From the NCBI GenBank assembly GCA_040219255.1, contig JAVJSW010000064.1, positions 1-50,541 of the forward strand: DNA of 50,541 nucleotides. The letters are read 5' to 3'. The position numbers were made by a program, and so were the translations under genes. The notes under the pieces were generated by a model that was given only the letters and a program-made list of their open reading frames with translations, did not search any database and was not told where the DNA came from. This DNA is from Sumerlaeia bacterium (GTDB lineage: Bacteria > Sumerlaeota > Sumerlaeia > SLMS01 > JAHLLQ01). Positions 1-50,541 of the stretch are shown here, one piece after another. The stretch's first letter is position 1. Each line of letters starts with the position of its first letter.

Positions 1-1120
<1,120 letters not shown>

Positions 1121-1135
1121 GCAAAGCGGGGGAAA

Positions 1136-1166
1136 GCTTGACGAGAGGAGCGGCGGCTCGTCAAGC
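1136..1166 (-). promoter_or_regulatory. Perfect 10-bp hairpin between rsmB and the tRNA; possible weak terminator, contains a TTGACG -35-like hexamer
   Basis: GCTTGACGAG-N11-CTCGTCAAGC, followed by TT on the minus strand. Confidence 0.35.
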
Positions 1167-1177
1167 GCTAGGGTGGA

Positions 1178-3790
1178 TTACTGCTCGGCCTCGGCGTTTT
1201 CCGATTCCTCCATCGATTCGCCGACGGGGTCTTTCGATCCCGTGTCGGGTTTGCGTTCGAGGACGGAGAGGAAGAAGCCGTCGCAGCCGTGGTGGTGGGG
1301 CCAGAGTTGCAAGTCGCCTTCCGGCGTGAGCATCTGGCGCGTCACGGTCTCACCGCGCTCGAAGGGCACCCGGCGGAACTCCTTGCCGTCGGAGGACTTG
1401 AGGAACGTTTCGATGCGTTCGCCGTTTTCCGCGTGCAGGAGGCTGCACGTGGCGTAGGCGAGGCGGCCACCGGGGCGGACCCAGAGACTCCAGCGCTTGA
1501 GCAGGTCGAGTTGCAGGGCGTTTTTCTGCGAAATATCTTCGGGCAGAGTGCGCCACTTGTTGCCAGGGCTGCGGCGCAGCGTTCCCGTGCCGGTGCAGGG
1601 GACGTCGAGGAGCACGAGGTCGGCCTCCCGGCCGTCTGGGCTGGTGTCCGTATCCAGGTCTTCGATCATGCCGTGGATGCCGGCGCGGCGGGCGCGTTCG
1701 TGCAGGTTCTTGCGGCTGAAGTGGCGGGGCTCGTAGACGTAGAGTTTGCCTTTTCCGTCCATTTTGGCGGCGAGGTGCAGCGTCTTGCCGCCGCCCCCGG
1801 CGCAGGCGTCGATGACGGTGGAGCCGGGAGCGGGGGCCAGCAGCTCGGCGACGAACTGGGTGCTTTCGTCCTGGAATTCCACCACGCCATCCTCGTAGCC
1901 GGGCAGGCGTCCACGGCCGACGCGGTCGGCCAGAAGCAGGGCGTTGGGCATGAGGCGGCCGCGCTCGAATTCCAGACCCGCCTCGGTCAGGGCCTCGGCG
2001 TATTCGTCCACGGTGGCCTTGAGCGTATTTACCCGCAGACCGGTACGGGCCGGTTGGTTGAGGGTCGCGCCAAGGTCGTCGAGTTCCTTGGGCGGCAGGC
2101 CATAGCCGAGAAGTGCCCAGAGCCAATCGGGGAAGGAGTGCTTCCTGGCGAGGCCACTGGGGCGGAAATCCTCGCGCAGGCGGCGGGAGGTTTCGACGAT
2201 GCGGCGCACCGTGCCCTCGGCCCATTCGCCTGTGAAGCGGGGATGATCCGGCATGGGCCAGAGTTCGGCGTATTCTTCCAGGAGGCCGCGCGCCAGGATG
2301 GCTCCCGGTTCCAGGTCCTCCATCGCCAGGGCGCACCGCATTCCATCGACCCACAGGTCCTCGTAGGAGGGTGTATGGGGCGGGTCTCCGGGGCGGGCCC
2401 ATACGCGATCATTGGGCGATTCGTAGATCGGGAAACCGGAGGCTCGGTGGACGCTGTGCAGAAATTCGTCGGCCGAGTCCTCAAGCCCCGTGCGGATGGC
2501 TTCGTCGTAGCGGCGCAGATAGCGGATCGCCTGGAAATAGCAGTCGGCCACCATGCGGCGGTCCTGCGAACCGAGGAATTCGCGGTCGCGGAAGAACTGC
2601 GACGCCACCCGGTCCGGTGGTGCCATTTCGTGACGCCAGGTGGAAAGCAGATCCGACGCGAGTTGCGTGCGATAGCGCAAGCGCCGGTCGATATGCGGCG
2701 GCAGTTCCAGCTCTTCGTCGCGGGGGCGCAGTTCCGTCAGGCGCTTGGTGCGCTCTGGTCGGGGCTTGCGTTCGGCGAATGGCGGCCGTTCGCCCCGGTC
2801 GTCGAACTTCTTGCGGAAGGGACGGTCGCCCCGGCCTTCGAAGTCGCGCCGGGGAGGACGCTCGCCACCGGGGCCGCTCTTGCGGAAGGGTCGCTCTCCC
2901 CCGCCGCCACCGCCACGGTCGAACTCGCGGCGCGGCGGGCGATCGCTGCCTTCGCCTTGGGGGCGGTCTTTCCAGTGGGGGCGATCCCCACGGGGCTTGT
3001 CGAAATCGCGGCGGGGCGGGCGATCCGAACCCTCGCCCTGCGGGCGGTCTTTCCAATGGGGCCGGTCACCCCGGTCCTTGTTGAAGTCACGGCGCGGCGG
3101 GCGGTCGCTGCCCTCGCCCTGGGGGCGGTCTTTCCAGTGCGGGCGATCCCCACGGGGTTTATCGAAATCGCGGCGCGGCGGACGATCCGAGCCCTCGCGG
3201 TCGCCACGGTCTTTCCAGTGGGGCCGGTCACCCCGGTCCTTGTTGAAGTCGCGGCGCGGCGGGCGGTCGCTGCCTTCGCCCTGGGGACGGTCTTTCCAGT
3301 GGGGGCGGTCCCCGCGGGGCTTGTCGAAATCGCGGCGGGGCGGACGATCCGAGCCCTCGCGGTCGCCACGGTCTTTCCAGTGGGGCCGGTCACCCCGGTC
3401 CTTGTTGAAGTCGCGGCGCGGCGGGCGGTCGCTGCCCTCGCCCTGGGGGCGGTCTTTCCAGTGGGGACGATCCCCGCGGGGTTTGTCGAAATCGCGGCGG
3501 GGCGGACGATCCGAGCCTTCCCGGTCGCCACGGTCTTTCCAGTGGGGCCGGTCGCCGCCCTTCTGATAGGGGCGCTGCTCGCGGTCGCCGCCGGGGCCGG
3601 AGGGGCGCTTCTTCCAAGGCCTGTCTCCGCCGCCGCGGAAGGGGCCGCCTTCCTTGGGGAAGTTGTGGCGGGGCGGGCCGCCGGGGTGGCCTTCGCGCCG
3701 GGGGCGGGGGGCATCCCCCTCTTTCCAGGGCGAGGACTCGGGCGATGATTTGGGATTTTCTTCAGAGGGTTTCTCGGGGGACTCGGACAC
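1178..3790 (-). CDS. RsmB/NOP2/Sun-family SAM-dependent RNA m5C methyltransferase with long repetitive N-terminal extension
   Basis: RVNTLK, FQDESTQ, DACAGGGGKT (SAM binding), DVPCTGTG (motif IV), YATCS (motif VI), DGFF. Confidence 0.92.
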   Translation of the reverse strand: MSESPEKPSEENPKSSPESSPWKEGDAPRPRREGHPGGPPRHNFPKEGGPFRGGGDRPWKKRPSGPGGDREQRPYQKGGDRPHWKDRGDREGSDRPPRRDFDKPRGDRPHWKDRPQGEGSDRPPRRDFNKDRGDRPHWKDRGDREGSDRPPRRDFDKPRGDRPHWKDRPQGEGSDRPPRRDFNKDRGDRPHWKDRGDREGSDRPPRRDFDKPRGDRPHWKDRPQGEGSDRPPRRDFNKDRGDRPHWKDRPQGEGSDRPPRRDFDKPRGDRPHWKDRPQGEGSDRPPRREFDRGGGGGGERPFRKSGPGGERPPRRDFEGRGDRPFRKKFDDRGERPPFAERKPRPERTKRLTELRPRDEELELPPHIDRRLRYRTQLASDLLSTWRHEMAPPDRVASQFFRDREFLGSQDRRMVADCYFQAIRYLRRYDEAIRTGLEDSADEFLHSVHRASGFPIYESPNDRVWARPGDPPHTPSYEDLWVDGMRCALAMEDLEPGAILARGLLEEYAELWPMPDHPRFTGEWAEGTVRRIVETSRRLREDFRPSGLARKHSFPDWLWALLGYGLPPKELDDLGATLNQPARTGLRVNTLKATVDEYAEALTEAGLEFERGRLMPNALLLADRVGRGRLPGYEDGVVEFQDESTQFVAELLAPAPGSTVIDACAGGGGKTLHLAAKMDGKGKLYVYEPRHFSRKNLHERARRAGIHGMIEDLDTDTSPDGREADLVLLDVPCTGTGTLRRSPGNKWRTLPEDISQKNALQLDLLKRWSLWVRPGGRLAYATCSLLHAENGERIETFLKSSDGKEFRRVPFERGETVTRQMLTPEGDLQLWPHHHGCDGFFLSVLERKPDTGSKDPVGESMEESENAEAEQ
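2909..3556 (-). repeat. Intragenic tandem repeat, 8 x 81 bp (27 aa), with 162-bp higher-order alternation
   Basis: GDRPHWKDR(GDRE/PQGE)GSDRPPRRDF(DKPR/NKDR) units; identical stretches at 3181 and 3343. Confidence 0.95.
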
Positions 3791-3976
3791 GATATACGAC
3801 TGACACCTTAGGAGTTAGGAGCGGTTTCCCGCCAGGCACCGCCACAAAGACGGCAAAACGGGGCCAAAAGCAACGAGCAATGCGCGAAAATCGCACCAGG
3901 GGCCGTCTCGCGACCGCGTTGGCACGAGAGCGGCTCCCGCCCTTTTCAGACCCATCCCCAACTGGAGACTGAACCA

Positions 3977-4705
3977 ATGCCGAAGTTTGCTGTGATTCTT
4001 GCCGCCGCGTTCCTGACGAACGCCGCCGCCAGCGCCTTTGCGGTCAGCAAGGACGACCTGATCGCCGCCCATGGCGCCGATGAATGGGAGGATGTGAAGA
4101 GCGTCGCGTTTACCTTTCATGTCGAAAAGCCGGGCCTTTCCGTCGAGCGGACGTGGGAATGGAACGTCGCCGAAGACACCGTGACCCTGACCGAGACGGG
4201 CGAGGGAGGCGTGGCAACCGAGACGAAGTATTCCAGAGACCCGTCCGTTTGTCCCCTCTTACGGAGCAAAAGCGACAAGAAAGACAAAATAGACAAAACG
4301 CACGAAACAGACTTACGGAGCAAAACAGACAAAAAATTCATCAACGACAGCTTCTGGCTGCTGTGGCCCGTACACCTGATGTGGTCCGAGGACGTGGAAG
4401 TGACCGACGAGGGCGTCGGCACGGACCCCATCTCGGGCGAGGAGCGCACCCGCGTCCGCATCGCCTATCCAGACACGGAAGACGCGGGCTACACGCCGGG
4501 CGATCATTATGTGCTGTATGTCGACGAGACGAACAAGCCGACGGCCTGGGAGTACTTTCCCGGCGGCCAGGCCACAGCGGCCCTGACGACGACCTGGGAG
4601 GAATACCAGGAGTTCGGCCCCCTGACCCTCAGCACAGAGCACGAAGGGCCGGAGGGGCGGTTTCGGCTGTGGTTCAGCGATGTGGTGGTCGAGACGGGGG
4701 AATGA
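3977..4705 (+). CDS. Secreted hypothetical protein
   Basis: GGAG RBS, signal peptide (…AASAFA), conserved-looking FINDSFWLLWP and GYTPGDHY segments. Confidence 0.8.
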   Translation: MPKFAVILAAAFLTNAAASAFAVSKDDLIAAHGADEWEDVKSVAFTFHVEKPGLSVERTWEWNVAEDTVTLTETGEGGVATETKYSRDPSVCPLLRSKSDKKDKIDKTHETDLRSKTDKKFINDSFWLLWPVHLMWSEDVEVTDEGVGTDPISGEERTRVRIAYPDTEDAGYTPGDHYVLYVDETNKPTAWEYFPGGQATAALTTTWEEYQEFGPLTLSTEHEGPEGRFRLWFSDVVVETGE

Positions 4706-4881
4706 GGAATTTGGAACCGCGGATGAACGCGGAGGGACGCGGATTGGGGGAGGATCAATCCTTCCAAGACAGGGCTAACTCATGAAAGTTCAGCGTGCTG
4801 TAACGAGTGCGCAACACAACGCCGATCGTTTCTCGGCGTCCTGTGCGTCTCTGCGATGAATTGATTTCCATGATCTAGGAA

Positions 4882-6405
4882 TCATTCCGTGCGGATCCAC
4901 ACGCTCTTGATTTCGGTGTAGTTGTCCAGGGCGTACTTGCCCATTTCGCGGCCGTTGCCGCTTTGCTTATAGCCGCCGAAGGGCGAGGCGGCGTCGAACA
5001 TGTTGTAGCAGTTCACCCAGACGCTGCCGGCGCGGATGGCTTCGGCGGTGCGGTGGGCTTTGCCGACATCGTTGGTGTAGATGCCGGCGGCGAGGCCGTA
5101 TTCCGAGTTGTTCGCTTCTTTGGCCAGTTGGTCCAGATCGCTGAAGGGCATGGCGGCGACGACAGGGCCGAAGATTTCCTCGCGGATGATCTTCATGTTG
5201 CTGTTCACCTTGTCGAAGACGGTCGGCTTGCAGAAGTAGCCTTTCGACAGGTTGCCGTTGGGGCGATCGCCTCCGGTGCGGACGGCGGCGCCTTCGGCCT
5301 TGCCCGCGTCGATATAGCCGAGCACGCGGTCGAGCTGCTCTTTGCTGACCAGCGGCCCCATCTGGGTGTCTTCCGCCATGCCGGGGCCGAGCTTGATGCT
5401 CTCGCCGATGGCGGCGACGCGTTCGACCAATTCGTCGTAAACTTTGTCTTCCACGAAGAGCCGGCTGCCGGCGCAGCAGCACTGGCCGTGGTTGAAGAAA
5501 ATGGCGCTGGCGGCTCCTTGGGCGGCGATTTCCAGATCGGCGTCGGCAAAGACCACGTTGGGGCTCTTGCCGCCGAGTTCGAGGGTGACGCGCTTGAGGT
5601 TTCCGGCGCTGGCCTGGACGATTTTCTTGCCGACTTCGGTGGAGCCGGTGAAGGCCACCTTGTCCACGTCCGGGTGCTCGGCCAGACGCGCGCCCGCGTC
5701 GCCGAAGCCCGGGATCACGTTCAGCGTCCCCGCCGGAAAGCCAACCTCGGCCACCAGCTCGGCGAGCTTCATGGCCGACAGGGGCGTTTGCTCGGCCGGT
5801 TTCAGCACGATGGAGCAACCGCAGGCGAGCGCCGCGCCAAGCTTCCAGGCCGCCATGAGCAGCGGGAAGTTCCAAGGGATAATCTGGCCGACGACGCCGA
5901 TGGGCTCGCGCAGGGCGTAATTCAGGAAGCGCTGGCCGGGGGCGTAGGGCGGCGAGACGGGGATGACTTCACCGGTGATTTTGTCGGCCCAGCCGGCGTA
6001 GTAGCGGAAGTGCTCGATGGCCAGCGGGATGTCCGCCGCGCGGGCCACGGCGATGGGCTTGCCGTTGTCGAGGGACTCGAGCTGGGCGAAGACCTCCAGG
6101 TTGTCCTCGATGGCGTCGGCCAGCTTGTACATCAGCTTGCCGCGCTCGTGGACGCTCAAGCGGTGGTAGGCGCCCGATTCGAAGTTGGCGCGGGCGGCCT
6201 TCACGGCGCGGTCGATGTCTTCCTTCGCCCCGCGGCTGACGGTGGCCAGGATCGATTCGTCGGCGGGGTTGAGGACCTCGAAGGTCTCACCGCTGGCCGA
6301 CGGCACGAACTCGTTGTCGATGAACAATTTGATGGGAGATTGGCTGAGGAAAGCGTCCACCTTGGGGTGGCGCTGAACAAGGCTGGGCGGTGCGGCGGTG
6401 GTCAT
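4882..6405 (-). CDS. NAD-dependent aldehyde dehydrogenase (ALDH family 1/2-like)
   Basis: IIPWNFP, FTGSTEVG, LELGGKSP, GQCCCAGSR, EEIFGPV, PFGGYKQSG; AGAGG RBS before ATG at 6405. Confidence 0.95.
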   Translation of the reverse strand: MTTAAPPSLVQRHPKVDAFLSQSPIKLFIDNEFVPSASGETFEVLNPADESILATVSRGAKEDIDRAVKAARANFESGAYHRLSVHERGKLMYKLADAIEDNLEVFAQLESLDNGKPIAVARAADIPLAIEHFRYYAGWADKITGEVIPVSPPYAPGQRFLNYALREPIGVVGQIIPWNFPLLMAAWKLGAALACGCSIVLKPAEQTPLSAMKLAELVAEVGFPAGTLNVIPGFGDAGARLAEHPDVDKVAFTGSTEVGKKIVQASAGNLKRVTLELGGKSPNVVFADADLEIAAQGAASAIFFNHGQCCCAGSRLFVEDKVYDELVERVAAIGESIKLGPGMAEDTQMGPLVSKEQLDRVLGYIDAGKAEGAAVRTGGDRPNGNLSKGYFCKPTVFDKVNSNMKIIREEIFGPVVAAMPFSDLDQLAKEANNSEYGLAAGIYTNDVGKAHRTAEAIRAGSVWVNCYNMFDAASPFGGYKQSGNGREMGKYALDNYTEIKSVWIRTE

Positions 6406-6636
6406 GGATAAGAGGCCTCTCGTGTCAGGTGCGGGGAGATGGGAATAGCGGAGCCAGCCCATCCCCGATGTAAATCGTCCGATGAACAGGCGGTTAAGCG
6501 CTTCATCGCACCTCGTGTCAAGGAGAACGGGTTTTCACGCCTGAGGCGCCGCGGTTGGAAGACTCAACCCCAGCGACCCCCGAGGACCGAGATTATGGGG
6601 GAGATTTGAGAAGGAATGGCCTGCGAAGCGTTGGCG

Positions 6637-8097
6637 TCAGGCGGGAACTGGCGCCGGCCGCATCAGCAACTCCAGCACGTCGGCGGCGGTGTAGTTCATC
6701 AGCTTGTCCTTCATGATGGTGCCGAGGCGGAGAAAGTCCTCGCCGGCGGTCAGCATGGGCTTTTCGACGATGCCGTCCGCACGCGATTGCCCCAGGCCGA
6801 TGTTGGCGATCAGCGCGTTGCAGAGGCACTTGCGGCCCTCCGTGTCGGCGGGGTCGCCCCCCTTGGCGGCGTAGGCGTCGACCGGCTCGGCGGGGCAGCG
6901 ATAGACCAGGCGTCCGTCGGGCCGGCGGGCCAGAGCCCGCAGATAGCCCGCGTCGCAGAGGCGTCTGCGGCCAACGTACTCCTCGTCATCGGAGAGCGAA
7001 CCGGGAACGGCGACAACCTTGAAGGGGAAGCCGGTGGGCGAAGCGAGGGGATCGGTGAAGACATCGGCCTGGCCGGATTGGAGGGAGGCGAGGGCCTGGA
7101 GCCGCAGATCGGGATCGAGGCCCGACTCGGAGCAGAAGGCGAAGAGCGTTCCGACCTGCACGCCCGCGGCGCCGAGCGCTTGGGCCTGGGCCACGGAGCC
7201 CTCGTAGCCCTGGCGCCCGGCCAGCCAGAAGGGCAGGCCGAGGGCGCTCATTTTCTCCAGGTCCGTTTCGTCGCGGGGGCCGTAAATTGGCTCGCCCCGG
7301 TCGTTGTTCTGGGCGGCGCCGCGCGGGGGCGCGTTATGGCCACCGGCGGTGAAGTGCTCGACGATGAAGCCCTGGATGGCGCCGGTGGCGCGTTTGAGGA
7401 GAGCCTGGGCCAGGGTGGCCGAGGAGACGATGGCGAGGAAGGACGGGCGTTTGAGGGGAGCGTCCGGGACCTGAACCACCTCCTTGGGATCGAAGGGGAC
7501 GTCGACGGGCGGTTCGCCCCGTCCACCCGCCACGGCAACGGTTTGGGAGACGGCGCGGTGGGTGCTCAGGTTGTCGAGAATCCCCGGAACCTGCCAGGGA
7601 ATTCCGGCCCCCATCAGCACATAATCCACACCCGCGAGCATGGCGCCGTAGAGAATGGCTGGGTTTGGCAGGGCGATTTTCTCGAGCAGGTTGATGCCGA
7701 CCGGGCCATTGTGCCGTTCTTTGGCGCACCAGACTTCCGCGAACGCGGCGAGCACGGAAACGGCTTGGAACTTGGCCAGCATCCCAATCGTATGGGACGG
7801 GAAGGAACGAAAGGGTTGGTCGGGCGATTTGCCCCCGGGTACGTAGTAACGGCGCAGGGCGCACTCGGCCACGGACGGGTCGGGAAAGGCTTCGCAGGCC
7901 CGGCGCATGGCGCCGTCCTGATCGCCCTGCTGTAAACGGCGCACCATCACCTGATCCAAAGCCGTACCGGAAACCACGCCCAGCATGCCTTTGCGCGCTA
8001 CGGCGCTGGCAAGGCGCCAACCGGAGACGCCGACCCCCATACCTCCCTGAATGACGGAGGGCAGGTGCCCCCCTGAACTGTTTTGCGCCTGATTCAT
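6637..8097 (-). CDS. Nitronate monooxygenase / 2-nitropropane dioxygenase-like flavoprotein
   Basis: IQGGMGVGVS, MGAGIP, AGGHN, GVQVGTLF, SPTGFPFKV; Cys-rich C-terminus (CDAGYL…CPAEP…CLCNAL). Confidence 0.88.
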   Translation of the reverse strand: MNQAQNSSGGHLPSVIQGGMGVGVSGWRLASAVARKGMLGVVSGTALDQVMVRRLQQGDQDGAMRRACEAFPDPSVAECALRRYYVPGGKSPDQPFRSFPSHTIGMLAKFQAVSVLAAFAEVWCAKERHNGPVGINLLEKIALPNPAILYGAMLAGVDYVLMGAGIPWQVPGILDNLSTHRAVSQTVAVAGGRGEPPVDVPFDPKEVVQVPDAPLKRPSFLAIVSSATLAQALLKRATGAIQGFIVEHFTAGGHNAPPRGAAQNNDRGEPIYGPRDETDLEKMSALGLPFWLAGRQGYEGSVAQAQALGAAGVQVGTLFAFCSESGLDPDLRLQALASLQSGQADVFTDPLASPTGFPFKVVAVPGSLSDDEEYVGRRRLCDAGYLRALARRPDGRLVYRCPAEPVDAYAAKGGDPADTEGRKCLCNALIANIGLGQSRADGIVEKPMLTAGEDFLRLGTIMKDKLMNYTAADVLELLMRPAPVPA

Positions 8098-8191
8098 GTT
8101 CCAATGACCTTTCGAGTCCCGCGGCCCCATTGGAAGGAGCTCGGCGGGTAGGAGGAAAAACGGGATGGGGAAAATAGAGCAGGGAAGTTTC

Positions 8192-8671
8192 TCATCCCCG
8201 CGGGCAATAGGTGGCTTGACAGTTGGGCGTTTCCCAGACCGTGACCTGGGTCAGGCGGACGGAGGGCGGAAACGACTCGGGAAGGGCGGCGTCGAGGCGT
8301 TGAAAGCACCACTCGGCGAAGTTTTCAGCGGTCGGCGCCTGATCCAGAACGAGAAGCCTATAACTCTGACCTTCGAGGAATTCGCGCAGGGCCGTGTCGC
8401 CCTCCCACACCATGAAGGCGTGATCGACGACGTCGTGGATTTCCCGAAGCATCAGGCGCTTGAGATCGCCAAAGTCGGTCACCATGCCATCATCGCTGGA
8501 TCGATCGGCGCGAACGACCGGGCCTTCGAGGGTGGCCACGATGCGATAGCGATGACCGTGGACGTTGGCGCAGGCGGCCTTGTGAAAAGGAATCCGGTGC
8601 CCGATGTCGCACTGGATTTCACGCGAGACGGAGACCACCGGGCCTCGGCCGCCGCTTTCGGGTTCAGTCAT
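8192..8671 (-). CDS. queD: 6-carboxytetrahydropterin synthase (PTPS family)
   Basis: GHR…CANVHGHRY Zn/Cys motif, GMVTDF, DHAF, PTAENFA, WETP. Confidence 0.85.
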   Translation of the reverse strand: MTEPESGGRGPVVSVSREIQCDIGHRIPFHKAACANVHGHRYRIVATLEGPVVRADRSSDDGMVTDFGDLKRLMLREIHDVVDHAFMVWEGDTALREFLEGQSYRLLVLDQAPTAENFAEWCFQRLDAALPESFPPSVRLTQVTVWETPNCQATYCPRG

Positions 8672-9848
8672 GGGAAACTCCCGTCAAGATCGCGCCCTTA
8701 CGAGCGCAGAGGTATTGGATGGCGTGAAGGGCGGCCGCCACGTCGTCTTCCGTGTTCGAGAAGCCGACGCTGAGGCGCACCGTCCCGCTGGGAAAAGAGC
8801 CAATAGCTTGATGGGCGCCGGGTGCGCAATGGAGCCCGGGCCGGGCCTGAACCCGAAAATCGGCGTCCAGGCGCCGGGCGAATTCCTGGGGGCTCGAGCC
8901 GGACGGCACAAAGGAAACCACGCCGGCGTTCATCTCCGGCGCCCGCTGGCCCACGACGTGAATGTCGTCGATGGCGGCCAAGCCCTCAAGAAGTTGGCCG
9001 GTCAGACGCCTCTTGTGGCCTCGAACGGAGGAGAGGCCCACGTCTTCGAGGAAACCCACGCCCTCCAGCAATCCCGCCAGACCCGGCATGTTGTGCGACC
9101 CCGCCTCGTGCCGGTCCGGCCACTCGAGAGGCTGGGATTCCCGTTCGGAAAGGGAGCCGGTTCCTCCCTCGACAAAGGTGTCCAGTTCCAGACCCGGCCG
9201 GACCCAGAGGGCGCCGGTGCCCTGGGGGCCGAGGAGACCCTTGTGCCCCGGCACCGCGATCATATCCAGGGCCAGGCTCGCGTCCTCGACCGCCAGCGAA
9301 CCCGCCGATTGCGCCGCGTCCACCAGCACCGGCACCCCGTGGCCACGAGCCACCGCCGCGATGGCCGCCAAGGGCTGAATCGCCCCGGAAACGTTCGATG
9401 CCTGCTGCACCACGATCAACGCCGTGCGCGGCGTGATGGCTTTCCGCAGAGCGCCAGCGTCGATTTCTCCCGTCGAAAACGCGGGCAGACGAGAAATCGT
9501 GATCCCACGGCTTTCCACCAGAGCGTTGAGCGGCCGCAGGACGGAGTTGTGTTCGACGGCCGAAGTCACGACGTGATCGCCAGGCCGCAGCAGGCCCTTG
9601 AGCCCCAGGTTCAAAGCCGACGTCGCGTTCGACGTGAAAACCAGGCGCTCGGGATGATCCACTCCCAGAACACGACAGAGCGCCCGGCGGCATTCCAGCA
9701 GCACGCGGGCCGCCCCCGACGCCTCCTCGTAGGCGCCCCGCCCCGCGCTCGAACCGATCTCGCGCTGCCATTCCGCCACGCGGTCCAGCACGCGGTCCGG
9801 CTTGGGGAAACTGGTGGCGGCGTGGTCGAAGTAATGGCGGTGGCGCAT
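8664..9848 (-). CDS. Cysteine desulfurase family protein (PLP aminotransferase class V)
   Basis: YFDHAATSFPKP, EHNSVLRP, DAAQSAG, PGHKGLLGPQG (PLP Lys), RPGLHCA (catalytic Cys). The track's longer 5' extension is non-homologous. Confidence 0.92.
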   Translation of the reverse strand: MRHRHYFDHAATSFPKPDRVLDRVAEWQREIGSSAGRGAYEEASGAARVLLECRRALCRVLGVDHPERLVFTSNATSALNLGLKGLLRPGDHVVTSAVEHNSVLRPLNALVESRGITISRLPAFSTGEIDAGALRKAITPRTALIVVQQASNVSGAIQPLAAIAAVARGHGVPVLVDAAQSAGSLAVEDASLALDMIAVPGHKGLLGPQGTGALWVRPGLELDTFVEGGTGSLSERESQPLEWPDRHEAGSHNMPGLAGLLEGVGFLEDVGLSSVRGHKRRLTGQLLEGLAAIDDIHVVGQRAPEMNAGVVSFVPSGSSPQEFARRLDADFRVQARPGLHCAPGAHQAIGSFPSGTVRLSVGFSNTEDDVAAALHAIQYLCARKGAILTGVSHD

Positions 9849-10066
9849 CCGTGGCGGGATCATCAGGAGACCGCTCCTACAGAGACACAATAACAGACAA
9901 GCATAGACCGAATTATCCAATTTTCGGGCACAAGAAGAGCCCTTGATAACGCTCCCGAGGGCCGGGCTGGCTGGCCAACCGGGGAACCGTTCGGGATCAC
10001 TGAGGTCCATTAAAGCCCGATTCCCTTCGTGAGACAAGGGGAAAGGAACCGCGCACCGGACGCGGC

Positions 10067-10690
10067 TCATGCGAATACAACGCGAATGGCCGTTTGCCCG
10101 AGTTCCGCCAGGGCTTGACGGATCGCCGCCCGCGAGGCGTCTGGGTTGAGCGCCAGCAAATCGCTCCACGCGAATTCGCCTCCCTCGAAGGCCCTTTGAA
10201 TAAGGTTTGGCGGCAAGTCGGAATCGAAGTATTCCAGTGCCCAATGACGATAGTCTTGGGGGTCTCCGGTGACGTGGCGGAGCAGGAAGTTCCGCGCCGA
10301 CGGGACGGGTGGAATCCAGCGCCAGGGATCGTGGCTGGTCCGGCGCCAGCCGAAAAAGGTGAGTTCGTCCCAGGCGAAGGCCGGTTCGTCGAAGAAGGCC
10401 GAACCGGTCTCCGCGGGCAGTTCGGCTCGGGCGGCGGCCACTGCTTCCGGGGCGCCGTCGAGGCTGCCGGCTTCGGCGTCGTAGCCCTTGGCGAAGAGCC
10501 CCAGCGGCGTCCAGACCAGGAAGACTTGGCTCCCCTGGCCGTCGCGAAGGGAGGCCAGTTCCTGCTGCGGGGCCCAATGGGCGTTGTAGCTGACGTGGCG
10601 GATTTCCCATTCGGGCGAGAGGACCGCGTCGAGAAACGCCATCGCTTGCAGCGTGCGTCGGAGTTGGCTGGGGGAAAGGGAGGCGAACAT
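10067..10690 (-). CDS. Conserved hypothetical protein
   Basis: Globular-looking sequence (LDAVLSPEWEIRHVSYNAHW…LRDGQG…KGYDAE) with normal codon bias. Confidence 0.7.
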   Translation of the reverse strand: MFASLSPSQLRRTLQAMAFLDAVLSPEWEIRHVSYNAHWAPQQELASLRDGQGSQVFLVWTPLGLFAKGYDAEAGSLDGAPEAVAAARAELPAETGSAFFDEPAFAWDELTFFGWRRTSHDPWRWIPPVPSARNFLLRHVTGDPQDYRHWALEYFDSDLPPNLIQRAFEGGEFAWSDLLALNPDASRAAIRQALAELGQTAIRVVFA

Positions 10691-10820
10691 AACGCCCAAT
10701 GCTGTGCGCGGGGGTGATCGACGGTCAAGGCCTGCTGTGCGAAGATGAAAGGAGCCTGCGCGGGATCGCTTGCCGGCGGCGCGCGGGAGAGAAGGAGGCT
10801 CGGAGCGGTGGGGTCTTGGA

Positions 10821-12071
10821 TCAGGACGCCGGTTTCGGGCTCTGGTACATGGCGCCGATTTGCTTTTTGATGGTCGCGATGTCGGGGGCATAGCTATGCC
10901 ACACGGGCCGGAAGGCTTGATCTACGAGAACGACATAGGGCAATTGCCGGATATTTTCCCGCTCGATGATGTCGCGGACTTCGTGGGCCGGCGTTTCGAG
11001 GCAGATGAAGTCTCGATCGAGCACAGCCACCAATTGACCGTCGCCGTGAATACGTTCCATCAACTCCTCCGTCAGGACCGAACCCGGTACGGTGACCACC
11101 CAGAGAAGCCGCTTCTTGCCCATGCTCGATTGGGAGAAGCCAATGTTTCGATCGTCGACCCAACGGAGCTTGTCCCCCCAGCGGCTTTCCACTTCTTCGC
11201 GTTGCACGCCGAGCGCGAAGCGAGGGGTAAAATTTGCCACCAACTGGCCTTTATCGAAGTTGATCCTCACGATGGTGTTTCCATGTGGATTGACTTCTTT
11301 GACGGATGGATCGGCGATCCACGAGGTATTGTCGAGAACGATCTTATACTCCAGCTGACCGGGAAGAACCGGGATGTAGTACTCGTACGCGTTGGGAACC
11401 CGGGTCGGGCGCATTCGGTGCGAGTCCCGATCGATGATCGACGCGTTGTTGGCCCACGAATCCCAGCTTCCAACGATGTGTACCTCCTCGGTCATGCGCG
11501 TGAAGTAGCGGACTCTAAGATAGCTTTTCTTGTCGTTGGGGTTCTTGATCAGCACGGGGCTCATCAGATCGTTGGAGATATAGGCCGGCCACGGCGGTTC
11601 CGTCAAAGCGAGATCGAAAACGGATCCTTTGAGTTCATACTTCCCTTGAATCTTCATCCCTTTGTAGACGTCTTGGGCGCGGGGAAGGGAATCATGACCA
11701 TAGATCCTCTGGCGGCCGCCGAGATTATAGCAAAAGGCGTGGGAACCCGGAGGAACGGGGGCGAAGAATTCGAACAACCCATCCTCGTATGGACCGTACA
11801 TCCGATATTTCGGATCGATGACCGGATCCAATCCGTTGCGGGTTCCCCACCCATTGAAGCTTCCTGTCAGGAAAATGTCTTTGTGGCCAGGTGCCACGAT
11901 CCGAAAAAGAACACCGGTCGGCTGGACGATGATGGGGAGAGGAGTCACCCCATCAGGAGGTTCCACGGGAATCTCCATGCTGGAAACGACCGCTGTCGCC
12001 TGACTTGAAACGGAAGCGGGAAGAGCAATCAAAGAGCAAACAATAGCCCAAACAAAAAGACAATATTTCAT
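10821..12071 (-). CDS. Secreted protein: two CBM48/AMPK-beta-like glycogen-binding domains plus C-terminal thioredoxin-like fold without CxxC
   Basis: Signal peptide; IFLTGSFNGW…VPPG; VHIVGSWDSW…LPGQLEYKIVLDNTSWIADP…GNTIVRI; C-terminal LRW…KRLLWVV…LDRDFICL…LPYVVLVD. Confidence 0.75.
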   Translation of the reverse strand: MKYCLFVWAIVCSLIALPASVSSQATAVVSSMEIPVEPPDGVTPLPIIVQPTGVLFRIVAPGHKDIFLTGSFNGWGTRNGLDPVIDPKYRMYGPYEDGLFEFFAPVPPGSHAFCYNLGGRQRIYGHDSLPRAQDVYKGMKIQGKYELKGSVFDLALTEPPWPAYISNDLMSPVLIKNPNDKKSYLRVRYFTRMTEEVHIVGSWDSWANNASIIDRDSHRMRPTRVPNAYEYYIPVLPGQLEYKIVLDNTSWIADPSVKEVNPHGNTIVRINFDKGQLVANFTPRFALGVQREEVESRWGDKLRWVDDRNIGFSQSSMGKKRLLWVVTVPGSVLTEELMERIHGDGQLVAVLDRDFICLETPAHEVRDIIERENIRQLPYVVLVDQAFRPVWHSYAPDIATIKKQIGAMYQSPKPAS

Positions 12072-12095
12072 TGGTACGGCTTTCTAAACCGAAAA

Positions 12096-13568
12096 TTATT
12101 GAACGGCGGACATACGGAATCTCGGGTCGAGATTCCACTGATTGAACGAACCGCGCACGTAGACGCGTCCCGGGTGCTTTGAATCTTCGATCCGGAATGT
12201 CACCTCGCCCGTCTGTGAGTCGACCCGCGGCCATTCCGTTTCCGGCAGCTTGCGCTCGGCAAAGCTGCTAGGGACTTCAAATACGGAATTGCGGAACCCT
12301 TCAACCACCCGGGCGTTCGGATTAAGGGAATCCTCGGTCCAAACGTCCGGTTCGTAGTAGAAGCGATAGAGATAGATCCCGGGCTTGAGATTCACGGTGA
12401 GTCCCAGGGTTCGCTCCCCAGCGGCGGCGGCCGAAGCCGGAGCCACCGCGGGAGCCACGGCTGGGGCGGCCTCGCCGGGCGTCTCGGCCGGCCGGGCCGG
12501 TGAGGGCTCCGCGAAGGCGAACTGACCGGTCGCATAACCGAACGCGAAAAGTCCGGCCGCCAGCGTAAGCAGGGCCGTGGCGGCCAGTCCCGTCCACTTC
12601 AAGACCCCGTTGGCCGGCTTCGCATCCGCCTTGGCGGGACCCTGCGCGGCGGGAGCGGATTGGCGGAAATCGCTGCCGTACAGGACGGAACTGGAAGAAG
12701 CCCGCGACAAGGGCGTGGGGGGCGCCCCGGCCAGAGGGGCCGCTCCCTTGGCAGGCAACACGCCGGCCTTCGGCAACAAGACTTTAAGCAAATCGCTGGC
12801 GAATTCGGCGACTCGGGAATAGCGTTCGGCCTTCTTCGCCGCCATGCCACGCCAAAGAATCGCGTCCACCGCTTCCGGCAGCACGGGGTTGGTTTTCGAG
12901 GCTGGTGGACCGCCCGGAGCGGGAAATTCCCCCGTCAGCATCCGGAAGATCAGGATCGCAAGGGAATAAACATCCGTTCTTTCATCGATATCTCCCGAGC
13001 CATCGTACTGCTCCGGCGCCATGTATCGATGCGTACCCACGGAAGAGTTTCCCAGGACAACGGTTTTTTCGCCGTCGATCTTCTGGGATATTCCGAAATC
13101 CATAATCTTGATGTGGCCGTCGGAAGTCATCAGAATGTTGGACGGCTTGACGTCCATGTGGACGATACCCTTGCGGTGAATGTAATCGAAGCCCTTGGCG
13201 AAACTGACGACGATCCGGCACCAGTCCTCCCGCTTCAGCTTCCGGTCCTTGATCCATTCCTCCAGGCTGACACCGTCCACATACTCCATCACGACGTAGT
13301 AGAGGCCTTTGTGATAACCCCTGTCGAAGACGGTAATGATGTTTGGATGACTCAGTTCGGCCAGGACCTTCGCTTCCCGGTCGAAGCCTTGGATGAATGT
13401 TTCGTCGGTGCTCAATTCCGGATTGAGAACTTTGATGGCGACCTTTCGATCCAGCTTAAGCTGATTGGCCACGTAGACCTTGGCCATGCCACCCTGACCG
13501 CAAACGCCGAGAACTTCGTACGTTTCCGCGATCACCTCGCCGGGTTCTATCGTCAGTGGGACTCTCAT
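12096..13568 (-). CDS. Hanks-type Ser/Thr protein kinase with TM helix and C-terminal CBM48-like ectodomain
   Basis: GQGGMAKVY, VAIKVL, HMDVKPSN, DFG, YMAPEQ, DVYSL; hydrophobic helix WTGLAATALLTLAAGLFAFGY; start taken at ATG 13568. Confidence 0.92.
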   Translation of the reverse strand: MRVPLTIEPGEVIAETYEVLGVCGQGGMAKVYVANQLKLDRKVAIKVLNPELSTDETFIQGFDREAKVLAELSHPNIITVFDRGYHKGLYYVVMEYVDGVSLEEWIKDRKLKREDWCRIVVSFAKGFDYIHRKGIVHMDVKPSNILMTSDGHIKIMDFGISQKIDGEKTVVLGNSSVGTHRYMAPEQYDGSGDIDERTDVYSLAILIFRMLTGEFPAPGGPPASKTNPVLPEAVDAILWRGMAAKKAERYSRVAEFASDLLKVLLPKAGVLPAKGAAPLAGAPPTPLSRASSSSVLYGSDFRQSAPAAQGPAKADAKPANGVLKWTGLAATALLTLAAGLFAFGYATGQFAFAEPSPARPAETPGEAAPAVAPAVAPASAAAAGERTLGLTVNLKPGIYLYRFYYEPDVWTEDSLNPNARVVEGFRNSVFEVPSSFAERKLPETEWPRVDSQTGEVTFRIEDSKHPGRVYVRGSFNQWNLDPRFRMSAVQ

Positions 13569-13812
13569 CGGTCGGTGGTTGTCCTGCGTCGCGTCGGATT
13601 TCTGGAAGATGGGAGTTTCGGAAGTCGAGGTGGCGGAGACAATATAGGTCATCAATGTCAAGCTCTCAAATCGAGTCATTCGTGCAAAGCCACGCCCCCG
13701 CGTAAAGCGAGACCCAAACCAACCGCCTCGCCTCTGAGAATCAATGAGTTGCGAGGATAAACCGCCTGATTGCAAAGGAGACTGTCCCTCTTTGGGTCTC
13801 TTTTTGAGACTA

Positions 13813-14619
13813 GGACCGGTCGTCAATTGAGCCACACCACCGTTGCCGCCAGGTAAATTCCGCCCAGAAAGTTTCTCGCTCGTTCATCATAGCGTGTCGC
13901 GTTCGCCCGGTATTGTTGATGCCGGGCAAAGAAATTCTCGATCAGATGGCGCCGTATGTACAGGTGCCAGTCGGACTCGCGCGGCTTCTTGACGTTTGAT
14001 TTCGAAGGGATTACGACGCCTCGACCGGCCTCCTCGATTATGTCCGCGACGCGCTTTTGAGCGTCATGGCCCTTGTCGGCGATGATCGTTTCCGGCCCGC
14101 CCGGCACCAGCAAGCCGGGCAGCAGCACGTCCGCCCCTTAATCGTCGCGGAAGTTGCCACCGGTCAGGTGAAAGGCCAGCGGATTGCCAAGCGCATCGCA
14201 GGCGGCGTGGATTTTTGTACTCAGCCCTCCTCGGCTTCGGCCAATCGCCTCGGCGGCTGCCCCCCCCTTTTGCCCCTGCGGAGTGCTGGTGAGCGCGCAC
14301 GATGGTCGTGTCCATCATGGCGAATTCGTTTGTCAGGGTTCGCGGAGAGGGCGGTGAAAACGCGTTCCCAGACGCCCGTTTCGGCCCAACGCATGTGGCG
14401 CCGATGGACGTTCTTCCAGTCGCCGAAGCGCTCTGGCAGCTCACGCCAAGGGACGCCGGCGCGGTAGCGGTAGAGGACGGCGATAGCGTCCCATTGGGCC
14501 TACTCGGAGGGCGTCGCGGCGACTGGACATGGGGAGCGGACCGCTGGTCTGCGGTTGCAGAGATGCCTAGTGCTGGCGGAACGTTGCGAACAACGGCTGG
14601 CCTGTTTGACAACAGGCCC
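13813..14619 (-). mobile_element. IS5-family (IS427-like) element, ~807 bp, degraded
   Basis: Imperfect terminal IRs GGACCGGTCGTCAA / GGGCCTGTTGTCAA (rc); TA on both flanks (13811-12, 14620-21). Confidence 0.8.
13823..14612 (-). pseudogene. IS5-family transposase, frameshifted
   Basis: MDTTIVRAHQHSAGAKGG; A4G8 slippery run at 14260-14271; IIADKGHD, YIRRHLIENFF…ATRYD; additional frame breaks. Confidence 0.85.
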
Positions 14620-16469
14620 TAATAGAGCAGCCAATTTTGAGCGGCGGCCGGGCTCAAGCCCGATGCGCTCGGATCGATAGCAAAGAGACCGCTGTTGGAC
14701 AACGTGGAGCCTTTTGTCGATTTAGTCGTACTTTCCTGATAAACGTAGAAGCGATTCTTCGAGTCGAGATCCAACCGGATGATATCTTGATTGGAATCGA
14801 GGATAAGAATCCGATCATCGGGTTCGGTCACCATATCGCCATAGATGTTAAAGAAGACAGGAGTTGGACCACCGCCCTCAGATTTGAAATCGACCGCAAC
14901 TGACACGTTCTTGGTGACATGGTCGATTCTGTATAGAACCAGGGTAAATTGGTCGAGCACGAAGAGATCACCCTGAGAGTTCGGTGTAATCATGAGCGGT
15001 TGGCTAAGGGACGTTTGAGTCCCACCATCATAGAATGAGTCCTGCAGAACGACGCTTGTATCGCCTTGGGGCGAGAAAGAGACATCGTATACCTGAATTT
15101 CGACAGGGTTCAAAGTCAGAAGCGCCAGCGCACCATCGGGCATGAGGGCGATATCTCCCCGTGCAGAGGCAAAGAATTCGTATGACGTGTTGGAGAAGAG
15201 TTCAATCTCGGCGTCGAATGCACTGAATTCTGACAGGGAGGTGCGTCCATCGCGAAGGTCAAAAGCGAGGGAAAAGAACTGATTCTCAGCAAGCTCAAAA
15301 ATATTCGTCTGGCTTGTGATGATGGGGTTGTCGGGAAAATCGGCGAAAAATGTCCGATTGCCGGTTTCCAAATCGACTTCGTATAAATCGACTGCTTTAT
15401 CGCTATGTATGCTGTCGACCACAATAAGCGATTTTGTTTCATCGCGATAGAGCACAGCGGCAGGATACTCGATTTCCGGCCCGGCGCCGATTAGCGGACT
15501 GCCTAGGGACTCGCGACCGGAAAGCAGCGTCTTGATGCCAGTGGACGTGTCGATCTGGTTTATGCCACTGCCAGGCCCCCCGACTAAACGATGGCTTGTG
15601 TAGAGTGCACGCCGGCCGAATACCGGTTCCAGGCTGTTGTCAACGGTCACAATGGGGGAATCCAAAGGCGCATTGGCAACGCTGTTGCCCGAACGGTCGG
15701 ACGCATCCGTCGTCATCCTCAAACCCAGAGTCCCGTTGGCGCTGGGGTCCTGGAGGGTAACGCGGATGTCGTAGTTGAAGAAACCCTGAGCCCCGAAGAG
15801 CTGAAATGTGGTAATTTCAGCTTGCGATGCCAAAGTCCCCACGAGTTCAAGACCCTGGAGAATCGACTGCGACAGGTCTTCACCAAAATTGATTCCAAAA
15901 ATGGATGCTTGGAACCGTAGTTCATCCAGGTACGTGGGATTATCGACAACTGAAGTCAAAGTGGCGGTGGGAGGCGTGACATCGAAACGCACCGGCGCGG
16001 CGAAAACGGCTGTACTGAAGGACTCTCCCGCTCCGTCCTGAATGTCAGTTCCGACGGACATGACCAAGACGCCCTCCGTGGTGGGATCGTCCATCGTCAC
16101 CGTCACCAGGTATTCAGGGTCTGCTCCCGTCACGTTGATCGTCGCGCCGGCAAAGGATTGACCCTCGAAGTTCAACAGAATATCATCTTCGGTAAAGGTC
16201 GGACTGACCGGTTCGGAGAACGTAACGATGTACGTCGTAAAACCGTCGTTCGTGTATTGATCAACGAGAACGGCGGGGGTTATCGGGGGTTGAATCGTTG
16301 CCGTGGGATTGGTCCCGATGCCTTTGAGAGAGGACCGGGAGGACGGGTGCTGGACCTGCTGGGCAAAGCCCTGTGCAGCGAAATGGCAAAAAAATGCGGA
16401 TATGATTACGAGCCTGAGCATAATTACTCCCAAGATGACAAAGCAATGTGAGCGGGGAAAGTCGGACAT
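14619..16469 (-). CDS. Secreted acidic protein with Ig-like domains and a beta-propeller-like C-terminal half
   Basis: Signal peptide; VTFSEPV…DVTPPT…DRSGN Ig-like motifs; propeller-like blades; ends AAAQNWLLY. Confidence 0.75.
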   Translation of the reverse strand: MSDFPRSHCFVILGVIMLRLVIISAFFCHFAAQGFAQQVQHPSSRSSLKGIGTNPTATIQPPITPAVLVDQYTNDGFTTYIVTFSEPVSPTFTEDDILLNFEGQSFAGATINVTGADPEYLVTVTMDDPTTEGVLVMSVGTDIQDGAGESFSTAVFAAPVRFDVTPPTATLTSVVDNPTYLDELRFQASIFGINFGEDLSQSILQGLELVGTLASQAEITTFQLFGAQGFFNYDIRVTLQDPSANGTLGLRMTTDASDRSGNSVANAPLDSPIVTVDNSLEPVFGRRALYTSHRLVGGPGSGINQIDTSTGIKTLLSGRESLGSPLIGAGPEIEYPAAVLYRDETKSLIVVDSIHSDKAVDLYEVDLETGNRTFFADFPDNPIITSQTNIFELAENQFFSLAFDLRDGRTSLSEFSAFDAEIELFSNTSYEFFASARGDIALMPDGALALLTLNPVEIQVYDVSFSPQGDTSVVLQDSFYDGGTQTSLSQPLMITPNSQGDLFVLDQFTLVLYRIDHVTKNVSVAVDFKSEGGGPTPVFFNIYGDMVTEPDDRILILDSNQDIIRLDLDSKNRFYVYQESTTKSTKGSTLSNSGLFAIDPSASGLSPAAAQNWLLY

Positions 16470-16530
16470 CGTTTTCGCCCGCGCAAGTGAAATGGTTTAT
16501 TTGATGGAAAAATTGACAGCCTGATGCTGG

Positions 16531-17336
16531 TTAGCCGCCGACCTCAACCGCCACCAGCGTCACATCGTCGCTCGTCAGGTTGCCGCCGGCCCATTCACTG
16601 ACATCGTCGAGGATCGCGCCTTTCAACTCGGACAGTGGAAGGGCCGCGTGACGACCCAGGCTTTCACGCAGCTGCACCAGGCCGTAGCTCTCACCGGTTG
16701 CCGGATGGGGCGCTTCGAGTAGACCGTCGGTGTAGGCAAAGAGGCGGTCGCCGGCGGCCAGGTCCAAGTGGCGGGGTGTGAACTCGGCGTTCTCGAAAAT
16801 GCCGAGAGTCAGGTTGAGTCCCTTGCGGGGCCGCCGATTGTCCACCGTGTCCCAGGCTCCGCGGCCACGGCGGTAAATCAGCACTGGCGGATGACCCGCA
16901 TAGGCCACTGTGGCCGTCGGTCCGTCGGGGGTCACTGTCACGACGACCGCCGTGCTCATGGCCTCCAGGCCCCATTGGCGGGCGCTGGCGTTCAGCATTT
17001 CCAGCACCGCTTCGCCGTCGGCCTTGTCGCGGTGCGTGCGCAACGCTTCCAGGAGCCATTCGCTCACATGGGCGACGCTCTCGCCATGCCCCGCCACATC
17101 GGCCAAGGCCAGCCGCGTCACATAGCCCCCGCCGCATTGGCCAAGGCCAGCCGCGTCACATAGCCCCCGCCGCATTGGCTGACGAAGTAGATGTCGCCCC
17201 CTTTGGAGCCGCCGCCCGCCACGCCAGACCATGCGCTGAGTGTTAGCTGCGCGGTCCGCGCGTCCACGTCCAGATTGCGCACGCCGCCCCAGATTTCCCC
17301 GCAGGACAAGGCGTGAAGGGGCATCGGCACTGCCAT
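16531..17336 (-). pseudogene. PP2C/SpoIIE (RsbU-like) phosphatase frameshifted by a 38-bp tandem duplication
   Basis: GGDIY lies in the 5' ORF; LADVAGHG, AGHPP, YTDGLLEA and DDVTLV lie in the 3' ORF; QCGGGYVTRLALA appears in both frames. Confidence 0.88.
17101..17179. repeat. Exact 38-bp tandem duplication
   Basis: GGCCAAGGCCAGCCGCGTCACATAGCCCCCGCCGCATT at 17101 and 17139. Confidence 0.97.
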
Positions 17337-17340
17337 TGGC

Positions 17341-18237
17341 TTAACCCCGCGTCTTCGTTTCCGTTGCCGATTTGCCGCCCTCGGCCACGGCCCCGCAGAG
17401 TTCCGCCTCGAAGATCGTCACGGCCTTGCCGCCGAGATGGACTCGCCGCTCGCCCGTTTCCTCGTCCGGGTTTTCCTCCAACCGGATGCGCACCGTGCCG
17501 CCCCGCCTGGAGGCCTGATAAGCCAACAGTTCAGTCTTCTCCAACCGGGCGCGCCACCAGGGGCCCAGCGCGCAGTGGGCCGAACCGGTCACCGGGTCTT
17601 CGGGGATGCCCGCGCCGGGAGCGAAGAAGCGCGACACGAAATCGTAGCGCGGCGACTTGGCCGGTGCCGTCACGATCAGGCCCCGTCCCGGCGGCCCTTC
17701 CTCTGCGATGCTGGACAGCGTGCCGAAATCGGGACGCAGCCCGCGCACGATCTCTTCCGACTCGACCACCGCGAACAGATCGAATTTTGTGCGGCCAAAC
17801 CACTCGAGATTCGTTTGCAAGGCCGCTTCGACCCGCCCGCGAAGCTCCGGCCGGTCCGACTCGGAGAAGGGTCCGGCTGGCGTCTGAGGGAAGTTCAGCC
17901 AGATCAGGCCGTCTTCCTTCTTCGCCACCAGAACGCCGCTCTTCGTGTGAAAGCGCGCGGCCTTCGCCGCCGGGAGATAGTCGTTCTCCCAGAGCACGTG
18001 AGCGCTCGCCAGGGTCGCGTGGCCGCAGAGATCGACCTCGACCGTGGGCGTGAACCACCGCAGGTCGAAGCCTCCTTCGTGCGGTACGAGAAAGGCCGTT
18101 TCCGACAGATTCATTTCCGCGGCCAAGGCCTGCATCCAAGCCTCGTCCCGCGCTTCATCAAGCAGGCACACCGCCGCCGGGTTGCCACCGAAGGGGCGGT
18201 CGGCGAAGGCATCGACCTGATAGAGGGTAATCGGCAT
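17341..18237 (-). CDS. PhzF-family isomerase/epimerase
   Basis: QVDAFA…GGNPAAV, NLSETAF, LRWFTPTVEVDLCGHATLA, EDPVTGSAH. Confidence 0.93.
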   Translation of the reverse strand: MPITLYQVDAFADRPFGGNPAAVCLLDEARDEAWMQALAAEMNLSETAFLVPHEGGFDLRWFTPTVEVDLCGHATLASAHVLWENDYLPAAKAARFHTKSGVLVAKKEDGLIWLNFPQTPAGPFSESDRPELRGRVEAALQTNLEWFGRTKFDLFAVVESEEIVRGLRPDFGTLSSIAEEGPPGRGLIVTAPAKSPRYDFVSRFFAPGAGIPEDPVTGSAHCALGPWWRARLEKTELLAYQASRRGGTVRIRLEENPDEETGERRVHLGGKAVTIFEAELCGAVAEGGKSATETKTRG

Positions 18238-18328
18238 GGAAGAACCACCATTTCCGGCACCGGATCGCGATCATGTCACCGGGCGCCAGACAGGATAGAC
18301 GAAAGAGTCGAACACCGGGGGCCAGAGG

Positions 18329-20275
18329 TCAACCTCGCCCATCGGCGGCGAGTCGCAGCGACTCGATCTTCTGCTCAAACGTTTTCAAGAATTCTTCGTC
18401 CCGGGGCCGGCCGTGGATCGCCCGATGATCGGGAATGAGGCGCTCGCCGCGCTGGGCGTCGCCTTGGCGATTGTGAAGAGCCCGCCGCAGCGCCTCCTCC
18501 AGCGCCGGCAGAACCGCCCGGATGGCTTGGCCCCACGGCTGTCGCGCCAGCCGATCCCACCCCGCCGCGGTCCGCGGCTCGTCGGGCAGGGCATCCAGTT
18601 CCGCGATCTCGGCGACCAGGCCCGGCTCCTTGGAACCCAGGCCTTCCCAGGCTTCGACGATCGTCAGTGCCAGGATCAGCGAACGGCCGAAGGCATAATC
18701 CTGAAGCGCGAGGACGCGGGATTTCTCCGTCAGGAAATTTTTCCCGATGCCCGGGGCCTGGATTTCCAGATAATACGGGTCGCCCTCAGGCGTGTAGCCT
18801 GCGGGGTTGTGCGTGCCGGTCTCTTCCAAACGCCGCTCCGCATCGAGCAGCGGTTGAAGGAACTGGGGACGTAACACCCGGGTTTCCAAGACTTCGCGTT
18901 TGGCATGATTGCGCGACCGGTACTTGCCGCCGCTGCGCAGCAATCCGTACACGTTCCCCCTCAGCATCCAGCCCGGCGTGATTTCGTTCAGCGCTGGCGA
19001 CAGATCGGGCATGGTCACGGCCGGGGTGTTGATGAGCGAAAACGGGAAGGCGACCTTCTGCGGCAGAGTCGTCACCCCCGCCGCCACCAGCGTGTAGGGC
19101 GCCTCGACGAAGTTGGCGGGGAACTTGATCCGCGTCCCCAGGCCATAGAAGCACCCCTCCCCCGCCCAATGCTCCAGGTCCGGAGCCTTGCCGCTGTGGT
19201 TCGCGCCGACCAGCGCCCCCGCGCTCACGTTGCCTTTGCCGCCGGGCCAATACGTGGCGATCAGCAGGCTTTGATGATGGAAGGCGGTGAAGGGTCCCAG
19301 ATAGGTGCTGCGGCACTCGCCCCCGGAAACGCCCGAGTTGGGGCCGATCAGGCTGCTCGTCACCAAGGCTCCATGCCGGGCCCAGGAGGATTCGCCGAAG
19401 GCCACATTTTCGCAGAAAGCCCCCTCGATCCGCACCCCGCCGCCAGTCTGCACAAAGCGCAGCGTCGCACCCTCTGACACCTCGGTGTTGTGGAGGGGGT
19501 AGGAAAAGAGACAGCATTCTTCCACCAGTTTCGCACCGTTGACCCGGCCGTAGGGGCCAAGCCCGCTGCGGAGAAAACGCGGCGTGTTCTGGACGATGGC
19601 GCCGTGGCCGAGCACCGTCTCGCCACGAGCGATTCGACGGAGCAGGCCGTCGTGGAACGCGGCGTATTCCTCGCGGACCGACGAGTCGCCGATGTTTTCC
19701 GCCAGCCAGGCCACCATGCGGCTTTCCATGGTGGGAAAGGGAGCGAAGCGGCGATTGCCGCCGCCGGGGGCGAAGGCGATGGCTCGCTCCACGCCGAAGT
19801 AATGGACGTCCGACTCGATGTCCGTCAGGACGCGCTGCATGCCCGGGCCGCCGGCGACGATGCCGCACTGAAAAATGCCCGCGGTCTTCATCAGCCGCAG
19901 GCGATACCCCTGGGCCAGCCCCCGCACGAAACAGCCGTCGCCAATCACCACGTCACGCAGGTGGGCATCTTCCAGACAGCGTTCCACGGGAACGCCGTAT
20001 TCAAGACAATGAGCGTCGCCGCTCAGGTTTCCGATCCAGCAATCGCCCGCGAAGTGAACGTTGCGAATGCGGTCGAGGGGGCAGAAGGCCGCGATCAGAA
20101 CCCGCCCCCAATCTTCGGCCCGGCAGCCCTGGGCCTCCAGTCGGCCGATGGCGCTGGCGGCGAGAGGCTGGGGGAACTCGGCGAAATAGGCGGAGTGCTC
20201 CTGCTGCGTGCAGGGCACTTCCAAGAAGGTCGGCTGGGCGATCAGGTCGGCGATGGCTTTGAGCATAATGGCCAT
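18329..20275 (-). CDS. DUF4954-like protein (left-handed beta-helix repeats)
   Basis: LEAQGCRAEDW N-terminus, hexapeptide-like repeats, GPFTAFHHQSLLIA, GANH, PFSLI. Confidence 0.75.
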   Translation of the reverse strand: MAIMLKAIADLIAQPTFLEVPCTQQEHSAYFAEFPQPLAASAIGRLEAQGCRAEDWGRVLIAAFCPLDRIRNVHFAGDCWIGNLSGDAHCLEYGVPVERCLEDAHLRDVVIGDGCFVRGLAQGYRLRLMKTAGIFQCGIVAGGPGMQRVLTDIESDVHYFGVERAIAFAPGGGNRRFAPFPTMESRMVAWLAENIGDSSVREEYAAFHDGLLRRIARGETVLGHGAIVQNTPRFLRSGLGPYGRVNGAKLVEECCLFSYPLHNTEVSEGATLRFVQTGGGVRIEGAFCENVAFGESSWARHGALVTSSLIGPNSGVSGGECRSTYLGPFTAFHHQSLLIATYWPGGKGNVSAGALVGANHSGKAPDLEHWAGEGCFYGLGTRIKFPANFVEAPYTLVAAGVTTLPQKVAFPFSLINTPAVTMPDLSPALNEITPGWMLRGNVYGLLRSGGKYRSRNHAKREVLETRVLRPQFLQPLLDAERRLEETGTHNPAGYTPEGDPYYLEIQAPGIGKNFLTEKSRVLALQDYAFGRSLILALTIVEAWEGLGSKEPGLVAEIAELDALPDEPRTAAGWDRLARQPWGQAIRAVLPALEEALRRALHNRQGDAQRGERLIPDHRAIHGRPRDEEFLKTFEQKIESLRLAADGRG

Positions 20276-20378
20276 TGGCAAAAAAGAAACATCCGGACGC
20301 AAGGGCTTCGAAAGCCTTGCGGTCCGGATGACCCAACTTCACGCGGCGAGGAAAAGCGCTAACTTCTCCGGATGCGGC

Positions 20379-21758
20379 TTACTTGTAGGACTTCCAAAGA
20401 AGTTCGGCGCTGGCGGTGTCGCTGACGGTCAGCAGCGTCAGCAACTCCTCCAAGGGATCGACAACCATCACCGTGCCTCCGCCCGCCTTGTTGGCGGTCA
20501 GATCGCCGGAAGGGATCACATAGGCCAAGGAGCTGGTATCGGCGGGCAGCGCGTAGGAGAATACGACGCCGCCTGTGCTGGCGTCCATGATGTGCAGGTA
20601 ATCGGTCCCGGTGAAGTCGGTCTCCAAAGCGGCCACAACCCCTGTGCTGAGGAAGGCGGCGCCTTGGCTATGCTCGAGCGTGGCCACCTCGTTCAAGTCG
20701 GCGTCGAGGAGCAGTTCGTCAGCGATGAAGAGCGAACCGTCGGCGTTGACCGCCACATTGGTCACCGACCCGGAGAACTGGGCCGTCGCCGTGATCGAGG
20801 TGGTGGCGTCGAAAATGAACAGATCGTGAGGCGTGCTGCCACCTTCGCCCAGGATCGCGACCTGCTGGTCGGCGCTGCTGGCGACGTAGTGTGGTTCGAA
20901 CGCGTCGCCGAACACACCGGGCAGAGTGATCTCCACAGCGGCGCCCGTACTGGGGGTGTAATCGAGGGGCCTTTCACCGCCCGATCCGGTGTAGGAGACG
21001 CCAACAAGAGCCTGATCGGCGCCGAGATAGGCGATCTGCAAAGGACCGACGTCGGTGTCGAGAACGCTTGAGAGATCGTCCGTGCGGCTGATGCTCTGGG
21101 TCGCCACGTCGATGACGGAAATGGATTGGCCGCCGATGTTGGCAACCAACAACTGGCCGTCGCCGCTCGAGAGCGCCAGGCCGTTGGGCAGGTCACCGAC
21201 CGCGATGGAGGCGGAGATGCTCGCCGCCTGCACATCCACCACGTCCACGTTGTCATTGTCGCGATCGATGACATAGATCATATCGCGCGTCGCATCGTAC
21301 ACCGCGTCCGCTGCATGGCCGTTCAGGGCCACGACGCCATTGGGAAGAGGAGTCGGAGTGGGGGCCGGGGTCGGGGTCGGCGTGCCGGCGATAATGGAGA
21401 TGGTATTGCTCTGGCTGTCTTCCGCGAACCCGGCGCCGGTCGCCGTGATGTCGAGTTCCTGGCCCGCGACGGCGGAGGGAAGGAAGAAGGTGAAGGTTTC
21501 CGTCTCGTTCACCGCCGGCGGAAAGGCGCCGTAGTTGATCGTCTGAACTTCGACGCCTTCGAGGGTCACGCTCAGACTGCTGAGTCCGAAGCTGGAGGTG
21601 GCGTTCACCGTCACGTCGAAGAGGTTGTTGGGCGAGATGCTGGCGCCATTGCTGGGCGAAGTGATGGTTACGTTGATTGCGGCGGTGGCGGCGGTGGCGG
21701 CGAGTGCGAGCGCACCGGCCAAGGGGTAAATCAATGTCTTAGGAAATCGCAAGGACAT
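20379..21758 (-). CDS. Secreted protein: Ig-like domain, PT linker, YVTN-type beta-propeller
   Basis: Signal peptide; VTITSPSNG; PTPTPAPTPTP; IYVIDRDNDNVDVVD…IAVGDLPNGLAL…VANIGGQSISVID; ends SAELLWKSYK. Confidence 0.8.
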   Translation of the reverse strand: MSLRFPKTLIYPLAGALALAATAATAAINVTITSPSNGASISPNNLFDVTVNATSSFGLSSLSVTLEGVEVQTINYGAFPPAVNETETFTFFLPSAVAGQELDITATGAGFAEDSQSNTISIIAGTPTPTPAPTPTPLPNGVVALNGHAADAVYDATRDMIYVIDRDNDNVDVVDVQAASISASIAVGDLPNGLALSSGDGQLLVANIGGQSISVIDVATQSISRTDDLSSVLDTDVGPLQIAYLGADQALVGVSYTGSGGERPLDYTPSTGAAVEITLPGVFGDAFEPHYVASSADQQVAILGEGGSTPHDLFIFDATTSITATAQFSGSVTNVAVNADGSLFIADELLLDADLNEVATLEHSQGAAFLSTGVVAALETDFTGTDYLHIMDASTGGVVFSYALPADTSSLAYVIPSGDLTANKAGGGTVMVVDPLEELLTLLTVSDTASAELLWKSYK

Positions 21759-21948
21759 GGAGAACTTCTCACAATTGGTTTTCGCTTTAGGGTTAGAGCG
21801 AAGCGTAGATAGCATGAGAATGGTGGCAAGCAAAATAGTGCGGTAAACGAAAATCTAAAAAAAGACCCGCAATGCGTGCTGCCGGATCGCCGCCTTCGAA
21901 GCTCGCCTCTGGATGTCGTCGATTTGTGGGGACAGAGGGATGCGGAGG

Positions 21949-24078
21949 TCAGGTCCACTCATCCGCCATGGCGGCGAATTCTTCCTCGAGGGCGGCGGCC
22001 AGGATCGCGTCGTCGTCGCCGTCGCCGCTCCGGGTGGGGTCCGCCGTCAGGATCGGTTCCTGCGCGGGCGGCGGCTCGGTGGGGCGGGGTTTGCGGGGAA
22101 GCGTGACGATGAAGCGCGATCCTGCTCCCACGCTGCTTTCCACGGCGATGTCGCCGCTCATCAGGCGGGCCAGTTTGCGCGAAATGGCCAGGCCGAGCCC
22201 GGTGCCGCCGAACTCGCGCGTGGTCGATGCGTCCACCTGGAAGAACTCGTCGAACACGTCGCGCAGCCGGTCCGGTGGAATGCCGATCCCGGTGTCCGAG
22301 ACGCTGATGGAAACGGCTGAGGTTCGGGTGCCGAGTGTGGCGCGGCGGGCGGACAGGGTGATGACTCCGTGCTGGGTGAATTTCGCCGCGTTGCCCAGCA
22401 GGTTGATGAGGATTTGCTGCAGCCGGATCGGATCGGCCTGGATTTGCCCAAGCCCCGGCTGGATGTCGAACTCGAGGCGGTTGTCGTTTTTCTCCAGCAT
22501 GGGCGCGATGTGATCGGTGCATTCTTGCAGGAAACGGGGCTTGGGCTCGTCCAGCGAAATCGGCTCGTAGTTGATTTCGATGCGCCCCGCTTCGATTTTG
22601 CTCAGGTCCAGCAGGTCGTTGATGAGGGCGAGAAGGTTCTCGCCACTCGACTGAATCAGTTCGATGTTGCGGATTTGCCGCTCGTCCAGCCGGCCCGCCG
22701 CCTTCTTCGCCAGGATGCGCGAGAACCCGAGGATGGCGTTCAGAGGCGTACGCAGTTCGTGACTGATGGTGGCGATAAACTGGCTCTTGAGCCGGTTGCT
22801 TTCGATGGCGCGGTCTTTCTCGCCCGCCAAATCGCGGGCCCGGTTCGCGATCCGCTGCTGCAGCTTCACCCGCTCGGTGATGTCGTCGACAAAGATCACC
22901 GCGCCCAACACCTCCCCCTCGTCGCCCCGCTCCGGGATCGCCTTGATCGAGAAGGCCGCATGCAGTTCGTCGCCCGTGCGGAAGCGTGCCCGGGGCAGTT
23001 CCACCACCTGGCCTTTGAGCACCTTCTTCAGGTGCGGCAAGAGCCCCGCGTCCTCGAGAAAGGCCATCTGCAAAAGATTCGGTGACGCCTCGCCTGTCTT
23101 CCATCCGAACAAAGGGCCGATTCGCTGGCGAATGAGCGCGTTGGCGTCCGTGACGCAACCCACGCTGTCGACCACCAGAACCCCGATGGGGGCCTGCTCG
23201 AAGGCGGGCCAGCGGCTCCGGAAGCCCGAGCCGGCGGGCCCGGCGGGGGCGTCGTGGGCCTGCAAGAACACGACCGCTGGAAAGGATTTCCGGCTCTTGC
23301 CCACTCGCCGGCCAGAGTAGCTCAGGCGAATCGGCAGGCTCTCCTCGCCAGTCGTTTTCAGCGAGTAGAGTTCATCCCAACGAATCCCCTCGGCCACGGC
23401 GAGGCGCAATCTGCGCCAATCCTCCGCGCCGCCAAGACGTTGCAAGACCTCGTCGAAACGGCCACCCACCAGGGCGCCGCCCTCCATGCCGAGCAGTGTC
23501 GATGCGAAGGGGGTCGCGTAGCGCACGCGGCCCGTTTCCTCGATCACGAGCGCCCCCTTCTCCATCGCCTCCACCACGGCGTGCAACTGCTCGGCCCGCT
23601 TGCGGTGGCGCACCAGAGCCCGTTCGCGGGTGGACCGCTCACGTGTGTCCACGCCCAGCACCAGCCACTCCGATCCCATCCTCAGGAACGTCATGGAAAG
23701 AGCCACCGGCGCGCCCTCGCGGCTCTGTATCGTCATGTCCATGCGGCTAGTGGTGCCGATGGAGGAGTTGCGCTTGAGATCGAGCAATCGCCACGGGTTC
23801 GAAGGCACCAGATCGAGGAACGACTTGTTGAGCAACTCCTTGGGGCCGTGGCCCAGTTTAGCCACCGCCAGAGTATTCACGTCGGTGATCTTCAGGTCCT
23901 CGGACAGCCGGAAGAACAGGGCGTCCGGCAGGCCCTCCATGAGCAGGTGGAACTTCGACGAGGGCACGAAAGCGCGCTTGGTGGCGACGTAGAGCGCGAT
24001 GGCTGCCAGAAGAATCCCGAAGCCAAAGCCGGCCAGCAGCAGCATCACGGCGTCGCCCTGCTCGCTCAGGGTCAGCAT
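21949..24078 (-). CDS. PAS-domain sensor histidine kinase (N-terminal TM, about 3 PAS domains, HisKA, HATPase)
   Basis: SHELRTPLNAI, NLLGNAAKFT, DTGIGI, GGTGLGL; no receiver domain; start uncertain. Confidence 0.93.
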   Translation of the reverse strand: MLTLSEQGDAVMLLLAGFGFGILLAAIALYVATKRAFVPSSKFHLLMEGLPDALFFRLSEDLKITDVNTLAVAKLGHGPKELLNKSFLDLVPSNPWRLLDLKRNSSIGTTSRMDMTIQSREGAPVALSMTFLRMGSEWLVLGVDTRERSTRERALVRHRKRAEQLHAVVEAMEKGALVIEETGRVRYATPFASTLLGMEGGALVGGRFDEVLQRLGGAEDWRRLRLAVAEGIRWDELYSLKTTGEESLPIRLSYSGRRVGKSRKSFPAVVFLQAHDAPAGPAGSGFRSRWPAFEQAPIGVLVVDSVGCVTDANALIRQRIGPLFGWKTGEASPNLLQMAFLEDAGLLPHLKKVLKGQVVELPRARFRTGDELHAAFSIKAIPERGDEGEVLGAVIFVDDITERVKLQQRIANRARDLAGEKDRAIESNRLKSQFIATISHELRTPLNAILGFSRILAKKAAGRLDERQIRNIELIQSSGENLLALINDLLDLSKIEAGRIEINYEPISLDEPKPRFLQECTDHIAPMLEKNDNRLEFDIQPGLGQIQADPIRLQQILINLLGNAAKFTQHGVITLSARRATLGTRTSAVSISVSDTGIGIPPDRLRDVFDEFFQVDASTTREFGGTGLGLAISRKLARLMSGDIAVESSVGAGSRFIVTLPRKPRPTEPPPAQEPILTADPTRSGDGDDDAILAAALEEEFAAMADEWT

Positions 24079-24319
24079 TCCCGCGCCGGTCAACCAGAGG
24101 GACTCGAGGGAGAAGTTGAGGGAACTCGGCAGAATCACGGCGGGATCGGAATTTCGTGGGATGGCGATTACGTGACGAGGCAAATTGGCACGGCAAAGGA
24201 GCAAAGACTAGCAGAAACCGCTTGTAACGCGCCTTTTTTCTTTAACTTGGTTCGGTTCCTGCGCTATTCCTTCTTCCGGACTTGGCAACGGGCGGGTCCC
24301 GGGAAAGGATTGGTCCGAA

Positions 24320-25333
24320 ATGATACGCACACTTCTTCTCCTGCCCCTTCTACTGGGCTGGCTCCTCGCCGGCGGAGTCTTCGCCCAGGGCGACCGTCCC
24401 CTTGTGATCCAGGGCCTGGAGCCGCAAAGCGCCCTCCACAATCGCATCGAGCGTGACGCGATCGCCGCCCGGGCCCAGCTGCGCGATATGTCCGGCACCC
24501 AGTGGCCCGGTCCCCAGCGTATCATCTGGGTCGAGGACGAGGACGTGTTCCGAGCGATTACCGGTTTCCGCGCCGAACACACCGCCGCCGCCGCCCATCC
24601 CGCGCGCCAGATCATTTGGATCAACGCCTCCGCCTGGAACCGCGGCGCACCGGCCAACCAACGCCAGACCCTGACGCACGAGATGGCGCATGTGTTCATC
24701 GGCAGCCTGCCCGGCGGCCAGGACCTGCCGCTCTGGTTCGAGGAGGGCCTTGTGCAGCGCCTCGCCGGCCAGGGCGGGGCCGAAGAGGTCCTCGCCCTCG
24801 CCAAGGGGCGCCTCTTCGGGGGCCTGCCGGACCTTCGCGAACTCGAGCACTCCTTCCCCCGCGATCCCACACGCCAGCACCTCAGCTATGCGTTGTCCTA
24901 TCAATCCGTCGGCGTCGTCGCCGGAGACATCGGCCGCGGGAGCGCGGCCAATCTCGTGGCGGAATTGGCCCATCCGCAGCTCGGCCCGCTTCTGTCCGAG
25001 AAACTTTGGAACGAATGGTCCCGCGATCGCTGGAACGAAGAAGCGCTGGACCTCATCGGCGAACCAGCCGAGAACGCGGTCATCGTTTTCGCCACCGGCA
25101 CCCCATTCTGGGTCTTTATCGCTGTGGTGGCGGTGATTGGCTACGCGCTGACCAAGCGCCGGCAACGCGCCGCCGGTCAGCGGGAAAACGACGAGGAGCC
25201 CTGGATGGAATCCCTGACGCAGGACGACGTGCAGGATGTCTGGGGGGACCGCGAGGAGCGATGGCAGACGGAAGAAACTCCTTGGGAGCGTCACGAACGC
25301 GAGCGCGACGACGCCAACCGCGGCGGCTATTGA
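24320..25333 (+). CDS. Peptidase MA-like (gluzincin) metallopeptidase with C-terminal TM and acidic tail
   Basis: Signal peptide; HEMAH…PLWFEEG; TM FWVFIAVVAVIGYAL. Confidence 0.82.
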   Translation: MIRTLLLLPLLLGWLLAGGVFAQGDRPLVIQGLEPQSALHNRIERDAIAARAQLRDMSGTQWPGPQRIIWVEDEDVFRAITGFRAEHTAAAAHPARQIIWINASAWNRGAPANQRQTLTHEMAHVFIGSLPGGQDLPLWFEEGLVQRLAGQGGAEEVLALAKGRLFGGLPDLRELEHSFPRDPTRQHLSYALSYQSVGVVAGDIGRGSAANLVAELAHPQLGPLLSEKLWNEWSRDRWNEEALDLIGEPAENAVIVFATGTPFWVFIAVVAVIGYALTKRRQRAAGQRENDEEPWMESLTQDDVQDVWGDREERWQTEETPWERHERERDDANRGGY

Positions 25334-25413
25334 CGGCGGCAGGCGCGGGGCATTAGTGCATCGGGAGAAGGACCGCCGGCGAAAGCAACACCCGGCGGGA
25401 TTGCCCGCTCCCC

Positions 25414-26106
25414 TTGAAAATCACATCCCAGGAAAAACTCGTCCTCCTCGGCGGCTGCTGGCTGGCCTGGCTCAGCGCCGGGGTCAATGTCGGCTTCCTG
25501 ATTCTTTACGGAACCTCCGTCAGCCACTTGACGGGAGACATCTCGAACGTGGCTGTCGACATTCTGACGTTCGGCCGGGAGTCGCAGACCGCCCTGCTGA
25601 ACCTGGGCCTCGCCACCGCCGGGTTTCTTTCCGGTGCGGGGTTCGCCGGTTACTACATTCACCACCCCTCGCTCGAACTGACGCGCCCCTACGGCCGCAC
25701 CTTCATCATCATCGGGGGGTTGCTCACGCTGTCGCATGCGTGTCTCGGATGGTCGGTGTCCACGGCGATCCTGCTGGCGAGTTCGGCCTGCGGTCTGCAG
25801 AATGCCATGGCGACGCATTATCGGGGGGTGGTGCTGCGGACAACGCACCTGACCGGCTTGATCACGGACCTGGGGAGCTACGCGGGCATGAAGTTGCGTG
25901 GTCATCCGGTCTCGAAGGCGAAAATCCTGATTCCGCTGGTGCTCTCGCTCAGTTTCTTCGGCGGTTCGCTCTTCGGAGCGGCGATCGTTCTGTGGCTCCA
26001 ATGGCCGTTCCTGCTGGTACTGGCGGCGATCTACGTGTCGGGCGGCATTTTCTACGTGGCGATGAAACCGCGCCTGACGCGCCTGCCCGCCCAGAAGCGG
26101 CGCTAA
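25414..26106 (+). CDS. DUF1275/YoaK-family membrane protein
   Basis: VSHLTG, GLQNAM, RTTHLTGLITDLG; multiple TM helices. Confidence 0.87.
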   Translation: MKITSQEKLVLLGGCWLAWLSAGVNVGFLILYGTSVSHLTGDISNVAVDILTFGRESQTALLNLGLATAGFLSGAGFAGYYIHHPSLELTRPYGRTFIIIGGLLTLSHACLGWSVSTAILLASSACGLQNAMATHYRGVVLRTTHLTGLITDLGSYAGMKLRGHPVSKAKILIPLVLSLSFFGGSLFGAAIVLWLQWPFLLVLAAIYVSGGIFYVAMKPRLTRLPAQKRR

Positions 26107-26276
26107 ACCCCGCTTACGCGCTTTATCAGACCCCTTTCCCTAGGACTCTTTCGCGCAACCCTTTCTCCTTGTCACTGCGTGGGCTCCATTCCAGACATTG
26201 CAGCCTCAATTAGGATGACCGCGGGGTCGATCGAGACGCACGCGTGGCATCGCCGCCAACAGGGAGACGCTTGTTC

Positions 26277-27320
26277 ATGAAGAAGGCTTTGATTACTGGG
26301 ATTACGGGTCAAGACGGCAGTTACTTGACGGAGCTGTTGCTGGATAAAGGTTACGAGGTCTGGGGCGTTGTGCGGCGGGCATCCACGTTCAACACCGGCC
26401 GCATCGACCACCTCTACAAGGATCCGCACCGCCCGGACGTGAAGCTCAAGCTTGTCTATGGGGATCTGACCGATTCAGCGCGCCTTCACCAGATTTTCGA
26501 AGAAGTGAAGCCGGACGAAATCTACAACCTGGGCGCCCAGAGCCACGTGCGCGTTTCCTACGACGAACCCGAATACACCGCCGACACCGTCGCCATGGGA
26601 GCCCTCCGGCTGCTGGAAGCGGCCCGCACGATCTGCCCGACGGCCAAGATCTATCAGGCTTCTTCGAGCGAAATGTATGGCAAAGTGCACGCCATTCCGC
26701 AAAGCGAAACGACCCCCTTCCACCCCCGTAGCCCTTACGCCGTGGCGAAGGTGATGGCCTTCTGGCAGACGGTGAACCATCGCGAAGCGTTCAACATGTT
26801 CGCCTGCAACGGCATCCTGTTCAACCACGAGAGCCCGCGCCGGGGGGAAACCTTCGTGACCCGCAAGATCACCCGCGCCGTCGGCCGTATCAAGATGGGC
26901 CTGCAGAACAAAATCTATATGGGCAACCTGGACTCGAAGCGCGACTGGGGCTTCGCCGGTGACTATGTCGAAGGCATGTGGCGCATGCTGCAGCAGGACG
27001 AAGCCGACGATTTCGTCCTGGCCACCGGAGAAACCCACACCGTCCGCGAGTTTCTGGAAGTGGCCTTTGGCCGCGTGGACCTGGATTACAATGACCACGT
27101 GGAGATCGATCCACGCTACTTCCGCCCCGCGGAAGTGGATCTGCTGCTGGGCGACCCGGCCAAGGCCAAGGCCAAGCTGGGCTGGGAGCCGAAGGTGACC
27201 TTCCAGGGCCTGGTGGAAATGATGGTCGACTCGGACCTCGCCTTGGCCCGCCGCGAAGCGCGCCACGCGGAAATCGATCTGGAGATGGCCGCGGAAGAGG
27301 CCACCGCCGCCCGCGTCTAG
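26277..27320 (+). CDS. gmd: GDP-mannose 4,6-dehydratase
   Basis: [50 protein letters not shown]; GGAG RBS. Confidence 0.98.
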
Positions 27321-27420
27321 GTGACTCCACTAAAATCCTTTTGCAGGGAGAGTCGGAGTATCTTGGGGCACAAGAGAACCTAGGTTCGCTGCAAAACACC
27401 GGGAAGAGGGCCGAAGTCGT

Positions 27421-27816
27421 TCAGACGCTTTGGTCCTCTTTTTCCTTTGTGGCAGGCGCCAGCAGCCACCAGCCATCCCGGTCGCCGGCCGGCACGGGAT
27501 CGAAACCGCCTTTGCAGAAGGGCTGGCAGCGGAGCAGGCGGGCGCAGATCAGCCAGACCGCCACCGGCGCGGGCTTGGTCCGCAGCGCATCGAGGCCATA
27601 GTGGGAGCAGGAGGGCACGAAGCGGCAGTGCCCCCCCATGGCCCAGCCGAGGCTGATCTGATAGGAGCGCACGGCTCCGATCAGGAACCAGCGGAGGGCT
27701 CGGTCGGGATAGAGGAGGAGGGGGTTTGGAGGGCGCCCGGCTCGCCGCTGGTGGACGGGGGGATGGGGGGAGTCTGCTGCTGGGAGGGGGGAAGGATTCC
27801 CAGTTGGCGGGCACAT
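27421..27816 (-). CDS. yidD: Membrane protein insertion efficiency factor
   Basis: YQ…CRFVPSCSHY…RLLRCQPF…GGFDPVP; follows rnpA; start uncertain (overlaps rnpA tail). Confidence 0.88.
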   Translation of the reverse strand: MCPPTGNPSPLPAADSPHPPVHQRRAGRPPNPLLLYPDRALRWFLIGAVRSYQISLGWAMGGHCRFVPSCSHYGLDALRTKPAPVAVWLICARLLRCQPFCKGGFDPVPAGDRDGWWLLAPATKEKEDQSV

Positions 27817-28187
27817 GCTCGGAACTCCCGGCGAAGGTCCGCGTAGTTGGCCTCTCGGGCGCCAAAGCGGGCAATCACAACAATGTCCCAGCCGGGGGCG
27901 AGTTCGCCGTGCATGCGGCGGAAAGCCTCGCGCAGGAGACGCTTGATGCGGTTACGGCCTACCGCGCGTTTGTCCACGCGGCGGCTGACCACGAGACCCA
28001 TGCGGGTGGGGGTGTGCTCGTCATCGCGGCGCTCGGCCTTGAAGACGAGGCACTTACGGGCGCAACTGACGGGTGAGGATTGGACGCGTCGATAGTCGGC
28101 GCCACGGACGATTCGGATCCACGACGGAAACCCCTCTCCCCGGGGAGAGAGGGGTTTCGGCGCCGCAGGAGTTGGTGAGTCGGTCAA
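27681..28187 (-). CDS. rnpA: Ribonuclease P protein component
   Basis: RMGLVVSRRV…AVGRNRIKRLLREAFR (RNR motif), DIVVIAR. Confidence 0.93.
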   Translation of the reverse strand: MTDSPTPAAPKPLSPRGEGFPSWIRIVRGADYRRVQSSPVSCARKCLVFKAERRDDEHTPTRMGLVVSRRVDKRAVGRNRIKRLLREAFRRMHGELAPGWDIVVIARFGAREANYADLRREFRACARQLGILPPSQQQTPPIPPSTSGEPGALQTPSSSIPTEPSAGS

Positions 28188-28208
28188 AAAAGGAGAATGC
28201 CCCGGCGA

Positions 28209-28343
28209 TTAGACGGTGAGGCGATGGCGGCCCTTGGCGCGGCGGCGGGCCAGCACCTTGCGGCCGTTTTTGGTCGCCATGCGCGAGCGGAACCCGTGCT
28301 TTTTCTTACGGCGTCGAACGTGGGGTTGATAAGTTCTTTTCAT
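28209..28343 (-). CDS. rpmH: 50S ribosomal protein L34
   Basis: MKRTYQP…[24 protein letters not shown]; AAGGA RBS. Confidence 0.98.
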
Positions 28344-28486
28344 CGGTTCGTATTCCTTAGGGGCTGTGTCACACGCGATGGGGGAACCAGGGCGCGAAAG
28401 GAAACCCGCGCTCAAGGGCCAAGGAGAAGACCCTCAAAGCCTGTCTCCCGTCAAGGCCGATTTCCCGTCAAAGCTGTGGAAAATTG

Positions 28487-29041
28487 CTACTTCTCGGCCG
28501 TGGTGGTCTCTGGCTTGCCGAACTTGTGTTGGTAGAGTTCGACGGCGTGGCGGATCGCTTCGCGGGCTTCTTCCGCGCCGCCCCATCCGACGGGGTTTAC
28601 GCGGTGCCCCTCCAGATCCTTGTAGACGCTGAAGAAGTGGGCCACTTCTTCGAGGAAGTGGGGCGGGATGTTGCCCACGTCGCGGAATTCTCGGAAGAAG
28701 GGATTCCCCTCGGGCACGCAGACGATCTTGTCGTCGTTGGCGTCCTTGTCCCGCATGCGGAAAACCGCGATAGGGCGGGCCTCGACGATGCAGCCGGTGA
28801 AGGTCGGTTCGTTGCAGATGATCAGCACGTCGAGCGGGTCGCCGTCGTCGTAGTGGGTGCGGGGAATGAGGCCGTAATCGCCCGGGTAAATCATTGGCGA
28901 ATAGAGGGTGCGATCGAGATGGAACAGACCGGTGGCCTTGTCCAACTCGTACTTGTTCCTCGATCCCTTGGGGATTTCGACAATACAATTGATGAGGTCC
29001 GGGGCGTTGTCGCCAACGCTGAGGTCGTGGAGGGGATGCAT
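28487..29041 (-). CDS. ppa: Family I inorganic pyrophosphatase
   Basis: VEIPKGSRNKYE, YPGDYG, DDGDPLD, DDKIV, FFSVYKDLE. Confidence 0.96.
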   Translation of the reverse strand: MHPLHDLSVGDNAPDLINCIVEIPKGSRNKYELDKATGLFHLDRTLYSPMIYPGDYGLIPRTHYDDGDPLDVLIICNEPTFTGCIVEARPIAVFRMRDKDANDDKIVCVPEGNPFFREFRDVGNIPPHFLEEVAHFFSVYKDLEGHRVNPVGWGGAEEAREAIRHAVELYQHKFGKPETTTAEK

Positions 29042-29440
29042 AGTGAACGGTCGTATCCTTAGCGATTTTAGAAATCCTCCCGCCCGGCGGGGCGGGGGCG
29101 CAACCATCGTTCAACAGGCGAGAGGGGAAAGCGGATCGGACCGGGTGTCAAGGGGCGGGGTGGGTGTCATCAGAGCGGGATGGATCGGCTCCGATTTCGT
29201 TAAGCTCAAACAAAATGCTGGGCACCCCGGTCGCTCCAGCCCTATGGTTTGTTGAAGTCATATCAGATTGGGCGGGAGTTTTCCATGACGCGCTTTTTCG
29301 CAATATTGATCCTTCTGACTTTGGTGCGTGCCGCGGGGACGGCGCAGGGCGCCGGTTTCGAGAGAGTCGAGAGCAACGGGGTCTTGGATGTGGCGGACTT
29401 TGTCGACGTGCCGCGGTAAGCTCCCGGCCAGCGAACGCTC

Positions 29441-32400
29441 CTACCGCGCCGCTTCCGCCACCAGCGCCACCGCGTCCGCTTCGTAAACCACCACCAATCG
29501 CACTCCCCCGCCCACTTCGAGGCCCTCCTCGCTGGCGAAGGTGCCGCTGACCGGGCCACCGGTGACGATGTCGAAACGGTCGCCCACGGTGGGCTGGAAG
29601 CCGTTGGCCAGGCTGACCGCCAGCGTGCCCGCCACGCGGGCGCCGGCGGTGTCGCCGACGCGCAGGTGGTCGTAGTCGGTGCCTTGGGCGGTGCCGCCGA
29701 GCTGGATCTCGATCCGCGCCGTGGAGGCCAGCGGGCAGGTGCCCAGGATCGTCAGGGTGCCAATGCCGTCGCCGCCCGGAGCCACCGTGCCCCGCAGGAA
29801 ATCCTGGGGCGGGTTGAATTCGCGGAAGGTGATCTGGCCTGTGCCGGCGAGGATGCCGCTTGGCGCGAAATCGATGACTCCGGCCCGGGTGAAATCCATC
29901 ACGGTGGGGGCGTTGACTTCGAAGGTGCCGGTATTGAGGAACTCGCGGGCGAAGATGCGCGCGTTGGATTTGAGGAACCGAATCGTGCCGCTGTTGTCGA
30001 GATTGGCTCCGGAACCGGGCACGGCGCAGTCGTTGTCCAGGTTGAAGGTGATCAGCCCGGCGTTCTCCAGGTGGCAATTGAAGGGGAAGTAGGGGGTCGA
30101 GCCGCCGTTCTCCGAGGTGACCGTCGCCGTGCCGGTGGGGTGGTTGATGAAGGCGTGCTCGCTGCCCGAACCGGCGCCGAAGGTCGTGGTGCTGAACCGG
30201 CGGTTGACGACGTTGACGGTGCCGAAGTTTTCGAAGTCGGCACCGATGGAGGTGTTGTGATCGGCGTAGAAGGTGGCGCCTTCCTTGTTGATCGCTCCGG
30301 CGCCGAAGAAGACATCGGCGGTGCCTTGGCGAACGACGCTGCCCGAGTTTTCGAAAGGCACGAGGATTTGAGCGGTTCGCAATTCATAGTCGCCTAGAAT
30401 TTCCAGCGAGGCGTTGGACGAGTCGCGCGCGGGCCGGATGATCGTGGGGACGGTGTCGAAGGCAGAGACTTGGAACCGGTCGGTCCTGAGCTTCGATCCC
30501 GCCGCGATGACCATGGGCCCTTCGAGGTCGAGGACCGTGCCCAGCAGCGAAAGCGTGCGCATGCCTGTGCCTTCCGTACCGACGTCTAGCGATTCGGCGC
30601 CGATGGTGAATCGCGTCGAAGTGACCGTGTAGGTACCTGGCGCGTTGATGTCGACGGTGTCGCCAAAGGTGGGCCGGCGGCCGATGTCCCAGTTGGTGTC
30701 GACGTTCCAGTCGCCGGTGGTGCCTGTGGTCCAGGCCGCGGCGCCGTCCTCGATGACCTGGAACCGCCAAAGCGTCGAACCGGACAGGCGGTTTCCGAAT
30801 TCATCGAGGATGTCGAAGCCGGAGAAGCGGACCTCGTAATTCCCCGCCGGGAATGGGACGGGATAGGTGAGCGTGACGGTCTTAGCGGCGTCATCGTAGG
30901 TGAAGTTCCCCCCCGGCACGCGGAAGGAGTCCTCATTGTCGGCGTCGTCAATGGGGAAGAATCCGTCGGGTCCGGCGGACCAGACGAAGAAGTTGGCGTC
31001 CGTATCGTCGGCGTCGAAGGTGCTGACATCGACCCCGAAATCGAAGGTCGCGGTGATCTGGTTCAGGGTTTCGGGCGTCTGGATCACGGTGCCGTCGGCG
31101 GGTGTGAAGGCGGTCAGGGTCACGAATTCCACGTCGAAGGACCATGAGAACTCTCGCGAGAGGGGGTTGCCGTTGGCGCTGCGGATTCCGGTTTTTAGCA
31201 AACCGCTCTTGAAACCCCCGGGGATCGGCGGGTCGAAAGTGGCGACGGCGGTGCGGGTATCGGGGAAATACTCAACCGACACGGGCTGAATTTCTGTTTG
31301 GCCAAAGCTGCCCTTTTCGGCGCCTTTCGAACCGAAGTCTTCTTCGATCAGGACAAACGTCCCGGTGGTCAGGCTGTCCGGATCCATGTCGACGCCAAAG
31401 GTGGCTTCCAGCCGATTCGTGCCCGGCGGCACGGTCGAGCCATCTTGAGGGATGACGCTCAGTGGCGACGGCCCTTCGACTTCGAACTCCCAGGAGAAAT
31501 CTCCGGCCAGGGGCGAACCGGTGCGATCCCTGACATCCCGGCTGACCTGCACCTTGTAGCTCCCGGAATTGAGGGGGTCGGTGAAGGAACCGGTGACGGT
31601 TCGCGCCGCGTCATCGTAGACAAGCGATTCGAAGGGTACGAGGTTGTCGATCCCCTTGTCGCTCTGTGTCGTGGTTCCCACTTGGACGGTCTGGCCATTG
31701 AAGGTCAGCGGGTCCATCGGCCGGTCGAAGGTGAAGGAAATTTCGCTGACCGCGCCCAGAGGAAGGACCGCGAAATTCGGCGGCGTCGTCGAAACCACGG
31801 TCGGCCCCAGCAGGGTGAAGGACCACTGATAGATATTCGCCAGCGGATTGCCCAGCACATCCGCCACGTCCATGGTGACTTCGCCCCGGTATTGTCCGGG
31901 ATCGAGGGGGCGGAAGAATGCGAGCGAGGCAACGCCCGTCTCGGGATCGAAGGTGAGGCTGTCGGGAATGACGGGTTCTTCCGCCGGATTGACGCCTTTC
32001 AGTTCGCCATCCTTCAGGGGTCCATTGCCCGAGTCCAGAATGCGGAAGAGTTTGATGGAGTCGCGTGTGATGGTGGAGGGAGCCATGGCGCCCTCGAAGC
32101 CGACATCGACGCGTGTGACCGAGGTATTGGCGATCTGCTGACCAGAGGACGGAACGGTGAATTCGACGCGCGGACCGCGGACTGTGAAGGTCCAGGTGAA
32201 TTCGCTGTCCATGGGAAGGCCATTGCGGCCCTCGACGGTGGTGGTCAGCCGGCCGGTATAGTTGCCCACCGGCAAGGGCGAAGCGGGCAGGAACTCGGCG
32301 GTGGCGGCTCCGGCGATCACGCGAAGAGCGCCGGAAATGACCGCGTCGTCGCCCGTGCCCAGGGTGCCGTCGGCGCCGTGATTGACGATCTGGAAGGAAT

Positions 32401-35400
32401 CGGCGGTCAGGCTCGCGGCGTTGGGGATCTGGGAGAAATAGGCCTGAACTTTGGTGTTCGTCGGCACATTGGAGAAGGCGGTGGGGATGGTCGCGAGGAC
32501 CTCGATGGGTTCGGTGTTCTGCGCGATCGGAATCGATAACTCTTCGGCGAAGGTGAGGTTGCCGGCCGTATCGACGGCGAAGCCGGAGACGGTGAGCGAT
32601 TCGCCCGGCGTGAACGGCACGCGCACCGTTGTCTGGAAGGGATAGGACGAGTCGTTGGTCAAATCCGCGCCGTCGAGGCGCAGCGTCACATTGCGCACTT
32701 GCACATCGTCGGTGGCGTTCGCCGTGATGACCAGTAGATCGCCCTCGGTAACGGGCCCGGTCAGGGGTTCGCCGTCGACGCAGGCTTCGAGCACGATCAC
32801 CGGAGCGACGGTCCCGGTTTCCGCGGCCTGATAGGCCAGCACCGCAAGCCCGGCTTCCGAGTCGGCGACGTAGGCCAAGCCGTTGCCGATTTCCACGGCG
32901 GCGGCCAGGCCCGGCGTTTCGAACTCCTGGATGAAGTCGTTGGTGATGGCCGGATCGGACACATCGTAGATCGAAATGTGATGCGGGCCGTCGTCGGTCG
33001 AGTTGGGACTCACCGCGGCGACGCCTAGCCCAGCGCCGTTCGAGACGATTTGCTTCCATCCGAACTGTGCCGTATTGGCCTCGCCGAGGAGGGAGGGGCG
33101 GAAGGGATCGGACAAGTCGAAGGTGTTGTAGCCGGAGGTTTCGATGGCGAAGAGTGTGTCTTTGCCCACGAATAGGCGAGGCCGGCGCTGGCCCGCGCCA
33201 ATGCCGCCGTCGTAGAAGGCGCTTCCGGTGCTGCGCAGCAGTGGCCCATCGAAAAGCGCGTATGTCTGCACCGAGAAGCCGTTGGTGCCGGAGAGCGAGT
33301 AGAGGATGCCCTTGCCCAGGCGGAGGTCCTGCACCGGCGAGAAGGTGGATTGGGTAGCCAGGAGCAGACCGGTGACCGCGTCGTACACGCGAATCTGGCC
33401 GTCGCGCCAGCCGCTGAAAACCAAGCCGGCGCCCACTTCGACGCTCAGGCATTCGTTTTCCGTTTCCTGCACAAGGCGCAGCAGAACCGGGTTGGCCGGG
33501 TCGGACAGATCGACCATGGCCATGCCGGCCCGGCCCAGCGCCAGCGCCGCCACGCCGCGGTCGTAGGCCACGGCGCCCGCTTCGCCAGGCAGCAGGAGCA
33601 GGGACAGCAGCACCGGCGACCGCCCCGCGAAGGCGTTGAAGACAGCAAGGCCCTGGCCTTCGGCGGCGACGAGGACAAGTCCGTCGCCACTCCGAACGTC
33701 CGTCGCCGTGCCGGGGAGGAGGGCCCGCGCGAGCAATCCCGTCTGGCCCGCGAGGCCATCCAGCGGGTCGCGCCCTTGGATCACCTCCTCGCCATCGTCC
33801 ATGTCGTCGTCGTCCGTGTCCGGGTTCGCGTCGCTGGTGCCGATGATGGCTTCGATTTCGGCGGTCAGGCCGTCGCCGTCGTCGTCCGGTGCGGTCGAAG
33901 GCGAGAAGAGGAACGGGTCGAGCTGCAAGTTTTGACCCGAAGGCAGGCTTGTGAATTCCTTATCGGCCACGAGGAACGATTTGGGATGGAAAACGCGCGC
34001 GCGGTAGTCCGTCTCGGCCCGAAGGCGAATGGGGCGGGCGAAGACTTCGCCGTAGCTCTGCACCGTTCCCCGGCTGGTGCGATTGCGGTCCAGGTTGTCG
34101 AGACGATAGAACATCTTGCCGGTCAGGGTGCGGTTCGCCTCGGCGGCGAGTCCCTTCTCGGCGATGGGTTCGCTGGAAAGTCCCCGGGCCCGCAGGGCCT
34201 CGGCCAGCGGGTCGACGGTCCTGGACAGGGTTCCACCGTTCAGCCGCAGGAGCACGTCGTCCACAGAGGGCTGGCCGAGCGACAAGAGGTTCTTCGGAGT
34301 GGGCGGCGTTCCGGCCTGTACCGGGATGGTGACGGAGCGGGTGCATTGGGTCCCGCAGGGGGACTCGAGCGTCGCCGTCACCGTTACGTCTCCTGCGGTG
34401 GGCATTTCCACAATCCCGCAAGTGCCCGTCAACGGTACTCCGTTGGAGAGTTGCCAAGTCAATTCGCCGTCGGAGCTCTCGAGGCCGACATTGTTGGGGA
34501 AGTCGCGATACGAGCAAATGACCACCAATTCCCCCTCGAAGATCGAACGGTCGCCGGTTTCGACGAAGCGGGTTGTGACGGGAGCGAACTGCACGCTTTC
34601 CAGAGCGCAACGCGCTTGACTGCCAACGCTGATGGGGACGACGACGAGGCAGACATCGCCGCAGGCGGTCTCGTAACGCGCCCGCAAATCGAATGTACCC
34701 GGCGTGCAAACCTGGAATGCAACAAGGGGCGACTGGGTACCGAGCGCACCGAATCGCACATCGACTCCCGGAGGCGCCGACCATGTCAGGCTTCCGCCAG
34801 TCGTTTGCAGCGTTCTGCCGTCGCTGTCGAGGGCCTCGGCGAGGATCGTGTCGTTGATCTGGGCCGGGAATTCGCCGTTCGCATTCAGGATTTGCACATC
34901 CGCCAGATTGCAGGCGATTTGGTCCAGTTCTTCCTGTGGGATCGTAAAGCTGATCGTGCGTTCGCAATCGCCGTCGCCGCAGGGAATGCTCAGCTCGGCG
35001 GTGATGAAGTGGGGACCGGGGCCACAGAATTGAGCCATGAAGACATGGCCCGCGGCGGCCTGGGGCTCGGCGGTAGGGGCGAACCAGTTGACGATGCCCT
35101 GGGTGTGGTCGAACGGGACGCTGAAGGTGCGCCGGCCTCGTTGGCCGCCTTCGATCGTGATCGGTCCAAGGTCGCACTCGGCGGGCGTTACGCCCTCGCA
35201 TTCGTCCCGGGCTTCGCCGCCTTCCACTGTCGAGCCGGGGGCGGTGCCGTGCCAGCCGGGTTGGGGAATGCCCACGCCCGGGTCTGTGCAGATCAGGGTG
35301 CCGTCCTGGGAAACCGTCATGGACCCGGCGATTTCAAAGCGCCCGGTGTCGTGATTGAAACTGAAGAGGGCGCTCTTTTCGCCCGGAGCGAGCGGCTGAC

Positions 35401-36694
35401 CCGATTCCGGGTCGGGCAGGTTCGGGAAGCAGGCCACAACGGGTTCTGCGAAATTCTCGGGGCCATCGGTTTGCACCGTGATCACCAGGGGCATCGCCAG
35501 GTCGTCGGGCAGGGGCTCGGGCAGGCGGTCCGCCGGCACCGGGGCGATCCCCACGCGGCCGCCCACTTCGCCGTCGTCGGCGTAGAGGGCTCCCTGCGGG
35601 ACGATCAGTCCGACGCCCGCGAATTCGGGGAACTGGGTCAGCACCGCGCCGGGGAATCCGACCGATGTGTCGCCCGTTTCGTTCAGCACAACGAGGGAGC
35701 CCTCAGGCACGAGCGGCAGGTAGATCTCCCCCACCGAAGTTTCCACGCCCGCGTTGGCGAACCACTTCTTGCCCACGAAGGGATAGTATGGCCCGCCGGG
35801 AAAGAGCGTCGGATCGCCGCCGGGAGTGGTGGTCACGGTGCGGCCGTCGATATAGACGAAGAACTCGCCTGCGGGGACGCCTTCCATGGTGAAATTCCCC
35901 GCCATGTCGGTCACGGTAAAGACCGTGTCTTCAGCGCCCTGGAGGTAAATTTTCACGCCCGCCAGCGGATCGTTCACGGTGACCGGCGAGCCCTTGGCGG
36001 CGGAGAGTTCGGAGGCGAAGACGCGGCCCATGACGGATGTGCCGGGCAGGCCAGCGAGAGAAAGAGTTTCGAATTCCAGGCGCCCGATGCCCCCGGGCGA
36101 TCCGTCGTCATCGGCGTCCACCGGCCGGCCAAAAAGATCCCGCAGTTCTTCGCCATCGACGTAGATGCTGACGACGGCGGCGGAGGGCAGGACGGACTGA
36201 TAGAAGAGCGAAACGGTCCGGCCATCGGCGGAGAGCTGCAACCGGGCCGGAAGCGCCTGCTTCGCGAAGAAGGCTCGGATCGCCTGAGAGGTCACCGTCG
36301 CCGGGTCCAGCGGTTCGTCGAAGGTCAGAATCGACTCGCGGTGAACGGCCACGCCGTCCTCGCCATCGGCGGGGGAAGATTTGAGCAGGCGGGTTCGTTC
36401 GCCGGAAGGCGTTGGCGTCGGTGTCGGTGTGCCGGTCGGCGTGGGCGAGGCCGTGGGCGTCGGAGTGGACGTTGGGGTCGGGGTGGGCGTGGGCGTGCCG
36501 CCCAACGTCAAAGACCGCACGAGGTCCGCTGAGTCAAACACGCCATCGGCGTTGAGGTCGGTCCGGAGGGGACCGTCTTCCAGCAGGCCGGTCACCAGGT
36601 CCCCGAAGGGTGGGGTCCCGGCATGGATCGCCGAGGACAGGAACGACGCCGCAAGACACACCAGAAGGGTACGGCAGAAAGACAGACAACGCAT
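29441..36694 (-). CDS. Giant (~2417 aa) secreted multidomain protein
   Basis: Signal peptide; dockerin/EF-hand-like DLNADGVFDSADL; PT linker; SbsA/Big_5-like Ig repeats (…D..GNPL…Y/FSWxF); Cys-paired modules; DDDGDGL Ca-binding repeats; LVIVD-like propeller; beta-helix-like C-terminus. Confidence 0.85.
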   Translation of the reverse strand: MRCLSFCRTLLVCLAASFLSSAIHAGTPPFGDLVTGLLEDGPLRTDLNADGVFDSADLVRSLTLGGTPTPTPTPTSTPTPTASPTPTGTPTPTPTPSGERTRLLKSSPADGEDGVAVHRESILTFDEPLDPATVTSQAIRAFFAKQALPARLQLSADGRTVSLFYQSVLPSAAVVSIYVDGEELRDLFGRPVDADDDGSPGGIGRLEFETLSLAGLPGTSVMGRVFASELSAAKGSPVTVNDPLAGVKIYLQGAEDTVFTVTDMAGNFTMEGVPAGEFFVYIDGRTVTTTPGGDPTLFPGGPYYPFVGKKWFANAGVETSVGEIYLPLVPEGSLVVLNETGDTSVGFPGAVLTQFPEFAGVGLIVPQGALYADDGEVGGRVGIAPVPADRLPEPLPDDLAMPLVITVQTDGPENFAEPVVACFPNLPDPESGQPLAPGEKSALFSFNHDTGRFEIAGSMTVSQDGTLICTDPGVGIPQPGWHGTAPGSTVEGGEARDECEGVTPAECDLGPITIEGGQRGRRTFSVPFDHTQGIVNWFAPTAEPQAAAGHVFMAQFCGPGPHFITAELSIPCGDGDCERTISFTIPQEELDQIACNLADVQILNANGEFPAQINDTILAEALDSDGRTLQTTGGSLTWSAPPGVDVRFGALGTQSPLVAFQVCTPGTFDLRARYETACGDVCLVVVPISVGSQARCALESVQFAPVTTRFVETGDRSIFEGELVVICSYRDFPNNVGLESSDGELTWQLSNGVPLTGTCGIVEMPTAGDVTVTATLESPCGTQCTRSVTIPVQAGTPPTPKNLLSLGQPSVDDVLLRLNGGTLSRTVDPLAEALRARGLSSEPIAEKGLAAEANRTLTGKMFYRLDNLDRNRTSRGTVQSYGEVFARPIRLRAETDYRARVFHPKSFLVADKEFTSLPSGQNLQLDPFLFSPSTAPDDDGDGLTAEIEAIIGTSDANPDTDDDDMDDGEEVIQGRDPLDGLAGQTGLLARALLPGTATDVRSGDGLVLVAAEGQGLAVFNAFAGRSPVLLSLLLLPGEAGAVAYDRGVAALALGRAGMAMVDLSDPANPVLLRLVQETENECLSVEVGAGLVFSGWRDGQIRVYDAVTGLLLATQSTFSPVQDLRLGKGILYSLSGTNGFSVQTYALFDGPLLRSTGSAFYDGGIGAGQRRPRLFVGKDTLFAIETSGYNTFDLSDPFRPSLLGEANTAQFGWKQIVSNGAGLGVAAVSPNSTDDGPHHISIYDVSDPAITNDFIQEFETPGLAAAVEIGNGLAYVADSEAGLAVLAYQAAETGTVAPVIVLEACVDGEPLTGPVTEGDLLVITANATDDVQVRNVTLRLDGADLTNDSSYPFQTTVRVPFTPGESLTVSGFAVDTAGNLTFAEELSIPIAQNTEPIEVLATIPTAFSNVPTNTKVQAYFSQIPNAASLTADSFQIVNHGADGTLGTGDDAVISGALRVIAGAATAEFLPASPLPVGNYTGRLTTTVEGRNGLPMDSEFTWTFTVRGPRVEFTVPSSGQQIANTSVTRVDVGFEGAMAPSTITRDSIKLFRILDSGNGPLKDGELKGVNPAEEPVIPDSLTFDPETGVASLAFFRPLDPGQYRGEVTMDVADVLGNPLANIYQWSFTLLGPTVVSTTPPNFAVLPLGAVSEISFTFDRPMDPLTFNGQTVQVGTTTQSDKGIDNLVPFESLVYDDAARTVTGSFTDPLNSGSYKVQVSRDVRDRTGSPLAGDFSWEFEVEGPSPLSVIPQDGSTVPPGTNRLEATFGVDMDPDSLTTGTFVLIEEDFGSKGAEKGSFGQTEIQPVSVEYFPDTRTAVATFDPPIPGGFKSGLLKTGIRSANGNPLSREFSWSFDVEFVTLTAFTPADGTVIQTPETLNQITATFDFGVDVSTFDADDTDANFFVWSAGPDGFFPIDDADNEDSFRVPGGNFTYDDAAKTVTLTYPVPFPAGNYEVRFSGFDILDEFGNRLSGSTLWRFQVIEDGAAAWTTGTTGDWNVDTNWDIGRRPTFGDTVDINAPGTYTVTSTRFTIGAESLDVGTEGTGMRTLSLLGTVLDLEGPMVIAAGSKLRTDRFQVSAFDTVPTIIRPARDSSNASLEILGDYELRTAQILVPFENSGSVVRQGTADVFFGAGAINKEGATFYADHNTSIGADFENFGTVNVVNRRFSTTTFGAGSGSEHAFINHPTGTATVTSENGGSTPYFPFNCHLENAGLITFNLDNDCAVPGSGANLDNSGTIRFLKSNARIFAREFLNTGTFEVNAPTVMDFTRAGVIDFAPSGILAGTGQITFREFNPPQDFLRGTVAPGGDGIGTLTILGTCPLASTARIEIQLGGTAQGTDYDHLRVGDTAGARVAGTLAVSLANGFQPTVGDRFDIVTGGPVSGTFASEEGLEVGGGVRLVVVYEADAVALVAEAAR

Positions 36695-36851
36695 CAGGTC
36701 ACCGCTTATTTCGAATTTTAGCTTCTGGAGCCAATGTCCGGCGACGGCAAGTTGAGTCAACGGCAAAAGGCGACAGGGGGAATCGCCGTTGCCCAGGGGC
36801 TTGCCGGATCCCTCCCTGACAGCCGCCGGAGGCGACTCGAGCGCCCCCCGG

Positions 36852-36922
36852 ATTGGGACACCCAAGCCAAAGTTTGGCATACCAAATTACGGTTTGACTC
36901 CGCCCTCGCCCCCTCCCTTAAT
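36852..36922 (+). promoter_or_regulatory. Candidate sigma70 promoter with two tandem palindromic operator-like sites upstream of heme oxygenase
   Basis: ATTGG-N4-CCCAA (36852) and TTTGG-N4-CCAAA (36873), 21 bp apart; TTGACT-N17-CTTAAT. Confidence 0.45.
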
Positions 36923-37051
36923 CGCTCTTGCCCTGCCAAGCGGGCAGGCCCCGTCTCCCGGCTTCCCTTCCTGGGTTTCCCGGGAGCCTGACGGCCGCCA
37001 AGCAGGCCACGGGATTCACCTCTCCGCGTACTCCAAAGGACCGACCGCTCC

Positions 37052-37732
37052 ATGACGCAAGCCGCCGAAACGACCGAACTGACTTTGATCCAGCGCCTCA
37101 AAGCCGGTATCTGGGACATTCACGAAGGCGTGGCCAATCCCGCCCAGGAATCGTCGCCCAAGTCCGATGAGGACAACATCATGAAGGGCACGCTCCCCCG
37201 GTTCAAGTACGTCAACAACCTCAAGCAGCGCTACCTTCTCCAGAAGGCTTTCGAGGAAGTCCTCGCCGCCCACCGCGACAGCGAGCCGTTCCTCAACCGC
37301 GTCGTCACCGACGAGCAGTTCCACGCGCCCAAGGCCGCCGAGGACCTGCGCTTTTTCGGCGTGGATCCAGATACGGTCAAGTCCCTGCCTGCCACCGAGG
37401 ACATGATCGCCTTCTTCCACGCGACCGCCGAGCGCGACCCGCGCTTGCTCCTGTCGATCCACTATATCATCGAAGGCAGCAACAACGGCGCGATGTTCAT
37501 CGCGAAAGCCGTCAAGAAGGCCTACGACCTCGAAGGCACCGACGGCACCTATCACCTCCAGCCGTACGGCCCCGCTATCCGCGAGAAGTGGTCGGCCTTT
37601 GGCCAGGCCTTCAACACGCTGCCCATCGACGACGCCCTGATGGCCAAGATGATCCAGGTCGGCCGCGAGACCTTTGGCCACATGAACAAGGTCGGTGCCG
37701 AGTCCTACGCTCAGCCGGAGAGCGCCGCATGA
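37052..37732 (+). CDS. Heme oxygenase (biliverdin-producing family)
   Basis: N-terminal proximal His (WDIHEG); distal helix YIIEGSNNGAMFI; W…F C-terminal pattern. Confidence 0.82.
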   Translation: MTQAAETTELTLIQRLKAGIWDIHEGVANPAQESSPKSDEDNIMKGTLPRFKYVNNLKQRYLLQKAFEEVLAAHRDSEPFLNRVVTDEQFHAPKAAEDLRFFGVDPDTVKSLPATEDMIAFFHATAERDPRLLLSIHYIIEGSNNGAMFIAKAVKKAYDLEGTDGTYHLQPYGPAIREKWSAFGQAFNTLPIDDALMAKMIQVGRETFGHMNKVGAESYAQPESAA

Positions 37733-38277
37733 GCCAGCCGACTCTCGACCTCGCCGATTTCGCCGACCTGCGCGAGAAGGTGGCGCGGAAACTCGAAGCC
37801 AACCCAAGCATCAAGACCGCCATGCTTGCCGACGCCCTCGGCGTTCGGGAAGACGACGTTCTGCGCGCCATGCCCGATGGCTACGCCACCGAGCTGGACC
37901 CCGCCCAGGCCGAAGCCATCGTTCGCGAAATCGAACTCCTCGGCACCCTCTACGTCGTGGTGCGCAATCCCATGACCGTGATCGAAGTCACCGGTAAGTT
38001 CGGCGGCTTCAGCCAATCCGGCCCGTTCTTCAACGTGGCGACGGAGCGCCTGCACATGCACCTGCGGCTGGATCGGGTGGCGGCGATCTTCGCCGTCCAG
38101 CCCCCGGCCAAGGACGACGCCGGCCCGTCCATGACCTCGATCCAGTTTTTCGATGCGGACGGCGCGTCCGGGCTGAAGACGTTCCTGCTGCCCTCGGCCA
38201 TCGAGGCGGCGGGGGAATCGCTGGAGGCCAACCTGGCGGCCTGGGCGGCCCTGCGGGATCGCTTCGTGAAGGCCTGA
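37729..38277 (+). CDS. HutX/ChuX/HemS-family heme-binding protein
   Basis: ATGA overlap with the upstream gene; LADALGVRE, VIEVTG, HMHLRLD, SIQFFD. Confidence 0.82.
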   Translation: MSQPTLDLADFADLREKVARKLEANPSIKTAMLADALGVREDDVLRAMPDGYATELDPAQAEAIVREIELLGTLYVVVRNPMTVIEVTGKFGGFSQSGPFFNVATERLHMHLRLDRVAAIFAVQPPAKDDAGPSMTSIQFFDADGASGLKTFLLPSAIEAAGESLEANLAAWAALRDRFVKA

Positions 38278-38291
38278 TCAATCCGCGCCCC

Positions 38292-38390
38292 GCACAGGCA
38301 AGAGTGCCTGTGCCACATTTCGCATCCATTCGCCACCGGCAACCTCTGTAGCACAGACTCTCCAGTCTGTGCCACTCTCCAGTCTGTGCC
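38292..38390. repeat. REP-like palindromes between convergent genes
   Basis: GCACAGGCA-AGAG-TGCCTGTGC(CAC); GTA-GCACAGACT-CTCC-AGTCTGTGC(CAC); 17-bp tandem duplication at 38357/38374. Confidence 0.7.
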
Positions 38391-38431
38391 TCATACAGGG
38401 GCCCTTCAGCCTTCGCCGCCAACTACGAGCT

Positions 38432-38944
38432 TTACTCTCCCGGACAACTTTCCACGTCACCCGCCCCCGCATCCATCCGGCCGCGAGCCCGTTCGCGGCG
38501 GCCTTCGCACTCCCGCAGGTCCCCCGTACCGCCCAATCCGAAGGGCGGCATGTTGATGTAGATGGCCTCCCAATCGCCCCCGCGTGAGAGGTAGGACTCG
38601 TGGAAGACGCCGACGTCGCCGCCGGTTCCGACGCGGCGGGTGAACTCCGCCCAGCCTTTGCTGTGCAGCCGCTGCGGGTCCTGGGCGTAGGCGTGCAGAT
38701 CCTCGACGGAGCGCCAGTACTGAACCGTCATCATCACGCCGCCGGGGCCGAGGAGCGGCTCGTAACCGAGAAAGCCGTTGGCGGGGGCGCCGGTCTTCAA
38801 TTCACGGATCATGGCCCAGAATGCGCGGAAGACAGGTAGCCACTGCCAGACCTTCCACTTGCGATTGATGCGCATGCCGATCAGCAGCACCACGACGGGG
38901 CCGGTGTGGGTGGTGGTCAGGCGGGCGGGGCGTACTGGGCTCAT
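38432..38944 (-). CDS. DUF4188 / heme-dependent dehydratase-like protein
   Basis: VVVLLIGMRIN, VQYWRSVEDLHAYA, H…W…F, GVFHESY, EAIYINMPPFGL. Confidence 0.85.
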   Translation of the reverse strand: MSPVRPARLTTTHTGPVVVLLIGMRINRKWKVWQWLPVFRAFWAMIRELKTGAPANGFLGYEPLLGPGGVMMTVQYWRSVEDLHAYAQDPQRLHSKGWAEFTRRVGTGGDVGVFHESYLSRGGDWEAIYINMPPFGLGGTGDLRECEGRRERARGRMDAGAGDVESCPGE

Positions 38945-39058
38945 GGGGCGATGGGACCTTCCGCTCCCGCGCGACGCCAAGGGAATTCCCGTTGCCCGGC
39001 GGGCGCCGCGCCCGCTTTTTTGGCCTCCCGAGTTTGCGAAGGACCCGACCCGTTTCCC

Positions 39059-40153
39059 ATGAGCCAATCCCAAACCCCCTCTCATTTGACCGCCTTTCGC
39101 GAGGAAATCGACGCCATCGACGCCGAACTCGTGCGGCTGCTCGACCGCCGCGCGGAGATCGCCCGCGCCGTCGGCGAGGCGAAAGAGGGCAGCGGCCGGC
39201 CCACCTTCGATCCGGGCCGGGGCAAAGCCGTCATCGAACGCGCGCTCTCGCGCTCGAAAGGCGACTTCCCCAAGAATGGCCTCGAGCACGTTATGCGGGA
39301 AGTCGTCTCGGCCTGCCTGAACCTGCAGAAGCCCCTGCGCGTCGCCTTCCTGGGCCCCGCCGCGACCTACGCCCATCTAGCCGCCGCCCGCGAATTCGGC
39401 ACGTCGGTGACCTTTGAGCCCTGCGAGCAAATCCGACAGGTCTTCGAAGTCGTCTCTCGCGGAGAAGCCGACTACGGCGTCGTTCCGGTGGAGAACTCGA
39501 CGGGCGGCATGGTGCATCAGACCCTCGACAGCTTCTTCGACTTCGAACTGCGGATTTGCTCCGAGGTGCTCTTGCCCATACGCCATTGCCTGCTGAGCAA
39601 CGTGGACCTGGATAAAATCGAACACATCTATTCCCACCCGCAGACCTTTCAGCAGTGCGCCAAGTGGCTCCGCGAACACCTGCCCAGCGCCGAGCTGCAC
39701 GAAATGGCAAGCACCGTGAAGGGCATGATCAAAGCCCGCCGCGGCAAGAACTCCGCTTCCATCGGCAGCGCCCTCGCCGCCGAAGAAGTGGGCCTGAAAA
39801 TCGTCGCCGAAGGCATCGAAGACAACCGCAACAACACCACCCGCTTCCTGGTCATCGCCAAGAACGACACGCCGGCCTGTGGGGACGACAAAACCTCGCT
39901 GATGTTCTGCGTGAAGAACAAGCCGGGGGCGCTGTTCCATCTGCTCAAGCCCTTCGCCGACCGCGACATCAACCTGACCAAGATCGAGTCGCGGCCGTCG
40001 AAGAAAGAAGCCTGGGAGTACGTCTTCTTCGTCGACTTGATCGGCCATCGAACCAGCGAACCGGTGCGAGACGCCGTGGCCGAACTCGAGGCCCAGTGCC
40101 TGATGCTGCGCATCCTGGGGAGCTATCCCCGCGAGCGCAGCCTGCGCGAATAG
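39059..40153 (+). CDS. pheA: Chorismate mutase/prephenate dehydratase (P-protein)
   Basis: REEIDAID, AFLGP, PVENSTGG, SHPQ, NTTRFLV, NLTKIESRP (ACT domain). Confidence 0.96.
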   Translation: MSQSQTPSHLTAFREEIDAIDAELVRLLDRRAEIARAVGEAKEGSGRPTFDPGRGKAVIERALSRSKGDFPKNGLEHVMREVVSACLNLQKPLRVAFLGPAATYAHLAAAREFGTSVTFEPCEQIRQVFEVVSRGEADYGVVPVENSTGGMVHQTLDSFFDFELRICSEVLLPIRHCLLSNVDLDKIEHIYSHPQTFQQCAKWLREHLPSAELHEMASTVKGMIKARRGKNSASIGSALAAEEVGLKIVAEGIEDNRNNTTRFLVIAKNDTPACGDDKTSLMFCVKNKPGALFHLLKPFADRDINLTKIESRPSKKEAWEYVFFVDLIGHRTSEPVRDAVAELEAQCLMLRILGSYPRERSLRE

Positions 40154-40253
40154 GCCCATCCCCGCTCGATTTCCAGTCTTCGCGGGGAACCCCGCCGGCG
40201 CCGCTCTTGTCCCTCTCCTCGTGATACATTTCTCCTTCGCGAGGTTTCGTACA

Positions 40254-40775
40254 ATGCGCGCTTTCATTCGGTTTTCAATTCTGATGGCTTGGCTGGGCGT
40301 GATCGCCCTGGGGCTGCTGGCGGGCGGTTGCGGCCGCAAAGCCCTGCCCCCCGGCGAGCGCACACCCACGGAAATCTCCATGTCGGAGGAACTCTCCGAA
40401 GACATGGCCATCACCATGGAGCGCCAGGCCAGCTATGGCGAAGGCGCCGCCTTCCGGCTCCTGATCGAAGCCGACGGCACCGTGTCATGGCAGGGTGTCA
40501 AGAACGTCTCGAAACCGGGATGGCACCAATGGCGCATCGCCCCCGACCGCATCGCGGGCATCCGCGCCGAGTTCCAGGGCGTCAAGTTCCCCGAGCTGGC
40601 CCAGGAATTCACCGAACCGGCTCCCGTCGGCCGGCCCACCACCATCATTTCCTACTACGAAAACGGCGAAACTCTGACCACCCACCGCGACCACGGCGAT
40701 CCTTTCGCGCCGATGCGGATGAAGGTGCTGGAAGAGACAATTCTGGATTTGTCGGGGGCTGGGGAGTATCTCTGA
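40254..40775 (+). CDS. Lipoprotein, DUF6438-like
   Basis: Lipobox LAGG-C; ITMERQASYG…LIEADGTVSWQG. Confidence 0.65.
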   Translation: MRAFIRFSILMAWLGVIALGLLAGGCGRKALPPGERTPTEISMSEELSEDMAITMERQASYGEGAAFRLLIEADGTVSWQGVKNVSKPGWHQWRIAPDRIAGIRAEFQGVKFPELAQEFTEPAPVGRPTTIISYYENGETLTTHRDHGDPFAPMRMKVLEETILDLSGAGEYL

Positions 40776-41140
40776 CGTAGTCCCTGAATCGGGAAATCCG
40801 GCTGCCGCGGGATCGGCATGCGATTCTGCCCGAGTTGCTTTGACTTATGGGTTATCGATAATATTTCGGAGGATATAGAGTGGGCGCAAGATCCAGGAGC
40901 GCTATCACTGGCGGGTCTCAGAATGTGGGTCCACCTCATACTCAACCAGTTTTGCTCAAGGATCGACGAGTCAAATCAAGTCGAGGTGAATCTGGGGCGA
41001 AAGATTGACGAGGAATCGGTCAGACGCGGGTTCACCCGCAGCAAAACGGCAAGCTTCCGGGAGGCTCCCGCAGGAGGCAAATGCTGGAATGCTTTTGCTG
41101 AGCGCCTACCCGGAACCCCAAATCACCCAGAAAATTCGTC

Positions 41141-41317
41141 CTACGCCGCCTCCCGACGATACTGCCGGACCAAGCCGCCCAGTTTCTGCCGGCACTGAAC
41201 CTCGCTGATCGTCCGCACACGGAATCCCGACTCCAAAACCTCATTCGCCATCCTGACGCCTCGGTGCGGCCGCTCGGTGTTGTAATGCTCCGCCCAGGTC
41301 TGGACCGAGTGTCTTAG
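41141..41317 (-). pseudogene. C-terminal remnant of an integrase-core (rve) transposase
   Basis: Manual translation LRHSVQTWAEHYNTERPHRG…EVQCRQKLGGLVRQYRREAA*; not in the ORF track. Confidence 0.75.
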
Positions 41318-41659
41318 GGGGCATAGGCAGGCAGGGCCGCCCTGGTTGCGGTCGGCGGCGAGCGGCCGGAACTCGCCGAAGCCGTCCCCTGCATCATTGG
41401 CTCTCGTTTATGTCAGCGATGGATCGAACCCGTCCAGGAGTCAGTTGGCATTCCATCGCACGGATTGCGTGACGAGACGCGTGCATCAGGCATCGCGGCT
41501 GCCATGGTCCGGGCACATGAGTTGCGTAGATTCATGAACCGCAAAACTGGTTTTCGTCAGGAGGCTGCTCCTCCGCATGCCCGTCGGTCCTCGGGTTTCT
41601 CGCGATCAGACGCATGCCATTGCCTTTGCAATACAATTCCTCTTCTCCAGGAGCGAAAC

Positions 41660-43705
41660 GTGACTGAACATACTGATGCTACCGTAAACAATCCCCGCCC
41701 CGCGGAAAGCGGCGACGTCGATTGGGGACGCCGGCGCATTGTCGTCGAGGCCGTGACCCCTCAGGTCGATGGCGGCCGCTTTCCGGTCAAGCGGGTCGTA
41801 GGCGATTCAATCGTCGTCGAGGCCGACGTTTTTGTCGATAGCCATGACGCCATCTCGGCCTTTGTGCTGCACCGCCGGAAGGGGGAAGAGCAGTGGCGCG
41901 AATCGCCGATGGAGCTTATCATCAACGATCACTGGTCCGGCTCTTTCCGCATCTTCGAGATGGGCGAATACGAGTACACCGTCCGGGCGTTTGTGAACAC
42001 GTTTCGATCCTGGCGCCGGGACCTGACCAAGCGCGCCGAAGTCGGTCAGAAGGGGCCGGAGATGGAGGCGGAGATGAAGGCCGGCTCGCTGATGATGGAG
42101 GAAGCGGCCTCGAACGCGTCCGGCGAGGAGAAGGACTTCTTGCTGATGCAGGCCCGCCGGTTGGTGGACGAGAATCTGTATCTGACCGAACGCATCGGCT
42201 ACGCCCTGGACGATCGCCTGCCGGAGCTGGTGGACCGGCACGGCAGCCGCTCGCTGGCCACCACCTTTCCGGGTATTCTGCCGCTGACGGTGGATCGCGA
42301 GCGAGCCCGTTTCAGCGCCTGGTACGAGTTCTTTCCCCGTTCCGCCGGCAAAGGCACACAGCACGGCACTTTCAAAGACGCCGAGAAGTTCCTCGACTAC
42401 GTCGCCTCCATGGGCTTCGATGTCGTTTATCTTCCGCCCATCCACCCGATCGGCTTTGACCACCGCAAAGGCCCCAACAATGCCACCGAGTCCGGTCCGG
42501 ACGATGTGGGGAGCTGCTGGGCCATTGGGTCGAGCGAAGGCGGGCACAAATCCGTTCACCCGAAACTGGGGACGATAGAGGATTTCGACCGCCTGGTGGC
42601 GCGCGCGCGGGAACTGCACATGGAAATCGCCCTGGATATCGCGTTCCAGTGCGCTCCGGATCATCCCTATGTGAAGGAACATCCCGACTGGTTCCGCCAC
42701 CGGCCGGATGGAACGATCCGCTATGCGGAAAATCCGCCGAAGAAGTACCAGGACATTTATCCGTTCGACTTCGAAACCGATGCGTGGCGGCCGCTCTATA
42801 ATGAATTGAAGAGCGTCTTGCAGTTCTGGATCGACCGGGGCGTGAAGATTTTCCGCATCGACAATCCGCACACCAAGCCCTTCGCCTTCTGGGAGTGGGT
42901 CATCGGCGAGTTGAAGCAGAAGCACCCGGACCTGATTTTCCTGGCGGAGGCCTTTACCAAGCCCCGCGCGATGGAGCGTCTGGCGAAGGCGGGATTCACC
43001 CAGTCCTACACCTACTTCACCTGGCGTAACACGAAGTGGGAACTGCAAGAATACATGCGCTATCTGACCAACCCGCCGGTCAGCGACATTTTCCGGCCGA
43101 ACTTCTGGCCCAACACGCCGGATATTCTGCCGGAATACTTACAGACCGGCGGGCGCGCCGCCAGCGCCGCGCGCCTTGTGCTGGCGGGAACGCTTTCTTC
43201 CAGCTACGGAATCTATGGCCCCGCCTTCGAACTTGTGGATGTGGCGCCGCGGAAAATCGGAACCGAAGAGTATCTGAACTCGGAGAAGTACGAAATTAAG
43301 GACTGGGACATCGACGCCCCCCACAGCCTGCGCGACCTGATGACCGCGCTGAACAGAATCCGCCGGGAAAACACGGCGCTCCACGGCAACGCGGAGCTGC
43401 GATTCCATGAAACCGAGTGCGAAGAAATCGTCGCCTACTCCCATCACACGGCCAACCAGATCGTGCTGACGGTCGTGAATCTGGACGCGCACCACAAGCG
43501 GAGCGGCTTTGTTCATCTGCCCTTGCAGGAACTGGGCATGGACCCGCGCCGGCAATACCAGGTCCACGACCTGATTACCGACAAGCGCTTCCTCTGGCAC
43601 GGCGAACGCAACTACGTGGAATTGGACCCGGCGCAAGATAACGCCCACATCTTCCGCGTCCGCCGCCACATTCGCAGCGAAGTGGATTTCGACTACTTCT
43701 TGTAA
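41660..43705 (+). CDS. glgE: Alpha-1,4-glucan:maltose-1-phosphate maltosyltransferase
   Basis: WYEFFPRS, YLPPIHPIG, YAENPPKKYQDIYP, FRIDNPHTKP, FLAEAF, NTPDIL; AGGAG RBS before GTG 41660. Confidence 0.96.
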   Translation: MTEHTDATVNNPRPAESGDVDWGRRRIVVEAVTPQVDGGRFPVKRVVGDSIVVEADVFVDSHDAISAFVLHRRKGEEQWRESPMELIINDHWSGSFRIFEMGEYEYTVRAFVNTFRSWRRDLTKRAEVGQKGPEMEAEMKAGSLMMEEAASNASGEEKDFLLMQARRLVDENLYLTERIGYALDDRLPELVDRHGSRSLATTFPGILPLTVDRERARFSAWYEFFPRSAGKGTQHGTFKDAEKFLDYVASMGFDVVYLPPIHPIGFDHRKGPNNATESGPDDVGSCWAIGSSEGGHKSVHPKLGTIEDFDRLVARARELHMEIALDIAFQCAPDHPYVKEHPDWFRHRPDGTIRYAENPPKKYQDIYPFDFETDAWRPLYNELKSVLQFWIDRGVKIFRIDNPHTKPFAFWEWVIGELKQKHPDLIFLAEAFTKPRAMERLAKAGFTQSYTYFTWRNTKWELQEYMRYLTNPPVSDIFRPNFWPNTPDILPEYLQTGGRAASAARLVLAGTLSSSYGIYGPAFELVDVAPRKIGTEEYLNSEKYEIKDWDIDAPHSLRDLMTALNRIRRENTALHGNAELRFHETECEEIVAYSHHTANQIVLTVVNLDAHHKRSGFVHLPLQELGMDPRRQYQVHDLITDKRFLWHGERNYVELDPAQDNAHIFRVRRHIRSEVDFDYFL

Positions 43706-43791
43706 CCAGAGCGCTTCACATGACCGACCGCGGCCCGGTTCGCTGGGCCGCCTTCCATCCCCAGACCCTACCGAGCAAGGAAAACTGACTG

Positions 43792-46700
43792 ATGCCGACT
43801 TCCAGCCCGTCCAGGAAAACCACGCAAGCCGCTCACGATGGAAAAACCCATTGGCACAAGGACGCCATCATCTACGAGGTCAACCTGCGCGCGTTTCAGG
43901 ACAGCAACGAGGATGGCGTCGGGGATTTCCCCGGGTTGATCGACCGCTTGGATTACCTCCAGGATCTGGGAGTGAACACCCTTTGGCTGATGCCGTTCTT
44001 TCCTTCGCCATTGCGCGACGACGGGTACGACATCTCCGACTTCAAGAACGTGCATCCCGAGTATGGTAACCTTGCCGATTTCAAGCGTTTGGTCAAGGAA
44101 GCGCACGCTCGTGGACTGCGGGTCATTATCGAGTTGGTGATCGCCCACACCAGCGATGAGCATCCGTGGTTCCAGGCGGAAAGAGCCGCTCCGAAAAACA
44201 AGCGCAACTTCTACCTGTGGAGCGAAACCGGGCGTGAGTACCCGGAAGCGCGCGTCATCTTCGATTCGGAAACGTCCAACTGGGCCTGGGATTCGCAGGC
44301 GGAAGCCTACTATTGGCATCGGTTCTATTCCCATCAGCCCGCCCTCAATTTCGAAAACCCCAAGGTCCGCAAGGAAGTCCTCAACATCGTGGACTTCTGG
44401 CTCAAGCTGGGCGTCGATGGCGTCCGGCTCGATGCGGTTTCCTATCTCTTTCAGGCGGAAGGAACGACCTGCGAAAACCTTCCGCAGGTGCATGACTTCC
44501 TGCGCGAAGTCCGCGGCTTCATGGAAAGCAGCTACAAAGACCGCATCTTGCTCGCCGATGCGAACCTTTGGCCCGAGGATGCGGCGGCCTATTTCGGCCA
44601 GGGGGACGAGTGCCACATGGCTTTCCATTTCCCCCTGATGCCGCGCCTGTTCATGGCGCTGCACATGGAAGATCGTTTTCCCGTGATCGATATCCTGGAG
44701 CAAACACCAGATCTGCCTGAAGGCGCCCAGTGGGGGATCTTTCTTCGCAATCACGATGACTTGACTTTGGAAATGGTCACCGATGAAGAACGGGACTACA
44801 TGTACCGCATGTACGCTGGCGACGAACGGATGCGGGTGAATTCGGGCATTCGCCGCCGGCTCGCGCCACTCCTGGGTTTCAACCGGCGGCGCATGGAATT
44901 GCTCAACGCCCTTCTGTTTTCCCTGCCGGGCTCGCCCTGTCTCTACTACGGGGATGAAATCGGAATGGGAGACAATATCTATCTCGGCGATCGCAACAGT
45001 GTCCGCACGCCGATGCAATGGAGCCCCGACCGCAACGGGGGGTTCTCGCGCGCGAACGCCCAGCAACTCTACGCCCCCACCGTGGTCGATCCGGAAGCGC
45101 ACTTCGAGTCCGTGAATGTGGAAAGCCAGATGCGCAACCCGCATTCCTTTGGCCGATGGGTGCGCCGGTTGATCGCGTTGAGGCGCCGGTACCACTGCTT
45201 TGGCCATGGCGACACGGAATTTCTGCATCTGGCGAACCCGAAGATTCTCGCGTTCATCCGCTCCGGTGAGAATGAAAAGATCCTCGTCATCGCCAATCTT
45301 TCCCGCTTCGTACAGGAGGTCGATGTCGATCTGACGGATTACTCGGGGTGGACGCCGACGGAAGTTTTCGGCCGCCAGGAATTTCACCAGATCCCCGAAG
45401 ATGGCCGTTACTACCTGACTCTCGGCCCCCATTCCTTCTATTGGTTCGAGCTGCGGCCGCCGAAGAAAAAAGACGGTCGCCCCTCGCAAAAGCGCCCTCC
45501 GCTGAAAGCCGAGCGCGAATGGCAGGAGTTGCTGCAGCCGCGCCGGCAAGAGGACCTCGTCACCGTTCTCGAGAACTGGATGCCGCAGCGCCGCTGGTAC
45601 GGAGGCAAGGCGCGCCGCATGAAGCAAGTCTCCATCGCGGAAATCCTGCCCCTTCCCGGCAAAGACATCGATGCGATGATTGCCTTTGTCCAGGTGGAGT
45701 ATGCGGAAGGCGCCACGGACAATTACGTGATGCCTCTTTCGTTCGCCCGCGGGGCCGACGCGGGGGTGATCGAAGCCAGTACCCCCCACGCCGCGATCAC
45801 CCGCGTCGTCTTTGAAAAAGATGGCTCTGAAGGATTGATCTACGATGCGTCCGCCCAGCAGCAGGCGTGCTCCGCCTTTCTGCGGTTGATCGAGAAAAAG
45901 AAATCCATCGCGGGACGCGGCGGCGAACTGCACGCGCGCCAGACCCCGGCTTTCAAGAAGCTGCGGGGTGACGAGGAACTCACACCCAAAGCCTCGCGCG
46001 CCGAGCAGAGCAACACCTCGATTATCTACGGCGACCGCATGATTATGAAGATTTTCCGCCGTCCGGACGAAGGCATCAACCCGGACCTGGAAATCTGCCG
46101 TTTCCTTACCAACCAGAACCAGTTTCACAACATCGCCTACGTGGCCGGATCACTGGAATACGCCCCGCAAAAGGGCGACTCGATGACTGTGGCGATGCTG
46201 CAAAGTTTCGCCTCCAACGAAGGCGACGCCTGGGAGTACACGCTCGATGAGTTGGGGCGCTATATCGAGCGCGTCATTTCCGAGGGCTGTCTCGGCAACC
46301 CAGCGCCCGTTCCGGACCTGCCGCCCTTCGACCTGGCGAAGTCGCAGCCGCCCGCACTCTTTACCGAACTGGCCGGTCACTTTCCGCCCCTCGCCGCCCT
46401 TCTCGGCAGGCGAACGGGAGAAATGCACGCGGCGCTGGCGAATTCCGAAGGGGACGCCGATTTCGCTCCGGTCAAGCTCGACAGCCTTTATCAGCGTTCC
46501 CTGGCGCAATCGTTCCGCAACCACACCAACGCCTCTCTGCAATTACTGAAGCGCAAACTGCGCGAGACGCCCGAGGGCGCGCGGGCTTCGGCCGAATGGG
46601 TGCTGGAACACTCGGACCTGGTTCGCTCCACCTTCGCGTCGCTTTCAAGACTCAAGGCCACAAGCATGCGAACGCGCATCCATGGCGATTACCACCTGGG

Positions 46701-47157
46701 TCAGGTGCTGTTCACCGGACGCGACTTTGTGATTATCGACTTCGAGGGCGAGCCCTCGCGCAGCATCGGAGAGCGCCGCCTGAAGCGGTCGCCGCTGCGG
46801 GACGTCGCGGGGATGCTAAGGTCCTTCCAATACGCCGCCTTCACTGGGTTGCGGGCCGCCGCCTCGCAGGGGCTCGTGACAGAGCAGGAACTGCCTCTCC
46901 TCGGGCCATGGGTCGAGGTATGGCAGCGTTGGATCAGCGCGATCTACCTGCGCGATTACCTCGACGCGGCCTCGAAGAGCAACTTCCTGCCGGACAACGA
47001 AACGGAACTGCGCCTCCTCTTGGTGATCTTTCAGTTGAACAAGGCCCTCTACGAAGTCACTTATGAGCTGAACAACAGACCGGACTGGGTTGCGACTCCC
47101 CTTTCCGCGGTGCGAGAGCTTCTTCAAGAAGCCAATGCGAACGGAAGAGAACCCTAG
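43792..47157 (+). CDS. treS: Trehalose synthase / maltokinase fusion (TreS-Mak/Pep2)
   Basis: SPLRDDGYD, RLDAV, FLRNHD, GIRRRLAPLL; maltokinase motifs EQSNTS, RIHGDYHLGQVL, IDFEGEP, SPLRDVAGMLRSF. Confidence 0.94.
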   Translation: MPTSSPSRKTTQAAHDGKTHWHKDAIIYEVNLRAFQDSNEDGVGDFPGLIDRLDYLQDLGVNTLWLMPFFPSPLRDDGYDISDFKNVHPEYGNLADFKRLVKEAHARGLRVIIELVIAHTSDEHPWFQAERAAPKNKRNFYLWSETGREYPEARVIFDSETSNWAWDSQAEAYYWHRFYSHQPALNFENPKVRKEVLNIVDFWLKLGVDGVRLDAVSYLFQAEGTTCENLPQVHDFLREVRGFMESSYKDRILLADANLWPEDAAAYFGQGDECHMAFHFPLMPRLFMALHMEDRFPVIDILEQTPDLPEGAQWGIFLRNHDDLTLEMVTDEERDYMYRMYAGDERMRVNSGIRRRLAPLLGFNRRRMELLNALLFSLPGSPCLYYGDEIGMGDNIYLGDRNSVRTPMQWSPDRNGGFSRANAQQLYAPTVVDPEAHFESVNVESQMRNPHSFGRWVRRLIALRRRYHCFGHGDTEFLHLANPKILAFIRSGENEKILVIANLSRFVQEVDVDLTDYSGWTPTEVFGRQEFHQIPEDGRYYLTLGPHSFYWFELRPPKKKDGRPSQKRPPLKAEREWQELLQPRRQEDLVTVLENWMPQRRWYGGKARRMKQVSIAEILPLPGKDIDAMIAFVQVEYAEGATDNYVMPLSFARGADAGVIEASTPHAAITRVVFEKDGSEGLIYDASAQQQACSAFLRLIEKKKSIAGRGGELHARQTPAFKKLRGDEELTPKASRAEQSNTSIIYGDRMIMKIFRRPDEGINPDLEICRFLTNQNQFHNIAYVAGSLEYAPQKGDSMTVAMLQSFASNEGDAWEYTLDELGRYIERVISEGCLGNPAPVPDLPPFDLAKSQPPALFTELAGHFPPLAALLGRRTGEMHAALANSEGDADFAPVKLDSLYQRSLAQSFRNHTNASLQLLKRKLRETPEGARASAEWVLEHSDLVRSTFASLSRLKATSMRTRIHGDYHLGQVLFTGRDFVIIDFEGEPSRSIGERRLKRSPLRDVAGMLRSFQYAAFTGLRAAASQGLVTEQELPLLGPWVEVWQRWISAIYLRDYLDAASKSNFLPDNETELRLLLVIFQLNKALYEVTYELNNRPDWVATPLSAVRELLQEANANGREP

Positions 47158-47159
47158 AT

Positions 47160-48950
47160 ATGCTTTCCGCCGATCCCTCGGAAATTGGAGCCGTCCGCCT
47201 CGCGGATGGCTCCTGGCAATTTCGCCTGTGGGCTCCGGCGGCGCAGCGAGCGGCCTTGCACTTTCCCGCGAGCGGCCAGCATCTGGAAATGCAGCCCGCC
47301 GATTTCGGCTACTTAACAAAGCGCGTCGCAGATCCCCCCGCCGACGGGCTTTACTTCTTCCGGCTGGATGGCGGTGAAGACCTGCCCGACCCCGCTTCCC
47401 GGTCCCAGCCTCATGGCGTTCACGGCCCGTCGCGGCTCGCTTCGGAGGAGTACGACTGGCGAAGCGAGAAATGGCCGGGGGTGGCGCGCTCCGAACTGGT
47501 GATCTATGAAATGCACGTCGGTGCCTTCACACGCGAAGGAACCTTCGCGGCCGCCATCGCCCATCTGGAGGAACTGAAATCCCTGGGCGTCACAGCCATC
47601 GAGATCATGCCCGCCGCCCAGTTTCCGGGCGGGCGAAACTGGGGCTACGACGGCGTTTTTCCGTTCGCGGTGCAAGACAGCTACGGCGGTCCGCTGGGGC
47701 TGAAGCAATTCGTGGATGCGTGTCACCTGCGGGGCATGGCGGTCATTCTCGACGTCGTGTACAATCACCTCGGGCCAGAGGGCAACGTCCTGCACCGATT
47801 CGGCCCGTACTTTACCGATCGCTACCGCACCCCGTGGGGATCGGCGCTCAACTTCGATGGAAAATCCAGCGATCCGGTTCGCGCCTATTTCCTCGCCAAC
47901 GCGACCTATTGGCTCCGCGAATTCCGCGTGGATGGGCTGCGGGTCGATGCCGTTCACGCAATTTACGACAACACCGCCCAGCACTTCCTTCAGGACCTCG
48001 CCGAAGCCATCCACGAAGAAGGCCAATGCGCCAACCGCCAAACCCACATCATCGCAGAAAGCAAAGTCAACTCCCCCCGCCATACACAATCCCTCCAGAG
48101 CGGCGGCTTTGGCATGGACATGCAATGGAACGACGATTTCCAGCACGCCCTCCACGCCCTGATCACGGGCGAGAGAAACCGCCACTACGCGGACCACGGC
48201 GAACTCGCGCACATGGAGAAAGCCTACTCCCAAGGCTTTGTGCTGACGGGGCAGTATTCCCATTATCGCCAGCGCCGCCACGGCGTTTCGTCACGAGGCA
48301 TGGAAGCGGACCGCTTCGTTGTCTTCGCACAAAGCCACGACGACATCGGCAACCGCGCCGACAGCCAGCGCCTCGCTCAACTCGCCGGTTTGGAGTTTGC
48401 CAAGCTGGCCGCCGCCGCGACGCTCCTTTCCCCCTACATCCCGATGCTGTTCATGGGCGAAGAATACGCCGAACCCGCCCCATTCCACTACTTCACCTCG
48501 CACAGCGGACCGGGCTTGATCGAAGCCGTCCGGCGCGGGCGGAGGCAGGAGTTTGGCCATCAATCCGAATCGCCCGATCCCCAGGCGGAGGAAACGTTCA
48601 CCAACTCCAAGCTCAATCACGCGCTGAAGTCCCAATCCCCGCACCGGGAAATGCGGAGCTATTACAAGGAACTCCTGCACCTGCGGCGAGCCCTGCCGCC
48701 GCTGCGCACCTTGTCGAAGGAGAACATGCTCGTTCTGTCCGACGCTTCGCGCCAACTCCTCTCCGTTCGCCGTTGGGCCGACGACCAGCAAACGGTGCTC
48801 CTGCTGAACTTCAGCAACAAAACCCAGGTCGCGCCGTCCGATCCCGCCCTGCGGGTGATCCTGGACTCCGCCGACAGCCAATGGGCAGGCCCCGGCCCCG
48901 CCCCCGCGGGAAACATCGGCCCCGCCAGTTGCCAACTCCTCTCCACGTGA
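47160..48950 (+). CDS. treZ: Malto-oligosyltrehalose trehalohydrolase
   Basis: FRLWAP, DPASRSQPHGVHG, RNWGYDGV, YNHLGPEGN, GLRVDAVHAI, IAES, QWNDDF, LFMGEE. Confidence 0.95.
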   Translation: MLSADPSEIGAVRLADGSWQFRLWAPAAQRAALHFPASGQHLEMQPADFGYLTKRVADPPADGLYFFRLDGGEDLPDPASRSQPHGVHGPSRLASEEYDWRSEKWPGVARSELVIYEMHVGAFTREGTFAAAIAHLEELKSLGVTAIEIMPAAQFPGGRNWGYDGVFPFAVQDSYGGPLGLKQFVDACHLRGMAVILDVVYNHLGPEGNVLHRFGPYFTDRYRTPWGSALNFDGKSSDPVRAYFLANATYWLREFRVDGLRVDAVHAIYDNTAQHFLQDLAEAIHEEGQCANRQTHIIAESKVNSPRHTQSLQSGGFGMDMQWNDDFQHALHALITGERNRHYADHGELAHMEKAYSQGFVLTGQYSHYRQRRHGVSSRGMEADRFVVFAQSHDDIGNRADSQRLAQLAGLEFAKLAAAATLLSPYIPMLFMGEEYAEPAPFHYFTSHSGPGLIEAVRRGRRQEFGHQSESPDPQAEETFTNSKLNHALKSQSPHREMRSYYKELLHLRRALPPLRTLSKENMLVLSDASRQLLSVRRWADDQQTVLLLNFSNKTQVAPSDPALRVILDSADSQWAGPGPAPAGNIGPASCQLLST

Positions 48951-48989
48951 CGAGCAAAGCTCAGCCAACATCCCGGAAGCGCAGCCTGC

Positions 48990-49130
48990 CAAAGCGCCGC
49001 CCCCTTGCAGCTTCGCCCGGTTAGCCGGCGAATGCCGGTCGTCGGCGTCGTGAACTGGCAGATCGATAGCCTTGGCGAGCGCGTGCCGGACGGTGCTTCT
49101 GCCCGCGCCCGAACACCATAGGGGCACCAT
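48990..49130 (-). pseudogene. Gluconokinase-like N-terminal fragment
   Basis: SGAGRSTV…LAKAIDLPVHDADDRHSPANRAKLQGG resembles GntK GxSGxGKST…DxDDxHPxxN; P-loop Lys absent; truncated. Confidence 0.6.
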
Positions 49131-49509
49131 GTACCTGTGCTTTACCTCTAAGCAAGCCTTCGCGCTTGGCAACTTTATGGGCGCAAGGTCCTTCGTATGA
49201 CATTATGCCCTCCCTCGGGACTTCGGCCTGGACGGGTCGCTGGGGTACTTGACACCGCGCGAGTTCGCGGCACGATCAAAGGAGAAATCGCCCTCCCCCC
49301 GGGGGGAGGGTCAGCAGGAAGAAGAAACCGGAAGCCTCGCATAGCGGGTGGTACCGGTTTTGGGGGTTGATCACCGCGCCTCAAGGCTCGCGCACGAGAG
49401 TTAGGAGGCCATGGGAGCGTTTTTGGACTCGGGGTATATGAATTTTGCGTTGCCTTGACGAGAGTCTCGCTCTTTCTTTACTCTACCGTTAGAACCTTGG
49501 GAGTGTGCT

Positions 49510-50541
49510 ATGTTGGCGACAATATTGAAAGGCGGCTCCACGCTCGTTGCGGCGATGCTCTTCGCGGGCTCGGTGTCCGCCGGTTGGGAAGAGGTCCCGG
49601 TTCAGACCGAAGGTTCCGGCGATTTCACTTCCATCGATTTCGTGGACGATTCGCTTGGGTTCGCGATGCGCGCCAAGGGCTTCGACTGGGAGCTTTACCG
49701 CACGCAAGACGGCGGCGATACCTGGACGGTGCTGGCTTCCGGCGAGGAGGACGCGGACTCGTCAAGGGGAGTCGCGGAGGTGGATTTCTTCTCGGCGACG
49801 AACGGCTGGATGTGGTTCGGCAGCGCTTTCGACGGACCTCTGTTGAGAACCACGGATGGCGGCGTGACCTGGACGCCGGTGGAAACCCCGCTGAGCACCG
49901 CGTTTGGCCCTGAGGTCGTCGCGGCGCACTTCTTCGACGACAACACCGGCATCATCGCCGGTGATGGCAGAGACGCCGATAACGCAAGGATCATACTGGC
50001 GCGCACCGACGACGCCGGCGCGACGTGGCAACCGGTCTATACGCCGAGCCGCTTCGACGCGGTCGGGATCGACTTCCGCGACTCCCTCGTGGGAGGCGTG
50101 ACCGGCGGGGCTGGCAGTGTCCTGACGACCGTGGACGGGGGTATGACATGGAGCGCCCCCAATACCAATATCTCGGAAACCTGGGGCATCATTCATTACT
50201 CCCGAACCACATCGCAGGCCTGGGTCGGCGGCGAACTCGGGTCCCTGATGCAGAGCGACGACAGTGGCCAAACGTTCCTCTCAGCAAGTCCTCGCACCAC
50301 CGGGCGTTTCGATCAGCTCTACCACGCGCCCGATGGGACGCTTTATGTCTCCGGCGAAGTGGGCCCGTCGGGGCTCTTCTACGTGGTGGATCCGGAACGG
50401 GGCCGCTGGTTCCTCGACAATGTGGTCACCTTTACCAGCCAGGGCATTCGTTACCCGAACACGGTTCTGGCGATCGTGGAGAAGCCCGACGGCACGCTGT
50501 ACGCGGGGGGGCGGCGCATGATGCGCCTCGCCAACAGCACC
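49510..50541 (+). CDS. Secreted BNR/Asp-box (YCF48-like) beta-propeller protein, truncated at window end
   Basis: Manual translation MLATILKGG…SVSA signal; repeats RTQDGGDTW, RTTDGGVTW, RTDDAGATW, TTVDGGMTW, QSDDSGQTF; no stop codon. Confidence 0.88.
   Translation, partial: MLATILKGGSTLVAAMLFAGSVSAGWEEVPVQTEGSGDFTSIDFVDDSLGFAMRAKGFDWELYRTQDGGDTWTVLASGEEDADSSRGVAEVDFFSATNGWMWFGSAFDGPLLRTTDGGVTWTPVETPLSTAFGPEVVAAHFFDDNTGIIAGDGRDADNARIILARTDDAGATWQPVYTPSRFDAVGIDFRDSLVGGVTGGAGSVLTTVDGGMTWSAPNTNISETWGIIHYSRTTSQAWVGGELGSLMQSDDSGQTFLSASPRTTGRFDQLYHAPDGTLYVSGEVGPSGLFYVVDPERGRWFLDNVVTFTSQGIRYPNTVLAIVEKPDGTLYAGGRRMMRLANST

Follow-up and report, generated by a model that had tools for sequence, protein, structure and literature searches.

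The two neighboring genes analyzed here encode a membrane Ser/Thr kinase and a secreted protein, and the extracellular part of the kinase is a circularly permuted CBM48 / AMPK-beta-type module, i.e., the C-terminal strands come first, followed by a connector and by the N-terminal strands with GSFNxW. On balance, it is somewhat probable that the kinase binds and senses alpha-glucan through this ectodomain, and that its neighbor is a second glucan binder and not an obligate co-receptor. The genes are placed in a window, i.e., the whole stretch of DNA that was analyzed, of 50.5 kb. Their features are as follows.

12096..13568, minus strand: Ser/Thr kinase gene with its stop codon, 490 aa (P0001) from the ATG at 13568
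12771..13520, minus strand: Hanks-type kinase domain, residues 17-266 (Pfam Pkinase, motifs)
12531..12587, minus strand: single transmembrane (TM) helix, residues 328-346 (Kyte-Doolittle scan, 1.77 over 19 residues)
12414..12530, minus strand: Ala/Pro-rich stalk from membrane to ectodomain, residues 347-385 (from sequence)
12102..12413, minus strand: CBM48-like ectodomain in circularly permuted order, residues 386-489 (133.7 bits with the HMM of the unit; AF2)
12264..12401, minus strand: C-terminal half of canonical CBM48 (HMM positions 48-93), residues 390-435 (32.4 bits, iE 9e-11)
12222..12263, minus strand: connector, residues 436-449, between the former C-terminus and the former N-terminus (family consensus)
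12111..12221, minus strand: N-terminal half of canonical CBM48 (HMM positions 4-33), residues 450-486, with GSFNQW (20.1 bits, iE 7e-7)
12072..12095, minus strand: spacer of 24 bp from the kinase stop codon to the partner ATG
10821..12071, minus strand: partner gene with secreted product, 416 aa (P0002)
12003..12071, minus strand: signal-peptide-like N-terminus of the partner, about residues 1-23 (hydrophobic segment 4-22)
11592..11945, minus strand: CBM48-like domain 1 of the partner, about residues 43-160, with GSFNGW (incomplete contacts)
11232..11555, minus strand: CBM48-like domain 2 of the partner, about residues 173-280 (full contact set)
10842..11204, minus strand: thioredoxin-fold domain of the partner without CxxC, about residues 290-410 (Foldseek and Atlas structure matches)

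The upstream gene product is a single-pass Hanks-type Ser/Thr kinase with an intracellular kinase domain. Its open frame (12096..13835, minus strand) extends beyond this ATG as far as a GTG at 13835. The public gene call is 518 aa (P0003), with an ATG start 28 codons upstream of 13568. Pfam Pkinase (PF00069) matched residues 17-266 over the full length of the domain (E 4.8e-51, 174.1 bits against a cut-off of 31.7), and the Hanks-type catalytic motifs were found, i.e., VAIK (43-46), HMDVKPSN (from 137), DFG (157-159), and APE (184-186). Because the catalytic loop reads HMD, with Met replacing the Arg of HRD, the kinase is of the non-RD type. The stalk (347-385) is too short to house an N-terminal CBM48 half, and in the AF2 model of the ectodomain, pLDDT was 64 over the initial 10 residues.

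The canonical CBM48 HMM, built from 150 of 184 segments from 89 tandem-array proteins, matched the kinase at residues 390-435 with positions 48-93, and then at residues 450-480 with positions 4-33. Both CBM48 halves are present, minus a loop only, and the protein ends 4 residues past the unit. The profile of the permuted-unit family matched the AMPK beta1 CBM (1z0n/1z0m) at E 1.3e-10, likewise in two stretches in reversed order, and only chain residues 38-41 were left between the two matches. The permutation breaks the canonical domain in the hairpin loop that follows its 'PM' position. In the conserved domain search, Pfam AMPK1_CBM aligned to the second half only (profile positions 37-80) at 19.0 bits, below the gathering score of 26.8 (E 0.0017), and no match in canonical order was found. 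The sequence-only reading had described a TM helix followed by a CBM48-like region; the relationship to CBM48 stands, whereas the order is circularly permuted and not canonical.

AF2 modeling of the ectodomain (115 residues, alignment of 18 rows) gave pLDDT 92.1 and pTM 0.82. The ectodomain was predicted as one compact, rigid beta domain, and from these values the strands of the two halves would pair with each other. Despite this model confidence, Foldseek with sequential order required gave no PDB matches at E<=0.001. No publication on a permuted CBM48 was found in literature searches.

The permuted units form a separate family. Word-index searches with kinase residues 375-490 and 300-490 recovered the kinase itself alone, so exhaustive phmmer searching was needed. 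By phmmer over 1.84 billion representatives, the ectodomain query gave 139 matches at E<=0.001. The complete permuted unit was carried by 26 of them at 69-148 bits, including the kinase itself and one 67-aa fragment; the 25 other cluster representatives were thus 24 complete proteins and 1 fragment. The order of the halves was reversed in all 24 complete proteins by the canonical CBM48 HMM. The 25 proteins showed mutual identity below 50%, and the unit was placed within 15 residues of the C-terminus in 22 of them. Two tandem permuted units were found in 7 proteins. The other 113 matches lacked the complete permuted unit, and canonical tandem CBM48 segments were obtained from 89 of them. The connector consensus of the family is VPGGAxDxxGxRxxWPxVNDxTGEV, and the kinase version reads ...ETEWPRV.

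The carriers of the unit were mostly secreted or membrane-anchored proteins with the unit at the C-terminal end. Six kinases, the present one included, were among the 139 matches, all with the permuted unit, and at least five kinases besides the present one share the kinase-TM-unit layout. The sequence-only reading had overlooked both the circular permutation and this family with its kinases of like layout. Resolution of the tree of 32 permuted units was poor, with 3 of its 29 inner branches starred. The kinase label requires 3 changes on it, and a single origin of the kinase fusion is compatible with this tree. An NCBIfam search with five family members and the ectodomain gave no family, barring a T9SS_plug match at chance level (E 0.0066). 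The permuted CBM48 family is defined here; neither Pfam nor NCBIfam models such a unit, and its members are therefore annotated at best as half of a glycogen-binding domain.

The genes were earlier described as co-oriented and 24 bp apart, which agrees with the layout given above. No terminator-like site was found in the 24-bp spacer on the minus strand, and the sole promoter-like site was no better than expected by chance. The 24-bp spacing suggests that the kinase and the partner are on one transcript. By six-frame HMM scan, these two are the only CBM48-type proteins in the window. A GlgE / TreS-Mak / GH13 cluster was found in the window, about 30 kb from the two genes, and this context is in favor of an alpha-glucan ligand.

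The nearest competitor to a shared glucan-related role is that the kinase and the partner are unrelated neighbors joined by rearrangement and acting in separate processes. An IS5-type transposase remnant (13823-14612) adjoins the kinase on its upstream side, and a search around the remnant gave no convincing terminal inverted repeats. The GC3 of block 10821-16469 is lower than that of its flanks. The adjacency of the two genes may therefore be a recent rearrangement, and the pairing is not conserved. However, the spacing that suggests a single transcript and the status of the two proteins as the sole CBM48-type proteins of the window argue against separate processes, and this explanation is considered somewhat unlikely.

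The ligand was considered from the sugar-contact positions. The kinase equivalents of AMPK beta1 W100, K126, W133, and N150, the last of which we take to be a sugar-contact residue, are W478, R402 (K to R), W410, and N427. Most members of the permuted-unit family have the contact set W/K/W/N, as does the second CBM48-like domain of the partner. In a review, W100, K126, and W133 are given as sugar contacts of AMPK beta1, and the W100G and K126Q substitutions as abolishing glycogen binding (PMC6274970). The ectodomain of the kinase carries the conserved contact residues, with R402 standing for K126. From these four positions, one of them R for K, we infer that the ectodomain may bind alpha-glucan, and the conservation suggests alpha-glucan sensing by the kinase as the best reading.

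It was also considered that the kinase uses its permuted unit as a dimerization or protein-binding module, or as a binder of another polymer, and that its CBM48 ancestry is structural only. Three of the five other permuted-unit kinases (P0035, P0040, and P0083) have no K126 and N150 equivalents, and one of them also has no second W; therefore, the permuted unit in kinases need not bind glucan. The unit also occurs alongside FGE-sulfatase and CarboxypepD_reg domains, which are unconnected to alpha-glucan, and the conserved connector (WPxVNDxTGEV) makes a new surface that is missing from canonical CBM48. Against this, the kinase itself keeps W478, R402, W410, and N427, and the four contacts are kept in most non-kinase members, a pattern not easily accounted for unless a sugar is bound. 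This alternative is regarded as unlikely.

According to the preferred reading, i.e., glucan sensing by the kinase, the ligand of the ectodomain would be an alpha-1,4/1,6-glucan, i.e., maltodextrin or a polymer of the glycogen type, bound at the cell surface or in the periplasm. Kinase molecules would be gathered by multivalent glucan, and the kinase output would change. The partner would be a second alpha-glucan-binding protein, probably co-transcribed, with the same ligand and without being an obligate co-receptor.

The partner is a secreted protein in which two CBM48-like sandwiches of the canonical kind are followed by a redox-dead thioredoxin fold, and the earlier description of a secreted tandem-CBM48 protein with a CxxC-less thioredoxin-like domain was borne out. 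The N-terminal signal-like segment is shared by the partner homologs. Pfam matched AMPK1_CBM at 36.5 bits (cut-off 26.8) in two stretches, and CBM_48 at 23.3 bits (cut-off 22.4, E 8e-5). Foldseek matched the N-terminal CBM48 regions of branching enzymes (5gr0, E 2.7e-8). In domain 1, the contact equivalents are W, C, none, and none, and an insert (133-147) was modeled at low confidence. In domain 2, the contacts W206, K243, W251, and N265 are all invariant across the 7-member family. The AF2 model of the whole partner was moderate (pLDDT 71.5, pTM 0.42).

For the C-terminal domain of the partner, Foldseek matched 2lst (E 6.3e-5, TMt 0.71), and the Atlas structure comparison gave TM 0.70-0.75 to Thioredoxin_7/DsbH clusters. 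No Pfam thioredoxin family matched the partner at E<=1. The active-site position reads VPGSV, C357 is invariant, and CxxC was absent from all 7 aligned family members. The partner family was encountered in Sumerlaeota-type assemblies only, and NCBI lists one homolog as 'glycogen-binding domain-containing protein'.

In the sequence-only reading, the kinase and the partner were taken as a dedicated receptor/co-receptor pair, in which the two would bind each other directly or via bridging glucan. The genes are co-oriented and closely spaced with no terminator-like site between them, both proteins carry CBM48-type modules, and both show 'WP' in the segment after the NSVxxV strand. However, no Hanks kinase or permuted unit was found within about 6 kb of a partner homolog at any of 5 loci (4 assemblies), and the neighborhood search that had been proposed for the same pairing spoke against it. 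The partner homologs sit in variable gene contexts of their own, and alpha-glucan enzymes adjoin them in 2 of the 5 loci, i.e., a GH57+DUF3536 gene 46 bp downstream (L001), and a CBM20-esterase with a GH13 amylase (L002), which again is in favor of an alpha-glucan ligand.

The similarity between the kinase and the partner was low. BLASTP gave E 0.002 over 51 columns, and hhalign gave 73% probability over 38 columns. The partner-family profile gave 4.4 bits on the kinase, whereas the ectodomain is far nearer to the permuted-unit family (69-148 bits). The motifs quoted earlier as specific to the two proteins are indeed present in both, but the consensus of 150 canonical CBM48 segments reads GSFNNW...NPM...NSVLEV, so by sequence these are family-wide CBM48 motifs. 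A complex prediction for the kinase ectodomain and the partner (residues 36-416), run on separate alignments and without controls, scored 0.00 in both runs with the verdict 'no answer' and has no bearing on binding. The receptor/co-receptor pair is unsupported by these results and is regarded as improbable. The related statement that no bacterial example had been described agrees with the literature searches, which found none.

The least tenable explanation, that decay or truncation reduced the ectodomain to a remnant, i.e., two half-domains left without a fold of their own by a deletion or premature stop, as half a domain in Pfam and the protein stop just past GSFNQW...RM might indicate, was rejected as close to refuted by the half-connector-half layout that closes 22 of the 25 divergent proteins, by the AF2 fold (pLDDT 92, pTM 0.82), and by the tandem pairs in 7 proteins.

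To our knowledge, very few Hanks-type receptor kinases of bacteria have a known ligand, apart from PASTA/peptidoglycan. It is possible, as a tentative proposal, that the permuted CBM48 is an undescribed carbohydrate-binding module family and a ligand-sensing ectodomain in a set of bacterial receptor Ser/Thr kinases, including this one. If so, these bacteria would use a kinase to read extracytoplasmic alpha-glucan directly, i.e., dextrins derived from starch or the product of their own GlgE pathway, and this would be an independent counterpart, outside the membrane, of AMPK glycogen sensing. If the binding is true, the permuted member would join the starch-binding CBM clan, and polysaccharide sensing would be tied to Ser/Thr phosphorylation in little-studied phyla, e.g., Sumerlaeota. 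The locus offers a cheap and testable hypothesis, with an ectodomain of about 105 residues, a predicted alpha-glucan ligand, and named contact residues.

Among known systems, the two domains of the partner resemble the tandem canonical CBM48 arrays of amylases, pullulanases, branching enzymes, and glycogen-binding domain-containing proteins. Unlike these arrays, the partner has no catalytic domain and carries a C-terminal CxxC-less thioredoxin fold, and the kinase unit begins and stops midway through the canonical domain. The starch-binding modules CBM20 and CBM21 are related by circular permutation, which is a precedent for the tolerance of such beta-sandwiches. However, that case concerns another CBM family and has no known tie to signaling proteins.

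The PASTA kinases (PknB, PrkC, and StkP) share the layout, in which a Hanks kinase inside the cell is joined through one TM helix to a glycan-binding sensor outside it, the binding being predicted here. NCBIfam NF033483 (PknB_PASTA_kin) aligned to residues 10-292, i.e., the kinase part, at 273.9 bits, under the cut-off of 450 bits, and no PASTA repeats were found in the kinase by Pfam. The sensor here is a permuted CBM48, whereas the PASTA type is a peptidoglycan-binding module, and the catalytic loop here is non-RD (HMD).

Among solved structures, the AMPK beta CBM (CBM48; 1z0n/1z0m; PF16561 AMPK1_CBM) is the best relative of the ectodomain family. In both systems, a glycogen-binding-type module is tied to a Ser/Thr kinase, with glycogen binding predicted here, and the contact positions W100/K126/W133/N150 are matched by W/R/W/N. 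Unlike AMPK beta, the kinase has no C-terminal alpha/gamma-binding region; it ends shortly past the unit, with no Pfam match. The module here is permuted, fused into the kinase chain, placed outside the membrane, and bacterial.

The kinase gene and its neighbour lie on the minus strand with a spacer of 24 bp between them.

12096..13835, minus: kinase frame; the ATG at 13568 gives a product of 490 aa (P0001)
10821..12071, minus: partner gene, i.e., the adjoining secreted protein of 416 aa (P0002)

Residues 17-266 of P0001 were recognized as Pfam Pkinase (E 4.8e-51), and the VAIK, DFG, and APE motifs were all found. The catalytic loop is HMDVKPSN; therefore, P0001 is a non-RD kinase. The NCBIfam PASTA-kinase model reached 273.9 bits against a cut-off of 450 and was aligned to the kinase part only. 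A single hydrophobic helix (residues 328-346) is followed by roughly 40 residues rich in Ala and Pro and then by the final 105 residues or so.

The sequence-only reading had described this ectodomain as CBM48-like. The likeness held for both halves, which match CBM48 and the AMPK beta1 CBM, but the canonical order did not, the halves being reversed. Pfam AMPK1_CBM covered only residues 389-433, i.e., profile positions 37-80 of 85, the second half (E 0.0017). The protein ends with 40 residues similar to the N-terminal half of a CBM48-type domain (GSFNQW); this C-terminal stretch was aligned to the first domain of the partner by BLASTP (E 0.002). A canonical CBM48 HMM, for which 150 of the 184 canonical segments taken out of 89 tandem-array proteins were used, matched residues 390-435 with positions 48-93 (32.4 bits) and then residues 450-480 with positions 4-33 (20.1 bits). 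The same HMM gave the reversed order in all 24 of the other proteins with a complete permuted unit, i.e., the circularly permuted domain. In the family profile search, the best solved relative was the AMPK beta1 CBM (1z0n, 1z0m; E 1.3e-10), aligned as two segments in reversed order (chain 21-37 and 42-88), and the permutation break point is therefore in a four-residue loop. Linking the old C-terminus to the old N-terminus is a connector, VPGGAxDxxGxRxxWPxVNDxTGEV, that is kept across the family; that of P0001 is more divergent.

The AlphaFold2 model of the ectodomain (115 residues, 18-row alignment) showed one confident beta domain of eight strands (pLDDT 92.1, pTM 0.82), and these scores suggest that the two CBM48 halves would pack together. 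No PDB match to the model was obtained at E<=0.001 by Foldseek, which depends on sequential order (best, CBM25, TM 0.42); this is the result expected from a permuted sandwich. It is well supported that P0001 is a receptor-type Hanks kinase with a permuted CBM48 as its sensor.

Exhaustive phmmer searching of 1.84 billion cluster representatives with P0001 residues 376-490 yielded 139 proteins at E<=0.001, which were sorted by an HMM of the permuted unit. A complete unit was found in 26 of them (69-148 bits), including P0001 and one 67-aa fragment. The remaining proteins were mostly ordinary tandem CBM48 arrays, where the unit HMM straddles domain borders with lower scores. In 22 of the other 25, no more than 15 residues separate the end of the unit from the C-terminus. 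Seven proteins (P0011-P0017) carry two units in tandem behind CarboxypepD_reg domains; the canonical model reads the two units as half, full, half, and pairing of the two outer halves as well would make a closed chain. CarboxypepD_reg domains were found in 12 carriers and FGE-sulfatase domains in P0036, P0038, and P0054, and in the other carriers nothing was recognized by Pfam. An N-terminal signal or anchor segment in several carriers places the unit generally outside the cytoplasm. No model of the permuted unit as such was found in Pfam or NCBIfam.

Six of the 139 proteins were kinases, i.e., P0001, P0026, P0035, P0040, P0046, and P0083, and all six have one TM helix, at about residues 330-370, with the unit behind it; in P0046, Kelch repeats follow the unit. 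Four of the six are non-RD kinases (HMD once, HLD three times). The kinase-TM-permuted unit arrangement is a recurring architecture with P0001 among its members. A tree of 32 units was too weakly resolved to count the origins of the kinase fusion.

In AMPK beta1, N150 is a glycogen-contact residue. The equivalents of W100, K126, W133, and N150 in P0001 are W478, R402, W410, and N427, and most non-kinase members of the family have the W/K/W/N set. According to a review (PMC6274970), W100G and K126Q abolish glycogen binding and W133L weakens it. The K and N equivalents are lost in three related kinases (P0035, P0040, and P0083), and this is the strongest point against a glucan as ligand of the kinases. 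Alpha-glucan sensing outside the cytoplasm is the function that we infer for the kinase, and a multivalent ligand would probably bring this about by clustering it.

The partner is, with good support, a secreted tandem-CBM48/Trx-like protein, as had been proposed. Pfam AMPK1_CBM matched it in two stretches over the cut-off (36.5 bits). Its AF2 model, of moderate confidence (pLDDT 71.5), comprises a pair of beta domains and a C-terminal domain of alpha/beta type. By Foldseek, it was matched to N-terminal CBM48 regions of branching enzymes (5gr0, E 2.7e-8) and to thioredoxin 2lst (TMt 0.71), and Atlas structure matches included Thioredoxin_7/DsbH clusters (TM 0.70-0.75). CxxC is absent, with VPGSV at the motif position. 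All four contact residues occur in domain 2, as W206, K243, W251, and N265, and do not vary within the 7-member family; domain 1 lacks the complete set. Homologues of the partner numbered only six (42-48% identity), among them a Candidatus Sumerlaeia protein annotated as glycogen-binding.

Kinase and partner had been proposed as a receptor and co-receptor with shared specific motifs. The motifs are general CBM48 consensus, and the partner-family profile scored only 4.4 bits on the kinase ectodomain. Scanning of genome contigs gave five partner-homologue loci in four assemblies, four titled Sumerlaeota or Sumerlaeia. Within about 6 kb of the homologue, none of the five had a permuted unit or a Hanks kinase, the sole hit being an ABC1 kinase (locus L004). 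The pairing is not conserved in these loci, and the co-receptor idea is left without support. Alpha-glucan enzymes adjoin the homologue in two of the five loci.

L001 7246-9873, plus: region with a GH57+DUF3536 gene, starting 46 bp 3' of the partner homologue
L002 8203-11336, plus: region with a CBM20-esterase and a GH13 alpha-amylase, within 2.5 kb after the partner homologue

In the 50.5 kb, kinase and partner are the only CBM48-type genes. Consensus scanning found no terminator-like site between them on their strand and one promoter-like site 5' of ATG 13568, which is the chance level. A shared ligand with probable co-transcription is as far as a relation between the two can be supported. 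The surroundings include the following features.

13823-14612, minus: remnant of an IS5-type DDE transposase, split over two frames and immediately 5' of the kinase; 13823-14128 is Pfam DDE_Tnp_1_2 (E 6e-8), with an upstream piece at 14064-14612
14619-16469, minus: 616-aa secreted protein, directly upstream of the remnant; hydrophobic N-terminus, no Pfam match
41465-48950, plus: GlgE-pathway alpha-glucan cluster, about 30 kb from the two genes, with GlgE maltosyltransferase (GlgE_dom_N_S, E 4e-49)
within 41465-48950, plus: TreS-maltokinase fusion of 1121 aa (Alpha-amylase + Malt_amylase_C + Mak_N_cap)
within 41465-48950, plus: additional GH13 with DUF3459

No terminal inverted repeats were found around the remnant. 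Across block 10821-16469, from the partner to the 616-aa gene, GC3 is 0.61-0.70 versus 0.73-0.87 in flanking genes and GC is 0.56-0.60 versus about 0.65; the block may be a segment acquired or rearranged recently.

Other genes were observed on the minus strand. Some 3 kb 5' of the kinase gene is a SpoIIE/PP2C-type phosphatase (16531-17232, E 1.3e-34). A multi-PAS histidine kinase (HisKA + HATPase_c) was found at 21949-24204, and a giant ORF of 2479 aa with a Big_5 domain (29441-36880, E 2.8e-41) is probably a surface protein. The ORF downstream of the partner (10067-10891) was not matched by Pfam. As listed, it overlaps the partner 3' end at its start, and translation probably begins from an internal ATG near 10690.

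In the open literature and main texts searched, no bacterial transmembrane threonine kinase with CBM48 was found, the match being from rice. A search of the same texts for a eukaryotic-like kinase with a glycogen-binding domain returned nothing, and titles and abstracts on AMPK1_CBM included none on bacterial kinases. No permuted CBM48 was found in the open literature; PMC10223318, in its available text, concerns the domain order of MalS, not CBM48. As sensors of Hanks-type kinases, the available sections of a review (PMC6213207) list PASTA and PknD only.
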